Below are positions 1 to 64,000 of a DNA stretch of 64,000 nucleotides, in pieces. The stretch comes from a virus (taxonomy: Duplodnaviria > Caudoviricetes), in the IMG/VR virus record IMGVR_UViG_2728369139_000007, positions 765 through 64,764 of that record; one strand, given 5' to 3'. The notes under the pieces were generated by a model. The model was not told the DNA's origin. It worked only from the letters and a program-made list of their open reading frames with translations, and did not search any database. The number at the start of each line of letters is the position of its first letter. Within the stretch, counting starts at the first letter, position 1. The position numbers were made by a program, and so were the translations under genes.

Positions 1-201
1 ACCAATTAAAATAACGAATTAATAGTCTTTACACATTTCAAAGAGTACCTTTCTCCCATGGTGCTCTTTTTATCTCCTCTTGTTACAAAATAAAATTCAG
101 GTTACTTCTACCCCGCATAACATTTCCAATCCCGTTTATACTATAGCTGTAACTTTAAGTTACATATCTGTACTTGTAGGGCCTAGTTTCTTTTGTACAA
201 C

Positions 202-231
202 AAGTGGTTAGCTAGTTAAGCTGACCACTTT
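202..231 (+). terminator. Hairpin closing a putative small-RNA cassette
   Basis: aagtggttagc-tagttaa-gctgaccactt inverted repeat. Confidence 0.55.
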
Positions 232-254
232 GTTGTGTCAAATAACTATTTTGT

Positions 255-683
255 TTAGTTTTCTAATAAACTCACACGTTGCAAGTACCTAACTAAGAAG
301 TAACCGCTAAATCCTTCTAAAAACACCACTTGTGAGCCGTTACTTGCTTTGAATTGATCTGTTCGACAAGTCCAAATTTTACCGTTATAGTGATCCGCTT
401 CTCCGCATGTATGCATCACTACTTTGTCGCCTATTTTTAATTCATCAACTACACCGAAAGCCATTTGATACGCTTCTTTGTATTTACGTTTTATAAAATC
501 AACTTGTTTCCACGTTCTAACGTTTCCAAAGCGCCCTTTCATGTAATTTATACAAACATGATCTATATCTTCTGGAGGGCTGGGAAAGTAAGTGGATGAT
601 TGCTTACCTCCACTCGTTGTATATGTCATCTCTACGCCACCATTTTCATTCTTTATCATTTCAAATGTAGGTTTCATTTCCAT
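255..683 (-). CDS. Hypothetical phage accessory protein (cassette)
   Basis: 142-aa ORF with AAGGGGA RBS; bounded by cassette repeats at 239 and 698. Confidence 0.75.
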   Translation of the reverse strand: MEMKPTFEMIKNENGGVEMTYTTSGGKQSSTYFPSPPEDIDHVCINYMKGRFGNVRTWKQVDFIKRKYKEAYQMAFGVVDELKIGDKVVMHTCGEADHYNGKIWTCRTDQFKASNGSQVVFLEGFSGYFLVRYLQRVSLLEN

Positions 684-713
684 TCCCCTTTTCGATTAAA
701 ATAACGCTTTGGT

Positions 714-875
714 TTAGTTTTCAATGATTAGATTAATAGCTCCAGCTTGATCTAAATTTATTAATAAACTCTCTGCTACTTTCTTTGTAATCGTATTAGT
801 AGCAAATGCAATTTCCTTACCATCTACAGTAATTCTAGCTTTATTTTCGATGTATTCGATTTTCACATCTTTCAT
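714..875 (-). CDS. Small hypothetical protein, 53 aa (MKDVKIEYIENKARITVDG...LIIEN), not in ORF track
   Basis: Translated by hand; AAGGAG RBS; stop lies inside the cassette repeat. Confidence 0.7.
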   Translation of the reverse strand: MKDVKIEYIENKARITVDGKEIAFATNTITKKVAESLLINLDQAGAINLIIEN

Positions 876-902
876 ATTTCACATCTCCTTTTTATACAAA
901 AT

Positions 903-1064
903 TCAAATTTGATAGTATTTTGGTTTAGCACCGTGCACTATAGCAGCACGATATAAAAAATTTCTAACAATATACAAAGCTTCATGTTCATCCTTTGCAT
1001 TTATATCTACATTTAGCGTCCCTTCCATTGGCGGTAGTTCATAAGTAACAACAAATGTATACAT
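903..1064 (-). CDS. Small hypothetical protein (MYTFVVTYELPP...)
   Basis: ORF track 903..1136; start trimmed to the ATG just after the dUTPase stop. Confidence 0.55.
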   Translation of the reverse strand: MYTFVVTYELPPMEGTLNVDINAKDEHEALYIVRNFLYRAAIVHGAKPKYYQI

Positions 1065-1065
1065 A

Positions 1066-1647
1066 TCAATATCCGCTCGCTTGGCGTTCAAAGTTTTCCT
1101 TATTCTTCTCCTTGTAGGCCTGTACAACATCTTCAAATTTATAACCGTATAAATAGCAAAGACGGAAGAAAATACCGAACGCTTTATGTAAATGAGTTAA
1201 TGCTACACTTAAATTTCTAAATTCACACCATGCACGTTTAGCTGATAATATATCCTGCATATACCATTCAAAAAGCCTGTTTACATTTAATATATTTTTC
1301 TTCATAATGTATTGTTTTGAAAAACCAGATACGAGTTTTCGTTTTAATGTATGACGATCTAATTCAATGACAATGTTCATTAAAAAGTGGAATCCATCAA
1401 CCAGCTCTTCCAACAATCCATCCTTTGGCGTTCCAAATCCTGTGCTCCACATTTTAAAGGCCCTTGTTTCGTTCCAGGCTTCACTAATTTCAACTATTAA
1501 CGCACGGAACAGCATATCTAACTTATCGTTACCCTTATATCCAATACGCTTATCTAGTTCTCTCTGCATCTCGAACAACTCTGTAATATCAAATGTTTGC
1601 TGCGTTTCTTCCGGAGTAATTTCATATAGGTTTGATGTGTGTCTCAT
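1066..1647 (-). CDS. dut: Dimeric all-alpha dUTPase (dUTPase_2 family)
   Basis: MQRELD, EISEAWNETRAFKMWS, EELVDGFHF and KNKENFERQ motifs. Confidence 0.85.
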   Translation of the reverse strand: MRHTSNLYEITPEETQQTFDITELFEMQRELDKRIGYKGNDKLDMLFRALIVEISEAWNETRAFKMWSTGFGTPKDGLLEELVDGFHFLMNIVIELDRHTLKRKLVSGFSKQYIMKKNILNVNRLFEWYMQDILSAKRAWCEFRNLSVALTHLHKAFGIFFRLCYLYGYKFEDVVQAYKEKNKENFERQASGY

Positions 1648-2132
1648 AGCGCATATGCCCCTTTACGATAATCTTTAATGATTTCACCTTTATCATTGAA
1701 GTAAACAATTTCCCAATGAGGATTAAATCTAAACTTGTGAGGATTATCATCCAGGACAACGAACAAATCGTTTTTGCAATTCCCGACGATCGTCCCTTTT
1801 CTTCCCTGCGCTTCGACACGCATTCCACGTTTTGCAAATGGGATTCTTCTAAAATTACACATTTTTCGAAACGGCTCTTCTTTACCAAATAAGGTTGCTA
1901 TATCAACTACACCTTTATATTCACAAGTGATAAATGGTTCAAACTGTTCGAATGGCATATTAATAAACCCTTGCTTTTTAATTTGTTTGTAAAAATGATA
2001 TTTCGCCATCTTTTCATTTTCTTTTACAACTATGTGATTACACCCCCAATGAGGAAATACAGTAGAAATGTGATACTTATATGTAGATTTCATCATTCTC
2101 CCTCCTGACTTGCTAATGAGACATTTGACCAA
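1644..2132 (-). CDS. Hypothetical phage protein
   Basis: ORF in early operon; true start probably MMKST after AGGAGG. Confidence 0.65.
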   Translation of the reverse strand: MVKCLISKSGGRMMKSTYKYHISTVFPHWGCNHIVVKENEKMAKYHFYKQIKKQGFINMPFEQFEPFITCEYKGVVDIATLFGKEEPFRKMCNFRRIPFAKRGMRVEAQGRKGTIVGNCKNDLFVVLDDNPHKFRFNPHWEIVYFNDKGEIIKDYRKGAYAL

Positions 2133-2515
2133 TCAAGAATGGGACTTTCTTCTACTCTTTCCTCTGGTTCTAATAAGAATCGTGCGGATTCATTGCAATT
2201 TGTACATGTAACCTGAATTTCTTTTTCTGTTGTTTGAACCATAACACCCTGGATCCCGTTGTCCTTTGTAGCAATAATAGGAAGTACTGCAGCATTCCCC
2301 ATTTCTTGCTCCGCTCTATCTAACTCTGCTGCTACATTCATTCCACAATTACATAAGATTTCAAATTTCATGATTCCATTCTCCTTTAACCGTTTTATGA
2401 TCGTTATAACGAGTAAGACCGCCAATTCTAGCTCGTCCAATTCCCACAATTGGCGGTCCTTTGTCCTATAACACTCTAAAGCTATTAACTTTCCAATCAA
2501 TTTTTCTCTACGCAA
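2093..2515 (-). CDS. FbpA-like N-terminus (DRQLWEL) fused to a Cys-containing hypothetical domain
   Basis: N-terminal motif resembles Fur-regulated basic protein; a second RBS before MKFEIL suggests an internal start. Confidence 0.5.
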   Translation of the reverse strand: MRREKLIGKLIALECYRTKDRQLWELDELELAVLLVITIIKRLKENGIMKFEILCNCGMNVAAELDRAEQEMGNAAVLPIIATKDNGIQGVMVQTTEKEIQVTCTNCNESARFLLEPEERVEESPILDWSNVSLASQEGE

Positions 2516-2577
2516 TTTCTTATTTCACCTTTTAAATTCCCAATATTCCAAAAACGTTTGATATACTTTTTACCAAT

Positions 2578-3045
2578 TCACCCAGCAGCATCTTCTGCAA
2601 AGAATAGTATTTCTAAATCCTGCGGTTTCACTTCGTATGATTCATCTGAATTATTTACTAGCACCGTTACAACACCTGTATCTTTATGTTGATGTCCTAC
2701 AGTTAAAACACGACTATCGTCACTAACGAAATCCCCCGAATGAAATTCATTGTTTCTTCTCTTTCGTTGAGCGAAGACTCTGCGGCGCTCTTCCAGATAT
2801 TGTTCATCTTCTGTTGCTAAACGGCAGTGATCTGCATATTCCCATCCTTTATCACCAACATTAGCTACACTGTGATTTCCCCAAACACCTAAAATCTTGA
2901 TACGGCCGTTTCTTCTATCAACTTCCATCGCTTTTACTTCTGCAAACATTGTGTAATCATTACACTCATACGCTACCCAATCACCTAGTTCAAATGGTGT
3001 TTTAATAAACTCTGGTACTGGTACAATAACTGCTACAATTTTCAT
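2578..3045 (-). CDS. Hypothetical phage protein
   Basis: 155-aa ORF, GGAGG RBS, coupled to upstream gene. Confidence 0.7.
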   Translation of the reverse strand: MKIVAVIVPVPEFIKTPFELGDWVAYECNDYTMFAEVKAMEVDRRNGRIKILGVWGNHSVANVGDKGWEYADHCRLATEDEQYLEERRRVFAQRKRRNNEFHSGDFVSDDSRVLTVGHQHKDTGVVTVLVNNSDESYEVKPQDLEILFFAEDAAG

Positions 3046-3047
3046 CT

Positions 3048-3437
3048 TTAACCCTCCAAATATTTAGTAACAAATTGTGGTTTAAATCCGCTATCAAAAT
3101 AGATTCGTAAAGGTTGTGGTTCCTGCGATTCCCTCGCTTCTTTGCAAATCTCTTCTGCTTCGTCCCAAAAGAAACTTTTATCCTGCGCTCGTTTATACCG
3201 CCATAACGCTGTTACATAGTCGATATACATGTCATAATGGTTATCTTGCCTAGTACCTGTAGAACGAGCAAGCTCTTCCGCACTCCATACATCACAAGGG
3301 ATAATGGCAAGTACATCAGCGAATCCTACGCGTCCTGGCAAGTGCTTTGCTTTGGCTTTTTCTATATCAAATGGTTGTGGATCTTCCTTCAAGGTATCAT
3401 CAAGCAAGAATGCCAGTTGCTCCGTCATGATGATCAC
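3048..3437 (-). CDS. Hypothetical phage protein
   Basis: ORF in early operon. Confidence 0.7.
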   Translation of the reverse strand: MIIMTEQLAFLLDDTLKEDPQPFDIEKAKAKHLPGRVGFADVLAIIPCDVWSAEELARSTGTRQDNHYDMYIDYVTALWRYKRAQDKSFFWDEAEEICKEARESQEPQPLRIYFDSGFKPQFVTKYLEG

Positions 3438-3897
3438 CTTCTTCTAACTGCAGCGTGTATACAAGACCTCTATCTAATAACGCACCGACAACTGCATTCA
3501 TCCATAAATGATTGCCAACCTTCCTCTGTAAATACTGTAAAATCCCAATGATCTCATTTGTAGAAAGAGATACGAATTCGCCTAACTTCTCCTGGTTAAA
3601 CTTCCCTCCACGTTTTTCGATTTCTAAGGATATTCCATTTTCTTTTACGTATTGCTCTGCCTTAACCAAATTAAATTCACGTACTTTATCTCTTCCGTAT
3701 CCTTTTGTAAGAAGCGTTAACATATCTTTAATTACTAATGTTTCAACTACTTTTAATTTCAGCTCCATTTCGCCACGACAAGACTTACAAAGCGTTTTCT
3801 CGCATCCCTCAATGTACATGTTTTTCACATCAGCAGTTGGGATTACCGCACTGCAGATATCACACCATTCACTATTATCGAACAACAAAACATTCAT
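3400..3897 (-). CDS. Hypothetical Zn-binding protein (CDIC...CKSC)
   Basis: Two CxxC motifs; GGGAG RBS. Confidence 0.7.
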   Translation of the reverse strand: MNVLLFDNSEWCDICSAVIPTADVKNMYIEGCEKTLCKSCRGEMELKLKVVETLVIKDMLTLLTKGYGRDKVREFNLVKAEQYVKENGISLEIEKRGGKFNQEKLGEFVSLSTNEIIGILQYLQRKVGNHLWMNAVVGALLDRGLVYTLQLEEGDHHDGATGILA

Positions 3898-3992
3898 TAC
3901 TTTCAGCTCCCTGCTTTATGATTTTTAATCAATCTATTTATCTCTATATTTTTATAAATACACTTATTTTTGGCCGCTAGTGCATTTACTGT

Positions 3993-4085
3993 GTTATAAT
4001 TGCAAATGTAAATTTATTTTTAAATCCAAATCTATATCTACCTTTAATTTTTTTGAGTATCCATTTTCACGATGGATCTTTTTTT
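3993..4085 (+). ncRNA. Putative short antisense transcript unit in the early operon
   Basis: Extended -10 TGTTATAAT near 3992-4000, then hairpin atccat...atggat plus T-run ending near 4085. Confidence 0.4.
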
Positions 4086-4416
4086 ATGCATTTTTTCTTA
4101 TTTGTTCTACTACTTTTGGGTTACCGCCTAGCGATTCCAGGCGATCTGCAACCTCGATAACCTTTTCTTTTTCATAATCTCTCTTTTGCTTTGCCTTATA
4201 TAATCCAATAAGTTCTTTTTCTGCTGCTGCAGCTTCTTCTTTTTGTTTATTGCTTAATTCTTTTAATTCCAATGCAGTTGTAACCTCACGATTGTTCATC
4301 GCTCTATTACTCTGTTGCTCTAACATTTTTTGATTCTTCATGTATTCTCGTAACTGCTGTTCTAAAGTCCCAGCTCTTTGTATATGCTCTGGAAGTACCC
4401 TATCGGCTAATCCCAT
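4084..4416 (-). CDS. Coiled-coil hypothetical protein
   Basis: 110-aa helical ORF, GAGGTG RBS. Confidence 0.7.
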   Translation of the reverse strand: MGLADRVLPEHIQRAGTLEQQLREYMKNQKMLEQQSNRAMNNREVTTALELKELSNKQKEEAAAAEKELIGLYKAKQKRDYEKEKVIEVADRLESLGGNPKVVEQIRKNA

Positions 4417-4479
4417 CTATTTCACCTCAATTCCAGCCACACCGTTTATAGGTGCAGCTGAAAGTTATATAAATTGCTA

Positions 4480-5184
4480 TTACGCAATGATAAATACTTT
4501 TTTGTTTTCAATTTCTTCTGCTAGTTTCTCAACCAGGTACTTTTTGATGTTTTCAATTGCTTCTAATTTCCAAGCACCACCATCCGCTTCAAACAATGCA
4601 CATTTCGGGCCGCTCTGCATTCTAAATACAAATGGGCTTTCTGGTTGTTCAACTTCAACAAAAGTACGATAAGGCTTTAACATCACTGGATTTGGTACTA
4701 CTGCATTTGCTCTTGAAGCACCTGTTTGTACTACTGCTGTTTGCGAAACACCATCATCTTTATATGTATTAATTGTTTCGTCTCTCACATTACCTACGAC
4801 TTTTAACATGGCTTCGCAATCATCGTTCCTAACAAATGCAGACTGCAAGCTGATATTAAAGTTTTCCGGATCATGAAATCTCTCAAAAGAAAATTGCGGT
4901 GTAAGAGCTTTAGCTTCCATAAAGATACTACGGTTAAAATCATTATTAACTTTCGTTAAGCATGAAACATTTTTAGGATTTTCAACATGAATCATTAAAG
5001 GATGGTCTCCATCAAACTCTGATTTGATGTAATCTACTAAACCAGAAAGACTGTTGACTGTAATCCCTACTGCTGTTGGTTCCTTTACTGCATATAACGG
5101 TTGAGTAGAATATGGACGATCATTAACCTTTTCAATTCTTACTCCCGCTGTTTCTAATAAGTACTCCATTGCTTGTTTAATCAT
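4480..5184 (-). CDS. Conserved Firmicute phage protein
   Basis: VPNPVMLKPYRTFVEVEQPES...LFEADGGAWK motif typical of this phage gene pair. Confidence 0.75.
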   Translation of the reverse strand: MIKQAMEYLLETAGVRIEKVNDRPYSTQPLYAVKEPTAVGITVNSLSGLVDYIKSEFDGDHPLMIHVENPKNVSCLTKVNNDFNRSIFMEAKALTPQFSFERFHDPENFNISLQSAFVRNDDCEAMLKVVGNVRDETINTYKDDGVSQTAVVQTGASRANAVVPNPVMLKPYRTFVEVEQPESPFVFRMQSGPKCALFEADGGAWKLEAIENIKKYLVEKLAEEIENKKVFIIA

Positions 5185-5209
5185 TTTTACATTTCCCCTT
5201 TACGATTTA

Positions 5210-5617
5210 TTAGTTAGATTTTGTTTTACGGAAATCTACGACTCCATTTTCTGTTGGAGCTTCCTCTGTTTTTACCTTTTCACCTACATCGTTAGCAACA
5301 TCCCCCTCAAGGTCGATGAAGTATTGACCTTTTATACCAGAAGCGAGTTCTTGCCCAACAACTTGTCCATGATGATCACGGCCCATAAGAATTCTTGATC
5401 CCACTTCTATAGTTGGCGCTAACTTAGATTTTGCTTGCACCTGGCAATCCCAAACTTCACGTTTTTTATCGCCAGTAATTGAAAGAGTTAATGTAATTGT
5501 TCGTGGTTTCTTTGGATCTGTATTAGGATCTGCCATATTTTCTAAAACTCTTTCGAATTCCGCATCAAACCTTTCTGCAACTGCACCATCTGCGAAACTA
5601 TTTAAATCTATTGCCAT
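5210..5617 (-). CDS. Conserved phage protein (often annotated as replication-terminator-like)
   Basis: GAVAERF...NMADPNTDPKKPRTITL motif; usual partner of 4480..5184. Confidence 0.7.
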   Translation of the reverse strand: MAIDLNSFADGAVAERFDAEFERVLENMADPNTDPKKPRTITLTLSITGDKKREVWDCQVQAKSKLAPTIEVGSRILMGRDHHGQVVGQELASGIKGQYFIDLEGDVANDVGEKVKTEEAPTENGVVDFRKTKSN

Positions 5618-5650
5618 TTGTAAAACCTCCCTGTAGCATTAATTAGTTTT

Positions 5651-6367
5651 TTATACTAAACGTGGACGCCAAACTTTTATGTAATCTATTACTTCATCAA
5701 AATCCTTCTGGCGTACATTGTGATAACTATTTACAGCAAACCTTTCGTATATATCCTTCCAAAGCGCAGAGAATACTTTTCTTCGGGTATCATGAATATT
5801 TCTATTGATAATTCCATCATCCCAAACTTTATAAACTCTACGATTAACAGCGTTTCTAATAGCTGTTTGTTGGCTGTAATCAACTGTCATTCGTTCGTTA
5901 ATATCACCTTTTATTTGTTCTACATCCGTTTTTAACTGTTTTAAGTCTTCTTCATGCTGTAACCCTAACTGCATGGTCGCTAAAAACTGTTCTCTTGATG
6001 ATGGTCTTTTCTTTTGAAGATGTTCTTTCATACGCTTGAATTCTTCGATGAACTTCACTTTCATTTTCATTGCTTCAATAGTGTTATATGAAAACATCAA
6101 TATAGTGAATGCGTCCTCCGTCATATCCATCTTCTGCAAAGTCCGTCCCGTGGAGTCTTTATAGAAGCTAAGTCCAAAATTGGACTCAGTAAATTCTTCT
6201 TCTTTTGCGTTCTCTAATTTTTCCATTTGAACTTTTATATCTCTTAAAACATGTTTGTGTTGTTTCCCTAGAACATCAGCTACTGTTAAACTGTCCGTTA
6301 CAACTTCGTTACCTTTTGCGAAAACAAACTCACTAAATGGTTGTTGAACCACTTGTAATTGACTCAT
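5651..6367 (-). CDS. Rha-family antirepressor with C-terminal ORF6C-like domain
   Basis: TDSLTVADVLGKQHKHVLRDI; C-terminal FAVNSYHNVRQKDFDEVIDYI. Confidence 0.85.
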   Translation of the reverse strand: MSQLQVVQQPFSEFVFAKGNEVVTDSLTVADVLGKQHKHVLRDIKVQMEKLENAKEEEFTESNFGLSFYKDSTGRTLQKMDMTEDAFTILMFSYNTIEAMKMKVKFIEEFKRMKEHLQKKRPSSREQFLATMQLGLQHEEDLKQLKTDVEQIKGDINERMTVDYSQQTAIRNAVNRRVYKVWDDGIINRNIHDTRRKVFSALWKDIYERFAVNSYHNVRQKDFDEVIDYIKVWRPRLV

Positions 6368-6370
6368 TTT

Positions 6371-6565
6371 TTATGAAACCTCCTTCATGTCTAAAATTTT
6401 TATGATTTTCACTCTGACACTCTTCGCTTCACGTTTATCTCGAAGAATATCCGATAAATAAGCACCTGATATTCCAAGCAGCTTTGCTAATTCTTTTTGT
6501 TGCATATTTTTAGCGAATAGCGTTGCTCGAACTTTCATGCCAAATTCATTCCTCATTCTATCCAC
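6371..6565 (-). CDS. Cro-like XRE HTH regulator
   Basis: QKELAKLLGISGAYLSDIL; divergent from the repressor. Confidence 0.8.
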   Translation of the reverse strand: MDRMRNEFGMKVRATLFAKNMQQKELAKLLGISGAYLSDILRDKREAKSVRVKIIKILDMKEVS

Positions 6566-6603
6566 CTCTTTTTTAGAAAATAAGCTAATTATTCAGCTTA
6601 TTA

Positions 6604-6796
6604 TTGACACTTTCTAACTTATAGGTTAATATTTAAACATAGCTAAATAAACATACATATATTGCCTTTGTACGTTGGGGAACGTGGTTGCTGGCTTTAT
6701 ATTGGTTTTGTTTAAAAGGCTAAATAAATAGCTTATGGACACATATTACTACCTTATAGGTTAGATGTCAATAGGAATGCCTTACTTTTAGGTAAG
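6604..6796. promoter_or_regulatory. Face-to-face sigma-A promoters with three copies of a palindromic operator
   Basis: + TTGACA(6604)-17-TAATAT(6627); - TTGACA(6771)-17-TAATAT(6748); operator copies ctaacttataggttaa, taccttataggttag and cttacttttaggtaag. Confidence 0.7.
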
Positions 6797-6818
6797 ATGT
6801 GTTCTCGCGTTAAAGGGA

Positions 6819-7265
6819 ATGATATATATGACTTTATTTGAAAGAGTTAAAGAATTGGCCGATAACCAAGGTCTTTCCATAGCTGAATTAGAAAGGAAAT
6901 TAGGATTGAGTCCAAACATTCTATATAAGCTAAAAAAACAAAAACCTTCAATTGACAGAGTCGAAGCACTAGCACAATACTTTAATGTTTCAATTGATTA
7001 TCTACTAGGAAGAACGGAACAAAAAAATAAGGTTCTTATTAAAGATGCAGAAGGTTTTACTGAAAAAGATAAAAAAGATATCGGAAAAAGAATGGAAGAG
7101 ATAAGAAAAGATCTAACGGACTCTGACGGACTAATGTTTTCTGGCGAACCCCTTACCGAAGAAGCTCTAGATTCATTAATGGATGCAATGGAGTATATTG
7201 TGAAACATACTCAAAAGATAAATAAAAAATACATCCCGAAAAAATACAGAAAAGAATCAGAGTGA
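6819..7265 (+). CDS. ImmR-like XRE phage repressor
   Basis: HTH SIAELERKLGLS...FNVSIDYLLGR; followed by an ImmA-like gene. Confidence 0.85.
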   Translation: MIYMTLFERVKELADNQGLSIAELERKLGLSPNILYKLKKQKPSIDRVEALAQYFNVSIDYLLGRTEQKNKVLIKDAEGFTEKDKKDIGKRMEEIRKDLTDSDGLMFSGEPLTEEALDSLMDAMEYIVKHTQKINKKYIPKKYRKESE

Positions 7266-7283
7266 GTCAGGGGGGGAAATCAA

Positions 7284-7742
7284 TTGGGTTACTATGAAAA
7301 AGACACAGCATTAGAACTAGCAGCGAGATTTAATACAACCAACCCTTTTGAAATAGCTGAACGTTTAAATGTTCACGTTTTTTATCAAAATTTAGATCCA
7401 AGCATCATGGGTTTTTATAAATATAATAAGAAAAACCAGTATATCTGCATTAACGAAAATTTAAGCATCAACGAACAAATTGTTACTTGCTCCCATGAAT
7501 TGGGCCATTGTAAAATGCATAAACATGTCAATACTCCGTTTTTACGTGCTAATACATTTTTATCTGTAGATAAATTTGAAAGACAAGCTAATTTATTTGC
7601 AGTTGAGTTATTACTGCCTGATGAGGATTGGCATGCATATGCAGAAGAGTTTAAAACAATTGATGCCATATCCCATCATACGGGAATCCCAAAAGAATTG
7701 TTATTACTTAAACATCAAAAACTATTATGTAGTTGCAATTAG
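7284..7742 (+). CDS. immA: ImmA/IrrE-family metallo-endopeptidase (anti-repressor)
   Basis: HELGH (HExxH) and ERQANLFAVELL. Confidence 0.9.
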   Translation: MGYYEKDTALELAARFNTTNPFEIAERLNVHVFYQNLDPSIMGFYKYNKKNQYICINENLSINEQIVTCSHELGHCKMHKHVNTPFLRANTFLSVDKFERQANLFAVELLLPDEDWHAYAEEFKTIDAISHHTGIPKELLLLKHQKLLCSCN

Positions 7743-7773
7743 TCCTCCCTGGGCTTTTATTTTTAAGTATAAA

Positions 7774-7787
7774 AGAACATACATTCC
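7774..7787 (+). promoter_or_regulatory. Putative LexA (Cheo) box
   Basis: AGAACATACATTCC, one mismatch to GAAC-N4-GTTC, upstream of the 7809 ORF. Confidence 0.5.
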
Positions 7788-7808
7788 CTAAAAGAAAGGA
7801 TTACCAAA

Positions 7809-7997
7809 ATGATTATCCACTTAGATGATTTCAGAAAAGCAAAGAAATTAAACAAAATAAACTCTATTCAAATGACTAAAATCCCTATTTTCGAACGTAT
7901 TTTTGTTGAGGATAATGAATTAATCGGAGAATTAAAAGATAGCAAAGAAAAGGTTATCATTGAACATTTAGAGCAAAAAGATAGAAGTACTTTTTAA
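7809..7997 (+). CDS. Small hypothetical protein, possibly SOS-induced
   Basis: 62 aa, AAAGGA RBS. Confidence 0.65.
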   Translation: MIIHLDDFRKAKKLNKINSIQMTKIPIFERIFVEDNELIGELKDSKEKVIIEHLEQKDRSTF

Positions 7998-8121
7998 CTT
8001 AATATAAAAAACATTATCCCTTTTTCATTTACCATATTTCACGATATATGAGGATATTAGGATTGAATATTTGTTATACTTAATTAGAGATCTACTATTT
8101 CCATAGAGAGGATATGAAATT

Positions 8122-8715
8122 ATGGGATTTAAATTTCGTAAAAGTATTAAAGTTGCGCCTGGCGTAAAAGTGAATGTTACTCACAAAGGCGTCGGGGTAA
8201 GTGCAGGGGTTAAAGGTGCTCGTATAAGCACTGGTCCTTCTGGATCACGAATAACTACTTCTTTACCTGGAACCGGAATTTCATATGAACAACGCATAGG
8301 TAAAAAGAAAGGTTCAAAACAAGGAACGGACACTACTACTAAGCATGCGGTACCTTCGTCCTCAGCATCAAATAAACAATTACAAACTAGGGTTAAATCA
8401 TCCCATCCTAAAAGAGAATTTAAAACTTTCAAAGTTACTCCTATCCTTTTAAAAGATAGTAAAACAAACTCTAGAGGTAGAAGACTAATGAAGCCACTTT
8501 CTATTATTACGGGAATATGTGCAGTGTTATTTTTACTAATGCTACTTATTGTTCCCGCTTCGATATTAGCTTTTATCTCTTGTTTATGCTACATAAATAT
8601 TAAAACCCCAAACGTAGCAACATGTCCTAATTGCAACTGCACTAATGTATTAATATCTAGAGAAAAAAAGATCACTTGCCGTAATTGCAAAAGTACTCTT
8701 CTTATACAAAAATAA
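8122..8715 (+). CDS. DUF4236-domain membrane protein with C-terminal Zn ribbon
   Basis: MGFKFRKSIKVAPGVKVN...PGTGISY; hydrophobic helix; CPNC...CRNC. Confidence 0.8.
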   Translation: MGFKFRKSIKVAPGVKVNVTHKGVGVSAGVKGARISTGPSGSRITTSLPGTGISYEQRIGKKKGSKQGTDTTTKHAVPSSSASNKQLQTRVKSSHPKREFKTFKVTPILLKDSKTNSRGRRLMKPLSIITGICAVLFLLMLLIVPASILAFISCLCYINIKTPNVATCPNCNCTNVLISREKKITCRNCKSTLLIQK

Positions 8716-8832
8716 AAGGCGCTCATATGAACGTCTTTTTTTATTTTCGTTTCGACAATATATGACAATATATAGATAAATAATTTGTTATTATGTCTAA
8801 GGATTTATTTACATTAGGAGGAATGAACAATT

Positions 8833-9261
8833 ATGTTTAAAAGATTTGCAGTATTACTTATGGGTGCCCTATTATTATTCGGTTTAACTGCTTGTGACAG
8901 CGTTAAATCAATGACAAGTAACGTTACAGTCGGTAAGGTAATTGATGAATTTAAAGCTGCAGGATTAGAAGCTGAAAATCCTAGTGACCTACCAGAAAAA
9001 GAATTTGGGAATACTAGAAAAGAAGCAAAACGCATTCTTGTACCAGCATTAGGTGAAGATAGTGGTGGTAGAGTATTTGAGTTTAAAAATAAAGAAGATC
9101 TTGAAAAAGCTAAGAAGTACTATGATGATTTAGGTAACGGTAATCAAATGCTATTCTCTCATACTTACGCAAAAGGTAACTTCCTAATTCAAATGAATGG
9201 TGATATGGAAGATGCCCAATTTAACAAATATAAAGAAGTTATGGACAAAGTAATTAAGTAA
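8833..9261 (+). CDS. Lipoprotein (possible superinfection exclusion)
   Basis: Signal peptide with lipobox LTAC. Confidence 0.75.
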   Translation: MFKRFAVLLMGALLLFGLTACDSVKSMTSNVTVGKVIDEFKAAGLEAENPSDLPEKEFGNTRKEAKRILVPALGEDSGGRVFEFKNKEDLEKAKKYYDDLGNGNQMLFSHTYAKGNFLIQMNGDMEDAQFNKYKEVMDKVIK

Positions 9262-9297
9262 GTTAAAGAATCCGCTTTCATTTTTCAGAAAATGAGT

Positions 9298-9396
9298 TAT
9301 AATTATTATTGGACGAAAGTTCGCATATATATTATTAAAATTGAAGTGGTTATCAAGTCGAAGAACGGCACTCATTTGAGTGTCTTTTCTTTTTTC
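9298..9396 (+). ncRNA. Putative small RNA
   Basis: TATAAT at 9298, no ORF, terminator ggcactc-attt-gagtgtc plus T-run. Confidence 0.4.
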
Positions 9397-9516
9397 TGAT
9401 TATTTGTTATGATATGACTAGAGTATGACTTCTAACTGAATTGCATAAAATAAAAGAAGAGATGCGCTAACATCTCTTCCAGTAACTGCTACCGCAAGGT
9501 GGCTGGTTGCTAATAG

Positions 9517-9678
9517 TTATTTTCTTTTAGTACCGCCCTTACGCTTGCAGGCATTCGGGGCGGTATTTTTATTTTTCTTATTGCTAATCTTTTTTGCAAG
9601 CTCATTTGCATAAGCTGTTGCAAATACTGTAAGGAATACCTTAGCAGCGTCATACAATAAATTAAATAAAGAATCCAT
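9517..9678 (-). CDS. Type I toxin-like small membrane peptide, 53 aa
   Basis: One hydrophobic helix plus Lys/Arg tail; SD next to cctttctct/agagaaggg stem; 5' ggttgcta can pair with 3' tagcaacc; terminator near 9457-9478. Confidence 0.7.
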   Translation of the reverse strand: MDSLFNLLYDAAKVFLTVFATAYANELAKKISNKKNKNTAPNACKRKGGTKRK

Positions 9679-9835
9679 TCGGTCACCTCCCTTCTCTCTA
9701 AGATCAGAGAAAGGATAGCAACCTCCCGCCCTCACAATATACAGTTACATACAGTCTATCACACAATTCTATTACAAGAAATATCATTGGAATATTCTCG
9801 AAATACATCAATTTAAAAATAAATAGTATTCTCCC

Positions 9836-9913
9836 TGTGGATAACCATACTTATCCACAACAAAAGCCCGACATTTATTGTCGGGCTTCTCTTTTTCTCT
9901 TCTTTTTTCCACA
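9836..9913. promoter_or_regulatory. DnaA boxes (plasmid origin region)
   Basis: Perfect TGTGGATAA at 9836 and TTATCCACA at 9851, plus TTTTCCACA at 9905, upstream of rep. Confidence 0.75.
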
Positions 9914-9987
9914 AACTTCTGCTATGATTGATAGAGTAGATACATAAATTGCAAATGTAAATTTAAGATTTTTTATATAAATTTAAA

Positions 9988-10099
9988 AAAATAAAAAACC
10001 CCGACAGAATTTTCAAAGGTTGGAAGAGTTTGGCCGCCCAACTGACCGATGAAAATTGGAACACGAGGTTTGTATAAACATATTTAAATGTGTGTTGCT
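9988..10099 (-). ncRNA. Countertranscript antisense RNA of the rep leader (copy-number control)
   Basis: Minus-strand TTCACA(10134)-17-TATCAT(10111) with TG motif; long stem-loop ending cggggtttttt. Confidence 0.6.
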
Positions 10100-10198
10100 A
10101 CGTCTATGATAGCATATACTTTTAAAAATGTGAACTACAATCCTCTATTTTCCTATACCCATTTTTGGGCGGGGTGGAAATTGGAGGATTTTTTTATT

Positions 10199-11260
10199 AT
10201 GTCTAATTCATTAGAAACAACAGAAGAACAAGAAGTAAGAGAATTGCAACGTATAGTAATTAAAGAAGAATTGTTAGCATTAACAGGAAAGCATTTTGAT
10301 GCAGCATTATTAAATAATTTAATCTTTTGGTCTGGCATTACAGAAAAAATGGACAAAAATCTTAAATTACGAATTAAGCAAATGGAAGCTCGTAACACAA
10401 AGCAATCGGCAATTGATAAAAAGAAAAAACAAATTCGTAACGGATGGTTTTATAAAACAGGCGATGAACTTTTAGCTGAATTAATGGATTGGGGAAGTGC
10501 TTCAACAATTAGTCGAACACTTAATAATTTTGTTAAAGAAGGATGGATCGAAAAAGGGAATAACCCTGATCCATCTAAAAAGTGGGATAGATCGACTTGG
10601 TTAAAAGTGAACCTTACAAAAATCGCATCCGATTTACATACACTCGGCTACGCTTTAGAAGGTTATTCTTTAGCTCAAGGAACGACTACAAAAAACAGTG
10701 AAAATAGTGTTGAAACTGAAGAAAAATCCAAAGAAACCGCATCACTACCCATTTTGCACAGTGCAAAATGCATTTTGCATGATGAAAAATCCATCTTGCA
10801 CAGTGGCAGAACAATACCAGAAGGTTTACTTCAGAAGGATACTTCATTATCTACTTTTGAAGAAGAAGAAGAAAATACTACTGATAGTATCTCAGAATCT
10901 ACAATTCTTGATTTAATGAATCAAAAAATCAAAGAACGAGAGATTACAAATCAAAAGACAATTAAGGCTATTCTTGATGTAGCATCTAAATGTAAGGTAA
11001 TCGGAACGACGGATTTAACTGCAGCCGAAAACTATGTAATAAAAGTCGTGGAAGAAAAAATGTCTAAGCTTGGCCAAAAGCAAAAAGTAAGAACAGGTAA
11101 AGCAAAAGTATCAGGTTCTAAACCTATACGTACTGAAATGACTCCTGATTGGGTTGGGAAAGAAGATAACGAATCATCAACTGTGAAAGACAATAGACAA
11201 GCCTCTGAAGAAGAACATAAACGTTTAGAGGAAGTGTTAAAAAAATATAAACGTGATTAA
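10199..11260 (+). CDS. Plasmid/phage replication initiator (Rep, winged helix)
   Basis: AALLNNLIFW...GWFYKT initiator-type N-terminus; GGAGGA RBS; internal iterons; DnaA boxes upstream. Confidence 0.8.
   Translation: MSNSLETTEEQEVRELQRIVIKEELLALTGKHFDAALLNNLIFWSGITEKMDKNLKLRIKQMEARNTKQSAIDKKKKQIRNGWFYKTGDELLAELMDWGSASTISRTLNNFVKEGWIEKGNNPDPSKKWDRSTWLKVNLTKIASDLHTLGYALEGYSLAQGTTTKNSENSVETEEKSKETASLPILHSAKCILHDEKSILHSGRTIPEGLLQKDTSLSTFEEEEENTTDSISESTILDLMNQKIKEREITNQKTIKAILDVASKCKVIGTTDLTAAENYVIKVVEEKMSKLGQKQKVRTGKAKVSGSKPIRTEMTPDWVGKEDNESSTVKDNRQASEEEHKRLEEVLKKYKRD
10749..10811 (+). repeat. Three 21-bp iterons inside rep
   Basis: ccattttgcacagtgcaaaat / gcattttgcatgatgaaaaat / ccatcttgcacagtggcagaa. 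Confidence 0.7.
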
Positions 11261-11280
11261 AATTAAAGGAGTCTTATTTT

Positions 11281-12213
11281 ATGATACCTGAAATCTCATC
11301 ATTATTAACAAAGTATTATATTAAAGCTGGCTTCACTGCCGAAGAATATATTGTACTTAACGCTTATTTGAATCACTCAAAAATTTTTCAGGATACACAC
11401 AATTTAAACGAAGTATCTGAAATGACAGGAAAGACGTTAAATGAAATTCAAGATATATTAGAAAATCTGCTTAAAAAAGAATTAATTAATATGAATCCTG
11501 AAAAAGAAACCATAGATTTACTTACGCTCCATAATAGGTTACATGAATTGGATTTTGAAGCAAAAACAATTAATAAACGAATTTTTGATAGTATAAATGA
11601 TTCTAGACATTTTTCATCAGATCCATATTATCAACATTTTGGACAGGTTACTCTTGTACCATTTACAGATGGAGGAATTGGAGTCACTTCAGGAACTAAT
11701 AGGTTATATGGTGACTTGATGTGGTCGCGAAATGATATGAAAAAGTTAGCAGATGAAATTCTAGACCTTGTAGAAAAAATAGATCAAACACGTATTGATG
11801 AATATAATAATGACCTAAAAGAAAAAAGAAGAATAGAAAGAGAGCAGCAACGTATTGCTTATGAAGAACGCAAAGCACAAAGAGAACAACCCGTTAAACC
11901 AAAACATGGATATGTAGTATTAATTCGTTTGTACCCTTCTGGACACTATAAGTTTACTTACACAGTATCTGCTGATTTGAACGGTAAAATTAATCGTTTA
12001 AAAGAAGAATACGGAAATAATGTAGAAATTGTTCATTCAGTAGAAACATATGACACACTGAAATTTTATCATCAGTTTGCTAAAAAACAATTTAGTAATA
12101 GATTGATAGAAAAAACACTTTATCAACTAACAGAAGAAGACGTACAGTTCTTCAAAGATGAAAAATATCCAGCTAATGCAATGGATTGGTTAGAAGGTTC
12201 GCGTGTGAAATAA
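11281..12213 (+). CDS. DnaD-like N-terminal HTH plus degenerate GIY-YIG/T5orf172-like C-terminal domain
   Basis: N-terminal LNEVSEMTGKTLNEI..LENLLKKELI; C-terminal GYVVLIR...GHYKFTYT. Confidence 0.55.
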   Translation: MIPEISSLLTKYYIKAGFTAEEYIVLNAYLNHSKIFQDTHNLNEVSEMTGKTLNEIQDILENLLKKELINMNPEKETIDLLTLHNRLHELDFEAKTINKRIFDSINDSRHFSSDPYYQHFGQVTLVPFTDGGIGVTSGTNRLYGDLMWSRNDMKKLADEILDLVEKIDQTRIDEYNNDLKEKRRIEREQQRIAYEERKAQREQPVKPKHGYVVLIRLYPSGHYKFTYTVSADLNGKINRLKEEYGNNVEIVHSVETYDTLKFYHQFAKKQFSNRLIEKTLYQLTEEDVQFFKDEKYPANAMDWLEGSRVK

Positions 12214-12250
12214 AAGCATATGTTTCAAAATAGCTAATGGAGGGAAAACC

Positions 12251-12772
12251 ATGAGAAAAGTAGATGTAGTAGTATCCTTAATCGAACTAGAAAAAAGAAT
12301 CTTTAAAGCCCTAAATCCGCTTGAAGAAGCAGGATTAGATTCCATTTTCGAGTTATTTTCTATGCTAGATTTTGAAGATGCAACAAACGTTTTACTTGAA
12401 AATGCGTTTAAAGATTTTTATTTCGATAATATACAACACTTTCGATTCGGAACTGAAAGTAAAGAAGAATTTACAAACCGTCTTTTAAAAATTAAACCCG
12501 AACTTTCTTGGATTATATCACCAGATGAAACATTAAAAGTTATTTCTGTTTTATTGGATATAGAAAAAGAAAGACAAGAAACCTATATAACTTTTGCTAA
12601 CTTAGGTGTGGAATTTGATATTCCAGAAGCGATGGATTCTTTGGAAAAATTTATTGATCAATTAATCGGAGAGAACGCTGGGGATATCGTTTATTTCTAC
12701 ACTGATGGTGACATGTCTAAAGAAGAAGTGTTAGATTTCATCTCTGATAAGTGGAAACAGGAAAGTAAATAA
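12251..12772 (+). CDS. Hypothetical acidic protein
   Basis: 173 aa, GGAGG RBS. Confidence 0.7.
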   Translation: MRKVDVVVSLIELEKRIFKALNPLEEAGLDSIFELFSMLDFEDATNVLLENAFKDFYFDNIQHFRFGTESKEEFTNRLLKIKPELSWIISPDETLKVISVLLDIEKERQETYITFANLGVEFDIPEAMDSLEKFIDQLIGENAGDIVYFYTDGDMSKEEVLDFISDKWKQESK

Positions 12773-12842
12773 AGAAGATTTAAGGGCAGATTCGACATTA
12801 GAAAAATTCGAACTAGCTGAACATACAGAGAGGACTTAACAT

Positions 12843-13046
12843 ATGTCATTTAGCAATGAACTTATTAATCAAAGTATGAGTAAATTAGGAGGGCAGCTCG
12901 CATTGTATTTTGGCCTTCCAATAATTCTCATTGCAATACTAGCAATAATTGTATGTAGATATTTTGATGGATATTTCACTCGACAATTTTTTGGTATAGC
13001 TGCAGCGTGTATATTTGTAGGTTGGTGTGTATATGTTTTTAATTAA
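12843..13046 (+). CDS. Small two-TM membrane protein
   Basis: Two hydrophobic segments; GAGG RBS. Confidence 0.65.
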   Translation: MSFSNELINQSMSKLGGQLALYFGLPIILIAILAIIVCRYFDGYFTRQFFGIAAACIFVGWCVYVFN

Positions 13047-13272
13047 GTTTACTTAAAGTAAGAGTTTTAACAGCATGGGAGGAACACTAACATAACGCGG
13101 ATTTTGTACACTTAGACCAACAAATAAATTTGATCCGCTAGTTTGGTGTTTTTTCTCATCCCTCAAAAAGTGTACTTTTTGAAATTATGTTTATATTTCT
13201 TATGAATTAAGCTTACTCCTCTTTTTGAAGGAATGGGCAAAGATACCCAAAATAAAAATTCAGAAATGAAGG

Positions 13273-13566
13273 GTGGACCTTAAGACAATGCGCAACGTAT
13301 TTCCAAACAAATACTATAGTGATGAAGGATTTGTAGAAAGAAAATTAGAAATCAATGAGGAAGATTTACAAGAAATTATTGAGGATTACTTGCTAAGGAA
13401 TGCTGATTTCGATTTTGATGAAGTCGAAATAGTCAATAACCGCCCAATGAACATATGGCTCTATGCTAAATGTAGAACATATGTTGATTCTGAAGATGCA
13501 GAGCAAGATGATGCGTTACTTGATGCGGAAGTCGAAATTTCTGGGCACTATGACGGAAATCTTTGA
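13273..13566 (+). CDS. Hypothetical acidic protein
   Basis: ORF track; start uncertain. Confidence 0.55.
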   Translation: MDLKTMRNVFPNKYYSDEGFVERKLEINEEDLQEIIEDYLLRNADFDFDEVEIVNNRPMNIWLYAKCRTYVDSEDAEQDDALLDAEVEISGHYDGNL

Positions 13567-13667
13567 TAGATTACCAATGTAAGTATAATAGGATGTGAGA
13601 TTGAGGGGTAACTACAAAGGACTTACAAGCCCTATCTTACCTTTTCACTACCGGAGAGCAGAAAACT

Positions 13668-14081
13668 ATGCACGATGATATAAAATCACTTCAGGAGGTT
13701 GGTACAATGTTTTTAGCTAAAGGGTTTAATAAAGCACCGTATTATAATAAAATTGATACACTAAAAAAAGAAGATTATGTTAGAAAAGTGATCTTGAAAT
13801 TACGGGATATCGAAGATGAAGACGTGAGAAGAACGGCGATTAAAAAGGAAGCTAAAGAATTATTAAGCAAAGTATCAGTACACCTACTTAAATACCCTGA
13901 GCCATTAGAAAATCTATTAATCTTACTTAAAGATGAAAATGAGTATGATATTTATTTAGTTTTAAGACTTGAGATTGATATGTTATATATGCATGCAATT
14001 CAGTTTAACTATAAAACATTAGAAAAGGCTGCTAAGACTTACAAGAAATTTCGTGAGGATCCATTAGCCTTCCGTAGATAA
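13668..14081 (+). CDS. Hypothetical protein
   Basis: AGGAGG RBS before MFLAKG suggests an internal start; followed by a hairpin. Confidence 0.6.
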   Translation: MHDDIKSLQEVGTMFLAKGFNKAPYYNKIDTLKKEDYVRKVILKLRDIEDEDVRRTAIKKEAKELLSKVSVHLLKYPEPLENLLILLKDENEYDIYLVLRLEIDMLYMHAIQFNYKTLEKAAKTYKKFREDPLAFRR

Positions 14082-14238
14082 ATAAAAACAGGTAGCCGTC
14101 GAGCTACTTTTTTCATTTATAAAATTTCACATACCATATTAATTTATAAATAAAATACTCAGTTTATAAGGGATTTTGACGAAGACAAGGGTTTTCGTCC
14201 TCCTGTCACGAATGTTATATCGCGAAGGAGATGAGAAA

Positions 14239-14772
14239 ATGGGCGGAAACAATCAACTTATCTATTCAAGCAAAGACGTCGCCGCTATATTAAAAATTCA
14301 GGAATCAACTTTACGTAAATACTGCATCATGTTAGAAGAAGTCGGGTACAAATTCCATAAAAATGAGCTGGGACACCGTGGTTTTCTCAATGATGATGTT
14401 GTAGCGCTAAAAACACTAGCTGATATAAAGTCACACCCCAATATGACGCTAAAACAGGCTTGTAACGCAGTGATGACATGGCTACATAATAAAGATATAG
14501 CGGACACTGATATAAAGGAACTACGACACGAAGAGCGTAACGATGAGCAACATGACGAGCGATATAACGAGTTAAAAGAAATGATTCAGCAGCAGAATGA
14601 AATGTTAAAGCAAATGGCTAAGAAAATGGATGAGCAACAAAGGTACATTGATGAGAGATTAGAAAGACGAGATCAGCAGCTTATGGGTGCTATACGTGAG
14701 ATGCAGGAAGAGAAACGTGTACTGTTAGAAACAGCAGCAACTAATAAGAAACCGTGGTGGAGATTCTGGTAA
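14239..14772 (+). CDS. MerR-like HTH plus coiled coil, DUF3967-type plasmid protein
   Basis: YSSKDVAAILKIQESTLRKY; C-terminal RDQQLM...KKPWWRFW; AAGGAG RBS. Confidence 0.75.
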   Translation: MGGNNQLIYSSKDVAAILKIQESTLRKYCIMLEEVGYKFHKNELGHRGFLNDDVVALKTLADIKSHPNMTLKQACNAVMTWLHNKDIADTDIKELRHEERNDEQHDERYNELKEMIQQQNEMLKQMAKKMDEQQRYIDERLERRDQQLMGAIREMQEEKRVLLETAATNKKPWWRFW

Positions 14773-14849
14773 TGAGTCTCCACCACGGTAAAAAAATATA
14801 TTATGATAGAATTGGATTAGGAAGAAAAATAAACATAGGGAGATTATAA

Positions 14850-15617
14850 ATGGATTACTATGATACACTGCTCAAGATAGTAAACACAGTAATTATTGGT
14901 GGTTATCTTGTTACAAAAGCAAAAAACTTTGCTACAAAACAGGATGTTAAAGAAATAACGAAACTCCAAGAGTTAGGGAAAAATCTTGCAACTAAGCAAG
15001 ATATCCAAGAAATCACAAGACTCCAAGAAGAAATTAAGTCTAAATTTCAACTTGATATGGAGAAACATAAATTTGAGCTAACTAGGATTTCTAAAGAATT
15101 CGAATTGTATGCGATAAAAAAACATGAGCATTATCCAGAGTTGTATAAAAATATTTCGTTATGCATTGGGAAAATTATAGGTTTAAGAGGTTTTCGAAGA
15201 GTTATAGATTTCAGAAAACTTAATGAAGCGGATATAGCAAAATATATGGAAGATAAATCTTTTAATGACAGCGATAAACAGTTAATCTTGGCGGATTTAT
15301 ACACTAATAAAGAGATAGCTATAAAAAATATTGAATTAATATTGAGAAGAATTGAATATACTGAGGCAGAAAATGCTTATAGTAACGCTAATAATTTCTA
15401 TTTGCTACACAGGCTCTTTTTCTCTTCGGAGGTCAGTGTTATTACAGAGGATTTGTTAAATAATATATACCAATTATGGATCTATTATAATCCAGATTTT
15501 ATATATTCTACTCACACAAAAGATATGATTAATGATATTCAAATATTAAAAGAAAATATAGAAACAATACAAGAGGAATTATTCAAACAAATGCAAAAAG
15601 AATTGATAAAGAGATAA
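14850..15617 (+). CDS. Hypothetical protein with N-terminal TM and duplicated ATKQD motif
   Basis: KNFATKQDVKEITKLQE / KNLATKQDIQEITRLQE; terminator at 15616-15650. Confidence 0.7.
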   Translation: MDYYDTLLKIVNTVIIGGYLVTKAKNFATKQDVKEITKLQELGKNLATKQDIQEITRLQEEIKSKFQLDMEKHKFELTRISKEFELYAIKKHEHYPELYKNISLCIGKIIGLRGFRRVIDFRKLNEADIAKYMEDKSFNDSDKQLILADLYTNKEIAIKNIELILRRIEYTEAENAYSNANNFYLLHRLFFSSEVSVITEDLLNNIYQLWIYYNPDFIYSTHTKDMINDIQILKENIETIQEELFKQMQKELIKR

Positions 15618-15647
15618 AAAAGAAGACTATATAATGTAGTCTTCTTT

Positions 15648-15765
15648 TTTTATTAACGATTATATAACTATTATATAATCGTTAATAAAACATTGAAAAA
15701 CATCTTCGATTGATATAAAATTAATTTAACATCATATAAGCATTACATAACAAATATATAAGTAT
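15648..15765. promoter_or_regulatory. Candidate parC centromere/par promoter
   Basis: Perfect 20-bp-arm palindrome 15648-15690 and several TATATAA-like repeats directly upstream of parM. Confidence 0.5.
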
Positions 15766-15789
15766 TAATAATTTAAGGGAGTCGATAAA

Positions 15790-16800
15790 ATGACTAAAGT
15801 ATTTGCAATTGATCATGGGAATGGCGCTGTAAAAATGCGTACAGATGTGTTTAAAAAGACACTTCCAGCAATCTATTCGTTCTCTTCTAATGTAGGAGAA
15901 GCATTGTCTGGTGGGAAGATGAAGCTTAAAACATATAAAGTTGAAGGAACAGAATATGTTTGGGGCGATGACATAATTAAAGTGAACAATACTTTAAACA
16001 CATACGCTCAACAAAATCGATATAAAACTAATCAGTATAAAACACTATCTAAAATTGTATTAGCTGAAATGGCTGCTAAAACAAATGTGAAAAGCTATGA
16101 TGAAATCTTAGTTATAACAGGTGTTCCAAGTCAGGAAATCGGAACAAAAGCAGTTGATGAAATCAAAGAAGTTTATCAGGGAACTCATGAGATTGAGGTT
16201 AATGGTAAGAAATTAACAATTAATGTTGTGGATGTTATTGTTCTTGCTCAACCGGTCGGAACTGTAATGAGCCGTTATTTAGATGAAGATGGATTTGTTG
16301 CAGATGCTTCTTATGAAGATATGACTGTAGGCATTATTGATATTGGAACTGGTACGACAGATTTAGATGTAATTTCTATGCTGCGTCGTGAAAAAGAATC
16401 AACTTCTGTTCCTAAAGGAATGCATGATGTTTACGAACCAATTGTAGCTAAAATTAAAAAGGAAACAAGCGCTACGATTAATGATTATAAATTAGAAAAA
16501 GTATTTGAAGATGGTGCTTACCAGGCTTCTAAGCGTATGGATCCAATTGACTTTAATGACGAAAAAACAGCATCGATTAAAGAAGTTTATGATTTTATTG
16601 TAAATGGAGTAAATAATGCTTGGAAAACATTTGATCGTTTTGATGAAGTGTTAGTTTCTGGTGGTGGTGCGAATACTTTCCATGAGTTATTGGAAGAATG
16701 GATTGGTAAAGTAACGAAATTAGAAGAAAGCCAAACTGCAAACGTGGAGGGCTTCTACAGATATGGTAAATTCGAGGTAGGCGAAGAAGATGGCGAATAA
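15790..16800 (+). CDS. parM: ParM/StbA actin-like partition ATPase
   Basis: IDHGNGAVK, IIDIGTGTTD and VSGGGA actin-fold motifs. Confidence 0.92.
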   Translation: MTKVFAIDHGNGAVKMRTDVFKKTLPAIYSFSSNVGEALSGGKMKLKTYKVEGTEYVWGDDIIKVNNTLNTYAQQNRYKTNQYKTLSKIVLAEMAAKTNVKSYDEILVITGVPSQEIGTKAVDEIKEVYQGTHEIEVNGKKLTINVVDVIVLAQPVGTVMSRYLDEDGFVADASYEDMTVGIIDIGTGTTDLDVISMLRREKESTSVPKGMHDVYEPIVAKIKKETSATINDYKLEKVFEDGAYQASKRMDPIDFNDEKTASIKEVYDFIVNGVNNAWKTFDRFDEVLVSGGGANTFHELLEEWIGKVTKLEESQTANVEGFYRYGKFEVGEEDGE

Positions 16801-17035
16801 GACATACCTTCTGTCTTATGATGATGTATTAGATAAAGACATTAAAGATTGGTTAGCATCTTTACCACGTAATAGAAAAGCTGAAATGGTTCGTACTGCT
16901 ATTAGACATTATATGCATACAAGCGGATCTATCATTATTCCTCCGATGAAGGAAGAGAAAGTAGAACCAGAACCGAAAAAAGTCGAAAGAAAACGCCCTA
17001 AGTTTGGTAAGGGCGGTAATTTTGAAAGAGAGTAA
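16790..17035 (+). CDS. parR: ParR-like centromere-binding adaptor
   Basis: Small RHH-like protein (LSYDDVLDKDI..KAEMVRTAIR) overlapping the parM stop. Confidence 0.7.
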   Translation: MANKTYLLSYDDVLDKDIKDWLASLPRNRKAEMVRTAIRHYMHTSGSIIIPPMKEEKVEPEPKKVERKRPKFGKGGNFERE

Positions 17036-17129
17036 ATACAATTGAATATAAAAAGAGAACGCTCTTCACAGCTTGCCGGCACGAAAGAGCGTTCTCTACA
17101 CTTTGAAAATCTGAAAGGATGATTTAACA

Positions 17130-17363
17130 ATGTCAAATACCCTATTCAAATTAACTACTAGTGAGCCTATTCTACCACAAACACGTAGCAAAAAGGAACT
17201 GTTCGGGACAATCCGTTCTTTCTTTAAAAAGAAATACCAACAATTAAACGAGTGGTTCGGCATTGAAGAATGTAAATCTGACCGTATTTGGTACTACGGA
17301 ACACTATCTATTATGTTTTTTCTTCCTGCTGCTACTTATATTATTTCTAAATTAATATTTTAA
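17130..17363 (+). CDS. Small membrane protein
   Basis: C-terminal hydrophobic helix. Confidence 0.6.
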   Translation: MSNTLFKLTTSEPILPQTRSKKELFGTIRSFFKKKYQQLNEWFGIEECKSDRIWYYGTLSIMFFLPAATYIISKLIF

Positions 17364-17397
17364 GATTTTAATTTTATTAAGAATTGGGGAATGAGAA

Positions 17398-17652
17398 ATG
17401 GCTATTGAAGCACATAAATGTAACGTCAAAGGATGTAATGGTCTTGTAGTTTTTGAAAATGCTGATTTTGATTTGCAAAATCCTGACACAATTAAAGGAG
17501 TTTATGCACTTGATGATCCTACTTGTAACGTTTGCGGAAAAGAATTTTTAGTAGTACCTAGTTATTCTGTCATTGATCTTGATGTAGAAACACAAGAATT
17601 TGAAGAAATTGAACCAGCTTGTATTACTGAATGGCAGAATCAAAAATTTTAA
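17398..17652 (+). CDS. Small Zn-finger-like protein
   Basis: CNVKGC...CNVC. Confidence 0.65.
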   Translation: MAIEAHKCNVKGCNGLVVFENADFDLQNPDTIKGVYALDDPTCNVCGKEFLVVPSYSVIDLDVETQEFEEIEPACITEWQNQKF

Positions 17653-17686
17653 CCAAAGTGTAATTTGACTAGAAAGAAGGGATATA

Positions 17687-17848
17687 ATGGCATTTGTAAT
17701 ACGTGGCGAAGGGTTCATTCTTACAGATTGTGAACCAGGAAATGAAGAACAAGAATTAGAATTCGAAACATATGAGGAAGCAGAAAAAACGTTAGAACTT
17801 ATACAATTACCTATGCAGCAGCCAAACGCAAGAATCGTTGAAGTGTAA
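17687..17848 (+). CDS. Small acidic protein, 53 aa (MAFVIRGEGF...RIVEV), not in ORF track
   Basis: Translated by hand; AAGGGA RBS; terminator at 17860-17890. Confidence 0.65.
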   Translation: MAFVIRGEGFILTDCEPGNEEQELEFETYEEAEKTLELIQLPMQQPNARIVEV

Positions 17849-17990
17849 ACTGCTTGTAATAAAAAGATGACTAAATCTAGTCATCTTTTTTTGTTATGGA
17901 TATTCATTTTGTAGGATGGTAATTCGGGATTATTTACTCTCTTTTTGGGTGCTTCTATATATTTAATAATTGTTAGGTAATAAGCGTTAG

Positions 17991-18140
17991 TCCGTCCTAA
18001 CAAAAATAAAGTACACTGTAATCCTTGATACATAAAGGTATTTTAAAGAATATAACGTATCAGTTTTGATCCCAACTTCAGCGTACAAGTTTTACTATCT
18101 ATATTCTGTATTATTTATTGATTTATTTTGTTAGGTCGGA
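17991..18140. repeat. Long-spaced inverted repeat between plasmid block and lysis genes
   Basis: tccgtcctaacaaaaataaa (17991) versus tttattttgttaggtcgga (18122); third ttgttagg at 17970. Confidence 0.6.
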
Positions 18141-18147
18141 ATAACAC

Positions 18148-18183
18148 AAAAGGGTCTACTCGAGTATGAGCAGACCCTTTTTT
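18148..18183 (-). terminator. End-of-late-operon terminator
   Basis: aaaagggtctactc-gagtat-gagcagacccttttt hairpin at the endolysin stop. Confidence 0.7.
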
Positions 18184-19241
18184 CACTTCACATATACATA
18201 TGTTTCATTTGCTGTAATGTAGAACGTTGTACCTTTGCTATTGTGTACTTTATATTGCGCGGATCCATTCACTGATACTTTAGCATCAATAGTGAATCCA
18301 AGTCCCTCATCTACAGTTCCGGATACATCTTTATCAGACCAGGAAGCAGCATCATAGAAGCGAAGGTTGTCCACTTTAGAAACAACGCGTTTTCCTACAA
18401 CTGAGCTTGCAGCAGGAGTTTGTTCCCCTTCATATCGAATGTAATCTGGGTTGTTATAAATCCATTGATTACCTCCAAGGTTTAACCAATCACCTTGTTT
18501 TCCCCATACTTGATATGCTTCATTTTTACCTAATTGACGGATAACACCGTTATTTGTTGATGGACCACTTCTTAGGTTGACGTTTAACCCATCAATGTAA
18601 GCCACCCCTGTTGCTCCTGTAACGTTTTGAGCAGGTTCTTGTGGTTTTGGTTTAACTGTAACTGTTTCGCCTTCATATGCCTTTTGTACGTCCAATCTGA
18701 ATTGTGATTCTGATACGCCATGACTGCGAAGATAATCAAGCGGATCTTCGTGGTCGGTTCCACCTAATTTATAAGTAATATCTTTATGTGTCCATAATCC
18801 TTTACTCGGATGAATATCTCTATCTTTTAAAATCTTAGCTAATAGTCTTACATAACGTTCATACGATGATTTAAATTTAGCTGGATTGCTAGTTTCAGAT
18901 AGTTCTACATGTACAAATCGTTTGTTAGCAGCTGGTCCAGCACCATAAGCGATGTATTTTGTATCGGCGATTTGAATTGTTTCATCCCAATCTACTGCAT
19001 AATGTACAAAGGCAGAGCGCCATGTACGAGACTCATACTTTTGAATATTAATTGCTGGTGCTTCTGGTGTTGCTGTACTATGTGCTACAACGCCCTCATA
19101 TGCGCCCACACCGTTACGATACGCTTGTTTCGGTAAGTCTTGGATAATTAGTACTCTATCGGCAAAAGAAGCCGTGGCGAACGAAAATAAGAGCAATAGA
19201 GTCATAAATAATGAGCTAAATAGTTTAATTGGTTTTTTCAT
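18183..19241 (-). CDS. Endolysin, N-acetylmuramoyl-L-alanine amidase (Amidase_2 plus SH3-type domains) with signal peptide
   Basis: VAHSTA, AFVHYAVD, HVEL, DHEDP; NVNLRSGPS SH3b; start MKKPIKLF after AAGGGGA. Confidence 0.92.
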   Translation of the reverse strand: MKKPIKLFSSLFMTLLLLFSFATASFADRVLIIQDLPKQAYRNGVGAYEGVVAHSTATPEAPAINIQKYESRTWRSAFVHYAVDWDETIQIADTKYIAYGAGPAANKRFVHVELSETSNPAKFKSSYERYVRLLAKILKDRDIHPSKGLWTHKDITYKLGGTDHEDPLDYLRSHGVSESQFRLDVQKAYEGETVTVKPKPQEPAQNVTGATGVAYIDGLNVNLRSGPSTNNGVIRQLGKNEAYQVWGKQGDWLNLGGNQWIYNNPDYIRYEGEQTPAASSVVGKRVVSKVDNLRFYDAASWSDKDVSGTVDEGLGFTIDAKVSVNGSAQYKVHNSKGTTFYITANETYVYVK

Positions 19242-19321
19242 TGTGTATTTTCCCCTTTTTAGCCAAACAAAAAGAGCACCGTCTTTTGACAATGCTCTCT
19301 CCTTATGTAAGGCGTATATTT

Positions 19322-19819
19322 TTATTTGGTAGTATGTTTTTCTTTTCTTGCATCGGACCTTTGGATTTTCGCCTGGATTTCGGATGCTACACTCTCTAAT
19401 AACCATGCCGGAATCCATCTTCCCCAACCAATTCGTGCGCAATTTGCAGCAAAACTATTAAAAATGTGATAACTTAATCCACCAACTACCATGAAGAAAA
19501 AGTAATCGGGTAGTTTAAGAGCGATATCAAATAAATGTGCAAGAGCCGGCAATGATAAAAGCACCACGGTTCTCGTGATGCCCTCAATTCCATATTGTGA
19601 TGAGTATGTGCCATCTATTTTTGAAGCTTTACTACCAGTAATCCAGTCCAACATGATAATCCAGCAGTAGATTCCAATCCAAATTACATTCGCCTTACCA
19701 TATAGCAAATTAATTGCTGTTCCTAGTCCTCCGCCTATAATGCCACCTACTTTAAATTGAGTACTTGTAATAACATCGGCTATATTTAATGACTTGATGA
19801 GTTCGTGAATTCGTTCCAA
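19322..19819 (-). CDS. Phage holin (holin_4_1-like)
   Basis: TM helices, LDWITG motif, AGGAGG RBS with TTG start, upstream of endolysin. Confidence 0.8.
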   Translation of the reverse strand: MERIHELIKSLNIADVITSTQFKVGGIIGGGLGTAINLLYGKANVIWIGIYCWIIMLDWITGSKASKIDGTYSSQYGIEGITRTVVLLSLPALAHLFDIALKLPDYFFFMVVGGLSYHIFNSFAANCARIGWGRWIPAWLLESVASEIQAKIQRSDARKEKHTTK

Positions 19820-19888
19820 GTTCTCACCTCCTTTCAAATTTTGGCCAAAATAAAAAAGCCTGCTGCAGCACGCTCGGTTTTGATAAAG

Positions 19889-20206
19889 TTATATGTTCAT
19901 TTTCTTCCATGCATATTCCAGTGGTTCAGTTCGTGGCGGTTTCATTACTTCTTTTTCAGAAGTTCCTCTCTTACCTTGAGATAAATTGTGCATAACACCT
20001 TGACGTGTGGAAATCTGTCTAATACCTGTTCGAATCCAATCATTGGGACTTAAAATAACCCCTTGATGTGTGAGAAGTTGCCTAACTCCTACATGTGAAA
20101 AATCAATTGGATTGACTATAGTACCTTGACGATGTGTATTTATTTCACGTAATCCAGCATGATATAGCGTTGTTGGAGATATGATGATACCTTGAAGTAC
20201 TGCCAT
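19889..20206 (-). CDS. Small tail-associated protein with internal QG...G(L/V/I)R repeats
   Basis: About 3.5 repeats of ~22 aa. Confidence 0.65.
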   Translation of the reverse strand: MAVLQGIIISPTTLYHAGLREINTHRQGTIVNPIDFSHVGVRQLLTHQGVILSPNDWIRTGIRQISTRQGVMHNLSQGKRGTSEKEVMKPPRTEPLEYAWKKMNI

Positions 20207-20221
20207 ATACTTACCTCCTGC

Positions 20222-21160
20222 TTATTCGATCCGTAAAGCTACAGCATATTCACCAAATGAATTGTATTGTCCACTTATACTTGGATTAGCCGTATAAAAT
20301 AACTTGTATTTCTGAACTTCATTATTCTCCATCACTTCTACAATATCACCATAAATAAAACCACTTCCTTTGTATATGTAAAAGCCATCGTATTTCCCTC
20401 TGAATCCATCATTCGAATCCCCAAAATACAGTGGTGTAAAAACTATCTTCCCTTCATTAGATGGTACTTTTAAAAAAACCTTGTCCCAATAGAAGGTGTA
20501 ATTTCCAGCAGAAGTAGATGGAGAGCCATAAAATTTACTTCTATCAGTTACATGTACACAGGCATTTCTAACTGCTCCAGCACTTAATAAAACTCCAAAG
20601 GGATATGAATAAGGTGAAAATAATTCGGGTTGGTAGTATTCGTCTGGAAGACCTATAAAACCAATCGTTGTCTTTCCTTTGTGAGATGGGAATTCATCAT
20701 CATTCGCATATACACAATAAATGACAGTATCTTTATCGACGTATAGATATAAATCAACCATATATTTTTCAAAATTTAAAATGGTCGTTCCATTAGTATA
20801 GTTTGCTTTCCCATGATGGAATACTAACGGGTACCAGCTCTCTTCCCCTGTTCCCAATCCACTCTCTTTATCGTAACCTCTAATCAGTCTATAACTCCCA
20901 TCTGCACGAGTACCTTTTGGATCTCTTATATCATTATCGCTCGATAGCTGATGATTTTTAGAGGTTGAGTCATTAGGACGTAACTCAATATAATTATTTT
21001 TTGTTCCGTCATTACCTGTAGAATACATTACAAAAATATTGTCTCTGTCTGGTTTGTCAGCATTTAATTGCTGCCATCCAGCCTTTTTCATTTCATCGAT
21101 AATCTTCATAAAGACTTCTCTGCGCTCTAGTCTGTGTAACTTACAAATTTTATTTGTCAT
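20222..21160 (-). CDS. Tail/receptor-binding-associated protein
   Basis: Position in tail module; 312 aa. Confidence 0.6.
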   Translation of the reverse strand: MTNKICKLHRLERREVFMKIIDEMKKAGWQQLNADKPDRDNIFVMYSTGNDGTKNNYIELRPNDSTSKNHQLSSDNDIRDPKGTRADGSYRLIRGYDKESGLGTGEESWYPLVFHHGKANYTNGTTILNFEKYMVDLYLYVDKDTVIYCVYANDDEFPSHKGKTTIGFIGLPDEYYQPELFSPYSYPFGVLLSAGAVRNACVHVTDRSKFYGSPSTSAGNYTFYWDKVFLKVPSNEGKIVFTPLYFGDSNDGFRGKYDGFYIYKGSGFIYGDIVEVMENNEVQKYKLFYTANPSISGQYNSFGEYAVALRIE

Positions 21161-21175
21161 TTTATATGTTCCTCC

Positions 21176-21556
21176 TTAGCTTAAACGTATTGCTTTCATA
21201 GAAATATTAAAAGTGGAGTTTGCTACGCCCCTATTTTCTATATAAAGATGGACCTTGTTTGTATGATCTTTATCCTCGCAAGGAATGGCTAAAATATCAT
21301 ATGTTCTTTTTTCTGATAAACTTTTATAAATTTGATTCCCATTCTCTTTTTGGTCGTACATAAATAGCATTGCTTCAACGTTTGAATCATTTGTAACTTG
21401 AATCGTACGAATATCGTATTTGTTACAACCTACATCCAATGGAGTATATAGAGTTTTTCCTGGTTCAATTGTAATTTGTACATTCCTCTCAATAAGGATT
21501 GATGGTGTAATCTCACTTTCGGATGTATATCTAAATAATTTCATTACAGTTCCCAT
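21176..21556 (-). CDS. Tail module protein
   Basis: Gene order. Confidence 0.6.
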   Translation of the reverse strand: MGTVMKLFRYTSESEITPSILIERNVQITIEPGKTLYTPLDVGCNKYDIRTIQVTNDSNVEAMLFMYDQKENGNQIYKSLSEKRTYDILAIPCEDKDHTNKVHLYIENRGVANSTFNISMKAIRLS

Positions 21557-21568
21557 ATGGTATTCACC

Positions 21569-23566
21569 TCAATTATGTTTTAGATGAATATTAAAATAAA
21601 TTGGTTCAAATGCTATGAAGTTTGTATCCTTCACAACCTTTACCCAAAAATCACGCGTACTTTGTGCGGCTACTGAATCAATCTGTATTTCATTCAAATA
21701 GTTAGTACCATCTAATGAAATAAGTGCCCAGGTGTAACCAACTTTCTCCATGTATTGCTGAATTGATAGTTTTATATTTGTAGCAGCACCGATGTTATCA
21801 TTAACGATTGTCATTTTTACAATGCGATCATTACTCACCATGTAACCTAAATTCGTTGGATCCGTTGTGTTTAATTCTGCGCTATCCATTTTGATTTGTA
21901 GGGATGAACCCATACAATACATATCCCCACCATAGAAGGTAGCTTGTTTCTTTGCTAGTAGTTCGTTTTCTTCATCATATATTTCTATGATTCCCTCAAA
22001 CTCTAAAGAAGGAAGTAGAATATCAATGCCTGTATGAGCTGCAGCTACAATGTTAGAAGACAGGATATTATCTGCAGTATCTTTTAATACAACCTTATAA
22101 TTTTCATACAGTTGGCGCAGACGTAACATATTGCTTGTTGTCATAATAATTTTATTGATGTCTAGCGGTACAAATCCCTCTGCAGTTCCTCTTTTTAGAA
22201 CAACACCAATTCGTTTTGCTGCTAATGAATCGTTATCCGTATAATCAAAAAATGTATCTGTCTTTGTGTAAAAGTCCCATTGATCTTCCTTGCATATTGC
22301 CATCCACTCTTTATTGCTTCGTGAACTATTAGCAGAATAGGATTCAAGGAACTCGACTTTATTCTTTTCATTTTGATAGATCAGTAAGCCGCCTTCATCT
22401 CCTTCTTTTGTAGGAGCATAATCCGCAATAACCTGGATTGCAAAGTTACTTTGTGGTTTATCGATTAGCAGCATAACATCTTTATCTGCAGAATGATTCA
22501 TACGTAGGAACCCTTTTTTAACAGCATTGTTAAATGCATTTGATGGCGACATAAGCCATTTGGGATTTACGGAATCAAAATCATCTACAAATATTTTTCC
22601 ACTTTCTTTTTCGTATAATGATACTTTTGTTTTTTTGTTGGAATCATAAGGTAGCAATTCTCCTGTATCGTTAATATCGATTGCATCAAACGTTAATGGA
22701 TAAAGTGACGTAGTTCCAGATTTAATAACGACTGTGTGAACTCCTTCCACTAAATCTGTTTTTTCATAAACCAGTGTTTGATATTGAATTTGAGGACCTT
22801 GTTCACTATAGATATCTTCTTTACCGTCTATTGTTACCTTAATATCGCTGCTTCGATGCTTAGGTTCATGAATACAACCAATAATTCTAAGTTTTGTTCC
22901 GAAAAAATTGAATTGTATTTCTCCTGACCCACCTTGAACAAAATTGAATGTATTGTTATACCATTCGGGAGTAATGCCCGACGACCACCAATCACCTAAA
23001 TATTTAAAGGACTTATCAGTATCATCAAATCGCTTCCATCCAGGTTCTGGTTTTTTTAACACATCACCGACTTTAGCACCTAAATCTGCGTAATCAATAG
23101 CAGCTAAAAATGTATAAAAAACTCCTGGCTTCCCTGGTGGTAAAGCTAGGCCCTTTGCTGTAACAGTAACGATATGCTCGCCTTTCACTAAATCTAGTTT
23201 TTCAAAACAAACGTGGAAAGATTTAGAGGTAGCGGGGACTGAACCCACAAATTTATTCCCATCAATACTAACTTCAATGTTAAATTTGTGGTCAGCCCAC
23301 CTTTTAAGCATTATGCGTAAAGCCGTTCCAGTAAACTTAAACGAAAATGAGCGCCCCGTATCTCTCCCTACAAACCAGGCACTTTCATTAATAAGATCTC
23401 TATCATCGCCCACTACATCCCATTTTCCATCCTGTTCAGTATTAGTGCCATATAGTGGCACGTCATAAAAAAACTTACCTGGACCTACATTTGCTAAACT
23501 ACAATACTTTCGAGTCCAACCGGATTCAGGGTTTAGTAGACTATTACCTAATTGGGGTGTTGCCAT
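21569..23566 (-). CDS. Putative receptor-binding protein with two tandem beta-sandwich (CBM-like) repeats
   Basis: Duplicated LxxPExGWxR...FxFxGTxLRI...IDG...GxHxV module. Confidence 0.65.
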   Translation of the reverse strand: MATPQLGNSLLNPESGWTRKYCSLANVGPGKFFYDVPLYGTNTEQDGKWDVVGDDRDLINESAWFVGRDTGRSFSFKFTGTALRIMLKRWADHKFNIEVSIDGNKFVGSVPATSKSFHVCFEKLDLVKGEHIVTVTAKGLALPPGKPGVFYTFLAAIDYADLGAKVGDVLKKPEPGWKRFDDTDKSFKYLGDWWSSGITPEWYNNTFNFVQGGSGEIQFNFFGTKLRIIGCIHEPKHRSSDIKVTIDGKEDIYSEQGPQIQYQTLVYEKTDLVEGVHTVVIKSGTTSLYPLTFDAIDINDTGELLPYDSNKKTKVSLYEKESGKIFVDDFDSVNPKWLMSPSNAFNNAVKKGFLRMNHSADKDVMLLIDKPQSNFAIQVIADYAPTKEGDEGGLLIYQNEKNKVEFLESYSANSSRSNKEWMAICKEDQWDFYTKTDTFFDYTDNDSLAAKRIGVVLKRGTAEGFVPLDINKIIMTTSNMLRLRQLYENYKVVLKDTADNILSSNIVAAAHTGIDILLPSLEFEGIIEIYDEENELLAKKQATFYGGDMYCMGSSLQIKMDSAELNTTDPTNLGYMVSNDRIVKMTIVNDNIGAATNIKLSIQQYMEKVGYTWALISLDGTNYLNEIQIDSVAAQSTRDFWVKVVKDTNFIAFEPIYFNIHLKHN

Positions 23567-23581
23567 TCCATCACCTTCCCT

Positions 23582-26095
23582 TTATCTCGTTTTCTTCCAA
23601 TTTGAATTTGTCCACCAAGATTGGCGACTATGTCGCAGCCATAATTTCGGATCATCATTCTCTTTTTCAATAACTATTAATTCATCTGGTTTTTCTGTAT
23701 CTAGTACTCTCTCAAGCTTGAATAGTTCATTATCCTCTAAAACTGATTCTCGTTCTGGTGTCCGTTCAAAGCGCCCATAGTCCTCTGTAATGATTTCTAC
23801 TGTATGTTTCCTATCAAACGTATCTAATTCATTAGTAACGGCTTCTACGCTAGCCTGTCGCTCTAATAATTCATGTTCCCTAACGATTGCATATCGTTCA
23901 GATTCCCTTGCTGCATCTACAGTTTCAATTACATTTGTATCTGTTGTTATAACTTCTTTATCCGCTGGTGTTATATCAGAAATAATTCCACCATCAAATT
24001 TACGTATAAAGTCAAAGGACTCTTGCTCTGTAATAAGCGCTTGTTGGGTAGCCTGTTTATAAGAAATGTCTAGAGTTATATGTTCAGCATCTAAGGTAAC
24101 TGGAACGATGTCAGCAGCCACTTCTTCAATTACTGCAGTTGTATGTTCTTTCATTGCTTTTTCAGATTCAATTGTTTGATCTAGTTTCATTTGCATCACA
24201 TTTAATGATTTAGATGAATCATTAAGTAAGGCAATACGTGTTTCTAGTTCTTTTTGAACACGGCCGAACAAATCGAATTCTGGAAGATATACGGGAATAC
24301 CAAGGCCCTCAAATAAATCAAACTCTTCTATGGTAGCTTGTAATTCTTTTTCTGTTTTATTGGAAACTTCATCAGTATCTACATGGGTAATAATTAAGCG
24401 TTCTTTTAATCCGAATGAAGAAATTTCATCTACATGTGTAAGTACTGCAGTATCTTCTTTATCAGCATGATCTATTTCAACCACGGTTGCTTGTAACTCG
24501 TTTTTCGCTTCTGCAAAAGTTACGTCTGGCGATACGCCTTGTAATTCTTTTACGATGCGGTGAGAATAATCTGCTTCAGCAATGCCAGCATTTACTTCAT
24601 GTAATCTCTCTGCTTCTTCTGTAACAACTGTCTGGATAACGAATATGTTTTGTGACTTATTTGCATCGTCAGTTACGGAAATATCTTTAACGGATAACAC
24701 CCGTGAAGCATTTTCACCTTCCTGTCCGGATTCTATGGCTGCAGTAAATACATTTTCTTTATTTGCTAACTCTGGTTGATCGGCATAAACAGAATCAAGT
24801 GTTTCTACAATCCGTTCAAAAGTGTGTGTTGTATCTATACTTGCATACTGTTCTTTTGTTCTTGTAAATGATGCAGATTCATTTCTTTCAGAACCAAATA
24901 CATTTATTTTCTTATTTACTTCATCATTTGCAATAACATCTGCAGCAAGTTCTTTTGTTCGAATAGAGTGATCTATGTTAATTTGCTCTACATCTATGTC
25001 ACGAATCAAATACGCCCTTTCAATATCTTCATAAGGAAGCAGGTCCACATTTTCTATTTCTTCTACGCGACTCAACTCATATTGTTTAGCAATAGATGTT
25101 TCAATATCTCTTTGCATACGAGCAAATAAATTATAATCCGGAAGATAAACCGGCATACCCATTCCATCGAATAAATCAAATTCTTCAATAATCCCTTTAA
25201 CTTCTCGCTCTTTCGTACCGATTTCGAATTGTGTCGGAGCATGAAGAAGGATATCTTTTCGCTGCATATCACCAGTTTCATTTTCTGCAATGGATACAGG
25301 GAACATATTTGGAACTGCAGTAGATAAAGTAACTTCTTCGTCTGTAGCTTGTAATTCTCTGGTTACAATCTCGCTTGCTTCATTATGCATTGATACAGCT
25401 TCATAATCCTTTGTAACTCTGTCGGCCATAAGATCATTATAAAAACCTTCACCGTATACAATACGAGCAACATTTACCCATTCCGGTAATACTTCCACAC
25501 CTGCAGCAAATTCACGTAATGTTTCCTTTAGTAAATCCTGCTTGATGATTGGTGCAGCTTCATACTCATTTGTTATATGATTCGTTGCATCAGAAGCGTG
25601 TACCATTGTTTCCATCTCATTTGGTCTTTCGCTCTCTACCCCTTCGATATGGTTTATATCGAAAATTCGTCCATGTTGTGATGATTCTGCAGCTGAAATA
25701 AGTTGAACAGAAACACTGTCAATCCGTTGTGAATGCTGCATTTCAATGTTGGCCACATTTATATTTCGATTTAATTCAAAATCAGTTGTATTTGAAATAT
25801 AAGCTTCTACCTCTATTTGTCGCAAAGCATTCTCTACAACATCTGTTAAAATCCCTTTTGCTCTTACTTTTGTAGCGGTTACCCCTGCGTTATCTTCTTT
25901 AACAGCTTTATATCTCGCATAAGTTGCAATACAAACTGGATAATCAACATCATTTTTATTTTCTGTATTCGTTGGTGTAATAGAAAAAGAATAAAATTTT
26001 TCGTTTTGATCTGGTCCAGAACCAACGACAACAACATGACTTTTTTCTTTGGTACATATAGAAGGGGAAGCAATAGAATAAACTTTTTCACTCAT
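23582..26095 (-). CDS. Large acidic repetitive tail protein
   Basis: 837 aa; duplicated IEEFDLFxGxGxPVYLP motif. Confidence 0.65.
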   Translation of the reverse strand: MSEKVYSIASPSICTKEKSHVVVVGSGPDQNEKFYSFSITPTNTENKNDVDYPVCIATYARYKAVKEDNAGVTATKVRAKGILTDVVENALRQIEVEAYISNTTDFELNRNINVANIEMQHSQRIDSVSVQLISAAESSQHGRIFDINHIEGVESERPNEMETMVHASDATNHITNEYEAAPIIKQDLLKETLREFAAGVEVLPEWVNVARIVYGEGFYNDLMADRVTKDYEAVSMHNEASEIVTRELQATDEEVTLSTAVPNMFPVSIAENETGDMQRKDILLHAPTQFEIGTKEREVKGIIEEFDLFDGMGMPVYLPDYNLFARMQRDIETSIAKQYELSRVEEIENVDLLPYEDIERAYLIRDIDVEQINIDHSIRTKELAADVIANDEVNKKINVFGSERNESASFTRTKEQYASIDTTHTFERIVETLDSVYADQPELANKENVFTAAIESGQEGENASRVLSVKDISVTDDANKSQNIFVIQTVVTEEAERLHEVNAGIAEADYSHRIVKELQGVSPDVTFAEAKNELQATVVEIDHADKEDTAVLTHVDEISSFGLKERLIITHVDTDEVSNKTEKELQATIEEFDLFEGLGIPVYLPEFDLFGRVQKELETRIALLNDSSKSLNVMQMKLDQTIESEKAMKEHTTAVIEEVAADIVPVTLDAEHITLDISYKQATQQALITEQESFDFIRKFDGGIISDITPADKEVITTDTNVIETVDAARESERYAIVREHELLERQASVEAVTNELDTFDRKHTVEIITEDYGRFERTPERESVLEDNELFKLERVLDTEKPDELIVIEKENDDPKLWLRHSRQSWWTNSNWKKTR

Positions 26096-26116
26096 TCTTC
26101 TGCTACCCCCTTATGC

Positions 26117-27853
26117 TTAAATATCTTCTTTGTAGATTGCTAAACCAATTGGATTAAATGGTGTTGCTTTCGCTTGTGTCATAGGACAAACCGGCGTTGT
26201 TGGTAATGTGTAACGATATAATTGGGACATTTCATAAGCACCTGTGATTTCAGAACCAATAACCGGTGCTTCGTTAAATGTAACGGTCTTATCTTCTGCA
26301 TTGTATACATAATCCGCTTTTTCTACTTCTTTACATGAAATGAATAGTCTTAACGTTTCACCCTTCGGTTTATGTTCTAAATGAAATACTTTACGGTGGC
26401 CGTCGCCTTGCCCAAGTACTTCATCTACAACTGTTTTTTCAATTTCTAATTCATCTGCTTGCTGGATGTTTTTCGGATGAACTGCATATACATCATCAAG
26501 CTTCCCTACATATCCATCGTTCGGATGAACAATATAAATTTGAGATAAATGGTATTTACCACTATAAACAGATGGATTAAAACGCCCTTGGCCACTATCC
26601 ACCGACATATCATGTGTAATGAAAGCTAAATAATGATGTTGGTACATTGCACCTGTACTTGATTGTGATAATTGAACCGTTTCGTTTCCATTCGATGTAT
26701 CAGAGCCATAATCGAGTGGAGCATTACCAATCTTCTTATTAGGAGCATATGCAAATTGGTCGCCAGGTCTGCAACCACTTAAAATAACCATGTTTTTTCT
26801 TGGTGCAACATCGAATGTATATAGTTTTCCAATATATAACGGAACGAATAATGCACGAACTGGATTTGGTGTTGGATCTACACGCATAAACATAATTAAG
26901 CGGTCCTTGTTTGCGTTCCCATACAGATAAACAACAGAGTCACGATTCAATTCTTTAGAGAAACGCTGTTCTGGTGTAAAACTAATCGATGTATAAGGGG
27001 ATGGATTTACAAAGTTAATTGTCGAATATACTTCCCCCATAATGCTCTCCATCTTTTGTACATCAAAGCTTGTTTTTGCGGTTAATGCATCCAGTGTCCC
27101 GTCTTCTTTTGGTAATAAGAAATAAATACCGCTAATCTTAATTGTTGTGTCTGCTGCAGGTGCAGTTTTAAATACAACTTCTTTTTCAGTGAACGAGTAC
27201 TCACTAGGGTCAACAATAATATTATTCTTGTAAACTACGGTTCTGCTTTCATCGAAGTTAGGGAATGGGAATGCAAAGTTCTTTTTCGTTCCATCGCCTT
27301 TTCCTAATTCACCTAATTTATCACCGGAAAGGATCTCTTTTTCGATGAAATATCGATTGAAAGTGAATAGCAGCATATCATTATTCGGTTCATATGTGTT
27401 GGTAGCTAATCTGTATTCGCACGTTACTTTATCGCCTTTCGCAATAGCAGTAGTGAATGTTACTTTACCAGTAGTTGCATCTACCTTATATTTACTCTTT
27501 TCTTGCTCAAACCCATTTACATATACAATTACAGAAGGGCCAAGAACAGGGAAAACAGGAATGGAGAAGTCTTTCTTCACTCCATCACCCATCCCTAATT
27601 TACCAAGTGGAGAATCTGCAGAAATAAACCGGCTATCAGTGAAATCAGAATCAGCAGTATCATACGCATTTGCAATACCGAATCTTCTACGTTCTCCATC
27701 ACTTCCTAACGATTCAAACAACCTTACATCGATAAATTTTGAAATACCGCTCTTGATTTGGAAAAATAGCGTTCGTTTCCAACCGTTATCAGCAAATAGT
27801 TTCTCTAATTCTTGCGGTAATGTTTGTAGATATACGACTTTATCAAACCACAT
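26117..27853 (-). CDS. Tail/baseplate protein with three LGxGDGxxKxF Ig-like repeats
   Basis: LGMGDGVKKDF, LGKGDGTKKNF, LGQGDGHRKVF. Confidence 0.65.
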   Translation of the reverse strand: MWFDKVVYLQTLPQELEKLFADNGWKRTLFFQIKSGISKFIDVRLFESLGSDGERRRFGIANAYDTADSDFTDSRFISADSPLGKLGMGDGVKKDFSIPVFPVLGPSVIVYVNGFEQEKSKYKVDATTGKVTFTTAIAKGDKVTCEYRLATNTYEPNNDMLLFTFNRYFIEKEILSGDKLGELGKGDGTKKNFAFPFPNFDESRTVVYKNNIIVDPSEYSFTEKEVVFKTAPAADTTIKISGIYFLLPKEDGTLDALTAKTSFDVQKMESIMGEVYSTINFVNPSPYTSISFTPEQRFSKELNRDSVVYLYGNANKDRLIMFMRVDPTPNPVRALFVPLYIGKLYTFDVAPRKNMVILSGCRPGDQFAYAPNKKIGNAPLDYGSDTSNGNETVQLSQSSTGAMYQHHYLAFITHDMSVDSGQGRFNPSVYSGKYHLSQIYIVHPNDGYVGKLDDVYAVHPKNIQQADELEIEKTVVDEVLGQGDGHRKVFHLEHKPKGETLRLFISCKEVEKADYVYNAEDKTVTFNEAPVIGSEITGAYEMSQLYRYTLPTTPVCPMTQAKATPFNPIGLAIYKEDI

Positions 27854-27867
27854 ATATGTACACTCCT

Positions 27868-29217
27868 TTATACTGTTTTCTCGAAAATACCTAATCCAGC
27901 AGGACGATACGCTGTAGCAGGTCTTTTTGTAATTGGTGAAATAGCATCTACATTAAAGAATTTGTAAATGTCGTGTGAATCCGGACAAGTATTCTTTCTA
28001 ACTTTTAATCTATCGCCATTTAATAGACCTAGCGGAGACAATAGGATCATATAAGGTAAATATCCACGCACACCTTCATCTGGATGAACGATATAAGCGC
28101 GAGAAGTATGTACTTTATTGCTGTAAACAGACGGATTAAATTGATATTTGTATTCGTCATTATCCTGCGATTGCCATGATAGTGAGTATTGGCCACCGTC
28201 TTTCCCTACACGATCTGGTGGCATTGCATTAGGTGCTACATTCCAGGCAATATAATGAGCCTGGTACCTTGCTCCTAATCGTGAACGTTTAATAATTACG
28301 TTATCAATACCGTTACCAGGAGATCGTGGATAAGACTTCATGACAGGCATATAATTTTCTACATTTCTATATGGTTTCGTGTCGTTAAAATCGAATTTAT
28401 GTGACGCAGCTTCATTTCCTGTATCGAATGCCGTTCCTGCCCATAATGCATCGCCTAATGTATCATCATTTGCATAACTTTCTAATTGGCCCATATACAG
28501 AGGTACAACTGGAACTACATTGTTTTCAAAAGCGGGTGTATTATCTGCTTGTATTAATAAAACAACGCGACTTTCATCAACTTGCCCATTAATCCGTACT
28601 AATGAATCCGGCCACCAATTTGTTTGAGCATCGATACCTTGTATATTTGTATTTCGTAATGTTGCTTTAATCCAAGGCGACATCATGACTTGTGTCTCTG
28701 CTTCATCGTAAGAGTAAACTTTATAAGTACCGATACCATTCGAATTTGTCTTTGTAGTAACTGTTACCTTAGTTAATTCAACGTCTAGTAATGTTTTCTC
28801 GAATTTACTAGATTCATACGGAAAAACAAGAACACCTTCATCAGCAACACTTGGCTCTTTTTCAATCATATACACATAAAAGCAAGAACGATCTCTGCCG
28901 CTTTCCATGCGCTTCTTACCGTCTTCTGCAAAAGCTTTCTTGCCTTCTTCATTTGTGAAGTTGTATTTAACCTCTGTCTTTTTAAGTGACCATTTTGAAA
29001 TTTGAGCAATTCCATAAATAGAGCCGCTATTGTTCTTTACTAACATGTGCTTACTCATGCCGAATTCAAACTTTGTATCATCGTCAGATTTCTGATCCAT
29101 ATCTGGATAAACTGCTCTGAAAAACGATTTTACTTTCTTCCATCCGTTAGCGATTACCAATTTAACAATTTCGTCTTGGAATTCGCCTTCAGTATACATT
29201 TTCTCAACGTATGCCAT
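27868..29217 (-). CDS. Tail/baseplate protein, paralogous to 26117..27853
   Basis: Shares FNPSVYSxKxHxSxxYIVHP and PLYxGxL motifs. Confidence 0.65.
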   Translation of the reverse strand: MAYVEKMYTEGEFQDEIVKLVIANGWKKVKSFFRAVYPDMDQKSDDDTKFEFGMSKHMLVKNNSGSIYGIAQISKWSLKKTEVKYNFTNEEGKKAFAEDGKKRMESGRDRSCFYVYMIEKEPSVADEGVLVFPYESSKFEKTLLDVELTKVTVTTKTNSNGIGTYKVYSYDEAETQVMMSPWIKATLRNTNIQGIDAQTNWWPDSLVRINGQVDESRVVLLIQADNTPAFENNVVPVVPLYMGQLESYANDDTLGDALWAGTAFDTGNEAASHKFDFNDTKPYRNVENYMPVMKSYPRSPGNGIDNVIIKRSRLGARYQAHYIAWNVAPNAMPPDRVGKDGGQYSLSWQSQDNDEYKYQFNPSVYSNKVHTSRAYIVHPDEGVRGYLPYMILLSPLGLLNGDRLKVRKNTCPDSHDIYKFFNVDAISPITKRPATAYRPAGLGIFEKTV

Positions 29218-29230
29218 TTATTTCACACTC

Positions 29231-29608
29231 CTAATCTCTTAATAGTTGGTAATTCATCCATATAGTTTTTTTCTCTGCGGATGCATTGTGGTATTCAAAT
29301 TTCAGCTCTGCATTAGCTGGTATAGGCTTTACAACGGAAAAATTAAATCCCTCCGGCACATCTTTTATAAAAACCTCTTCAAATATTTGTTGACCATTTA
29401 TATATAAATACCAATAGTCACTATCACTGTAATGTGAAGCAGCAACAGAAAAAGCGATCATTTCTGTTTCGAATGGTAATGAAAACTTATCTACATGAAG
29501 TTCATCATGAATGCCAACTCTGCGACCTTTTATAAATGGCTCCGTTTTTGTAGGGAAGTAAGGCGCGTCAAATCTTCCACCAGCCATGTAATTAACAGCG
29601 AAACTCAT
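29231..29608 (-). CDS. Tail module protein (paralog pair)
   Basis: AGGRxDxPxxPTKTEPF shared with next gene. Confidence 0.65.
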   Translation of the reverse strand: MSFAVNYMAGGRFDAPYFPTKTEPFIKGRRVGIHDELHVDKFSLPFETEMIAFSVAASHYSDSDYWYLYINGQQIFEEVFIKDVPEGFNFSVVKPIPANAELKFEYHNASAEKKTIWMNYQLLRD

Positions 29609-29620
29609 TATTACGCCCCC

Positions 29621-30001
29621 TTATCTTAAAAAGTGCAATGTACCCCATACCGTTTTATCGAGAATCCCTTGGTTATAGAATCGAAATACGATTGTATCTC
29701 CTGCCTTTACAGCTTTATAAACCATAAAGTGCATACCTTCTGGAAGACGTTTCATATACATATCCTGGCAAATGATCTGTCCATTTACGATTAAATCCCA
29801 TTTATCATCTAATTCATAAATGGAGGAACTAACACTAATTGCGTAAATCTCCATATCTGCAGGCAATGTATATTTCATTTCATCCGTTTTAAATGACGTA
29901 GAATCCATAATATAACCAGACATGAATGGTTCTGTTTTAGTTGGATGAAAAGGTGGATCTAATCTCCCACCGGCTAAATAAGTTGTTTCAAACAAGAGCA
30001 A
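29621..30001 (-). CDS. Tail module protein (paralog pair)
   Basis: AGGRLDPPFHPTKTEPF. Confidence 0.65.
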   Translation of the reverse strand: MLLFETTYLAGGRLDPPFHPTKTEPFMSGYIMDSTSFKTDEMKYTLPADMEIYAISVSSSIYELDDKWDLIVNGQIICQDMYMKRLPEGMHFMVYKAVKAGDTIVFRFYNQGILDKTVWGTLHFLR

Positions 30002-30039
30002 TCACCCTTTTTCGTGTATTAAAAAATTCCCGTGCATCA

Positions 30040-30423
30040 TTACGACACATCGGGAATTGGTAAATCAGATAGTATGCCGTTACCTTTATTAAGAAGTCGC
30101 GGCTGCACACGTTCCAATTGTTTTTGTGCATTATATATTAATTGTATCTCCATCTCTTTTCCGGTTACTTTATGGGAGACAAGAACCTTTTCTAGCATAC
30201 CGTGCGCATTAAAAGCTAAATCATAATGCAGATATTTATCACCATCGACTGCAGATAGACGAGCACCGTCACGAATAAGCGTATATCCTTCGGTCATGCC
30301 TTCTTTAAATACGTCATTTGGGTCATTCCCAGGCATTGGTTTACCACCGGTATATATTTGCCTATCAATTAATCCTTTCATCAAATACATAATAGGATCA
30401 TATAAGTTTTTTTGCATTATCAT
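30040..30423 (-). CDS. Tail module protein
   Basis: Gene order. Confidence 0.6.
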   Translation of the reverse strand: MIMQKNLYDPIMYLMKGLIDRQIYTGGKPMPGNDPNDVFKEGMTEGYTLIRDGARLSAVDGDKYLHYDLAFNAHGMLEKVLVSHKVTGKEMEIQLIYNAQKQLERVQPRLLNKGNGILSDLPIPDVS

Positions 30424-30433
30424 AGAATCACCC

Positions 30434-31978
30434 CTAGTTCACCCTCGTAACAGACCACGTTTTAGCTGGCCGTTGGATATAATAGTGATTTGCATCTTGA
30501 TTTACCCGAGGAAATGATAAATCTGGTAAAGAACCATAATCAAATAAGATATTATTCTGCGTATCTAGTACTTGTAAACGTCCTGTAAGAATCCCTTTAG
30601 GGTTCCGAACTGCTTCAAATACGATAATATTCACGCCATATTCTAGTGGAATATCAACGTATGTTGGATTGTTCCGGATGAAATAATTTTCTTCAACTAA
30701 CTTATCATTACAATAAATATTTAATAAGTCGCCATCCTCTAAATCCCAATCCCAAAGTTTTAATCGTAGCGTATCAATGTTTACTGTAATACCGGTTATA
30801 TCTGTATATGGAGCAGGTTCATACCCGTAGTTAACTGTTAAATCTAAAGTTTGATAGAATCCGTCATCTGCAGATATCATTGTATTAATACCTTTAACGA
30901 AGTAATTCCACTGTTGGCCAGAATCTCTATTGAAAACAGAAACTACATCAAATAATTGAATCCGTGGATCCCCAACGACTGCAACTGTTAATGTTCTGAA
31001 CTTCTGAATTGCTTTTAAATGATAAGCTGCAGCAACTGCTCTTCTTGCAAAGAATGTTGTGGCCCAGGGAACTTCTATCATTTCCTCTCGTAAATCACCC
31101 TGTGATACATTTTTTAATAGAAACGAATTAAGAAATCCATTTGCGTAATCTCCGCATTTAACAACAATGCTATTACTTATATCCTGGTCCGTTAGCTGCA
31201 TATCTAATGAAATAAGGTTCTCGCCTTCTCTAAAGCTAAACTTTGCAGGTTCGTTAATTGCATAATCTGGCATTTTCATAAACGTACAACTGCCATCTGG
31301 TTCGTGTTTAATGTAATGGAATGTTGTATCTATAATGTCGCGAACAATTTCATCCCACTTTTGAAACCTCTTCCCGGTTGCTCCTTCAACAATCCAACTT
31401 TGATTGGTACCAGGAATGTTTACTCTGCGGCCGTGCAATTGAACTCCTGCTTTTTCAAAGAAGAATTTCACTACATCATAAACATTACCGGTTGGTGCAA
31501 CAATTTCATCTGATCCAGGTGTTGGAATCACCGACTTATGAAGAACCTTTTTATAAGACGTTGTACAGGTTACTGAAATAGTGCCACTTTCGGCATTTAC
31601 CTTCACATCCGATACAAAACCATGTATATATGGTAAAGCTTCGTTACCGTAACCAATAGACACTTTAAATTCAGTCTGTGGATATAACTGGTTTGTATTT
31701 GTTACCTCACTGTTATAAAACCATTCTTGAATAGAAGAAAACTTACCATACCAGTTATCCGGAGCCATTTCCCCATATTCATTTGCAAAGCTAATAGTAA
31801 ATGTACTAGCGAACTGATCTGCGTTCTCCTGCACTTCTAAGCCTATTACACGGTGTTGTATTTGTACGTAAGAAGAAGAGTCTCTTCTCTTCATATAAAC
31901 AATTAAATTAGGGGAATTATTACCCACTTGGAAATAGCTCCCTAACATTCTAATTAAAGAAATAGACCCTTCTCTCAC
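30434..31978 (-). CDS. Tail hub/Tal-like baseplate protein
   Basis: Second gene after tape measure; GDPRIQLFDVV motif. Confidence 0.65.
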   Translation of the reverse strand: MREGSISLIRMLGSYFQVGNNSPNLIVYMKRRDSSSYVQIQHRVIGLEVQENADQFASTFTISFANEYGEMAPDNWYGKFSSIQEWFYNSEVTNTNQLYPQTEFKVSIGYGNEALPYIHGFVSDVKVNAESGTISVTCTTSYKKVLHKSVIPTPGSDEIVAPTGNVYDVVKFFFEKAGVQLHGRRVNIPGTNQSWIVEGATGKRFQKWDEIVRDIIDTTFHYIKHEPDGSCTFMKMPDYAINEPAKFSFREGENLISLDMQLTDQDISNSIVVKCGDYANGFLNSFLLKNVSQGDLREEMIEVPWATTFFARRAVAAAYHLKAIQKFRTLTVAVVGDPRIQLFDVVSVFNRDSGQQWNYFVKGINTMISADDGFYQTLDLTVNYGYEPAPYTDITGITVNIDTLRLKLWDWDLEDGDLLNIYCNDKLVEENYFIRNNPTYVDIPLEYGVNIIVFEAVRNPKGILTGRLQVLDTQNNILFDYGSLPDLSFPRVNQDANHYYIQRPAKTWSVTRVN

Positions 31979-32658
31979 ATTCCATCAACTCCTATTCCTG
32001 CTTGCGACATAGATATTAATTTACATTTTGCTATGACTAGCGTTCCTTTTCGTAGTGCATCTACTTCATTCGGTGGAATTATACCCCCATATGTACCGTA
32101 ATCACCAGTAATAATATGAGGGCGATATATTTCCCTCATGAAATCACGCCAATAACTGATATCGTTGAATAGTAAAGTAAATTCTACTTCGCATCCTTTG
32201 TTACCAGCACTTTGGAAACGTGGGTATCCATGCATGACATTATAGGTTTTTAAGCCATCTAGTGATTTCGGTAATTTTGTTTGCTCAATCATTGCGATGT
32301 TTGGGACGAATCCAAAAGCGTAATAATGAACATCACGTATATAAGCTACATCTGCACCACCATAACCGCTTGTTGTGAATTCAATTGTTTGTGGTCCTGC
32401 ACCTACAAATATCTCTCTAGATTCCCAAGCATAAGCACCTCTTGCTTTAAATTTTTCAATACCATTTACTCGAACAATAAAATATTTATTTGGTAACATA
32501 CCATCAGAACCAATAGGGACTTGGGACATAAATGAAAAGTTATATGTCCCTGGCCATGAGAAATTAATCGTATATCGTATTGTGTTTTTTACCTCTGCTA
32601 CATCCCCTAAGAGATGGTATGAACCACCTCTTCTATGCAATGTTTTTAATATACTCAT
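31975..32658 (-). CDS. Distal tail protein-like
   Basis: Directly after tape measure. Confidence 0.55.
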   Translation of the reverse strand: MSILKTLHRRGGSYHLLGDVAEVKNTIRYTINFSWPGTYNFSFMSQVPIGSDGMLPNKYFIVRVNGIEKFKARGAYAWESREIFVGAGPQTIEFTTSGYGGADVAYIRDVHYYAFGFVPNIAMIEQTKLPKSLDGLKTYNVMHGYPRFQSAGNKGCEVEFTLLFNDISYWRDFMREIYRPHIITGDYGTYGGIIPPNEVDALRKGTLVIAKCKLISMSQAGIGVDGM

Positions 32659-35585
32659 ACATTTCGCACCGCCATTCCCATTAGATCATCAGCAACTACG
32701 TTTTGTAGCAGCTTTCTCATTTTTACAAAGTCGTCTGCAGATTGTAGTTTTTCAACAGCGACTCTAAATGTAGCATTTTGAATTGTTACGCCTTTATCCG
32801 TTTTCTTTTCAACGTGGGTTTGTCCAGCATATGGATGTGCATTCTTACCGATTAAATCAGCAGAGCGCGCTCCCATTTGTCCAATTTGAGTAGATACATC
32901 GGTTACTAGTTTCATTGGTTTAGGTGGAATAACGGCTTTATTTAATAGTTCAGAAGCTCTATCTACTGCAGGAATCATTTTTTCCATCCCTACACCTAGA
33001 CCTTCTGTAATAAATCCACCGAATTCCATCATTAGACGTGAAGGAGACCGGATACCAAAGAACTTTTTAACTGCTTTTGGAATTCCACTGACTACGCCTT
33101 TTGCTTTATCAGCTACCCAACCACCCATCGCAGCCATACCTTCACCAATACCGGCAATGATATCTTTTCCCCAGCTAACTGCATCTTTTGCTACATTTTT
33201 TACAATGGATCCCACTTTGCCAAATACATCTTTTACGATATCTACAATACCTGTAAAAGCTCCCGTAATAGCTTTCTTAATTGCAGAAAAGCTACTTACT
33301 ATGAAATCTTTAATAGCGCCAACAACACTAAAAATAGTATTTTTAAGTCTATTAAAATTATCAACTACGAAATTAACAAAGGCTCGAACGGCTCCAATGA
33401 TCGTATCCTTAATAAAGTTCCATGCCGCTTGAATGAAATTTTTCAAAAAGTTCATTACATTAATAATTATATTTTTAATAAAATTGAATGCGGATTGAAC
33501 AGTATTTTTAATGAAATTTAAAACCGTGACAAATACCGTTTTTATAAAATTCAGGGCTGCGGAAATTATAGTTTTAATAACATTCATCGCTGTTGAAATC
33601 ACATTTTTTATAAATTCGAAAGCAGCACGAATAAACGATTTCAAAAAGTTAAGGACAGTTGTAAATATCGTTTTAATGATATTCCACCCAACTCTAAAAA
33701 TCGTTTGCCATATTTTTATATAAAAAGAAATTACGTTTTTTATAAATTCTAAGGCGAATTTAACAACGCTTTTTAAAATATTTAAAGCGGCAGTAAAAAT
33801 GAATTTTATAGCAGTCCAACCAAGTTCGAATGCTTTTTTCCAGAAATTAATGTAAAACTTTATAACTGCAGCTATACCGCGCCAAGCTGCTTCGAGTATT
33901 TTTCCTATAAATGATACGGAAGCATGGAAGACTTTTTTCGTTCCTTCCCAAAATCCAGAAAAGAACTTGGATAACCCATTCCAAGCGGATTTTGCACCTT
34001 TTACAGTAGCATCCCACCCCTTAGAACAAGCGTCACCTATCCATTTCACGGCTTGTTTTGTATATTTAACAACTGAATCCCAATTTTTGTAAATCAAATA
34101 CACTAATCCAACAACTGCAAGTATGGCAATCGTCCAGGGATTCATCAGTAATGTCATTGCAGATCTTCCAAGTATAGCGAGCGCTTTACCTATTGCACCA
34201 AACATCCCAATAAGTTTAGGTCCTAGTTTTAATATACCTGTAAATAATAAAGGAACCTTAGATAATACCGGTACTAGGAATCTGAACGAACCGACAAATG
34301 CACCAACTCCACTTGTCATGAATCCCATCATGGCAATTAGTGGACCTAATACAGCAACCATACCTAAAATTGCTACGATACCAATTTGGATTGGTTTTGG
34401 AATAGAACTAAACGCCTTTGCAGCTAACTCTACAGCTTTGATAATAGGAGGAAGAGCAACTTCTGCAATATCAATAATTGCTTGGCCTAGCGGTTCTAAT
34501 GATGCCATTGTAGTACGAGTAAGTTTTTGCCAGCGAACACCAAATGCTTCTTGCTGTGTCTTTTGCATATTTTTCATTGATCCATCAACATCGCCAAGAG
34601 CACCGTTAACATTGGTAAGTCCAAGGACCACTTCATTTCCCATGTCTTCAAATTTTGTCCCGAAAATAGCTTTTCCAAGTTCAGTCTGTTTGGACTTATC
34701 TTGTACTTGCTGTAAATCTCCTATAATCGCTTTGAACATATCTGAAGACGTTGCTTTTCCTTGCTTAAAATTCTCGTACAACTTTTGAGTTTCAGGAGAT
34801 AGTTCCTTGATGTTATCTAACATTTTCGGCTCTGTCATTCGTATACCGAACTCTTTTACAAGGTCATTTATATAATCTAGATTATAAGAACCGTCACGGG
34901 TTCCGTTTGCCATAATGGTAAACATCTCATTAGCAGAGAAGCCAGCTTGTTTGAATAACGGTGAGTATTCAGCTACGTTATCAAACATTTCATTCGAATA
35001 GTTCAATCCTTCTTGTCCACCTGCAGCAAATAAATCAAATGCTTCTTTGGAGGAAATACCGAATTGATTCATTAACTGCCCTGCACCACGAGTAACTTCA
35101 TTGATATCAGAATCGAAAGTTTTCCCTAGTGTCATAGCGCTTTTGGTTGCTTCCTCTAATTCATCGTAAGGAACTTCTTTCATGTTCTGATACACTTTTA
35201 CGAGCGACTGATCTACTTCTTCAATACTTTGGCCAAATCCATCCTTCCAAGTTTCCTTTGCGATTTTACCTAAGTTTTCGGCACCTTTTTCAGTAAGACC
35301 TAAAGAAGATTGGATGTTTCTTTGAGAAGCATCGAAATCAGATGCTACTTTAACAGCTGCAGCACCAATACCAGCTAGAGGAAGAGTTACACCGGCTGTC
35401 ATATTCGCGCCAGTTTCCTGCATCTTGCTACCTACATGGCTAATTGACTCTCCTGCTCTTTGGAATTTATCATGCATTCCGTTTGCGGTTTGTTGTACGC
35501 GGTCTTCAAATTGTTGTAAATCTTTATAAGCACCTTCTGCTTTAATACCAATTGTTCCGAACAACTGGAACATTTCAGCGAGCAT
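32655..35585 (-). CDS. Tail tape measure protein
   Basis: 976 aa; 11-residue W/F repeats; GIRSPSRLM motif. Confidence 0.93.
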   Translation of the reverse strand: MLAEMFQLFGTIGIKAEGAYKDLQQFEDRVQQTANGMHDKFQRAGESISHVGSKMQETGANMTAGVTLPLAGIGAAAVKVASDFDASQRNIQSSLGLTEKGAENLGKIAKETWKDGFGQSIEEVDQSLVKVYQNMKEVPYDELEEATKSAMTLGKTFDSDINEVTRGAGQLMNQFGISSKEAFDLFAAGGQEGLNYSNEMFDNVAEYSPLFKQAGFSANEMFTIMANGTRDGSYNLDYINDLVKEFGIRMTEPKMLDNIKELSPETQKLYENFKQGKATSSDMFKAIIGDLQQVQDKSKQTELGKAIFGTKFEDMGNEVVLGLTNVNGALGDVDGSMKNMQKTQQEAFGVRWQKLTRTTMASLEPLGQAIIDIAEVALPPIIKAVELAAKAFSSIPKPIQIGIVAILGMVAVLGPLIAMMGFMTSGVGAFVGSFRFLVPVLSKVPLLFTGILKLGPKLIGMFGAIGKALAILGRSAMTLLMNPWTIAILAVVGLVYLIYKNWDSVVKYTKQAVKWIGDACSKGWDATVKGAKSAWNGLSKFFSGFWEGTKKVFHASVSFIGKILEAAWRGIAAVIKFYINFWKKAFELGWTAIKFIFTAALNILKSVVKFALEFIKNVISFYIKIWQTIFRVGWNIIKTIFTTVLNFLKSFIRAAFEFIKNVISTAMNVIKTIISAALNFIKTVFVTVLNFIKNTVQSAFNFIKNIIINVMNFLKNFIQAAWNFIKDTIIGAVRAFVNFVVDNFNRLKNTIFSVVGAIKDFIVSSFSAIKKAITGAFTGIVDIVKDVFGKVGSIVKNVAKDAVSWGKDIIAGIGEGMAAMGGWVADKAKGVVSGIPKAVKKFFGIRSPSRLMMEFGGFITEGLGVGMEKMIPAVDRASELLNKAVIPPKPMKLVTDVSTQIGQMGARSADLIGKNAHPYAGQTHVEKKTDKGVTIQNATFRVAVEKLQSADDFVKMRKLLQNVVADDLMGMAVRNV

Positions 35586-35622
35586 TTACGCACCCCCTTC
35601 GCTGGGGTTTATTACCCATTTA

Positions 35623-36033
35623 TTACTCATCGTCGTCTTGGAATTGAGCCATGATTTGCTCAACATGCGCTTCACATTCTTCTTTCGTCCATACTTCACC
35701 CATCTTATAAGAGGAATCTTTATCTTCTTGAGAACCAGCAAGTCCATAAGCTTGAAGGTAATCGTTAAAAGTGGTTCCTTCTTCTAGTTGACGGGTTTGA
35801 AATCCGATGAACGCCATCTTCTTCCACTCATTTAATTCTTCTTGCTGCTCTTCTTGTGCAATGAAAGAAAATAAGTCCATTAAACGCGAATAAGGTATAG
35901 ATAAGACATATTCATCTGTCCACCCATACCGTTTTTGGATCTTATCGAAAGCACGTAACATATTTTGTTCTGCTTCCTCTAAATATTCATCCTCGTTTAC
36001 GCTTGAATCGGAGCCGTTGCCGGTTTGCTCCAT
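35623..36033 (-). CDS. Tail assembly chaperone, frameshifted C-terminal (GT) part
   Basis: -1 frame relative to upstream gene; open from the T TTT TTC slip site at 36072-36078. Confidence 0.75.
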   Translation of the reverse strand: MEQTGNGSDSSVNEDEYLEEAEQNMLRAFDKIQKRYGWTDEYVLSIPYSRLMDLFSFIAQEEQQEELNEWKKMAFIGFQTRQLEEGTTFNDYLQAYGLAGSQEDKDSSYKMGEVWTKEECEAHVEQIMAQFQDDDE

Positions 36034-36515
36034 TTCTCGCTCTGAACTTTCACTAGTCCCTTGACCTGGTTGAAAAAAGTCATTAAGTCCTCACTTTCTA
36101 GTAATCCCTGTATAACAGCAACCATTGCTTCCGGAGGGAACTGGCGAAACTCTTCTGCTTTTACTTTTAATAAACTAGCAAAGAACTCTGTAAAATCATC
36201 CTCACAAGCAGGAATCATTGTTAAAACACGAAAAGCAAATTCTAATCCTTTTTGTTGCTGCTTCTCTTTAAGTGCAGATAATTGCGCTTGTTTTTCTTCT
36301 TCCGGAAGGGATTCAGCTAATTTAGTTAGTTCATCCATTTCTTGCTTATCCTTACCAAAATCAGCAAAGTTAGCCATTGCGCTGCGTCCAACCTTCGAAA
36401 TAATCTTAGCGAATCGCCAAACGTCCGTTACATTTAATCGTCTCATTGCTACTGTTTCGCCCATGATTGTAATGTCTGTACCGTTGTTCATCATCTTTTC
36501 TAAAATTGAAACCAT
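35997..36515 (-). CDS. Tail assembly chaperone (gpG-like)
   Basis: Between major tail and tape measure; slippery heptamer near its 3' end. Confidence 0.8.
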   Translation of the reverse strand: MVSILEKMMNNGTDITIMGETVAMRRLNVTDVWRFAKIISKVGRSAMANFADFGKDKQEMDELTKLAESLPEEEKQAQLSALKEKQQQKGLEFAFRVLTMIPACEDDFTEFFASLLKVKAEEFRQFPPEAMVAVIQGLLESEDLMTFFNQVKGLVKVQSEKWSKPATAPIQA

Positions 36516-36572
36516 TTCGTTCTCTCCTTTTAGCGTCTAGCTAGTTTTATGTAATAGAAAACCGACTACCAT

Positions 36573-37181
36573 TTATGCGGTAGCCGGCGCTTTAGCAGGT
36601 GCTCCTGCTACTTTCTTTTTCTTCGGTAAATAGATTTCATAAGGCGGTGTATTTGGTGCAGATTCACTGTAATGGCCGATGAATTTACATTTCAAACCAA
36701 CCGTTCCCTTTCCATCTTTCAAATCAACTTCAATAGATGAAACTACTAATGCATTTCGCACAACGAAAATAACCGGCAATGTGCTTCCCGAAACCATCCC
36801 AATCAAAGCAATATCGTGATAACTTGAGTCAGGAATTTCATTTGAAGGCGTCATAATATCGTAATCAGTTTCTGTTGTAGAATCTACTGTCATTCCAGGT
36901 AAAGCTAACTGCAGGTTTTCTTTTGTAAACTCTACTAATGTAAGTTCGATATGCGGTTCATCTTTTAATAACCATTTACCGCGCACCATTTTACCTAGCA
37001 CACCATCAATATCTGCATCATAGTACTCACGATCAAATCCCACTTTCGTACCACCGGTAGTTGCTCCAACCATTTCCCCGAGTTCTTTTACACTTTTAAA
37101 GCCTTTGTACATAACACCAGGGCCAATTACGAAATTATCAGTAGTTCCTTCCCGAACACCATTAATTAATTTCCAGCTCAT
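36573..37181 (-). CDS. Major tail (tube) protein
   Basis: Gene order; GATTGG motif. Confidence 0.75.
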   Translation of the reverse strand: MSWKLINGVREGTTDNFVIGPGVMYKGFKSVKELGEMVGATTGGTKVGFDREYYDADIDGVLGKMVRGKWLLKDEPHIELTLVEFTKENLQLALPGMTVDSTTETDYDIMTPSNEIPDSSYHDIALIGMVSGSTLPVIFVVRNALVVSSIEVDLKDGKGTVGLKCKFIGHYSESAPNTPPYEIYLPKKKKVAGAPAKAPATA

Positions 37182-37193
37182 TTGTTCTACCCC

Positions 37194-37616
37194 CTAATAC
37201 AAGTCCGTTCGTATGGTTCGGACAAGAAATTTTACATTTATATGAATGATAGATGGATCTTCATCCGGTACCGGCAGCTTACCAGCACGAAATATAGAAA
37301 GTATCCCATCATCTTTTAAACCAACTTCTCTATCTAGTAATTTCTCAATACGTGTAGCAATTAACTTTGCCTTATCATAATCCCCGTTATCACAATAGAC
37401 ATCAAAATTCAGTATCATACGATCTATAATTTCAACATCATCCGGATTATCTGCTTCAATTCTCATAACTACATAAGGCATTTCCATATCATCTTGTGCA
37501 GTTTGAAATGTAAGAGCAGGGCCTTTGTCCTCGTCTTCACCATATTCCGATAGATTAGCCTTTATTATTTCATCGCTCTCTACAAGCGTTCTAATAGCTG
37601 CAATAGCAGTAGACAT
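37194..37616 (-). CDS. Tail terminator (DUF3168-like)
   Basis: MPYVVM...NFDVY; gene order. Confidence 0.7.
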   Translation of the reverse strand: MSTAIAAIRTLVESDEIIKANLSEYGEDEDKGPALTFQTAQDDMEMPYVVMRIEADNPDDVEIIDRMILNFDVYCDNGDYDKAKLIATRIEKLLDREVGLKDDGILSIFRAGKLPVPDEDPSIIHINVKFLVRTIRTDLY

Positions 37617-37619
37617 AAA

Positions 37620-38030
37620 TTACCCTCCCATCTGCCTTTTCAGTTCTCTGCGTTCTCTCTCGAACGTTTTTAATAGGAATGGACGGGCTTCCATATTACT
37701 TGTACCAGTTTCAAGCCATATTGCCTTTTGCAAGTCACTTCCTACTGCGCCCAATACTTCTGATTGTGACCTTTTAATGTTGTACTTAATAGAATTCAAC
37801 AAATCACCGGTACGAACAGCAGGCGCTTCACCTGGCTTAGAAGCAGTATACTTGCGACTAGTATGAGGTATCTTGTATTGTTTACCACTACGACTACCTG
37901 TAAGAGTTTTCTTAACTTGATTTTGCAAATGGATTGTAGCACCAGTTACTTTTTCAACACACATATTATTTATTTGTGTTTTTACTTGCTCCATATTGCT
38001 TGAAAACTCAACTTCTACTGAACTAGACAT
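37620..38030 (-). CDS. HK97 gp10-like neck protein
   Basis: PAVRTGDLLNSI...LETGTSNMEARPFL. Confidence 0.85.
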   Translation of the reverse strand: MSSSVEVEFSSNMEQVKTQINNMCVEKVTGATIHLQNQVKKTLTGSRSGKQYKIPHTSRKYTASKPGEAPAVRTGDLLNSIKYNIKRSQSEVLGAVGSDLQKAIWLETGTSNMEARPFLLKTFERERRELKRQMGG

Positions 38031-38036
38031 GTAGAA

Positions 38037-38405
38037 TCACACCTTTTCACAATAAATCTCAATGTGATGATTCATAAATGCAGGATTACGCGGTTCTCCT
38101 TTTACTTCAAACGTATAATCAACGCCTAATTCTTCATTTTTGAAATGAATACGATCATTAGGTTTAATTTTGTAAGAAGCAGGTGCATAAATCTTAAAAG
38201 TTGTATCGAAATTTTGTTTATCACGCTTAAACCTCTCATTATCAGCAGCAGAATTAGTAGTTACACGGCAAATCATATTCTCGTAAATGTCTTCTTCTAT
38301 TTCTGCATAATTACCAGAGGATTGTTTCTTTCTCTCTTTTCGTTTTACAACTACTTCATGAATATATAAGTCATCCATACTACCTTCATCAAAGTACATA
38401 TTCAT
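38037..38405 (-). CDS. Head closure protein
   Basis: IKPNDRI...HHIEIYC; gene order. Confidence 0.7.
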   Translation of the reverse strand: MNMYFDEGSMDDLYIHEVVVKRKERKKQSSGNYAEIEEDIYENMICRVTTNSAADNERFKRDKQNFDTTFKIYAPASYKIKPNDRIHFKNEELGVDYTFEVKGEPRNPAFMNHHIEIYCEKV

Positions 38406-38938
38406 GTAGCCATCACCGGCTTAATTCTTGCTCTAAACGATTTTAAACCATTGAGTATCTTATTATTTGTAGCAGGTTCATCTAACGTTTCTGGGCTAAT
38501 CTGGTACGAATAATCCCCAATACTTTCCGAGGTCTTCATTCCTTTTCGCTGTAAGTTAGCACGAACAACTGCTGAAATAACCAAATCAATAATACATTTC
38601 CTCATAAGTACCTGCAGATCATCATAATCTTGTATCTTATATTCGAATTCATATAATTGATTCTCGAATAAACCATAAACAATACGCCCGTTTACAGTAA
38701 TAGAATCGGTCATATCTTGTTTAGAACTAACATGAGTTACTTTTGCTATAGATTCGGCAGGAAAAGAAAGCCAAGCCAGTTTACTTGTCCGGATGGTTTC
38801 TTTCATCGGATTAGTTGGCTTGACTCTTATATACTTCCTTGTAATAACAGCATAGTAATCTATTAATTCTTGAATAACCGTATCGGGCATTTTCTGTACG
38901 TTTACGCGGTCTTTAATGTCCTGCACGGTAATATCCAT
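38402..38938 (-). CDS. Head-tail connector
   Basis: SESIGDYSY motif. Confidence 0.75.
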   Translation of the reverse strand: MDITVQDIKDRVNVQKMPDTVIQELIDYYAVITRKYIRVKPTNPMKETIRTSKLAWLSFPAESIAKVTHVSSKQDMTDSITVNGRIVYGLFENQLYEFEYKIQDYDDLQVLMRKCIIDLVISAVVRANLQRKGMKTSESIGDYSYQISPETLDEPATNNKILNGLKSFRARIKPVMAT

Positions 38939-39102
38939 TATTTATCCTTCTCTTTCTTATCGATTTCTCTTACAAGTTCGAAATGACCAGTACTTACAAG
39001 ATAATCAGCTTTATCATTTGCCACTGTTTCCTCTTGGCCATTCTTAAATGTTTGCCCGTAAGCAGTATAAGTACCACCTAAAAGAAGGTTAATTACTTTC
39101 AT
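38938..39102 (-). CDS. YqbF-like small head protein (MKVINLLLGGTYTAYGQTF...), not in ORF track
   Basis: Translated by hand; GAGGTG RBS; follows the capsid gene. Confidence 0.6.
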   Translation of the reverse strand: MKVINLLLGGTYTAYGQTFKNGQEETVANDKADYLVSTGHFELVREIDKKEKDK

Positions 39103-39138
39103 AAGTTACACCTCAATCCATAAAAATACGCCCGGCTA

Positions 39139-40128
39139 TTAAGCACCGAACGTATCTGGAATATTTGTAAGGATAGCAACTGCATCCAATTCTTGAATTA
39201 CAGCATCATCATCAAAGTGAATTACATAGAATCGTTTATCTTCCATTACTGCAGCTTTACCTTCTGTTGTTTTACGAATACGTGTTTCATATGTGTTAAC
39301 AGCAATAAAGTTACGTGGATCTGCAAGAATAATTACATCATCCGTTAAAGAAGGAACTGTAACAATTCCGTATCCCATCGGTTTATTAACTTGATCCCCT
39401 GCTCCAAGTAATGCAGCGTCACCAGCACCTGTAGGGCGGTTTGTTAAATATTCAATCCATTTTTCTCTGCGATTTGGAGACATAATCCAACGTAGATTAC
39501 TATTCTTATATTTGTTTGGCATAGCACCAGATAACGCAAAGATTGAACCTTTACCAAATCCATTTGCTGTTGCTGCTTCCCCTGTACCAGTTACTAGTTT
39601 AGCGTGGTCAATAATATGCGATTCTTTTGATTTTAAGATTTTCTTTAACCAACCATCGTTAATTGATAAGAATGGATCCGATGATTCAATATCACCATTC
39701 CAGTGTAAATCCTCTAAATCAACACCAGTTTGGGATGACATAAGAGTCATTACAGTATCTTCAAATCCTTCACCTTCAATATTTTCGCGAAGAGTTTCTT
39801 CTGTAATTTCCCAAGGTAAACGTAGTGCTTTTGTATTGTATGGAATAGTTGATGTTGTAACACCTGCGCGGTACTCATCATCTTTATTCTCTGTTTTCTT
39901 ACGTAAAATACGGCCGCCAATAACAACTTTATCAAGCACACCTTGTTTTGCTTTACGCATTTCTTTTCGATGTAATTGAGAGAATGGTGTTGCATCAAAT
40001 GCCATTCTAAAGAATTCTTTACTTTGCTCCGGGTTTAATAAACCAGAAGAAACTGATCCTGTAGTAATTGTCTTTTCAATTCTAGATAAACGTTGTAATA
40101 AATCTTTATTGTTGTACGTTGTTCCCAT
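39139..40128 (-). CDS. Major capsid protein (XkdG-like)
   Basis: GLLNPEQSKEF...LRENIEGEGFEDT. Confidence 0.88.
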   Translation of the reverse strand: MGTTYNNKDLLQRLSRIEKTITTGSVSSGLLNPEQSKEFFRMAFDATPFSQLHRKEMRKAKQGVLDKVVIGGRILRKKTENKDDEYRAGVTTSTIPYNTKALRLPWEITEETLRENIEGEGFEDTVMTLMSSQTGVDLEDLHWNGDIESSDPFLSINDGWLKKILKSKESHIIDHAKLVTGTGEAATANGFGKGSIFALSGAMPNKYKNSNLRWIMSPNRREKWIEYLTNRPTGAGDAALLGAGDQVNKPMGYGIVTVPSLTDDVIILADPRNFIAVNTYETRIRKTTEGKAAVMEDKRFYVIHFDDDAVIQELDAVAILTNIPDTFGA

Positions 40129-40148
40129 GTTAATATTTCCCCCTTATA

Positions 40149-41351
40149 TTACAGGTTAATTCCTGCCCATACAGATTTTTTAATTGGTTGTTGCCCTGGT
40201 GTATATTCTTCATCTGGATCTAAACTTTTACGAATAGAAGCAGCATTTTCGATATTTTCAACTCGTTTTGCAATTGGATCAATTGCTTTTTGGATAATAT
40301 CCGCAATTTTTTCTTCGGCAGTTTGCTCTTCTGGTTTCGGTTCTACTTCTTCAACATTCACTTGTTTTTCAATCTTTTCTAGCTTAGTAGCTAGTGGCTC
40401 TACTGCTTGTTTAACAATCTCTGCAATATCTTCTGCTTTCATTTCCTCTTCCTCCTGTGGTGCAGCAGCTTCTTTTATTTCACTAATTAAAGCTAATGCT
40501 TCATCTAATTTCGCATGATTCTTTTGGGATAATACTTTTCCAGCTTTTTTAATATTTTCTAATACAATGCTCTCTGCTTGTACACTATCTTCTGATTTTG
40601 CAATAGTATAACCACCTTTAATAGAAGAAAGAATTTCCTTCATATCATCAAGAGCAGTTGTCATTCGGTCAATATCGGGATTGTTTTCCCAAATCTCCCA
40701 ATAGAACACATCTTCGAATAAATTAAAAACGGCACGTAAATCACGATTCTGTCTTTCATCTACGAACCGATCTTTTACTTCACCTTTTTTAATTTCGTGT
40801 TTCTCACCTTTGAAGAAACCAACCATTTTACGAATAATACCTTTCTCTTCATGAGTAAGATCATCTGCTTTCGCAATTTCTACACGTTCGCCAAATCCTC
40901 CCATTGAAAAGCCAGTAACTTCACCTTTTTTAATTTCTTCCCAGGTGTCTGTATCATCAACACGAACAGTCATAAGCCATGTTCCAGCCTTTACTTCTTG
41001 TTCGCCTACTGTCATATCACTTTTAGCAATCCAGTTTTCAACAACTGTCCCTTTACCAGCAATTTCATCGTGTTGTTTATCGATGTGTTGGTAATTTTCC
41101 ATAAAGGTATATGCAGCTTTTTCAATTTCCTCTGCGGTCATTGTATCTCCATGTGAATCTTCTACATCTGGTTCATATACAACGCCTGTAACAAGCTGCT
41201 TCTCTTCCTCTGTTTTAAGGATTGGAACTTGCTTTGATATATTTGGTTGTTTAGCAGATTCGCTTTTCATAATGGCAAATTGACGACCGTTAGCGCCCTT
41301 TGTAACCAATGAAATGTAACTAATATTGGCGTTTTTTAGTTCGTAACCCAT
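40149..41351 (-). CDS. XkdF-like prohead serine protease/scaffold
   Basis: ISLVTKGAN, DSHGD, IDKQH, TGFSMGG. Confidence 0.88.
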   Translation of the reverse strand: MGYELKNANISYISLVTKGANGRQFAIMKSESAKQPNISKQVPILKTEEEKQLVTGVVYEPDVEDSHGDTMTAEEIEKAAYTFMENYQHIDKQHDEIAGKGTVVENWIAKSDMTVGEQEVKAGTWLMTVRVDDTDTWEEIKKGEVTGFSMGGFGERVEIAKADDLTHEEKGIIRKMVGFFKGEKHEIKKGEVKDRFVDERQNRDLRAVFNLFEDVFYWEIWENNPDIDRMTTALDDMKEILSSIKGGYTIAKSEDSVQAESIVLENIKKAGKVLSQKNHAKLDEALALISEIKEAAAPQEEEEMKAEDIAEIVKQAVEPLATKLEKIEKQVNVEEVEPKPEEQTAEEKIADIIQKAIDPIAKRVENIENAASIRKSLDPDEEYTPGQQPIKKSVWAGINL

Positions 41352-41464
41352 CGTTTTACCTCCTTCCCTATAAATATTGGGGTTCCACTGTCAAAACGCA
41401 TAGCAGCCAATTTAAAGCCGTATACGTTTTGACGATGAAACCCCAATCAAATAGGTGTATTTTA

Positions 41465-41983
41465 TTACTCTTCTGAAATCATAGTGCAGCGGCAATGAGG
41501 ATGCGCTGGTGGACACATCTTTCCATTACTAAATAGATCATCAATATCTACCGTTTCCCCATGTAAACCGCCACATTCTTTACAAACACGCTCATCATTT
41601 CCTGTAAGCCATGTTTTCTTATTTCTATTTGCACCCTTATAAGCGATTAAATTGCCGTAATTCATTGCATATGTTGTTTCTGTACGTGCAATCATCATTG
41701 CCCTGTAGTTACTTGCTTCTGACATTACATCTGCAATAGAAACACTTAACGCATCGACACCCATTCCCTCACTAAGATTCTTTAACATTGTTTCTCTTAA
41801 TCTATCTTTAGTAGTTTCATGGATTCCTTTTGCTAATTCAAAAGCATAAGCAGCTACCCATTTTGCAGCAACGTCACCAATTGGATCTAATACCATCCAA
41901 GTTAAACCGTTTGATGCAATGGCACTTTGTACAAATTCTGTTACATCATCCTGCAGCGTGTCTGTAACTTCATCAACAAACAT
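41465..41983 (-). CDS. MuF/SPP1 gp7-like minor head protein (frame open upstream to ~42127)
   Basis: IARTETT...CPPAHPHCRC. Confidence 0.85.
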   Translation of the reverse strand: MFVDEVTDTLQDDVTEFVQSAIASNGLTWMVLDPIGDVAAKWVAAYAFELAKGIHETTKDRLRETMLKNLSEGMGVDALSVSIADVMSEASNYRAMMIARTETTYAMNYGNLIAYKGANRNKKTWLTGNDERVCKECGGLHGETVDIDDLFSNGKMCPPAHPHCRCTMISEE

Positions 41984-42096
41984 TTGTCGTTCTTCATCCC
42001 AATCGACACTATCAAGAAATTCATCAACTTCTGCTTCTGCAATTACAAGATCAATCTCTTCATCTGCTTTCTTTATAGGAATTACGGGAAGCAGGT

Positions 42097-43575
42097 TTAG
42101 GAGCCTATTTCCCTGTCCGGAAAAAAATCAGCTACCTTCTTTTGCATAACCTTCTCTACCTCTTCATGCTTTTCCCTAAATGTATTAATAGCAATTATGT
42201 TCTCTTGCTCATTGTCTGCAGATTTTGCAATAGGTTCGAATTGAGAAGCAGCCGTTCCACCTTCAAAGAATGTATCCCCATCTGCTACTGGTTCATAGCC
42301 TACTACTTTACGGGATTCATTACGTGTTAATATACGTTTTTCATAACCATCAGCTGCATATTGCATATCAGCTTCACGATCATCCGTATCAATTTCGTTT
42401 AATTTGAAATACCAATCTAAACCGCCTAGTATTTCAGCAAATACACGGAACAATTGATTATTCAATCGATGTTCTAAGATTTCTTGGCCAGGCTCAATAA
42501 TAGAACGTTTGTACATCTCGTTCATTTCTTTAGCAGTTGTTTGCCCTAATGAACCTGTCATAGCCCAACCGATACGATAAGGCGGTACACGGTGCGCTAC
42601 GCATATTTCCATTGCGCTATCCTGCTTATATAAACGGAAACTACCTTCTTTTACATCCGGGCTAACTTTTTCTAATCTAGCTTTTGCTCCTGGCGGTACA
42701 GGAACAACGGCTAGCTTATGATGCTCTCCCTTTGTTTCTGCAGAGAAGAACGCTTTTAATTCATCTTCCGTTCCTTGATCTATTTCATCGACTCCCTCAA
42801 GGAATAGCAGAGCATCCGGAATTGTCTTTCCTGTAAAAAAGTTAATATTATAATCTCTCACTGCTTGAGAGCCTACTATTGAACCGATAGAACTAACGTA
42901 ATTAGGTATTCCATAATAAGAAGAACGAGAACCGAATTTACGAATAACAATTACTTCTCCGGCTTTTTCTGTTCCGTTTTCTGCAATATCCTTCTCACCT
43001 AAAGGACGACCATCCACAAGACTATAATTATCTGGATAACCGAACTTTTTAAACCATCGTTCTTTGTTATTTACAATTTGTGCAAAGCGTACTTTATCTT
43101 TATGAGCACGAACCGTTTGAGCTGGAATGTGATATAGTTCCGATGGTTCACCTTTGTTATTACGAACAACTTCAATAATGCCCCAGCCAACTGTTTCGTA
43201 ATCGTCCCATACAGCCCTTATAATTTCGGAACTCGTCATTTCTGGATTACAATTCCGCATGAATTCCTTTAACTTTTTATATTGCTCCTGGTTTGCTGCT
43301 TCTTTCACTTCTTCAAAAGGAGCAAAGTCGAAACCGACGCCTGCAATATCATCTACTTTTGCACTAATACAAGCAGAATGAATAGGATTACTTTCCTTTA
43401 TTTCCAGTAATGCCGCCATATCATAAGGTGGTTTAACTAATCCCTTATCACCATATATTTGCGCGAATGGATCAACAGTCATTTGTTTGCTGTGGTCTTC
43501 CTTATTTTTCGGATCGTCTGCAGCTTTGTTAATTCCGAATACTTTTACATTCTTTATGGTTTTCTTGTCGCTCAT
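42097..43575 (-). CDS. Portal protein (PBSX/XkdE-like)
   Basis: LVKPPYD, YYGIP, AHRVPPYRIG; follows TerL. Confidence 0.9.
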   Translation of the reverse strand: MSDKKTIKNVKVFGINKAADDPKNKEDHSKQMTVDPFAQIYGDKGLVKPPYDMAALLEIKESNPIHSACISAKVDDIAGVGFDFAPFEEVKEAANQEQYKKLKEFMRNCNPEMTSSEIIRAVWDDYETVGWGIIEVVRNNKGEPSELYHIPAQTVRAHKDKVRFAQIVNNKERWFKKFGYPDNYSLVDGRPLGEKDIAENGTEKAGEVIVIRKFGSRSSYYGIPNYVSSIGSIVGSQAVRDYNINFFTGKTIPDALLFLEGVDEIDQGTEDELKAFFSAETKGEHHKLAVVPVPPGAKARLEKVSPDVKEGSFRLYKQDSAMEICVAHRVPPYRIGWAMTGSLGQTTAKEMNEMYKRSIIEPGQEILEHRLNNQLFRVFAEILGGLDWYFKLNEIDTDDREADMQYAADGYEKRILTRNESRKVVGYEPVADGDTFFEGGTAASQFEPIAKSADNEQENIIAINTFREKHEEVEKVMQKKVADFFPDREIGS

Positions 43576-43644
43576 AACGTTTGTATGTCCTCCTTTCTTC
43601 TATTAATAAAGAGCAAAAGAAATAGCCGAACAATTAATGTCCGA

Positions 43645-44922
43645 CTACACTCTTTTAACCTTTCCACCCATAACTACTTTACGTTTACTCATATCGTCCT
43701 CACATGCGTAACGGGTCATATCGATACTATGATTATCTTTATCTTGTAATCTATTTTTCGGATTACCGTCTTTATCAACTTCATAATCAATATTTTCAAA
43801 TTCACCTGCAGTTTTCGGACAACGTTCGGGGTCGATTATAATTTCTTCTAAATCATCTAACCATTTTTCCCCGTATTCAACAGAACCAGGACCTTTAACT
43901 GCTCCCTTGATTCTCTTAATACCATGATCGTTTTTCATTTCATCAATTGATTTTGGTTCCGATGAATCCGCAATTATTTCTACATCATCCCAGCCAAGCT
44001 GCTTAATCTTTTCAGCTAACGAACGGTTACTAATTTTAACGCCATGTATTTCACCGAATATATAAAGCTTTCTTCGTGTTTTATCATAATGCATACGACC
44101 AAAAGACAGCGCATCATTCCCATAACCCCAATCAATCCCTTGACGTATATTATCAAATGTTTTAATTTCTTCATCTGTAATACGTCTGAATGTGAGGTTA
44201 CTAAATGGAACAACACCGCTGCCTGTCGGTTTCCCTTCATATTCATGTTCATATTGCTGTGGTTTCAGCCTTTTTGTTTCTTCTGCTTCTTCCACGAATT
44301 GTTTAGAAATATGAGGATTATCATGATATGTACTATGATGTACAAATGTATTTTTCGGTTTGAATTGCGTTTCAAACTTCTTATTAACCCATGACTGCTT
44401 TCTCTTCGGTGGGTTATAAGAATAATACATTTTATATCGTAATCCATTCGGTAATTCTTTACGCAAAATAGATTTCTCAATAGTAGAAACATCTTCTTCT
44501 AATTTAAATTCGGCCAATTCTTCAAACCATGCAATAGCAACTGGATACTTTGCTATTTTAATAGATTTGATTTTTGCAGGATCATCAGCACCACGGAATA
44601 TAATTTTGTTTCCGCGCGGTTTATAAATGATTTCCATCGGGCTTTCTTTAAAACGAAATAAATGCTCTACACCTAAGATCTCTATTGCTTCTTTTATTTG
44701 CTCATAGCAGGATTCTCTTATTGTATCCTTTACTTTTCGTATACAAAGAACCGTAATAGGGAACTGTATAAGGTCCATAACGATACAAATGGATATATCA
44801 GTAGATTTACCCGAACCACGACCGCCCTTACAAACAATTTTTAATATTGATTCGCATTTACGGGCTAACCAAACTTGATGAAATGCCGGTGGAAGTATTT
44901 CATCGATTTGTTTTTTAGACAT
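43645..44922 (-). CDS. terL: Terminase large subunit (PBSX family)
   Basis: GGRGSGKS Walker A, WFEE, SYNPP, GIDWG, DNHSIDMTRY. Confidence 0.95.
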   Translation of the reverse strand: MSKKQIDEILPPAFHQVWLARKCESILKIVCKGGRGSGKSTDISICIVMDLIQFPITVLCIRKVKDTIRESCYEQIKEAIEILGVEHLFRFKESPMEIIYKPRGNKIIFRGADDPAKIKSIKIAKYPVAIAWFEELAEFKLEEDVSTIEKSILRKELPNGLRYKMYYSYNPPKRKQSWVNKKFETQFKPKNTFVHHSTYHDNPHISKQFVEEAEETKRLKPQQYEHEYEGKPTGSGVVPFSNLTFRRITDEEIKTFDNIRQGIDWGYGNDALSFGRMHYDKTRRKLYIFGEIHGVKISNRSLAEKIKQLGWDDVEIIADSSEPKSIDEMKNDHGIKRIKGAVKGPGSVEYGEKWLDDLEEIIIDPERCPKTAGEFENIDYEVDKDGNPKNRLQDKDNHSIDMTRYACEDDMSKRKVVMGGKVKRV

Positions 44923-45742
44923 TTAAATCACCACTGATATTATCAACAATGACAACCGGCTCAATATTATTATCATCATTATTAGTAGTAGATTTAATCT
45001 TATCGATTTGAACCTGTATAAATTCAAGTTTAGCGCGCCGCTCATCATCTATATTAGCTAACCTATCAAAATCTTTAATAAGAGCAGACAAAGTAGAAAG
45101 CGCCTTAGATTGAGCATTTAAGAAACTTGCCTGTTTATCCCAAGCAAATTGAATTTCCCACTCTTCTTCAAATCCGCTTTCACTAAGCTTTTTCTTTCGC
45201 AGTTCCTTTGTCATGTCCTCTTTATTATTAACGAACATAATACGTTGAGCATGAATGATTTGAGCGTGCTGCAGCATTATACTTTCCCATAAAATCGATA
45301 ACGGGTCATTGTTAATGGCTTCCTCAAGTTCTTCTTTTAAATCATATAATTCTTGTGGTAAGTACTTTCTATATAAACCATGAGTAGCAGCATTACCATT
45401 TCGCAATGGAGCAGATCCTCCGGGATTACCAACAGCATTTTTATTACCCTTTTTGGCTCCACCACGATTGTTTACAGCATTCTTATTACCTTTGGGTGCT
45501 CCTGGTTTCTTTTTGGAGTACTCCGTATCTTTCTTTGGAGTACTCCGTTCATTTTTATGGAGTACTCCATTTAATTTGTCTATCCATCCATCTTTGGATT
45601 TCCATCCTCCAACCGTTTTTTCACTTACAGTTTTTCCGGATGTAGACAACAATTCGGAAATTTTACGATTCGTAATATCACCGTTATGTTCTTTAAATAT
45701 TTCATATGCTTTGTTACGGTCTGGACTTCGTTGTCTGGCCAT
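44915..45742 (-). CDS. terS: Terminase small subunit
   Basis: MARQRSPDR HTH; GAPKGNKNA repeats; HGLY. Confidence 0.9.
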   Translation of the reverse strand: MARQRSPDRNKAYEIFKEHNGDITNRKISELLSTSGKTVSEKTVGGWKSKDGWIDKLNGVLHKNERSTPKKDTEYSKKKPGAPKGNKNAVNNRGGAKKGNKNAVGNPGGSAPLRNGNAATHGLYRKYLPQELYDLKEELEEAINNDPLSILWESIMLQHAQIIHAQRIMFVNNKEDMTKELRKKKLSESGFEEEWEIQFAWDKQASFLNAQSKALSTLSALIKDFDRLANIDDERRAKLEFIQVQIDKIKSTTNNDDNNIEPVVIVDNISGDLNV

Positions 45743-45763
45743 AATTACATAACACCTGCCCCC

Positions 45764-45943
45764 TTATCCAATTGCTTGCACTTCTTTCTCTAAACACTCA
45801 ATGCATATATGAGAATTATCCGTATTCGCTTCGCGGATATATGTTTTATCGAAATGAGTAATAGTTAATGGCATTTTTAATGTCCACATGCACGGCTCAT
45901 TACAAACAGAGCATGTAGGAACGTTTATATTTTCTTCTTCCAT
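45764..45943 (-). CDS. Small Zn-finger protein, 59 aa (CSVC...CIEC), not in ORF track
   Basis: Translated by hand; GAGGTG RBS. Confidence 0.65.
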   Translation of the reverse strand: MEEENINVPTCSVCNEPCMWTLKMPLTITHFDKTYIREANTDNSHICIECLEKEVQAIG

Positions 45944-45975
45944 TTACACCACCTCACGGTAAACCCTTAAATTAT

Positions 45976-46239
45976 TTAGCATGGTATTACCGCAATAGAC
46001 TCTTGCGTTGTATCTTCAGATTCTAAGTAAACATTAAGTCTATTCCAGTATGTATCTCCATAATCGCAATAGTCCGATTTCGCTTCCTCTTTAAAGTGCT
46101 TTTCTGCTATTTTTCTTGCTCTCCATTCATTCTCTGCAATGACACATATCTCACTAGCACCAATCCAACCGTTATTAATATGATATAGCTTCATCTTTTT
46201 TTGTTTATATCTTTTCTTTGGCATAAACAGCACCTCCAA
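45976..46239 (-). CDS. Hypothetical protein
   Basis: GGAGGTG RBS before MPKKRY. Confidence 0.6.
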   Translation of the reverse strand: MEVLFMPKKRYKQKKMKLYHINNGWIGASEICVIAENEWRARKIAEKHFKEEAKSDYCDYGDTYWNRLNVYLESEDTTQESIAVIPC

Positions 46240-46273
46240 ACAAAATAAAAAAGCAGCGAATTCGCTACTTTAA

Positions 46274-46687
46274 TCATTCATTATTTAACTCTAGTTCTTC
46301 TTCAAATGAAGCTTGCTGCAAGTTTCGTTTTATTTGCAATCCTTGATTTATTAACTCTTTAACTTCTTTTCCTAATAAGAAGTCAACTGTTTGACTATTT
46401 AACATTTCCCATACGCCTATTAATTCTGTATGTTTAGGTGTACTCATGAAATATTCAGTTGATTTAACCCCTTCAAAATGCCTATGATATTCCCTATGAC
46501 ATTCACCACACAACGGAATTAGATTATCAATATCATTTGTTCCACCTAGGTTTAGCGCTGTTTTATGATGCAAATGAATATCTACAGTGGAGCAACATCT
46601 TTCACATATTTTGTGATTACCTTCTTGTTTCCAATACAATTGACTTATATTACGAAATTCCTGGCGAAGTTCATCATATGTCTTCAT
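46274..46687 (-). CDS. HNH endonuclease
   Basis: CERC...HLHH...GGTNDIDNLIPLCGECH. Confidence 0.88.
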   Translation of the reverse strand: MKTYDELRQEFRNISQLYWKQEGNHKICERCCSTVDIHLHHKTALNLGGTNDIDNLIPLCGECHREYHRHFEGVKSTEYFMSTPKHTELIGVWEMLNSQTVDFLLGKEVKELINQGLQIKRNLQQASFEEELELNNE

Positions 46688-47262
46688 TATAGATTCTCCT
46701 CTTTATATTCTTTAGCCTTAGCATAAATAGTAGAACGTGGAACACCGGTCATTTTAGATATATCGTTTACACTCAATCCATTTGCTTTCCTATTAAAATA
46801 AAGATTTAAAGATTTTTTTACCTGTTTTTCATCCTGTCCTTTACGACCCATATGTTTACCTTGCGCTTTTGCTCTTTCTCGGCCTTCTGACGTTCTTTCG
46901 TTAATTAAATCTCTTTCAAATTCAGCAATTGCACCTAACATCGTGAACATTAATTTACCTGCAGGTGTAGAAAAATCAATTTGTTCTTTTATAAATACAA
47001 TTGAGATTTCTTTTGCGTCTAACTCTCGCACGATTTTATGTAAATCAAAAGTAGAACGAGCCAAACGATCAATTTTATAAACAACCAATTTGTCACCAGC
47101 ACGCAAATAATCTATTGCATTACTCAACTCTTCACGATCACTTTTCGCTCCACTTTGTTTTTCAGTAAAAATCTTTTCACATCCGTATTCTTTCAATTTA
47201 TCAATTTGCAGTCCTAAATCTTGATCTTTTGTACTTACCCTCGCATATCCAATTAATGACAC
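46687..47262 (-). CDS. Small serine recombinase (resolvase/invertase)
   Basis: GYARVST, DRLARS, AEFERDLINERT, C-terminal HTH. Confidence 0.93.
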   Translation of the reverse strand: MSLIGYARVSTKDQDLGLQIDKLKEYGCEKIFTEKQSGAKSDREELSNAIDYLRAGDKLVVYKIDRLARSTFDLHKIVRELDAKEISIVFIKEQIDFSTPAGKLMFTMLGAIAEFERDLINERTSEGRERAKAQGKHMGRKGQDEKQVKKSLNLYFNRKANGLSVNDISKMTGVPRSTIYAKAKEYKEENL

Positions 47263-47278
47263 AAAAACATCCCCTTAC

Positions 47279-47404
47279 CATCTAAAAGTCTTATATCTTT
47301 TGTACTTTTAATTCTAGACTAACTTTTAGACAATAACAAGCACTGTTTTTAATAAAATTCATTATCTAAATTAAAGTGTCTAGATGTTTCAACTTTTAGA
47401 CACT
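47279..47404. promoter_or_regulatory. res-like site upstream of the resolvase
   Basis: aacttttagaca at 47321 and 47391; inverted tctaaaagt at 47281; imperfect palindrome agtgtctagatgtt-tc-aacttttagacact at 47375-47404. Confidence 0.65.
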
Positions 47405-47408
47405 ATTT

Positions 47409-47648
47409 TCATTTACAATATTTGGTTTGTGTTGAGTTTGTTTCGTTTTTACATGAACACTTGAACCACTCTTCAAACCGCTCTCTATTTATCACCCAGG
47501 TTCCACCAATCTTTTTAGATTCAATAGCACCTGCTGCACATAAGTTCTTTATATGACCAGGAGAAAGACCGCTAATCACATGAGCTTCTTTAACACCAAT
47601 TACCTTATCTAATACTTCTGCTACCGAATTTTCTATTGATTTAATCAT
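47409..47648 (-). CDS. HTH_17-type small DNA-binding protein
   Basis: IGVKEAHVISGLSPGHIKNLC...KKIGGTWVI. Confidence 0.75.
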   Translation of the reverse strand: MIKSIENSVAEVLDKVIGVKEAHVISGLSPGHIKNLCAAGAIESKKIGGTWVINRERFEEWFKCSCKNETNSTQTKYCK

Positions 47649-47854
47649 TGAATTACTTTAAAACACTCATGCACAGTTAAATTTCCAAATTGATCATATT
47701 CAGCTGCTACTGTTTCACCACAAATGAATTCCCATGTATCATTATTTAAATTAACATCATATTGTTCACCTTCACGGAATTCTTGTAACACCTTACCTGT
47801 ATTGTCACTAACGATAAAGTCTTCAGTTACTTCTACTTTAATTTTATCCTTCAT
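47645..47854 (-). CDS. Hypothetical protein
   Basis: 69 aa, AGGAGG RBS. Confidence 0.65.
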   Translation of the reverse strand: MKDKIKVEVTEDFIVSDNTGKVLQEFREGEQYDVNLNNDTWEFICGETVAAEYDQFGNLTVHECFKVIQ

Positions 47855-48338
47855 CTGCTATCATCCTCCTATTCAAATATCCATTGCATTCAAATTCACG
47901 TTTAATGTGTAATTTCTATATAACAAAGAAAAAAGCACCCATTATGGATACTTTAACTTCTCCATATGTTCTTTTACTCTTCTCATAGCCACCGCACTCT
48001 TACATTTTTTAATTTGACTACGCGCCTTGCGTCAGTGGCTATGAGAGAAGCAAAAGTTCTCCCAGGAATTTTTTAATTTTATATCGGGACATCTTTCCGT
48101 ACCCCTTTAAATTGACACCCTAAAGGTAGGCAGGTATCAACTTAAAGGAGAACAGAAGCTCTCCTCCGTTTAGACCGTTTAAATTAATGAAGTTTTGAAG
48201 ACTATTTCAATTACGATTGAAATCAGAACAACATACAGTAAGGCTCGTAACCTCTTACTTGTATGCAACTTAAACTATCTCGCGAATAAGGAAGAGCAAC
48301 GCTATAGGTTCACTCAATCAGGGGTACAGACCGCAAAA

Positions 48339-48630
48339 CGGAAAAAAACCACGTTAAGCAAATTTCAACATAAAAACGAGTACTTTTAACAGCGTTAAGG
48401 AAAACTTTAGTTACCAAAAACCATAATTTTTGTAATTTATTCAATCTTGGTTAAGGTTCTTGATAGCAAAGAGGTAGTCTTTTACCAAAAGTAATTACCA
48501 AAATGATTGCCATAAACCTTTTCCAAAAGTATACGTTACACTTTTCAGCATAGATGTTTCTTTCTCCCCTTGTATTGTCCTTAAATCAGGGGAACATTAA
48601 CCGAAAAATTCTTAACGTGGTTTTTTTCCG
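48339..48630. repeat. Perfect 20-bp inverted repeat in the late-operon leader
   Basis: cggaaaaaaaccacgttaag (48339-48358) and cttaacgtggtttttttccg (48611-48630). Confidence 0.85.
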
Positions 48631-48737
48631 AAATGCTGGCGGTACCCCAATCACTTATCTGCAGTAACTGGTTTCGGCTGTTCATATATAGGTGGCTTTT
48701 TGACGACAAATTTCGACATTTTTTAAACAGAAGAATA

Positions 48738-49238
48738 CTAACATATACAAAATAAACTTCCACTTAATCGCTCACCAATCTTTCTATCTGCTCTTTTTAA
48801 ATATTCTTGAACAGTAGTTCTTTTCACATTCAAATAATTGGAAATTTTATCCTGTGTAAATCCATACCCTCTAGACATTACATATATTTCCTTTTCCCTT
48901 TCAGTCAATGTTGATAATGCATCTTCCAGTTGTATACGATCCCATTCAGAAATAACACTCTCTTTTGCTTCCGTATCCCATTCATATATCGGCATTTCAG
49001 TACTACGTGTATATCTTTGCATTAATAACGGGTCACATGGTCTTTCTCGCTGATATGCAGCCCTACGTTCAATCCCTCTTTTTTTACCTGGCTGTTTAGC
49101 AGTACGCATCCATTCCAGGGCATAATTAATATCGCTAATCATTCCATTAATAATACTTATATCCTTTTCTGTTGCGCCCACCTTAGATGCTTCTAATCGC
49201 TTTCTTGTTTCGGTATACTGCTTCATTAAATCTTTCAT
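48738..49238 (-). CDS. Xpf-like sigma-70 region-4 late-gene positive control factor
   Basis: EWMRTAKQPGKKRGIERRAAYQRE; LTEREKEIY...TTVQEYLKRA. Confidence 0.82.
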   Translation of the reverse strand: MKDLMKQYTETRKRLEASKVGATEKDISIINGMISDINYALEWMRTAKQPGKKRGIERRAAYQRERPCDPLLMQRYTRSTEMPIYEWDTEAKESVISEWDRIQLEDALSTLTEREKEIYVMSRGYGFTQDKISNYLNVKRTTVQEYLKRADRKIGERLSGSLFCIC

Positions 49239-49385
49239 AAGCCAGGTTCCTCCTTTTATATAAAAAGAGGACGCTGAATTATATATAGGAAGAAATGCTT
49301 TCCTATGCATAATCAACGCCCTCTAAATGCGGACTATTACTATCATTATTTTTTATTTATCCTTTTAATACGGTATGTGAAATTT

Positions 49386-49742
49386 TTATCTTAGATTTCG
49401 CTTTTTCAATTGCTCACTGATATAACTCGGATCTCGTATACCAAGCTTCTTTGCTATCTGCACCTTTGTCATTCCACTTTCTAGCATTATTAATGTTTTC
49501 TCACATAATACATCCCATTCTGCTTTCGTTCTCCTTTTCGGCTTATCACCTACATAGGTTCCTCCTAATGCAGTACCTAATTTATTTATCTGTTTACCTA
49601 TATCACAATTATGTAAACAATGACTTGGTTTGTATTGATACTCACATCTATTACAATGATGGTCCTGTAAATCTATTATCTTTATGCGTACGGTTTTATT
49701 ATTAATACTATTCGTTTGTTCCATCAGCTGCAGATTGGCCAT
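49386..49742 (-). CDS. Zn-finger plus HTH protein
   Basis: CNRC...HCLHNCDIG; C-terminal HTH. Confidence 0.7.
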   Translation of the reverse strand: MANLQLMEQTNSINNKTVRIKIIDLQDHHCNRCEYQYKPSHCLHNCDIGKQINKLGTALGGTYVGDKPKRRTKAEWDVLCEKTLIMLESGMTKVQIAKKLGIRDPSYISEQLKKRNLR

Positions 49743-50254
49743 TCTAATTTATCGACATGTACCAGGTAATCTACAAGAGCACGATCAGTTCTTTCTACTA
49801 CATACGCATGTTTCTCAAATTCTTCCCTCGGAATTGATTTACGGGCACCATCGTATAACATAGCTTCATAGTATTCTGCTACTAATGAAACCGGAACAAA
49901 ATAGATAATCTGATCTTCTCTGAATTCTATTAAAAAGAAACAAATAGCTCCTTGCTCTTGCGTATCTTTTAAATAGTCGATTTGATGTCTACCTATATTA
50001 TCTAATGGAAATCTCGTTGTTTCTTTTGTGGATTTTGCTTCAAAGTAAACTGCTCTTCCCTTATATACACCATCGTAATCTACTGTAGATTTACTTTCCC
50101 ATGCGCTTTTTGTTATTTCACCTTTTTTATTCGTTTTTATAACTTTTACTGGTGTTGGACGCTTATTAAATATCCCTACATTCGCTGATTTATACATACG
50201 GCATGTAATATTTAATAAAAGCTCAAATGCCATTCCTCTATTTGCGTACCCCAT
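49724..50254 (-). CDS. recU: RecU Holliday junction resolvase
   Basis: NRGMAFE, KRPTP, STVDYDGVYKG..FEAK. Confidence 0.92.
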   Translation of the reverse strand: MGYANRGMAFELLLNITCRMYKSANVGIFNKRPTPVKVIKTNKKGEITKSAWESKSTVDYDGVYKGRAVYFEAKSTKETTRFPLDNIGRHQIDYLKDTQEQGAICFFLIEFREDQIIYFVPVSLVAEYYEAMLYDGARKSIPREEFEKHAYVVERTDRALVDYLVHVDKLEWPICS

Positions 50255-50270
50255 GCTGCTCCCTCTCTTT

Positions 50271-50393
50271 CTATTTAATAACTCCACGTTTTACAAATAT
50301 ATTTCGCCACGCTGCATCTACCCTTTGTTTCTCAAATTGTTTAGCGCGACGATTAATATATTTTTTGATTTTTTGTTTCTTACGATTTGCCAT
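50271..50393 (-). CDS. Small basic protein, 40 aa (MANRKKQKIKK...AWRNIFVKRGVIK), not in ORF track
   Basis: Translated by hand. Confidence 0.65.
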   Translation of the reverse strand: MANRKKQKIKKYINRRAKQFEKQRVDAAWRNIFVKRGVIK

Positions 50394-50422
50394 TCTCTTA
50401 ATCTCACTTTCTATTCAAAGAA

Positions 50423-50593
50423 TTATTTCGTTTTTTTCAATGTTATCTCGTATCCATCAATTTCTTTTAATCTCGTAACCGTTAAATTACCGACCCATCC
50501 TCCTCTTCGTTTTGCTTCCTTTACAGCCTCATCCAAATCCGCTGCTGCAATTAAATACGAATCCCAATTTGTCTTTACCGAGAATAGATACAT
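50423..50593 (-). CDS. Small cassette protein, 56 aa (MYLFSVKTNW...), not in ORF track
   Basis: Translated by hand; AAGGAG RBS; flanked by cassette repeats. Confidence 0.65.
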   Translation of the reverse strand: MYLFSVKTNWDSYLIAAADLDEAVKEAKRRGGWVGNLTVTRLKEIDGYEITLKKTK

Positions 50594-50803
50594 TCTGTTT
50601 CTCCTTCCTATTAAAAGGATTATTTTGTTAAAAACCCCGAAGATATTTTCTTGTCAGTAAAATTTTTCTGATAATTTCATTTGCTAGGAAAATAAGGATT
50701 ATTAGTTTCATACATCAAAATACTTATACATATTCATTACAAACAAAATGTTAATTTTGTATGTTCCCTTATAAAATTAAACTTAAGAAAGGGTGATAAT
50801 ATA

Positions 50804-50905
50804 ATGCTTAAGTTTTTTCTAACCTTAACTGCTAAAAACGATCAAACAATAACATGGAAGAAATACTATTATGAAATTGTTAAAGCTATGATCATTTATA
50901 AATGA
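50804..50905 (+). CDS. Possible 33-aa peptide (MLKFFLTLTAKNDQTITWKKYYYEIVKAMIIYK) in a reversed cassette
   Basis: AAAGGGTGA RBS; translated by hand. Confidence 0.4.
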   Translation: MLKFFLTLTAKNDQTITWKKYYYEIVKAMIIYK

Positions 50906-50965
50906 ATCGAATATATTTCCATGAGATTCAATCAAATTTTATTGAACAGATTTACAATCCTTACT

Positions 50966-51071
50966 GAATAAAACTCAATATTCCGTCAATACTGTAAACA
51001 ACCCATTAAGTTACTTTCTCCTTGTTCCCCCTTGGAGAACCGAGCAGTTAGCTTTTGCTAGCTGCTCTTTT
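50966..51071 (+). ncRNA. Putative small RNA cassette with C/U-rich anti-SD-like tract
   Basis: GAATA-N17-AATACT forespore-sigma-like promoter; tttctccttgttccccctt; terminator gagcagttagc-tttt-gctagctgctc plus T-run. Confidence 0.45.
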
Positions 51072-51447
51072 AATTTTTAGGAACTTCAAATTTCGCTTTC
51101 AATCGTTCATAAGTTATTTTTTCCTGTTCTTCTCGTTTTCTTTTATATTCCTCTTGTTGTTTTTGTTGTTCTAATCGTCTTTGATTCTCATACTCTTCAA
51201 TTTCTTCATGAGATATTATTCCTTTTTCATGCAATGTTTTTCTTAACCAATCCTTTTTTAATATATAAGCTCTAGCGTTGCCTTTACTGTAAGCATGAAT
51301 TTCACTGTGATCATCTTCGCGCCATTGCTCAACTACAAAGATTCCCTTATCCTTTGTGACAATCGTAATAGCTTCAGCAAATTGAGCCATGTGTGTAAAA
51401 GCTATTTCTTTTCCGATTAAATCTTCTTCTTTATCAATAAAGTACAT
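51070..51447 (-). CDS. Hypothetical phage protein
   Basis: 125 aa cassette ORF. Confidence 0.7.
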   Translation of the reverse strand: MYFIDKEEDLIGKEIAFTHMAQFAEAITIVTKDKGIFVVEQWREDDHSEIHAYSKGNARAYILKKDWLRKTLHEKGIISHEEIEEYENQRRLEQQKQQEEYKRKREEQEKITYERLKAKFEVPKN

Positions 51448-51484
51448 TTAACATCTTCCTTTTCTACAAAATGAAATTTTTATA

Positions 51485-51682
51485 TTAATTACTTTCATCC
51501 CTCATAACCCAATTCAATCTCATTACTACTTGGTCCAAAATTCCTATTTGTTTATTAACACCATCACGATATTCCTCACTATGAATTCTTGAAAAGCCAT
51601 TTTGGATCCGTTTTAAACCTGATTTTCTACGTTCTAAATCAGTAATAAGCTGTTTAACTTCTTCAGATTTCAAACTGCACAT
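51485..51682 (-). CDS. Hypothetical phage protein
   Basis: 65 aa cassette ORF between two repeats. Confidence 0.6.
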   Translation of the reverse strand: MCSLKSEEVKQLITDLERRKSGLKRIQNGFSRIHSEEYRDGVNKQIGILDQVVMRLNWVMRDESN

Positions 51683-51713
51683 CCTTTTCTAATAAAATAG
51701 CGTTTTTATTCAA

Positions 51714-52188
51714 TTATCGGTCTCACTTCTTCGTTTTCTTATAATCGACATGAAATATTGCATATTTCGACATTTTTCTACACAAACAGTCAAATATGGT
51801 GTATTATATAGTAGAAGAGTAAGGTAAGAGTTACTCTTTGCCATTTTAGGAAAAGGCCTGCTATTTATAGCGGGTCCTTTTTGTTAAACTACAACTAAAA
51901 TAACCTTTTTATTCAAGTTGATGACCATACTAATTGGACGCATTTACCAGTATTTTTACCAATAAATTCATGATATGGTTAATTAGTCGAGTACGTCATT
52001 ACTTGACATTTACCCTTAGAAGCCCCGTAGATAAACGGGGTTTCTTTTATTTAAATTATAATTTCTTTAAAAACTTTTTACCTTTTAACTGGACAAGCAT
52101 ATGTTATTGTATGGAGGCATCCATTCATAGAAATCTACCTTTCTTGTTAAAGAGCATACTTACATGTGTGCTCTTTTTTGTTTGCTAT
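51714..52188 (+). ncRNA. Three tandem non-coding promoter-to-terminator cassettes
   Basis: Terminators at 51851-51882, 52018-52048 and 52149-52179, each followed by a cassette repeat; no RBS-supported ORF. Confidence 0.5.
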
Positions 52189-52203
52189 GAAATAACGATT
52201 TTG

Positions 52204-52359
52204 TCACTTTCTAAATGCACTAATTACTCTAGAAACCATATCGTCAAAAGCATTCACCATACTAGTAACACAAAGAAATATAGCTATTAAAGGCATACAC
52301 CAAAAGTAGTGATACCACTTCGAGTAGCTTTTCATTTTCCACCACTCATGCAATCCCAT
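52204..52359 (-). CDS. Small membrane peptide, 51 aa (MGLHEWWKMK...), not in ORF track
   Basis: Translated by hand; AGGTGA RBS; fills exactly one cassette. Confidence 0.6.
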   Translation of the reverse strand: MGLHEWWKMKSYSKWYHYFWCMPLIAIFLCVTSMVNAFDDMVSRVISAFRK

Positions 52360-52389
52360 TCCATTCACCTGCCAAATAAGGATTTTGTC

Positions 52390-52896
52390 CTAATTATCTC
52401 TAACTGTATTTATGGCCGCTTTGCAAACAGCTATCCCAAACTTTTCTTCAATAACGTAATCATTGTCATCTATGTTAACTTGCCAATCACCAGATTCATT
52501 TTTAACTCTCACATCATGACCGTCTTCATGTAACTGATCCAAGATAATTGCCGCATAATTAATTGCATCGAACTTTTCTATTGGCATATCATGAAACGCT
52601 TTTCCATCTTTACCCCAATGAGTTTCTACCTTTTGCCATTTGAGCACTTCACGAGCAATTACATCATTTAATTTTTCAACTTCATTCAAATCTTCAAACG
52701 AGATCCAACTCTCTTCAAAATGCGCTACAAAATTTTCATCAATAACGCTATACGTAATGCATCCAATTCTCCATTCGAAACCATCATGTGCTATCACAGA
52801 ATCATATTGTTTTAAAGCTTCCCCATTCTTATCAACTGCATTGATTTCAATTGCACCTTTTTTCCACATTTCTTTCGCCTTTTCGATGTTTGTCAT
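52390..52896 (-). CDS. Hypothetical phage protein
   Basis: 168 aa cassette ORF, AAGGGGAG RBS. Confidence 0.7.
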   Translation of the reverse strand: MTNIEKAKEMWKKGAIEINAVDKNGEALKQYDSVIAHDGFEWRIGCITYSVIDENFVAHFEESWISFEDLNEVEKLNDVIAREVLKWQKVETHWGKDGKAFHDMPIEKFDAINYAAIILDQLHEDGHDVRVKNESGDWQVNIDDNDYVIEEKFGIAVCKAAINTVRDN

Positions 52897-52934
52897 TTTT
52901 TATTCTCCCCTTCGTTTTTAAATAAGAATTTTGT

Positions 52935-53090
52935 TTAGTTTTCCTTAATCTTTTGTTTAGTCCACTCCACAACTACTCTTCTTGATTGAAACCAGTATGC
53001 ATTGCACGTAGGACAAACATATTTAGTACAAGTTTCAGCGTAATTAACTGTCTCTAGCTTATTTCCACAATCTAAACAATGTTTAGCCAA
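52935..53090 (-). CDS. Small Zn-ribbon protein, 51 aa (CLDC...CPTC), not in ORF track
   Basis: Translated by hand; AAGGAG RBS, TTG start. Confidence 0.65.
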   Translation of the reverse strand: MAKHCLDCGNKLETVNYAETCTKYVCPTCNAYWFQSRRVVVEWTKQKIKEN

Positions 53091-53119
53091 TATAATCATC
53101 TCCTTTCTCTCCAAAATAA

Positions 53120-53518
53120 CTATTTTGTTATGTTTTTTAGTAATTCTGGATTTTCATAGATATTACCGACGATCTCCAATATGTGCATTTCGTTCCATAA
53201 CGGAACTGCTGCGGTACCATTATCAATCCACCAACATCCTTCAAACATCATCACTTGTCCTACAAATTTTCTTGGTTCTCCAAAAGCAAATACCGTCCGT
53301 TTACAAATGTCACCTTCATAGATTTCTATTCCTTCAGAATCCCTTATTTCTGCATACTGTAAATTTTTCAATTGAGTATATTCGCCGTCATCAACTCGAT
53401 ATATCGCTAACTCTCCATAGGATAACCATGCATTTAAATTGTCCTCGCCTTCAATTTCATCACCTGAATACATCTTTTTAAGTTCTTCATCCCACGCACG
53501 GAACTTATTTTCCCTCAT
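53120..53518 (-). CDS. YopX-family protein
   Basis: MRENKFRAWD...EIYEGDI...EIVGNIYENPELL. Confidence 0.9.
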   Translation of the reverse strand: MRENKFRAWDEELKKMYSGDEIEGEDNLNAWLSYGELAIYRVDDGEYTQLKNLQYAEIRDSEGIEIYEGDICKRTVFAFGEPRKFVGQVMMFEGCWWIDNGTAAVPLWNEMHILEIVGNIYENPELLKNITK

Positions 53519-53555
53519 ATCTATTTCCCTCCCAAATAACGCTTTTGTTTAGTTT

Positions 53556-53708
53556 TTAAAAACCTATGCTAACGCAATCAAAACACCGATATAGAGGTCT
53601 ATTTTTATATGTCCAATAATTTATTCCGTATAATTTACTGACATCCACCTTATTCCCGCAAATATCGCACTTTTTCACTTTTGTAAGTCTCCACCTTTGT
53701 TTCTTCAT
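53556..53708 (-). CDS. Small Zn-finger protein, 50 aa (CDIC...CFDC), not in ORF track
   Basis: Translated by hand; GGAGGAG RBS. Confidence 0.6.
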   Translation of the reverse strand: MKKQRWRLTKVKKCDICGNKVDVSKLYGINYWTYKNRPLYRCFDCVSIGF

Positions 53709-53908
53709 CCATAACTCCTCCGTTTTTATACAAAATTCAAATTTGATTAAAATCTATAAAAAACATTTTGTAGAATTTTTTAAAATTTATATATACTTAT
53801 AATAAATAATTAGTTATACTATGAAAGTTCCTTACAGTCATAAATATGGAATCGACAATTGCAACAGCTTTACTTCCTTAAGTCCTAGCATTTTAAGCTA
53901 GGACTTTT

Positions 53909-54397
53909 TCACTTCACATCGACACGCGCTTGACTCGCTTCCCGGCTAAATCCGTCTGGATATCTTTTAGCTAATTTTGCGATATTCATTTCAGCAATAT
54001 CTTGTAACGTATATCCCAGTTCATGCGCCATAATCGATACATAATACATAATGTCTCCAAGTTCTAAGGCTAATTTATAAGTGTTTCCGTCCTCTTCTCC
54101 TGGACAATGCGATGGTTGGAAACCATGTCCGTGATAAATTGCTTTTTTAACAATATCAGCCACTTCACCAGCTTCTCCTGTAAGCCCTAAAGCTGCATTT
54201 GAAACACGTCCTCCAAAATCAGTTTTATTATTCCAAGTACGTAATGTTACTTCCTGATAATCGTTTAATTCACCTATTGATAAAATGCTTGCAATCTGTA
54301 AAACAGTAGCCTCTTTTATAACTTGACCTTCTTTTCTTGCTTCACTAATTAATTTCGTTGCTTCCAATACACCGTTTTCCATCACTTTCATTTTCAT
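53909..54397 (-). CDS. MazG-like nucleoside triphosphate pyrophosphohydrolase
   Basis: GLTGEAGEVADIVKK...ELGDIMYY...NIAKLAKRYPDGF. Confidence 0.88.
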   Translation of the reverse strand: MKMKVMENGVLEATKLISEARKEGQVIKEATVLQIASILSIGELNDYQEVTLRTWNNKTDFGGRVSNAALGLTGEAGEVADIVKKAIYHGHGFQPSHCPGEEDGNTYKLALELGDIMYYVSIMAHELGYTLQDIAEMNIAKLAKRYPDGFSREASQARVDVK

Positions 54398-54406
54398 CTA
54401 CTCCTC

Positions 54407-54829
54407 TTAACTAATATTTTTATTTTTAGACTTAGCTGGTGTTGTAGCTGCTTTTATCGGTTCCCATCCATAACTCAATCTAGATCTGAAAGTACTTACG
54501 CTTATGCCATTGGATTCAGCAATCTTAACAAGTTCCTTCCTGTCAATTTGTTTACGCGTCGGAATACTTGCCGCATCTTTAGGGTCCCACCCGTTATTTA
54601 CCCTGCTATAAAAAGTACTTGAATTAACTCCATTTTCTTCAGCTAAATTTAGCCATTTATTGTGTTTTCCCTCGCCCATATGCCAATATGTTCTCGGTGG
54701 CGTAGTTAATGCTTCTTGCAATTCCCAACCGTATCTGTACATCCTCATGTAAAGAACCCTTCTACTAATACCGTTTGATTCAGCTTGCTGATATTCCTCA
54801 TCAGTTAACCATCGATTAAAAGCCATCAA
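54407..54829 (-). CDS. Repeat HTH protein
   Basis: Three AExNG(I/V)S...R...GW repeats. Confidence 0.75.
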   Translation of the reverse strand: MMAFNRWLTDEEYQQAESNGISRRVLYMRMYRYGWELQEALTTPPRTYWHMGEGKHNKWLNLAEENGVNSSTFYSRVNNGWDPKDAASIPTRKQIDRKELVKIAESNGISVSTFRSRLSYGWEPIKAATTPAKSKNKNIS

Positions 54830-54838
54830 TTTCCCCTC

Positions 54839-55093
54839 CTAATCCAGCGCTAGAAATTCAGCTCTGGTACGTTTCGAATGAGTTATCATAATCTTCCGAA
54901 TACCTTTACCATGCTCTTCTATTGTTGCGTTCCAAGCTTCGGTTTCAGTTTTAGCATCAAAACAATCCATCTTTTGCCGTTCTTCTTTATCGTAAAAATG
55001 GACTTCATAGCTTGGATTCAAAAACTTTTCACTGGTACTTATCGCGTCATAGTTGAAACTACCCATAACATCATCAATAGTTAATTGCTTCAT
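54839..55093 (-). CDS. Hypothetical phage protein
   Basis: 84 aa ORF in early operon. Confidence 0.65.
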   Translation of the reverse strand: MKQLTIDDVMGSFNYDAISTSEKFLNPSYEVHFYDKEERQKMDCFDAKTETEAWNATIEEHGKGIRKIMITHSKRTRAEFLALD

Positions 55094-55107
55094 AATCGCA
55101 TCCCCAG

Positions 55108-55281
55108 TTATTTTATTTTTTCTGTGATGGTAGTTGATACACGATCAACTTTCCCACCTTGCCAAGTGATTACTTGTTCCCCAAACCCTGTTACTGGAGG
55201 ATTCAGTGGAGTAACCTCACCATTTTTAACCACATAAATTTTATTATCAGTAACATCGATTTCAACTTTCGTAGGCTTCAT
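55108..55281 (-). CDS. DUF3954-like small protein, 57 aa, not in ORF track
   Basis: IYVVKNG...PPVTGFGEQVITWQGGKV; GGAGG RBS. Confidence 0.7.
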   Translation of the reverse strand: MKPTKVEIDVTDNKIYVVKNGEVTPLNPPVTGFGEQVITWQGGKVDRVSTTITEKIK

Positions 55282-55306
55282 ACGACTGAAATCCTCCTTT
55301 TTCTTG

Positions 55307-55501
55307 TTAACTAGCTTTTTGTTGTTTGCTTCTTTCTAATTCTTGTTTCATTGATTCAAATTTTATTAACCATGCTTGCCAACGCTTATCGTTTTCTGCT
55401 TGCTGTTGCTTTGCTACTTCACAATTACAACCGTTCGTTTCAATTACACCCGGATAAGTTTCTTTACGAATGATGCCTGTATTACGACATGATACACACA
55501 T
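55307..55501 (-). CDS. Small Cys-rich phage protein
   Basis: MCVSCRNTG...CNC; AGGAGG RBS. Confidence 0.7.
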   Translation of the reverse strand: MCVSCRNTGIIRKETYPGVIETNGCNCEVAKQQQAENDKRWQAWLIKFESMKQELERSKQQKAS

Positions 55502-55515
55502 GCTTATTCCTCCTT

Positions 55516-56343
55516 TTATGCTTCTACAAATCTTTGTAAACGTTGCTTCGCTATTTCTCTTCTATAACTCGCAGCTTCATTTTTTACAGTTAGACTTGTT
55601 TCAACCATTCGGTCATATGAACGTTTACCAACTTGATGTTTCAATTCTTTTGGTTCTAAATTACTCGTATACAGAGTAGGAAGTTCTTTTCTGTACCGAC
55701 CATCAATGATATTGAACAATTTTTCTTCTACCCACTCCGTAGTTTTTTCTGCCCCAATATCATCTAATATAAGTAAGTCGCATTCTAAAAGAGCTCTCAT
55801 AATTTGTGTTTCATTTTCTTTGTTTTCGCTGTTAAACGTACTGCGAATGCGTTGTAATAATTCTGGAACGCTTTGAAATACGACAATGTATCCTTTTTTA
55901 GAAAGCTCATTTACAATCGCGGCTGCTAAATGGGTTTTACCATTACCAGGTTCTCCCCAAAGTAGTAACGATTCACCTTTCCACTCTTTAAACGTCTTCA
56001 CGTATTTCACCGCAACTTTATAAGCTGTCTCTGATCCATTTCTATCTAGAAACGATTCAAATGTACTTTTGGAGAACCTTTCTCCTAAGTTACTGATGCT
56101 GAACAACTTTTCTATTTCTCGTTTCTTAGCAAAGTTTTGAGCTTCACGTATTTCTGCTTCTTCACGTTCTACAACACACTCACATGTAGGAAGTATTTTA
56201 TTTTTAATACGTAACTGTGGAACTTCTACAGTGATTGCTGCGATATATTTATTACAGTGTTCGCATGTATACCCTTCCGTTTCTTCACTACAAGCCGATG
56301 TATTCACTATCCGAGTCATCACTCTTCCGATTGATTCCGACAC
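55516..56343 (-). CDS. DnaC/IstB-like helicase loader ATPase
   Basis: GEPGNGKT Walker A; LLILDDIG Walker B. Confidence 0.9.
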   Translation of the reverse strand: MSESIGRVMTRIVNTSACSEETEGYTCEHCNKYIAAITVEVPQLRIKNKILPTCECVVEREEAEIREAQNFAKKREIEKLFSISNLGERFSKSTFESFLDRNGSETAYKVAVKYVKTFKEWKGESLLLWGEPGNGKTHLAAAIVNELSKKGYIVVFQSVPELLQRIRSTFNSENKENETQIMRALLECDLLILDDIGAEKTTEWVEEKLFNIIDGRYRKELPTLYTSNLEPKELKHQVGKRSYDRMVETSLTVKNEAASYRREIAKQRLQRFVEA

Positions 56344-57169
56344 GCTTTTTCACTCCTTTATTTCGTTGATATTCAGTTTCTAAAGCATCAACATCTTTTA
56401 AAGTTTTCACATTATTGTTAACCCACTGTTTTAAAATGCCCTCAGCATAATTCCATTTTTTCTGCTGTTTCAAAGCACGTTCCATAGCTGCTTGTACAAG
56501 TTCTTCGTTCGTATCGTTTATCCATTGCGAAATATTTTCGGCTACGAATGAATTTAAAATACCGAAATTATTTTCGTAGAAAGAGAAGATGCTACTACTA
56601 CTTACATTCTCTGTAGTATTCTTTGTAGTAATCTTTGTATTTGTCTTACGTTTAAATGTAGGAGGCTCTTCCGTTTTATCGTAAGAGGGTGGTACATTTG
56701 GTTGCAATACCCTCTTACGTTCTAATGTAGGAGGGGTGCCATTCTCCCAATATAAAATTGATATTTTTTGTATTTCTTCAGGAATAGGCTCTATAAACAT
56801 TACATTGTTACATCTAGTTCCATTTACAAATACCGTACGAAACTCGATACGGACTAACCTTCTGTCCTTCAAGTAATCACATGCATCTTTTACTTGTCTT
56901 TTTGTAAAACCAAATGAATCTGCAAATTGCTGATAACTCTTTTGAAGCGTATCCGCTTTAAACTTTTGTTTATATCTCACATTATTTGAATGCTCATCTC
57001 TTACTTCTGTAGGTTTGTACCAATAAACAACCTCTCCTAATATGGAAATCGCGACCATATTTGGTTTTCCATTATCCAGTGTGAGTGTTTTAAACCAACC
57101 ATGATCTATGACATTTCCACGGAAGTTCATCTGTCCTATTTGTAAAACTATGTTGTTCAAATCAGCCAC
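56288..57169 (-). CDS. Phage replication initiator with C-terminal DnaD domain
   Basis: YAEGILKQW DnaD motif; internal direct repeats tcttacgttyWaatgtaggagg near 56644 and 56713 (likely ori). Confidence 0.85.
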   Translation of the reverse strand: MADLNNIVLQIGQMNFRGNVIDHGWFKTLTLDNGKPNMVAISILGEVVYWYKPTEVRDEHSNNVRYKQKFKADTLQKSYQQFADSFGFTKRQVKDACDYLKDRRLVRIEFRTVFVNGTRCNNVMFIEPIPEEIQKISILYWENGTPPTLERKRVLQPNVPPSYDKTEEPPTFKRKTNTKITTKNTTENVSSSSIFSFYENNFGILNSFVAENISQWINDTNEELVQAAMERALKQQKKWNYAEGILKQWVNNNVKTLKDVDALETEYQRNKGVKKRVGINRKSDDSDSEYIGL

Positions 57170-57342
57170 TTCCTTTCACAAATCGCTATGTGCGATTCGC
57201 CACTTCTAATAATTTTCTTTATTTTGTAATGTGGATAACTACCTTTGAAATATTGTTCAATCATTTGTTTTAATTCTTCTTTGTTTTTTGCTAAGTCCCA
57301 GAACTTATTAGGTAATAGCACTTGATATTCGATTAAATCCAT
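57157..57342 (-). CDS. Small phage protein
   Basis: 61 aa, AGGGA RBS. Confidence 0.7.
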   Translation of the reverse strand: MDLIEYQVLLPNKFWDLAKNKEELKQMIEQYFKGSYPHYKIKKIIRSGESHIAICERKWLI

Positions 57343-57371
57343 GTACTATTTCCCTACTTTCCGTGATATAC

Positions 57372-57536
57372 TTATAACAATTGTTTTTTCTTAAAGGACC
57401 CACTGCCATGGGTCTTTTTATTTTGTTCTACGTCACTCCAAGCCCATCGTTTTATCGGTTCGTAAGTAATGTAAAGCAACAATACACTGCATGCGATAAA
57501 TATTGCGAATACTACTAACGATGCTGTATCTTCCAC
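57372..57536 (-). CDS. Small membrane protein, 54 aa (GTG start, EDTASLVVFAIF...), not in ORF track
   Basis: AAGGAGGTG RBS; translated by hand. Confidence 0.65.
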   Translation of the reverse strand: MEDTASLVVFAIFIACSVLLLYITYEPIKRWAWSDVEQNKKTHGSGSFKKKQLL

Positions 57537-57592
57537 TAAATCACCTCCTTAATTATCAAACGGTAATTTTGTTAAACATCTGAAATTCTGTT

Positions 57593-57793
57593 TTAACTAG
57601 CATTTGTTCCCACCTTTTGTGCTTCTACCCATTTAAGAAAGTCTTCCGCTTTAACACGTTTACTTTTTCCAATTACGATCGTTGGGAAGTCCTTTCTCTT
57701 CATAAGTGCATAAGCGGCTGATCGAGAAATATTTAAGAATTCTTGTACATCCTCTGCTTTCAATGAGAATGGTAATTGTTTTATTTGGTACAT
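57593..57793 (-). CDS. Excisionase-like HTH_17 protein
   Basis: LKAEDVQEFLNISRSAAYAL...FPTIVIG. Confidence 0.8.
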   Translation of the reverse strand: MYQIKQLPFSLKAEDVQEFLNISRSAAYALMKRKDFPTIVIGKSKRVKAEDFLKWVEAQKVGTNAS

Positions 57794-57844
57794 GTTTTTA
57801 GCTCCTTTTCATTTTTTATTTAATTCATCCTACAATTGAACTTT

Positions 57845-58072
57845 TTAAAATAAAGTTTGATTTTCTTGAACTTCAACACCTAAAAAAAGATTATATATGT
57901 CTTCTTCTAATATTTGCGCTATTTGCATTGCATCATCTAATGTTGGAGTTGCGTAGCCAGTTTCCCAATTACTGATTACCGTTTTCTGTTTATTTATCAA
58001 TGCCCCTAGTTGTTCCTGGGTAAAATTTTTACGTTTGCGAGCTTTAATTAAATTATGTCTTTTCTTTCCCAT
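57845..58072 (-). CDS. Cro-like XRE regulator
   Basis: TQEQLG...ISNWETGYATP; AGGAGG RBS. Confidence 0.85.
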   Translation of the reverse strand: MGKKRHNLIKARKRKNFTQEQLGALINKQKTVISNWETGYATPTLDDAMQIAQILEEDIYNLFLGVEVQENQTLF

Positions 58073-58116
58073 GATGACACCTCCTAAAATCCAACTTTCT
58101 TGAACTTGTTACACTC

Positions 58117-58146
58117 ATTATATATCCAAGTTTTTTGTACTGTCAA
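58117..58146 (-). promoter_or_regulatory. Early lytic sigma-A promoter within an operator repeat array
   Basis: TTGACA-18-TATAAT; related TTTTyTGDAyT repeats near 57861, 58096, 58131, 58161 and 58260. Confidence 0.75.
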
Positions 58147-58290
58147 TAATAATATTTGAGTTTTTTGGATTTTTAAACAAAGTTTCAAAAAACTAATGCA
58201 AAACTTTTACAAACAAAGTACAATTTAGTTGTACTTTCAAATTAGAAAAACAGTTTACAGTTTTGGATATAATATATATGGGGTGAATTT

Positions 58291-58659
58291 ATGACTATTT
58301 TAGGGCAAAGGATAAAACTTTCTAGAAAAAAACGTGGATTAACACAAGATGCATTAGCATTAAAGATAAAAGAAAAAATGGATACAGAAACTAAAGTAAC
58401 GAAAACTACAATTTCTAATTATGAAACAGGCTATAGTTCGCCATCTAATGAAACTTTAGTTATCATTTCAGATGTATTAGACGTATCTGTCGATTATTTA
58501 TTAGGTCGATCTGATGATCCAGAATTAAATGCAGTTCAGTTCACTGAATTAAGAAAAGAATTTAACGAGCTAATTGACATGTTAGAAAAAATGCCAAAAG
58601 AAAAACAAGATATGTTACTAGATATGATGAAGGCTGCTGTAGGCCATAACAAAAAATGA
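58291..58659 (+). CDS. XRE phage repressor (AimC-like, convergent with aimX)
   Basis: HTH TQDALA...ISNYETGYSSP...DVSVDYLLGR; no peptidase domain. Confidence 0.85.
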   Translation: MTILGQRIKLSRKKRGLTQDALALKIKEKMDTETKVTKTTISNYETGYSSPSNETLVIISDVLDVSVDYLLGRSDDPELNAVQFTELRKEFNELIDMLEKMPKEKQDMLLDMMKAAVGHNKK

Positions 58660-58690
58660 TTGTCAGCAATTGGGCTAACAATCATTTTTT
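58651..58690. terminator. Bidirectional terminator between repressor and aimX
   Basis: aaaaaatgattgt...acaatcatttttt. Confidence 0.75.
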
Positions 58691-58803
58691 TCTTTTTTAA
58701 CTATATTTTTTATGTTCTCTACCAATTTTTTTTCATTCTCATCTGTAGTTAATACTCCTAATTTTAACATTTCCCATAATGTGCTCTCTAGTACATTTTC
58801 CAT
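58675..58803 (-). CDS. aimX: Putative AimX, 42 aa (MENVLESTLWEMLKLGVLTTDENEKKLVENIKNIVKKEKNDC), not in ORF track
   Basis: GGGGGA RBS; canonical position after aimP and facing the repressor. Confidence 0.6.
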   Translation of the reverse strand: MENVLESTLWEMLKLGVLTTDENEKKLVENIKNIVKKEKNDC

Positions 58804-58877
58804 CGTCGCTTCCCCCATCATCCTTAATTATTCAAAAATATCAAAATGCAGAAAATGAATACCCCCCTAAACGTACG

Positions 58878-58911
58878 AAATGCCATTGCACCCTTAGATG
58901 CAATGGCATTT
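58878..58911 (-). terminator. Hairpin after aimP (terminator or AimR-related palindrome)
   Basis: aaatgccattgca-cccttaga-tgcaatggcattt. Confidence 0.65.
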
Positions 58912-58922
58912 TCATTTATTTA

Positions 58923-59072
58923 TTATCCTAAAGTACCCGGATCCATTTTCATTAATTGTGTCTCTTTTACGTTTCCTGCAGCTTGATCATCTTTAGTTGG
59001 TACCGAACCAATCGATATGACTGATAATGCGAGCGTACATGCAATAACTACACTAGCAATTATTTTTTTCAT
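58923..59072 (-). CDS. aimP: Arbitrium pre-pro-peptide AimP, 49 aa (MKKIIASVVIACTLALSVISIGSVPTKDDQAAGNVKETQLMKMDPGTLG), not in ORF track
   Basis: Sec signal peptide plus C-terminal MKMDPGTLG, immediately downstream of aimR. Confidence 0.88.
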   Translation of the reverse strand: MKKIIASVVIACTLALSVISIGSVPTKDDQAAGNVKETQLMKMDPGTLG

Positions 59073-59084
59073 TGTCACTATCCC

Positions 59085-60182
59085 TCACTTTAAAATATCA
59101 AAAATTTTTATGTAGAATAAGTTTCCGTCCTTTAAAAACCGATGATAAGCTTTTCTGCGCAGTTCTTCATCATTCGTTGCAACAGATAAATAAAAATCTT
59201 GGATTGCAGTTCGATTACTAATCCGATTTAATATTTCACAAGCTTCGCTTTTCTTGTTTTGACGGATATACTGTAACGCAATTTCAGCGTTATCATGTAT
59301 ATATTCTAATTTTACATGAATATTATGAATAATACAACAAAAAGCGGTCGTATTTTCCACTAATTTTCTTTTTAGTAATGATTTGTTATTCTTTATTTTT
59401 CTTAATTCTGAAAGTGATAGTTCAAAAAAATGTAATGCTTTATCAGGATCACAAAAAATATAACTTTCAGCAAATATACTTAGTGCTGTAGCTTTCATTA
59501 AAAGTGGAATCTCTTGTTTTTCTAGCACATTCTGTAACAATTCCCTTGCTGTTTTTACTTCGTCTTGCATTAAATATGCATATGCGCAAATTATATTTAA
59601 TTCAACTTCATTTAATGTCTTTTCCAAACCTTTTGGCATTCCATTAATTTTCTCTTGTATCATTCCTTGTATAACTGTTAATACATTATATGCTCCTAAA
59701 TCAAAATAGCCATATACACTTAAGGTGTTCACAAGAATATTCACACCTGTTTTATTTAGATTTACCTTTGTACGTAATATTTCAATTTCTTTAAGAAATG
59801 CTCCTGCTCTTAATGAATGTGTTTGTCTATCTAAACAGACACGGAATACATCTCTGTAATTATTAGTTACTGATTGTTTATATTCTTTCTTCACGAGGTC
59901 TTGAAGTAACTCTGTATAACCTGACAAATATAAATAATACATTGCAGTTCTTATATCTGCCTCTTTATCAGTACAATTTAAAAATTCTTTAACTACTTCC
60001 ATCTTCTGTTCTTCAGAATCAAGACCATTTAATATCTTAACTAATTTTGCGAAAGTCATAGGCACTTTTCCATTCAGTGTTTTCCATAAATTTGATTGTG
60101 ATAAATTTGTTATTTTTGAAAGCTTTAATGAATTTAATTCATCCTCTAAAATAATACCGCTTAAACTAGATACTTTATTCAT
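59085..60182 (-). CDS. aimR: AimR arbitrium receptor (N-terminal HTH plus helical TPR-like region), 365 aa
   Basis: Start MNKVSS after AAAGGAGG; HTH SQSNLWKTLNGK; C-terminal FLKDGNLFY; followed by a signal-peptide gene. Confidence 0.85.
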   Translation of the reverse strand: MNKVSSLSGIILEDELNSLKLSKITNLSQSNLWKTLNGKVPMTFAKLVKILNGLDSEEQKMEVVKEFLNCTDKEADIRTAMYYLYLSGYTELLQDLVKKEYKQSVTNNYRDVFRVCLDRQTHSLRAGAFLKEIEILRTKVNLNKTGVNILVNTLSVYGYFDLGAYNVLTVIQGMIQEKINGMPKGLEKTLNEVELNIICAYAYLMQDEVKTARELLQNVLEKQEIPLLMKATALSIFAESYIFCDPDKALHFFELSLSELRKIKNNKSLLKRKLVENTTAFCCIIHNIHVKLEYIHDNAEIALQYIRQNKKSEACEILNRISNRTAIQDFYLSVATNDEELRRKAYHRFLKDGNLFYIKIFDILK

Positions 60183-60282
60183 AATGAAGCCTCCTTTGAA
60201 CGCGAGACACCTTCCCTGAAATTTCTCAATAGAAAAACTATACCATTTAAGCTTTTTTGAATTTAATATGTTATACTTGTGC

Positions 60283-60372
60283 TGACTCATGGCAAGTGTT
60301 TTCCCTACCATATTAGGGGAACAGCATAAGAGTGGCTGCACACTACTTTTGCTGCGCTATGGGTCTTTTTTG
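60283..60372 (+). ncRNA. Putative structured small RNA antisense to the aimR leader
   Basis: TGTTATACT extended -10 near 60269; outer stem gactcatggc/gctatgggtc plus T-run enclosing two hairpins. Confidence 0.45.
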
Positions 60373-60499
60373 TTCTAATTTATTCTTTAAAATCAGTTTA
60401 TCACAAGATTTAGACTCTTCATTCCATTTATAGTCAAATCATGTTGAGAAAGTTTTTTCAAGAAATCCATTTTTCCACTAAGAATATTTTACCACCAAA

Positions 60500-60513
60500 A
60501 GAACATTTGTTCT
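60500..60513. promoter_or_regulatory. LexA (Cheo) box over the aimR promoter
   Basis: AGAACATTTGTTCT (GAAC-N4-GTTC) at the -35 position of a minus-strand TGGTAAAAT extended -10. Confidence 0.7.
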
Positions 60514-60617
60514 ATATATTTTTGAACTAGTTGTCAATTTATGTGACATTCACTATTATACAGACAGATTTCGTGACATGTATAGTCTAAAAATTCTCAT
60601 GTATTTATACTAAAACT

Positions 60618-60962
60618 ATGAATACATTTGGAGAAAATTTAAAAAAGTTTAGAGCAAGTCGTTCCCTTACTCAATCAGAGTTCGGTGAAAAAGTACAGTT
60701 AAGTCGTAGTCAAGTTGGCAATTTAGAAATTAACTATAATCAACCTGATCTCGACACTCTCGATCGCATTGCAACGTATTTAGGTATTTCTGTTGATGCG
60801 TTAATGGGTAGAACGAGTACACCACATGAAAAGAACATAGCAAATGCCCTCGATGAAATTCAAACGGTTTTCGCAGGCCTGGATGAATCTCAACGAGAAC
60901 AATTTTGTAAACAACTCGTTTTATATGCAAAGTTCCTTAAAACTCATAACGAGCTGTTATGA
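60618..60962 (+). CDS. XRE HTH regulator, probably leaderless
   Basis: TQSEFGEKVQLSRSQVGNLE; TATACT -10 ends 6 nt before ATG; no SD. Confidence 0.85.
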   Translation: MNTFGENLKKFRASRSLTQSEFGEKVQLSRSQVGNLEINYNQPDLDTLDRIATYLGISVDALMGRTSTPHEKNIANALDEIQTVFAGLDESQREQFCKQLVLYAKFLKTHNELL

Positions 60963-61023
60963 GTCGATTGTAGTAGAAAACATTTCCAATCGCAACGGTA
61001 AAAATTAACAGATTTTTATCAAC

Positions 61024-61053
61024 AAAAAAAGAGAGCGCTTAGCTCTCTTTTTT
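61024..61053. terminator. Bidirectional terminator
   Basis: aaaaaaagagagc-gctta-gctctctttttt. Confidence 0.8.
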
Positions 61054-61231
61054 ATATTCCTGTGCCTGGATCTTTTATGTATCCTCCACCTACTCCAGGA
61101 TCATACATACCCATTCCACCGCCTGGATCAGTTGTATACCCGCCACCAGATCCTGGGTCCAAAATCCCCATTCCTGTACCTGGATCGAAAATCATCTTTG
61201 AACCACCTGGATCTTTTATGTACCTTTTCAT
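61052..61231 (-). CDS. Poly-DPG peptide array protein, 59 aa (six DPG units)
   Basis: AAGGGGGGA RBS; MKRYIKDPGGSKMIFDPGTGMGILDPGSGGGYTTDPGGGMGMYDPGVGGGYIKDPGTGI. Confidence 0.8.
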   Translation of the reverse strand: MKRYIKDPGGSKMIFDPGTGMGILDPGSGGGYTTDPGGGMGMYDPGVGGGYIKDPGTGI

Positions 61232-61248
61232 TTCGTTCCCCCCTTTTC

Positions 61249-61398
61249 TTATATACCTGTCCCTGGCCCAAAAATTGTTTTCCAACCTGTACCAGGGTCT
61301 TCATTACACTTCCAGCCACCACCGCCTGGTTCGTTGTGCCAACCTACATCAGGATCATTGGCTCTGTGACCACCAGGTTCCTTTGTGAATTCTCCCAT
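61249..61398 (-). CDS. Poly-(D/E)PG peptide array protein, 49 aa (five units)
   Basis: AAAGGAGG RBS; MGEFTKEPGGHRANDPDVGWHNEPGGGGWKCNEDPGTGWKTIFGPGTGI. Confidence 0.8.
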   Translation of the reverse strand: MGEFTKEPGGHRANDPDVGWHNEPGGGGWKCNEDPGTGWKTIFGPGTGI

Positions 61399-61685
61399 GT
61401 TCTCCCCTCCTTTATTCAATATACAAATATCGTAACCCACTTCTTTTATATCTGTAAATTTACTAAAACAAAAAAGAGCTTTTCAGCTCTTTTTTCAAAC
61501 TATTATGTATTTTGAAGTGGAAATTACCATTGCACTCAAATGATTTTAAGGACAATAAATTACACTATTTTACACACAGTGCTAGTAAATACTGCAATAG
61601 AATACAAAAAACACTAAACAAAATTATTAAAAATGATTGTAATTAATAATTAAACAGGATATACTAGCATTAGAAAAGCAGAAGA

Positions 61686-61750
61686 TGAGCTTGACTCTAA
61701 TCGAAGGCTTACGTTCCACGTGGGCTACTTACTAGATTGAGTGGGGCTCA
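61686..61750 (-). ncRNA. Structured RNA at the 3' end of the DUF3800 gene
   Basis: UGAGC/GCUCA, ACUC/GAGU and AAUC/GAUU stems enclosing a loop with CCACGUGG; no U-tail. Confidence 0.5.
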
Positions 61751-62593
61751 TCTTTTCTTTTTTCCTACATAATGCTTGTCCACTTTTCCAACAGATGGTG
61801 TGAACTTCCAATGTCTGTATGGATGTAACCATTTATCCCTCATACTAGATTTACCTGTGCTTTCTCCAATATTGAAATTCGGATATATTTCACGGATATT
61901 TTGATTAATGAACTTATATAATTTTTCCTTGGCAATAGTTCTTTTTCCACGTGTTCTTTGACCTTCTGGTTTAGCTTTGTGTTTTTCGTTCAGCCTAAAT
62001 TCCATGGCTCCTAAAATTACATCTAAGCATTGAAGTATATCATGGTTATGAGACTTTGCTTCAGCGATATCATCCTTACTATTGAAGAATAAGTTCGCTT
62101 TCTTAAACTCTTCCATATACTGAAGCTTGTAGATGTAATCTATGAACTCACGGTTTTTTTCTTTGGTATCGGGCAATTGGTCAAAATATGTGTACAAAGA
62201 AATAGGATTTCTTGTGTTATTTGAATATTGAAAACCAAAAGCATGCTTGAAAAACTGATAATACAACAAGAAATACTCTTTGTCACGTTGTTCTTTTGTA
62301 AGATTGGTAGCAAGGTTTTTGTTATGAGTAAACATTATCCTTATCTTTACTTTATCTTGCTTTATAAAATCAAAAAAACATTTCATAAGCTCCATATACT
62401 TTTCAAGATAATTTGCAGTAACTTTTTGCCACTTTACCTCTCCAGAAAAACCAAGCTCAACCTTCTTTGCCGCTAAAGCATCTTTTACTTCATGGAAATG
62501 AATAGATCTTACAAGTGCTCCACCGTAAAAATTCCCAAAAAACTTGCCATTCTTTTCTGATTCATCACAGTAAATAATATATTGCATTTGCAT
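61748..62593 (-). CDS. DUF3800-domain protein (RNase H-like fold)
   Basis: IYCDES, EVKW, YFDQ and LQCLDVILGA motifs. Confidence 0.82.
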   Translation of the reverse strand: MQMQYIIYCDESEKNGKFFGNFYGGALVRSIHFHEVKDALAAKKVELGFSGEVKWQKVTANYLEKYMELMKCFFDFIKQDKVKIRIMFTHNKNLATNLTKEQRDKEYFLLYYQFFKHAFGFQYSNNTRNPISLYTYFDQLPDTKEKNREFIDYIYKLQYMEEFKKANLFFNSKDDIAEAKSHNHDILQCLDVILGAMEFRLNEKHKAKPEGQRTRGKRTIAKEKLYKFINQNIREIYPNFNIGESTGKSSMRDKWLHPYRHWKFTPSVGKVDKHYVGKKKR

Positions 62594-62869
62594 ACTCCTT
62601 ATCCAAGAAATTCAAAACCGCATTTTGTTGTTTATATCTATATCTACCTCTTTAAAGACAATTGATCTGACAAAAAACATATTCCCACTTTACTTCCTAA
62701 TTATAGCTCTTTTTTACTTCTTATGTAGAATTTTTTCACATATTTATCATTTCTTTTGCACATGTTCATCATTTTTTTACATAATTTATTATCTCATGTT
62801 ATCATTCATATACCACTACCACATATCACAGCTTGTATCTAGAAAACGACTATGACGAGGTGAAAAATC

Positions 62870-64000
62870 ATGGCATACTTTCGTAAACGCGGTGAGAAGT
62901 GGTCTTTTACTATGGATGTCGGCAAAGACCCTATCACAGGTAAACGAAAACAAATCACTAAAGGTGGTTTTAAAACAAAGAAAGCTGCCCAGGAAGAAGC
63001 AGCTAGAGTAACAAATGATTTAGCAAATGGAGATTATGAGAATAGTGATATTCGCTTTTCTCAACTCGTAGAAATCTGGATGCAAGAGAAAGAAACATCA
63101 TGTAGACCATCAACATTGTATCAATACAAACGCATTCTACGCTCACGTGTTATGCCTGAATTTGCCGATAAGAGGTTATCAGATATAAAACCTCTTACAG
63201 TGCATAATTTTCACCAGAAGCTGCTTAAAGAGGGGCTAACTACAAAATACATTTCATCCGTTGATGTTATGTTAAAGCAAATCCTTGATAAAGGTGTAGA
63301 GCTAGAAATGATTAACTCAAATCCTGCAAAGAAAGCAAAGCGACCAAAGGTGAAAAAGAAAGCACAAGCTAGTTGGACAATCGACCAAGCTATGAAGTTT
63401 ATGGAGTATGCAAAAATAAAAGGCAGTTACTACATTGCATTTGTTTTGGCACTGCATACAGGCATGCGTATTGGTGAGGTATTAGCTTTACAGTGGGATG
63501 ATATTAATTTCGATAATAAAGCTATTCATGTACAACGAACGTTAACACTCGTGGATGGTAAATATGAATTAGGTGAGACAAAAACAGAAGCATCTAATCG
63601 TGTGATCCCAATGACGGAAGAATTAATGGAAGAATTGTTGGATTATCAAAATCATAAAAAAGAGAATTCCTTCGATTTATTAATTTGCACGAGAAATAAA
63701 AAAATCGTGCATCCATATACGATACGTTATCAAATGAAAGCTTTGTGCGAAGCAATTGACGTACCGTATATTAGATTCCACGATATCCGAAGAACGTTTA
63801 CAACTATTTTAATCGATTCTGGCGCAAATGCAAAGGTTGTTGCAAAATTACTTGGTCACACAAATGTTTCCACAACCTTAAATATTTATACGGATACGTA
63901 TGAAGAACGTCAAATTGAAGCGACTGAAAAGCTCGGAAATGTACTAAAAAGTGGTCGAAGTGGTCAAAATGTGGTCAATGGTGAAAATCAAGAGGGGTAA
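62870..64000 (+). CDS. int: Tyrosine integrase with N-terminal arm-binding domain
   Basis: DPITGKRKQITKGGFKTKK; TGMRIGE, RFHDIRR, LLGH...TLNIY. Confidence 0.95.
   Translation: MAYFRKRGEKWSFTMDVGKDPITGKRKQITKGGFKTKKAAQEEAARVTNDLANGDYENSDIRFSQLVEIWMQEKETSCRPSTLYQYKRILRSRVMPEFADKRLSDIKPLTVHNFHQKLLKEGLTTKYISSVDVMLKQILDKGVELEMINSNPAKKAKRPKVKKKAQASWTIDQAMKFMEYAKIKGSYYIAFVLALHTGMRIGEVLALQWDDINFDNKAIHVQRTLTLVDGKYELGETKTEASNRVIPMTEELMEELLDYQNHKKENSFDLLICTRNKKIVHPYTIRYQMKALCEAIDVPYIRFHDIRRTFTTILIDSGANAKVVAKLLGHTNVSTTLNIYTDTYEERQIEATEKLGNVLKSGRSGQNVVNGENQEG
63951..63978 (+). repeat. Candidate integrase arm-type sites
   Basis: GTGGTC at 63951, 63960 and 63971 in the 3' end of int. Confidence 0.55.

What the first reader, a model, noticed from the sequence alone, without database searches (positions are those of the whole stretch)
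50416..53909. Cassette array in the right early operon: nearly every unit bounded by a shared ~20-bp repeat
Seen: a semi-palindromic repeat (+ strand consensus AAAT-N5-TTTTG/A) recurs at about 50416, 50613, 51468, 51694, 51897, 52052, 52189, 52373, 52919, 53113, 53533 and 53732. Where the unit is coding, the repeat overlaps or abuts the stop codon of one gene and sits just before the RBS of the next. Units are 120-550 bp and hold one small ORF or one non-coding promoter-terminator unit. Inference: a modular gene acquisition/shuffling array, integron-like in organisation but without attC sites or an IntI. The variable 5-bp centre between conserved arms resembles a recombinase core site. The enzyme is not identified here.
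Basis: partly seen in the sequence, partly recalled or inferred. Interest (0 to 1): 0.8.

Follow-up and report, generated by a model that had tools for sequence, protein, structure and literature searches.

The report
Ordered junction repeats bounding swappable phage genes
A 22-base sequence repeated in one orientation marks the border of nearly every small gene or terminator unit in the accessory-gene region of Bacillus cereus-group temperate phages, and related phages carry unrelated contents between the same ordered borders, so it looks like a natural plug-and-socket system for swapping phage genes.

Summary
The repeat is real. On the coding (minus) strand it reads TTAAACAAAAT-cG-TTATTTgA: two near-invariant arms around a 3-4 nt variable centre. 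A matrix built only from other phages finds 10 copies in this 64.8-kb genome, all on the minus strand (0.2 expected). Six lie in the claimed region (0.02 expected).

The motif forms oriented arrays only in B. cereus-group phages and prophages. It follows stop codons in varying register and precedes either an RBS or a hairpin.

Across 34 sequences the same module is joined to several unrelated neighbours through the motif. Homology changes inside the motif. The centre variants keep one order (GCG, TAG, TTC, TCY, TCG, ACGC) while contents differ; 12 unrelated contents sit between GCG and TAG, including fosB in phage Gamma.

Best reading: a scaffold of short linker sequences at which modules are exchanged in register by short-homology recombination. 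The arm conservation points to a further, unidentified function.

An integron-like dedicated recombinase is neither supported nor excluded. Closest analogues are the T4 PeSLs and the lambdoid "boundary sequences". I found no description of it in print. Interest 0.65.

The parts
53730..53751 (-). J0, 'leader' junction variant at the head of the array, just before the RBS of the first small ORF. The same element is at window 896-917.
   Evidence: Identical over about 30 nt between the two arrays although the ORFs behind them differ.
53531..53552 (-). J1 junction (centre GCG)
   Evidence: 28.3 bits; hit with the leave-out matrix.
53111..53132 (-). J2 junction (centre TAG). The TAG is the stop codon of ORF 53120-53518.
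52917..52938 (-). J3 junction (centre TTC)
   Evidence: Start of the block shared with phi4B1.
52371..52392 (-). J4 junction (centre TCC)
   Evidence: End of the block shared with phi4B1.
52187..52208 (-). J5 junction (centre TCG), followed by a hairpin
   Evidence: 16.5 bits; below 15 bits with the leave-out matrix. Hairpin of -14.8 kcal/mol.
52050..52075 (-). Decayed junction copy in front of a recurrent hairpin module
   Evidence: 10.7 bits with the loose matrix. My by-eye comparison with the IEBH junction that precedes the same hairpin.
51895..51916 (-). Junction (centre AGG), followed by a hairpin
51692..51713 (-). J6 junction (centre ACGC) before ORF 51485-51682
   Evidence: Start of the block shared with IEBH, 250 and PfNC7401.
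51466..51487 (-). J7, divergent junction (right arm TCATTTT)
   Evidence: 15.4 bits with the loose matrix. The same variant occurs in IEBH, Waukesha92 and at genome position 112.
50611..50632 (-). J8, divergent junction before the 56-codon ORF 50423-50593
50414..50435 (-). J9, a second copy of the J8-type junction. IEBH and PfNC7401 have one J8/J9 hybrid and lack the unit between.
53556..53708 (-). Slot content: 50-aa CxxC...CxxC protein
   Evidence: The Cys pattern is read from my translation of the sequence.
53120..53518 (-). Slot content: YopX-family protein (132 aa)
   Evidence: Pfam PF09643, E 5.8e-18.
52935..53114 (-). Slot content: zinc-ribbon-like protein (59 aa). In Waukesha92, phiS58 and BceA1 it sits one slot earlier.
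52390..52896 (-). Slot content: protein with a phage ABA-sandwich domain (168 aa)
   Evidence: PF18066, E 1.3e-17.
52204..52368 (-). Slot content: 54-aa ORF
51485..51682 (-). Slot content: 65-aa ORF (phrog_12106)
51070..51447 (-). Slot content: 125-aa ORF (phrog_11750)
50423..50593 (-). Slot content: 56-aa ORF, absent from IEBH and PfNC7401
51855..52176 (+). Non-coding stretch with three hairpins (51855-51876, 52018-52045, 52149-52176) whose T-runs lie on the + strand
237..917 (-). Second array in the same order: J0 at 896-917, J1-type at 696-717, J2-type at 237-258. J6- and J7-type copies lie at genome 272 and 112, outside the window.

Best explanation
The region is a scaffold of short, oriented junction sequences ('linkers') that separate exchangeable modules in the accessory-gene array. 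The array lies between the nucleotide-hydrolase gene (MazG or dUTPase) and the RecU or late-regulator genes of B. cereus-group temperate phages.

Each junction is about 22 nt: left arm AACAAAA, a 3-4 nt centre, right arm (G)TTATTT. The centre differs from junction to junction, and the variants keep one order along the array.

Shown by comparison: modules (an RBS plus small ORF, a hairpin, a promoter-hairpin unit, or a reverse-oriented gene such as fosB in phage Gamma) are swapped, inserted or deleted by exchanges that occur in register inside the junction. Every joint therefore keeps exactly one motif, and the slot order is preserved.

Inferred: the exchange is guided by the short identity, about 15 nt between junctions of the same type. 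It would be carried out by general, phage or replication-linked recombination during co-infection or superinfection of lysogens, not by a dedicated site-specific enzyme.

Also inferred: the near-invariant arms point to a further first-order function. One candidate is a NusG-type transcription pause, because the right arm matches TTNTTT on the non-template strand. That function is unidentified.
For: Real and oriented.
- With the leave-out matrix, 10 of 10 hits in this genome are on the minus strand, against 0.2 expected.
- 74 of 77 hits in this genome plus 12 phage loci are on the coding strand. That matrix was trained on the same sequences.
- 45 of 46 hits of at least 18 bits in 33 RecU-anchored loci are on the coding strand, and 44 of the 45 lie upstream of RecU.

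Lineage-specific.
- 78 of 80 YopX loci from other phages have no hit of at least 18 bits, in 716 kb scanned for all 80 loci.
- 10 of 10 RecU loci labelled as other genera and without the motif have no hit.
- In whole bacterial genomes the strict pattern occurs 1-8 times, and several hits sit in tight clusters, for example 4 within 1.2 kb.

Independent of both neighbours.
- In 8,763 pairs of junctions unrelated on both sides, the flanks are about 27% identical but arm positions are 90-99% identical.
- The stop-codon register varies: offsets 1, 0, 5, 2, -6, -9 and 10 all occur.
- 57 of 99 copies precede an RBS plus ORF, 40 precede a hairpin and 2 precede neither.

Shuffling.
- 134 unique contexts give 94 upstream families, 95 downstream families and 125 combinations.
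- 21 upstream families have 2 or more partners and 16 downstream families have 2 or more partners, up to 7 and 5.

Breakpoints.
- 88 of 183 HSP ends within arrays lie within 6 nt of a motif, against 20.7 expected.
- Pairs sharing only the upstream module lose homology between positions 10 and 19. Pairs sharing only the downstream module gain it between positions 2 and 13.
- Homology between Gamma and z1a resumes at the base after the motif in both.
- The J8/J9 unit of the window is replaced by one hybrid junction in IEBH and PfNC7401.

Conserved order.
- Using the window's own order as reference, 27 other arrays give 164 concordant and 14 discordant pairs. In 5,000 permutations the mean was 89 and the maximum 126.
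- 17 GCG-to-TAG units hold 12 unrelated contents of 102-979 bp.
Against: - Exact identity between same-type junctions is only about 15 nt (IQR 13-17). From my own knowledge, that is short for RecA-dependent recombination.
- No single-strand-annealing recombinase was recognised in this genome.
- Conserved arms around a variable centre look like a protein-binding or recombinase core site, and simple homology use does not explain that pattern.
- The motif fills most of each intergenic gap, so selection for intact genes alone would also put many breakpoints near it.
- BLAST extends through any shared motif, which sharpens the apparent clustering.
- 95 of 183 HSP ends in the arrays are not at a strong motif.
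- The arrays are not phylogenetically independent, and 12 of the phage loci were chosen because they share DNA with the window.
- 8 Bacillus-labelled RecU loci have no hit of at least 18 bits.
- No recombination event was observed directly.
Confidence: 0.58

Rival explanations
1. The motif is primarily, or only, a gene-expression signal repeated at each junction. It could be a NusG-dependent RNA polymerase pause site (right arm TTATTT on the non-template strand), or a binding site for an unidentified host or phage protein or RNA, comparable to stoperators or start-associated sequences. Breakpoints would sit there only because it fills the intergenic gaps.
For: - Orientation is strict with respect to transcription.
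- The arms are 90-99% identical whatever the flanks, and the centre is free. That is the pattern of a recognition site.
- TTATTT fits the -11TTNTTT-6 pause motif described for B. subtilis NusG (PMC9963633, passages read).
- Oriented intergenic repeats with regulatory or unknown roles exist in mycobacteriophages (PMC3203893 and PMC3029335, passages read).
Against: - Every recombinant joint keeps exactly one in-register motif, and homology switches inside it. Random breaks plus selection do not readily give that.
- The left arm and the invariant A in TTATTT are not explained by the NusG motif.
- There is no copy of at least 15 bits in either immunity or early-promoter region, unlike stoperators.
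- 40 of 99 copies precede a hairpin and 23 of 99 follow no ORF stop, so it is neither a start- nor a stop-associated signal.
- Outside tight clusters the strict pattern is at control level in whole host genomes, so it is not a widespread host regulon site.
- No phage regulator is shared by this genome, Waukesha92 and z1a except an AimR-like protein.
Confidence: 0.17
2. The junctions are core sites of a site-specific cassette-exchange system. An unidentified recombinase or nuclease, from host or phage, binds the two arms. The centre acts as an overlap that must match, so exchange is confined to equivalent slots. This would be a natural counterpart of cassette exchange with heterospecific lox or FRT sites.
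For: - Two conserved arms about one helical turn apart flank a variable centre.
- There is weak dyad symmetry, AAAAT-N4-ATTTT (sequence).
- Centre variants are position-specific and ordered. That would prevent deletions within an array and keep slot order.
- The available identity is very short.
- The centre goes with either neighbour at intermediate frequency, above baseline but below 1 at most centre positions in both upstream-only and downstream-only pairs, as expected for a heteroduplex overlap.
Against: - No recombinase family is shared. This genome has a tyrosine integrase and a serine invertase. Waukesha92 is annotated with a 'site-specific recombinase' of about 320 aa. z1a is annotated with one of about 485 aa. 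The IEBH-type loci fetched have none nearby.
- The arms are not good inverted repeats.
- The same junction type occurs twice in direct orientation in 6 of 32 arrays.
- 11 of 82 content families sit between more than one kind of junction pair.
- Homology-only recombination predicts the same order effect, because same-type junctions share 15 nt and other pairs share 7 nt.
Confidence: 0.1
3. The junctions are simply slowly evolving remnants of one ancestral array. Contents were replaced by illegitimate recombination, and the motif plays no part in the exchange.
For: - The conserved order of variants is what common descent of a scaffold predicts.
- Most mosaic boundaries in phages lack conserved linkers (stated in PMC3029335, passage read).
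Against: - Intergenic DNA that stays 90-99% identical while the genes on both sides are replaced needs strong constraint.
- Illegitimate joints would duplicate, truncate or remove motifs, yet joints keep one intact in-register copy.
- Identical modules occur in different slots and with different partners.
Confidence: 0.08

Closest known systems
PeSLs (promoter-early stem-loops) of T4-type phages (Arbiol et al. 2010, PMC2839356, abstract read; Comeau et al. 2014, PMC4122927, search listing only)
   Same: Short conserved motifs are repeated between small non-essential ORFs in hyperplastic regions. Insertions, deletions and replacements between related phages are attributed to recombination between the motifs.
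   Different: PeSLs are composite promoter-plus-terminator cassettes with a known expression function. This motif is 22 nt, shows no promoter match at the motif sites and no fold. It comes in position-specific variants that keep a fixed order, and it occurs in temperate Gram-positive phages.
Short conserved 'boundary sequences' or linkers of the modular theory, as described for lambdoid phages (cited as refs 21 and 22 in PMC3029335, passage read; the original papers are recalled, not read)
   Same: Short conserved sequences at module borders, proposed to guide homologous exchange of modules.
   Different: In lambdoid phages such sequences are found at only a minority of borders. Here nearly every border in the array has one, with a defined consensus, orientation and order.
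Start-associated sequences (SAS/ESAS) of Cluster K mycobacteriophages (PMC3203893, passages read)
   Same: An asymmetric repeat in one orientation, restricted to the non-structural half, placed in intergenic gaps and sometimes overlapping the upstream stop codon, in front of genes of different families. Its function is unknown.
   Different: The SAS contains the Shine-Dalgarno core and lies 3-7 bp from the start codon. This motif lies upstream of the RBS (6-21 nt from the start codon), and 40 of 99 copies precede a hairpin instead of a gene.
Stoperators of Cluster A mycobacteriophages (PMC3029335, passages read; PMC9283540, search listing only)
   Same: Asymmetric 13-bp sites in many intergenic gaps, oriented with transcription.
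   Different: Stoperators are bound by the immunity repressor, occur across the genome and match the operator at the early promoter. This motif is confined to one array and has no copy in the immunity regions.
Integron cassette arrays (features recalled from general knowledge)
   Same: An array of small, mostly co-oriented genes separated by a recurring site.
   Different: No adjacent IntI, no folded attC, internal promoters and hairpins, and some reverse-oriented cargo. The sites belong to positions rather than to cassettes.
NusG-dependent pause motif -11TTNTTT-6 of B. subtilis (PMC9963633, passages read)
   Same: The right arm TTATTT on the non-template strand fits the motif.
   Different: The match covers 6 of 22 nt. 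The left arm and the fixed A are unexplained, and no pausing data exist for these phages.

Membership tests
Integron | Adjacent intI tyrosine recombinase gene with an attI site | tested here: not met
   The neighbours are MazG, RecU-like, a regulator and a sigma factor. The only tyrosine integrase starts at 62870, about 9 kb away. Relatives have different recombinases or none beside the array.
Integron | attC sites: imperfect inverted repeats that fold as single strands | tested here: not met
   The motif is 22 nt. The mean RNA-parameter MFE of the motif +/- 6 nt is -1.43 kcal/mol, against -1.27 for shuffles. DNA parameters were not run.
Integron | The recombination site travels with its cassette, and order reflects insertion history | tested here: not met
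   Junction variants keep one order in 27 other arrays (164 concordant, 14 discordant pairs) while contents differ (12 contents in 17 GCG-to-TAG units).
PeSL-type mobile regulatory cassette | Composite of a sigma-70-like promoter and a stem-loop terminator | tested here: not met
   None of the 9 promoter-like matches in the region lies at a strong motif site; one of them, + strand 53725-53753, overlaps the divergent J0 site at 53730-53751. The motif has no fold. Hairpins are separate modules next to some motifs.
PeSL-type mobile regulatory cassette | Insertions, deletions and replacements between related phages lie at the motifs | tested here: met
PeSL-type mobile regulatory cassette | Mini-circles formed by exchange between neighbouring motifs | not testable with these tools
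   The two raw-read runs laid did not hold the phage, and contigs cannot show circles.
Boundary-sequence / linker model of modular exchange | A short sequence conserved at module borders irrespective of the modules it joins | tested here: met
   Arm positions are 90-99% identical in 8,763 junction pairs unrelated on both sides.
Boundary-sequence / linker model of modular exchange | Exchange occurs within the conserved sequence | tested here: met
   Homology is lost or gained between positions 2 and 19 of the motif. There is one motif per joint. This is inferred from sequence comparison, not observed as an event.
Boundary-sequence / linker model of modular exchange | Dependence on general or phage homologous recombination functions | not testable with these tools
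   This needs genetics. No annealing recombinase was recognised here.
Stoperator-type repressor sites | The same site overlaps the early lytic promoter or operator and is bound by the immunity repressor | tested here: not met
   No hit of at least 15 bits in either immunity region of the genome. Binding itself cannot be tested.
Start-associated sequences | Contains the Shine-Dalgarno core, 3-7 bp before the start codon | tested here: not met
   The motif ends 6-21 nt before the start and lies upstream of the RBS. 40 of 99 copies are followed by a hairpin.
NusG-dependent pause site | TTNTTT on the non-template strand | tested here: met
   Matrix positions 13-18 read T T A T T T at 85-99% on the coding strand. 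Motif definition from PMC9963633.
NusG-dependent pause site | A NusG-dependent pause 6 nt downstream of the motif | not testable with these tools
   No nascent-transcript data. The RNA runs laid were uninformative.

The most novel reading that the evidence does not exclude
The array is a natural cassette-exchange device. A set of heterospecific junction sites, with common arms and slot-specific centres, is recognised by an as yet unidentified protein. Phages of the B. cereus group can then trade accessory genes slot by slot, without deleting their own arrays and without scrambling slot order. Cargo seen in relatives includes a fosfomycin-resistance gene and, by the review's account, a spore-antigen gene.
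Probability: 0.12. Interest if true: 0.9.

Novelty: new variant of a known kind. Interest (0 to 1): 0.65.

Why it matters
The old 'linker' idea of modular phage evolution has few clear examples, because most mosaic borders show no conserved sequence (PMC3029335, passage read). Here nearly every border of an accessory-gene array carries a defined, oriented 22-nt junction. The junction types also keep a fixed order across phage genera (Cecivirus, Waukeshavirus, Wbetavirus, Hubeivirus, Rockvillevirus, Beceayunavirus; taxonomy lines). That makes the idea directly testable in a Gram-positive system.

The slots hold the accessory cargo of these phages. Examples are YopX and zinc-ribbon proteins and, in phage Gamma, the reverse-oriented fosB gene between junctions J1 and J2. 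The review PMC4113786 describes that same locus as heterogeneous, with a spore-antigen gene in Wbeta (passage read).

Knowing the borders gives three things:
- a rule for finding the cargo of B. cereus-group prophages;
- a way to date and trace exchanges between them;
- a candidate new sequence signal whose reader (polymerase, NusG or another protein) is unknown.

Tried and rejected
- **RNA evidence.** Two RNA runs kept as contigs hold the region at flat depth and cannot show RNA ends. The two raw-read runs of the same species label do not hold the phage; only short shared hairpin segments mapped. Nothing can be said about processing, pausing or circles. Contig joints in run X3 (51072 to 51460, and 53745 to 53904) end at or near J7 and J0. 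They may come from a related prophage and 'between' is unknown, so I did not use them.
- **Loose pattern in IMG/VR.** It was too unspecific and I discarded it.
- **Kin search.** I used handles instead.
- **RNA hairpin.** No more stable than shuffles.
- **Rfam.** Two sub-threshold matches only.
- **Stops in all three frames.** The idea that the junction supplies them is rejected: 25 of 134 contexts, against 29 in shuffles.
- **Promoter within the motif.** None of the 9 promoter-like matches lies at a strong motif site, though one (+ strand 53725-53753) overlaps the divergent J0 site. The region has fewer promoter-like sites than shuffles, 9 against 17.9.
- **Shared phage-encoded binder or recombinase.** Only the dUTPase, the endolysin and an AimR-like protein are shared by this genome, Waukesha92 and z1a.
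- **Analogous repeats in other lineages.** A crude count of exact 11-mers found none in the non-cereus loci. This is a weak test.
- **Resemblances recalled from memory.** ComK AT-boxes (AAAA-N5-TTTT), MogR sites and CodY boxes were considered. I did not pursue them, because the strict pattern is at control level outside tight clusters in whole genomes.
- **Earlier notes of this scan.** None for this genome.

Full report
**Setting.** The window is 64,000 of the 64,764 bases of a single-contig virus record. Megablast against phage records finds only piecewise matches, to 37 records. Thirty-four of them are Bacillus phages of the B. cereus group, and none covers 80% of a 5-kb query.

Genes around the finding are on the minus strand. 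In order of transcription they are:
- DnaD-like (56288-57169) and DnaC-like (55516-56343) loaders;
- four small ORFs, then a MazG-like pyrophosphatase (53909-54397);
- the region of the finding;
- a RecU-like Holliday-junction resolvase (49724-50287), a regulator (49386-49742), a sigma factor (48738-49316), a serine invertase (46687-47262), an HNH protein and the terminase.

The finding therefore lies in the variable stretch between the replication or nucleotide genes and the late regulators.

**The observation.** On the coding strand the repeat reads TTAAACAAAAT-cG-TTATTTgA.
- A stricter form occurs 6 times, all on the minus strand.
- I built a 22-nt matrix. To avoid circularity I rebuilt it from 68 unique instances of other phages only. 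It finds 10 hits in this genome, all on the minus strand, against 0.215 in 200 dinucleotide shuffles (maximum 2). Six are in the claimed region against 0.022 in 500 shuffles.
Four (53732, 51468, 50613, 50416) are divergent variants that recur in relatives. 52052 is a decayed copy (the last point is my by-eye comparison).
- The other four genome hits form a second array at the left end of the contig, downstream of a dimeric dUTPase (window 1066-1647). Its leader and junctions match those of the first array while the ORFs between them are unrelated.

**Anatomy.** The matrix shows two near-invariant arms, AACAAAA and (G)TTATTT, around a centre of 3-4 variable bases.

The motif is not a by-product of coding. 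The stop codon of the upstream ORF sits at offsets 1, 0, 5, 2, -6, -9 or 10 relative to the motif, and 23 of 99 copies follow no ORF stop.

It is not tied to a downstream start either. Fifty-seven of 99 copies are followed by an RBS and an ORF, with the motif ending 6-21 nt before the start codon. Forty are followed by a strong hairpin, and 2 by neither.

It does not fold: MFE is -1.43 against -1.27 kcal/mol for shuffles. It matches no Rfam family at threshold.

The sequence that often follows it (TAGAAAAGGAG) looks to me like an extended Shine-Dalgarno sequence. That reading rests on my recollection of the 16S rRNA 3' end.

**Distribution.**
- In this genome plus 12 B. cereus-group phage loci, 74 of 77 hits of at least 15 bits are on the coding strand and clustered in the equivalent region (matrix trained on these sequences).
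- In whole genomes of Waukesha92 and z1a, 6 of the 7 hits of at least 15 bits lie in the array on the coding strand. The seventh is a 16.4-bit hit on the other strand at z1a position 2053.
- Eighty loci anchored on YopX homologues from IMG/VR were scanned (716 kb in all). Only the two closest relatives have hits, 6 each on the coding strand. The other 78 have none.
- Thirty-three bacterial loci anchored on RecU homologues do not depend on DNA similarity to the array. Fifteen have hits: 45 on the coding strand, 1 on the other. Forty-four of the 45 lie upstream of RecU.
- Those 15 carry B. cereus-group or Bacillus labels, except one labelled Paenibacillus and one a gammaproteobacterial MAG.
- The 18 loci without hits are 10 from other genera and 8 labelled Bacillus.
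- In five whole bacterial genomes the strict 16-mer occurs 4, 8, 7, 1 and 1 times. Reversed-pattern controls gave 2, 1, 2, 0 and 0. Several hits lie in tight clusters, for example 4 within 1.2 kb. It is therefore not a general host signal.

**Shuffling at the motif.** I collected 153 instances in 34 sequences, giving 134 unique 122-nt contexts.
- Clustering the distal flanks gave 94 upstream families, 95 downstream families and 125 combinations.
- Twenty-one upstream and 16 downstream families have two or more unrelated partners. For example, one hairpin module follows five different upstream modules, and the YopX gene follows four.
- In 8,763 pairs unrelated on both sides, the flanks are about 27% identical while arm positions are 90-99% identical.
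- In 79 pairs that share only the upstream module, identity stays high through the centre (0.96 at position 10) and falls to background by position 19.
- In 59 pairs that share only the downstream module, identity rises from background between positions 2 and 13.
- The exchanges therefore happened in register inside the motif, at varying points.
- Of 183 unique BLAST segment ends inside array spans, 88 lie within 6 nt of a strong motif, against 20.7 expected if uniform (ends are not independent events). The remaining 95 lie elsewhere.
- Phage Gamma and z1a (both Wbetavirus) are about 94% identical on both sides of a replaced stretch. Homology resumes at the base after the motif in both.
- In the window, J8 and J9 bracket a 56-codon ORF. 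IEBH and PfNC7401 have one junction made of the left part of J8 and the right part of J9, and lack the unit.

**Ordered junction types.** The centres are not random. Along the window's array they read GCG, TAG, TTC, TCC, TCG, AGG, ACGC, and the second array reads GCG, TAG, ACGC.

Using the window's order as reference, 27 other arrays give 164 concordant and 14 discordant pairs. Within-array permutations gave a mean of 89 and a maximum of 126 in 5,000. I left out two arrays that duplicate others. The arrays are related, so this is not a probability.

Yet contents differ. The 120 inter-junction units fall into 82 families. The 17 GCG-to-TAG units hold 12 unrelated contents of 102-979 bp. Eleven of the 82 families occur between more than one kind of junction pair.

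Junctions of the same type that are otherwise unrelated share a median of 15 identical bases (IQR 13-17). Junctions of different type share 7.

In phage Gamma the reverse-oriented fosB gene lies exactly between J1 and J2, and the order is again GCG, TAG, TGC, TCG, ACGC. The review PMC4113786 describes this as a heterogeneous locus where the fosfomycin-resistance gene was acquired and where Wbeta carries a spore-antigen gene. In the passages found it does not mention intergenic or conserved sequences.

**Mechanism.** What is shown is the anatomy and the pattern of in-register exchange. What is inferred is how it happens.

The simplest reading is the linker model. The junctions are the only sequence shared by otherwise unrelated modules. 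Rare exchanges guided by 13-17 nt of identity swap what lies between them. The different centres favour exchange between equivalent junctions, which keeps the order. Phage recombinases that tolerate short or diverged homology are documented (PMC3945230, title and start of abstract seen), but I recognised none in this genome.

The two-arm conservation suggests a further function. One lead is that TTATTT on the non-template strand fits the NusG pause motif TTNTTT (PMC9963633). This explains only part of the motif.

A dedicated site-specific system would also explain arms, centre and order. But no recombinase is shared among the phages, and same-type junctions coexist in direct orientation in 6 of 32 arrays.

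**Comparison and novelty.** The nearest described systems are:
- the PeSLs of T4-type phages (PMC2839356, abstract);
- the 'boundary sequences' of the modular theory (as cited in PMC3029335);
- the start-associated sequences (PMC3203893) and stoperators (PMC3029335), which are similar in look but differ in position and distribution.

The integron comparison fails on each defining feature I could test.

I found no description of this motif:
- a search for B. cereus phages with 'conserved intergenic' and 'mosaic';
- the emetic-strain phage paper (PMC5590980, term search, 0 hits for 'intergenic');
- the review PMC4113786;
- a search for four 13-nt motif words, which returned 3 unrelated papers.

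Subscription papers on Gamma, Wbeta and IEBH are outside the library and were not seen.

**Limits.**
- The thresholds (15 or 18 bits, 72% flank identity, 60% coverage) are my choices.
- Twelve phage loci were picked through similarity to the window.
- The relatives are not independent.
- BLAST runs through shared motifs.
- The motif fills most of each gap, so gene-boundary selection cannot be fully separated.
- No event or enzyme was observed.

Noticed in passing
window 1-7742 and 57169-64000: The 64.8-kb record carries two early operons, each with its own repressor-like gene (6819-7265 and 58291-58659) and its own junction array. It also has a plasmid-type replication protein (10088-11260) and a tyrosine integrase (62870 onward). 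It may be a composite or tandem element.
   Followed up: partly
window 59085-60341 (-): A 418-aa regulator (phrog_1728) has weak homologues in Waukesha92 and z1a. In z1a the matching gene lies next to an annotated AimP, so this may be an arbitrium-type AimR.
   Followed up: no
window 50740-51067 (+): A reverse-oriented unit inside the array: a 33-codon ORF (50804-50905) followed by a + strand terminator (51042-51067). In RNA run X3 the bin 50985-51121 has a contig word depth of about 13,000, against about 50 around it. Raw reads of another run map only to short pieces here. This may be an abundant small RNA or a shared terminator.
   Followed up: partly
window 51042-53906: All five terminator-like hairpins in the region have their T-run on the + strand, that is, antisense to the operon. 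On the coding strand they are preceded by an A-run. They may stop antisense transcription or be relics of reverse-oriented cargo.
   Followed up: partly
window 48321-48648: 46-nt imperfect inverted repeats (80% complementary) flank 236 bp, about 1 kb from a Hin-type serine invertase (46687-47262), in an ORF-poor stretch below the sigma factor gene. This is a candidate invertible switch.
   Followed up: partly
L250 (phage Gamma) 3955-4528: The reverse-oriented fosB gene of phage Gamma sits between junction types J1 and J2.
   Followed up: yes
L127 7482-8024; L128 11200-11742; L131 6932-7474; L132 6404-6946: Several relatives carry a gene of about 180 codons, annotated as integrase, XerC or mobile-element protein, directly after the ArpU-type regulator. 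This window has no counterpart at that place.
   Followed up: no
hit H25; loci L222, L227: A Stenotrophomonas phage record ends with 127 bp that are 98% identical to window 50613-50739. Contigs labelled Paenibacillus and gammaproteobacterial MAG carry junction copies (5 in the Paenibacillus-labelled contig, 1 in the MAG contig). The labels or assemblies may be mixed.
   Followed up: no

Follow-up and report, generated by a model that had tools for sequence, protein, structure and literature searches.

Two small genes of a provirus encode little more than a tandem array of units that resemble mature arbitrium signal peptides, and they lie a short distance from an arbitrium system with a signal of its own. 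What such an array does beside a peptide-controlled lysis-lysogeny switch is the question raised by this locus. The genes form a cassette on the minus strand of the window, i.e., the whole stretch of 64,000 nt analysed here, which derives from an IMG/VR provirus record, and are situated between the integrase gene and an extended arbitrium module (aimR-aimP-aimX-aimC-aimL). An earlier note on this DNA had proposed that the lysogen makes an intracellular bank of non-self signals directed against competing phages. Based on comparisons with natural AimPs, homologous cassettes and their genomic contexts, we tentatively favour a reading of this kind, to which we give somewhat less than an even chance: the leaderless products of the cassette may provide non-cognate arbitrium ligands by which rival AimR receptors are switched off.

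Organisation of the locus

The region from the integrase gene to the arbitrium module comprises the following features (window coordinates, strand).

62870-64000, plus: tyrosine integrase gene, running off the window end
61748-62593, minus: DUF3800 gene (PF12686, E 3.4e-9; PADLOC PDC-M04A, E 2.2e-17)
61470-61495, minus: terminator hairpin upstream of the cassette (scan and fold; -13.2 kcal/mol, z -3.5)
61429-61458, minus: promoter-like site of the cassette, TTTACA-18 nt-TACGAT (scan and alignment)
61249-61398, minus: DPG-A (P0001), 49 aa, five AimP-like units, without signal peptide
61052-61231, minus: DPG-B (P0002), 59 aa, six AimP-like units, C-terminus DPGTGI
61018-61053, minus: terminator hairpin (about 61053-61025) and U run at the cassette end (-15.1 kcal/mol, z -3.7)
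60618-60962, plus: XRE-type HTH gene, oriented towards the cassette and away from aimR
59085-60341, minus: aimR (NF038310, 287.6 bits at a cut-off of 70; PF22871)
58923-59078, minus: aimP, with signal peptide and a tail ending in MKMDPGTLG
58675-58821, minus: candidate aimX (by position only), a 48-aa ORF 3' of aimP and adjacent to the convergent HTH gene
58291-58659, plus: aimC-like HTH repressor gene, convergent
57845-58072, minus: aimL-like (cro-like) HTH gene, divergent

The start codons of both cassette genes are preceded by a GGAGG-type ribosome-binding site, located in case of DPG-A at about 61405-61411, and the downstream hairpin with its U run overlaps the stop codon of DPG-B. The two adjacent small genes with strong ribosome-binding sites and a downstream terminator, as claimed in the earlier note, were thus recovered. 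The upstream hairpin (61495-61470) represents the end of the DUF3800 transcript. An alignment of 10 upstream regions revealed that the promoter is kept across homologous cassettes, most of which show TTTACA, 18 nt and the -10 hexamer TACAAT; the hexamer TACGAT of the window is weaker than this family consensus. No 10-mer is common to the cassette promoter and the region upstream of aimX, and a shared operator is thus unsupported.

A Pro-rich ORF of 108 aa is open on the plus strand opposite both cassette genes (61062-61388); it mirrors their Gly/Pro codons and lacks start signals of its own. Support for the cassette strand as the coding strand comes from the ribosome-binding sites, the kept frames and the codon variety. 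In RNA run X4, contig depth amounts to 4.7 for the cassette, compared to 438 for aimR-aimP, 216 for the XRE gene, 81 for the DUF3800 gene and 30 for aimC, whereby contig depth is a poor measure, DNA carry-over is possible and X4 is a single informative run. Run X1 shows a flat depth of ~66 over the whole region and is therefore uninformative, run X20 (another strain) covers the XRE gene only, and zero reads of run X22 were placed.

The DUF3800 gene is a neighbour that lies outside the cassette. PDC-M04A is a candidate defence family, and the match to it indicates that the slot between integrase and aimR holds accessory or defence cargo. An XRE homolog was found in 21 of 26 cassette loci compared to 20 of 72 loci without cassette, a crude count that is not restricted to the upstream side and may include aimC. 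The start of aimR is probably located near 60182, since the close homolog in L122 is 365 aa long and an RNA contig terminates at 60190; the longest ORF (418 aa, GTG start) is thus probably over-extended. The order of aimR, aimP, a small same-strand ORF, a convergent HTH gene and a divergent cro-like HTH gene agrees with the extended layout aimR-aimP-aimX-aimC-aimL described in 10.1101/2025.11.23.689978, the relevant passages of which deal with the genes downstream of aimR and do not mention the cassette genes upstream. The nearby AimP of the phage itself, ending in MKMDPGTLG, had already been noticed earlier and was recovered.

A small protein family of the Bacillus cereus group

The cassette contains 11 units in 108 aa. 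Each unit consists of two to four residues, the motif D/E-P-G and a Gly-rich tail, and the units follow one another head to tail, so that mature-peptide-like units are repeated in tandem within one polypeptide, as is characteristic of a multi-copy precursor. Every unit listed in the earlier note for DPG-A and DPG-B is present as written, including EPGGGGW in DPG-A. By inspection, neither protein has a hydrophobic N-terminal stretch, in agreement with the previously claimed lack of a signal peptide. No linked protease, exporter or processing signal was seen beside the cassette among the window ORFs and in two plasmid loci. AlphaFold2 with the family alignment resulted in a mean pLDDT of 44, a pTM of 0.12 and zero secondary structure; the proteins are accordingly predicted to be disordered, as expected of a peptide precursor.

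The cassette proteins had no match in Pfam and NCBIfam, no usable match in the ESM Atlas, a sole match with E 0.25 in PHROGs and, for P0001 and P0002 at E <= 1, none among the PADLOC defence families. Three queries remained unmatched among 50,697 phage records, in which the low-complexity filter of BLAST may hide protein matches and near-identical entries may be absent. A word-indexed search with P0002 yielded 40 proteins with E <= 0.01 among 50 candidates. These relatives are 39-89 aa long, all of them originate from B. cereus-group species, and the named ones are without exception annotated as hypothetical. Exhaustive comparison of P0001 with 1.84 billion representatives gave 13 matches with E <= 0.001, namely 8 short family members and 5 unrelated long repeat proteins. 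In a scan of genome contigs with P0002, 2 of 79 candidate stretches were confirmed. The family is small and its range is the B. cereus group only. Due to its preservation as a family across named species of this group (the 40 matches mentioned above) and to the annotation of members as CDS in RefSeq, the ORF pattern is above chance.

In the family alignment the N- and C-terminal parts are conserved, while whole units were gained or lost in between. Frames are open across species, lengths change by whole units, and the units occupy conserved positions within the gene family (positional homology). Both unit number and unit content differ among family members, as had been anticipated. The longest relative is a frame-shifted fusion of both genes and the sole long form among 165 candidates. 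In case of L122:1488-1637 and L123:5320-5469, a cassette gene of 150 bp carries the PLSDB RGI label “FIM-1 beta-lactamase, identity 100%”, apparently a spurious resistance annotation of a Gly-rich mini-ORF.

Unit tails and natural AimP tails

A library of 66 AimPs with an xPG tail, obtained from 78 aimR loci, comprises 31 distinct tails. Nearly all natural AimPs follow the arrangement M/Y/R-M-V (and similar), DPG and a Gly-rich tail. On the side of the family, 84 distinct proteins were retained by a hydrophobic-run filter, and 24 of the 31 natural tails occur verbatim in them. Considering tails of at least 6 aa, verbatim occurrence was observed for 15 of 22, far above the controls: 5 of 96 scrambled tails (Fisher P 5e-10) and 33 of 658 tails with a single substitution (Fisher P 7e-14) were found, and column shuffling, which keeps the positional composition, gave a mean of 7.3 of 22 (sd 1.75, maximum 12) with none of 2000 shuffles reaching 15. 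The comparison of units with mature AimP C-termini that the earlier note had proposed as a check therefore came out in favour of its claim.

Most unit occurrences in the family (266 out of 327) start like a natural tail, and the C-terminus of 45 of the 84 proteins is identical to that of a natural AimP (DPGTGI in 39, DPGGW in 4 and GPGTGV in 2 cases). The C-terminal DPGTGI of DPG-B is identical to the AimP tail in loci L102 and L106. The peptides MMSEPGGGGW (Waukesha92-like) and EIKPGG (Wbeta), which the earlier note had named, were confirmed by passages of PMC11945551; the EPGGGGW of DPG-A equals the tail of the former. Codon identity of matched tails is 0.47 compared to an expected 0.40, and only 1 of 160 pairs is fully identical. 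These differing codons indicate that the likeness was kept at the peptide level and does not stem from recent DNA capture; that the cassette acquired its tails from aimP DNA is thus unsupported. Since, in addition, the units reside at conserved family positions, the suggestion that the unit content is a record of competitors is weakened.

Some observations are less easily accommodated. The two to three residues in front of DPG differ systematically between units and natural peptides: of 64 natural AimPs, 42 have M at position -2 and 31 have V at position -1, whereas in the cassette units K, Y or S predominate at -1 and I, M or T at -2. According to the part of PMC8878798 that deals with the Wbeta peptide, its action is abolished without the first residue, and the heads may therefore matter. 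Furthermore, none of the 66 sampled AimPs corresponds to frequent units such as DPGAGG (14 occurrences), DPGVGW (12) and DPGVGG (11). Judged from the alignment, conserved termini and positional homology exceed what a free peptide library would need.

With respect to the phage's own signal, the earlier note had stressed that the units differ from the cognate peptide. This holds insofar as the own tail never occurs exactly in the own cassette (0 of 23 distinct combinations), but the avoidance lacks statistical significance, as this outcome has a naive probability of 0.37 when each cassette holds about 20% of the non-self tails and just 6 tail types are involved, and at L080 a DPGGGW signal is accompanied by a cassette ending in EPGGGW, a near-self unit that differs by D to E only. 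As an anecdotal observation, the sole cassette beside a GPGTGV signal lacks the otherwise typical C-terminal PGTG unit.

The aberrant unit heads and the conserved family termini, together with the lack of a family match and of a fold, would also be compatible with a Gly/Pro-rich disordered accessory protein that has nothing to do with AimR, e.g., one that acts as a decoy of a host peptidase or of some other target in the host. In this case the likeness to AimP would go back to old common descent or shared constraints, and the adjacency to aimR to a shared insertion hot spot between integrase and lysogeny module, in which the adjacent slot indeed holds another accessory gene, the candidate defence gene mentioned above. 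We consider this explanation unlikely, because natural tails are matched more often than the scrambled, substituted and column-shuffled controls and the likeness persists despite differing codons, and because the family and the DPG-type AimPs occur in the same narrow taxonomic range.

Linkage to aimR and distribution

In IMG/VR, all 19 distinct cassette-bearing provirus contigs carry aimR 0.4-0.9 kb downstream on the same strand, whereby these contigs are related samples found by likeness to the window proteins and include one with a broken aimR and one that nearly duplicates the window. The family profile matched 7 of 70 scored species-representative genomes (one more genome was unscored). 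A match at G027:C333 (17 aa, E 5.6e-4) was rejected as spurious due to the lack of an ORF with three or more units at this locus. A motif scan added one further locus, resulting in 8 credible genome loci. For 6 of these the cassette is located 0.45-1.7 kb upstream of aimR on the same strand; the naive genome-wide chance of such a linkage, ~3e-21, is overstated since both gene types inhabit prophage lysogeny regions. One of the two other loci abuts a contig end beside an integrase gene. At L031 the cassette is situated beside the integrase gene in a prophage with a non-arbitrium repressor module, and this genome lacks an aimR match, which would fit a target encoded elsewhere.

Two plasmid records show the order integrase, two or three cassette genes, XRE, aimR and aimP. 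One of the plasmids is pBMB426 of B. thuringiensis sv. galleriae 4G5, whose cassette includes an EPGGGGW unit, and the cassette genes of both are annotated as CDS by RefSeq. Co-occurrence of homologous ORFs with aimR, the second check proposed earlier, was hence observed in the provirus contigs, in most genome loci and in both plasmids. Viewed from the opposite side, 6 of 78 fetched aimR loci have a cassette and 72 lack it; 45 of 71 genomes contained a total of 83 aimR places, five of which were partial fragments and are excluded from these loci.

A quick maximum-likelihood tree of 88 AimRs, in which the viral rows were sampled with bias, places the cassette beside at least 5 separate AimR lineages, which requires at least 5 separate gains or losses. 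Carriage is concentrated in two lineages, DPGTH with 10 of 10 rows and DPGTLG/DPGTIG with 7 of 9. Near-identical cassettes are located beside differing AimRs at L034 (DPGTLG) and L035 (DPGTH). Due to the association with at least 5 AimR lineages under one conserved promoter, the cassette is a mobile module and not part of one AimR type.

This distribution bears on the explanation that the cassette tunes the arbitrium system of its own phage by means of products that act on the adjacent AimR as weak agonists, as antagonists or as a buffer, and thus sets the lysis-lysogeny threshold. Such a role would account for the tight adjacency to aimR and for the fact that the main host signals DPGTH and DPGTLG/DPGTIG are one or two residues away from common DPGTG units. 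Nevertheless we hold it to be quite unlikely, given that near-identical cassettes accompany very different AimR lineages and signals at L034 and L035, that the cassette of L031 resides in a prophage and a genome without aimR, that 72 of 78 aimR loci work without cassette, and that the cassette promoter and the region upstream of aimX have no 10-mer in common.

Four cassette genes in a row were found in a B. fungorum prophage (L023, G001:C1, ~423352-424003). The genome contains five full-length aimR loci and one broken fragment, and 3 of the 4 other AimP tails of this genome occur in its cassette, numbers that are too small to test.

Proposed mode of action

For the favoured reading, a source of non-cognate ligands acting on rival receptors, the following course may be envisaged. 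After translation, the proteins would deliver their ligands either intact, by way of the free C-terminal unit, or upon cytoplasmic cleavage between units, for which the hydrophobic or basic residues between the units could provide the sites. The ligands would then bind, as agonists or possibly as antagonists, to AimR receptors of further arbitrium phages present in this cell. A ligand-bound rival AimR would no longer activate aimX, AimX would not be made, and the AimC repressor of the rival would stay active. As a consequence, the rival would enter or stay in lysogeny, and the host together with the resident prophage would be spared, which would be the benefit of the cassette.

The rival-silencing outcome is plausible in view of two recent studies. 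In B. subtilis phages, non-cognate AimPs repress AimR, promote lysogeny of the incoming phage and reduce induction, as stated in passages of PMC13220667, and a gain of the emitting prophage from cross-talk is argued for in parts of 10.1101/2025.10.13.681967. On the other hand, according to passages of 10.1101/2025.11.23.689978 a Waukesha92-like phage infects, lysogenises and plaques on strain 4G5. Since this strain is still permissive despite its EPGGGGW cassette, jamming would there be at most partial.

With slightly more reserve than for the basic reading, we suggest that the cassette is a dedicated gene set for signal forgery. One leaderless polypeptide would deliver the signals of many rivals, in the lysogen or on lysis, and lock the AimRs of several competitor lineages in a state of “go lysogenic / stay dormant”, while the phage's own, deliberately different signal channel would stay clear.

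A variant with extracellular action assumes release of the proteins at host lysis or by another route, cleavage by an extracellular protease, import by neighbouring cells and, as a result, public jamming. Natural pro-AimPs mature outside the cell (as described in part of PMC11945551), the units correspond to mature peptides in size and layout, and the low RNA coverage in lysogen culture would fit an expression during lytic growth. Even so, this variant is distinctly improbable, as the cassette proteins lack a signal peptide and as the own promoter, the bounding terminators and the neighbouring integrase gene are reminiscent of a gene expressed from the prophage. That the ORFs are non-functional, i.e., a repeat-rich remnant or a case in which DNA or RNA repeats matter rather than protein, is hardly tenable: low-complexity repeats, the open opposite strand and the low RNA coverage would agree with it, but each gene has kept a ribosome-binding site and a start codon, frames stay open across species with lengths changing unit by unit, codons vary for identical units, and the sole long form is the frame-shifted fusion.

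Relation to known systems

The cassette units share with the AimPs of B. cereus-group phages the arrangement of head, DPG and Gly-rich tail, many identical tails and, in about half of the family (45 of 84), a natural C-terminus. In contrast to AimP, the cassette proteins lack a signal peptide, contain five to six units where AimP has one or, rarely, two, and differ in their head residues. Moreover, whereas aimP directly follows aimR, the cassette precedes this gene and forms a separate operon that has a promoter and terminators of its own. The two-unit AimPs (L038:3642-3827, L105 and L107) resemble the cassette proteins in having more than one DPG unit per precursor; they are distinguished by a signal peptide, the position downstream of aimR and long inter-unit spacers. 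Such AimPs may be an evolutionary intermediate on the way to the multi-unit cassette.

Inhibitor peptides of RRNPP systems, e.g., iCF10 of the enterococcal plasmid pCF10, are peptides of mobile elements that compete at a pheromone receptor, and multi-copy peptide precursors contain several peptide copies per precursor. Peptides of both types are secreted and of single specificity or present in identical copies, whereas the cassette is leaderless and comprises many different units.

The proposed silencing of rival AimRs by non-cognate peptides, the lysogeny of the rival and the benefit to the emitter are in common with arbitrium cross-talk as presented in portions of PMC13220667 and 10.1101/2025.10.13.681967. 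Both studies concern B. subtilis phages, with the AimP that the emitter itself secretes as the ligand, whereas the cassette would provide a dedicated, leaderless multi-unit product without the carrier's own signal. Cassette-like genes are not mentioned in the abstracts, one discussion and passages of both sources. A full-text literature search retrieved no paper on leaderless multi-unit AimP-like genes or dedicated arbitrium mimics, although supplements of preprints might list such ORFs unnamed. On the grounds of sequence and genomic context, the cassette is a new, unannotated component linked to arbitrium loci, for which we infer the function given above.

Meaning for arbitrium biology

Cross-talk and manipulation between phages by means of arbitrium were shown only in 2025-2026, and only for the secreted peptide of each phage itself. 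The question raised by the cassette is directly testable, since reporter systems are published and plasmid pBMB426 of the laboratory strain 4G5 carries a cassette. If the proposed function is true, the units would constitute a natural panel of peptide variants for the mapping of AimR specificity, and the cassette would be the sixth component of B. cereus-group arbitrium loci. It would also offer an explanation for rival prophages that are kept quiet in polylysogens with many AimR systems, and it would mean that phages have evolved dedicated, i.e., mobile, multi-unit and leaderless, tools to forge the signals of their competitors.
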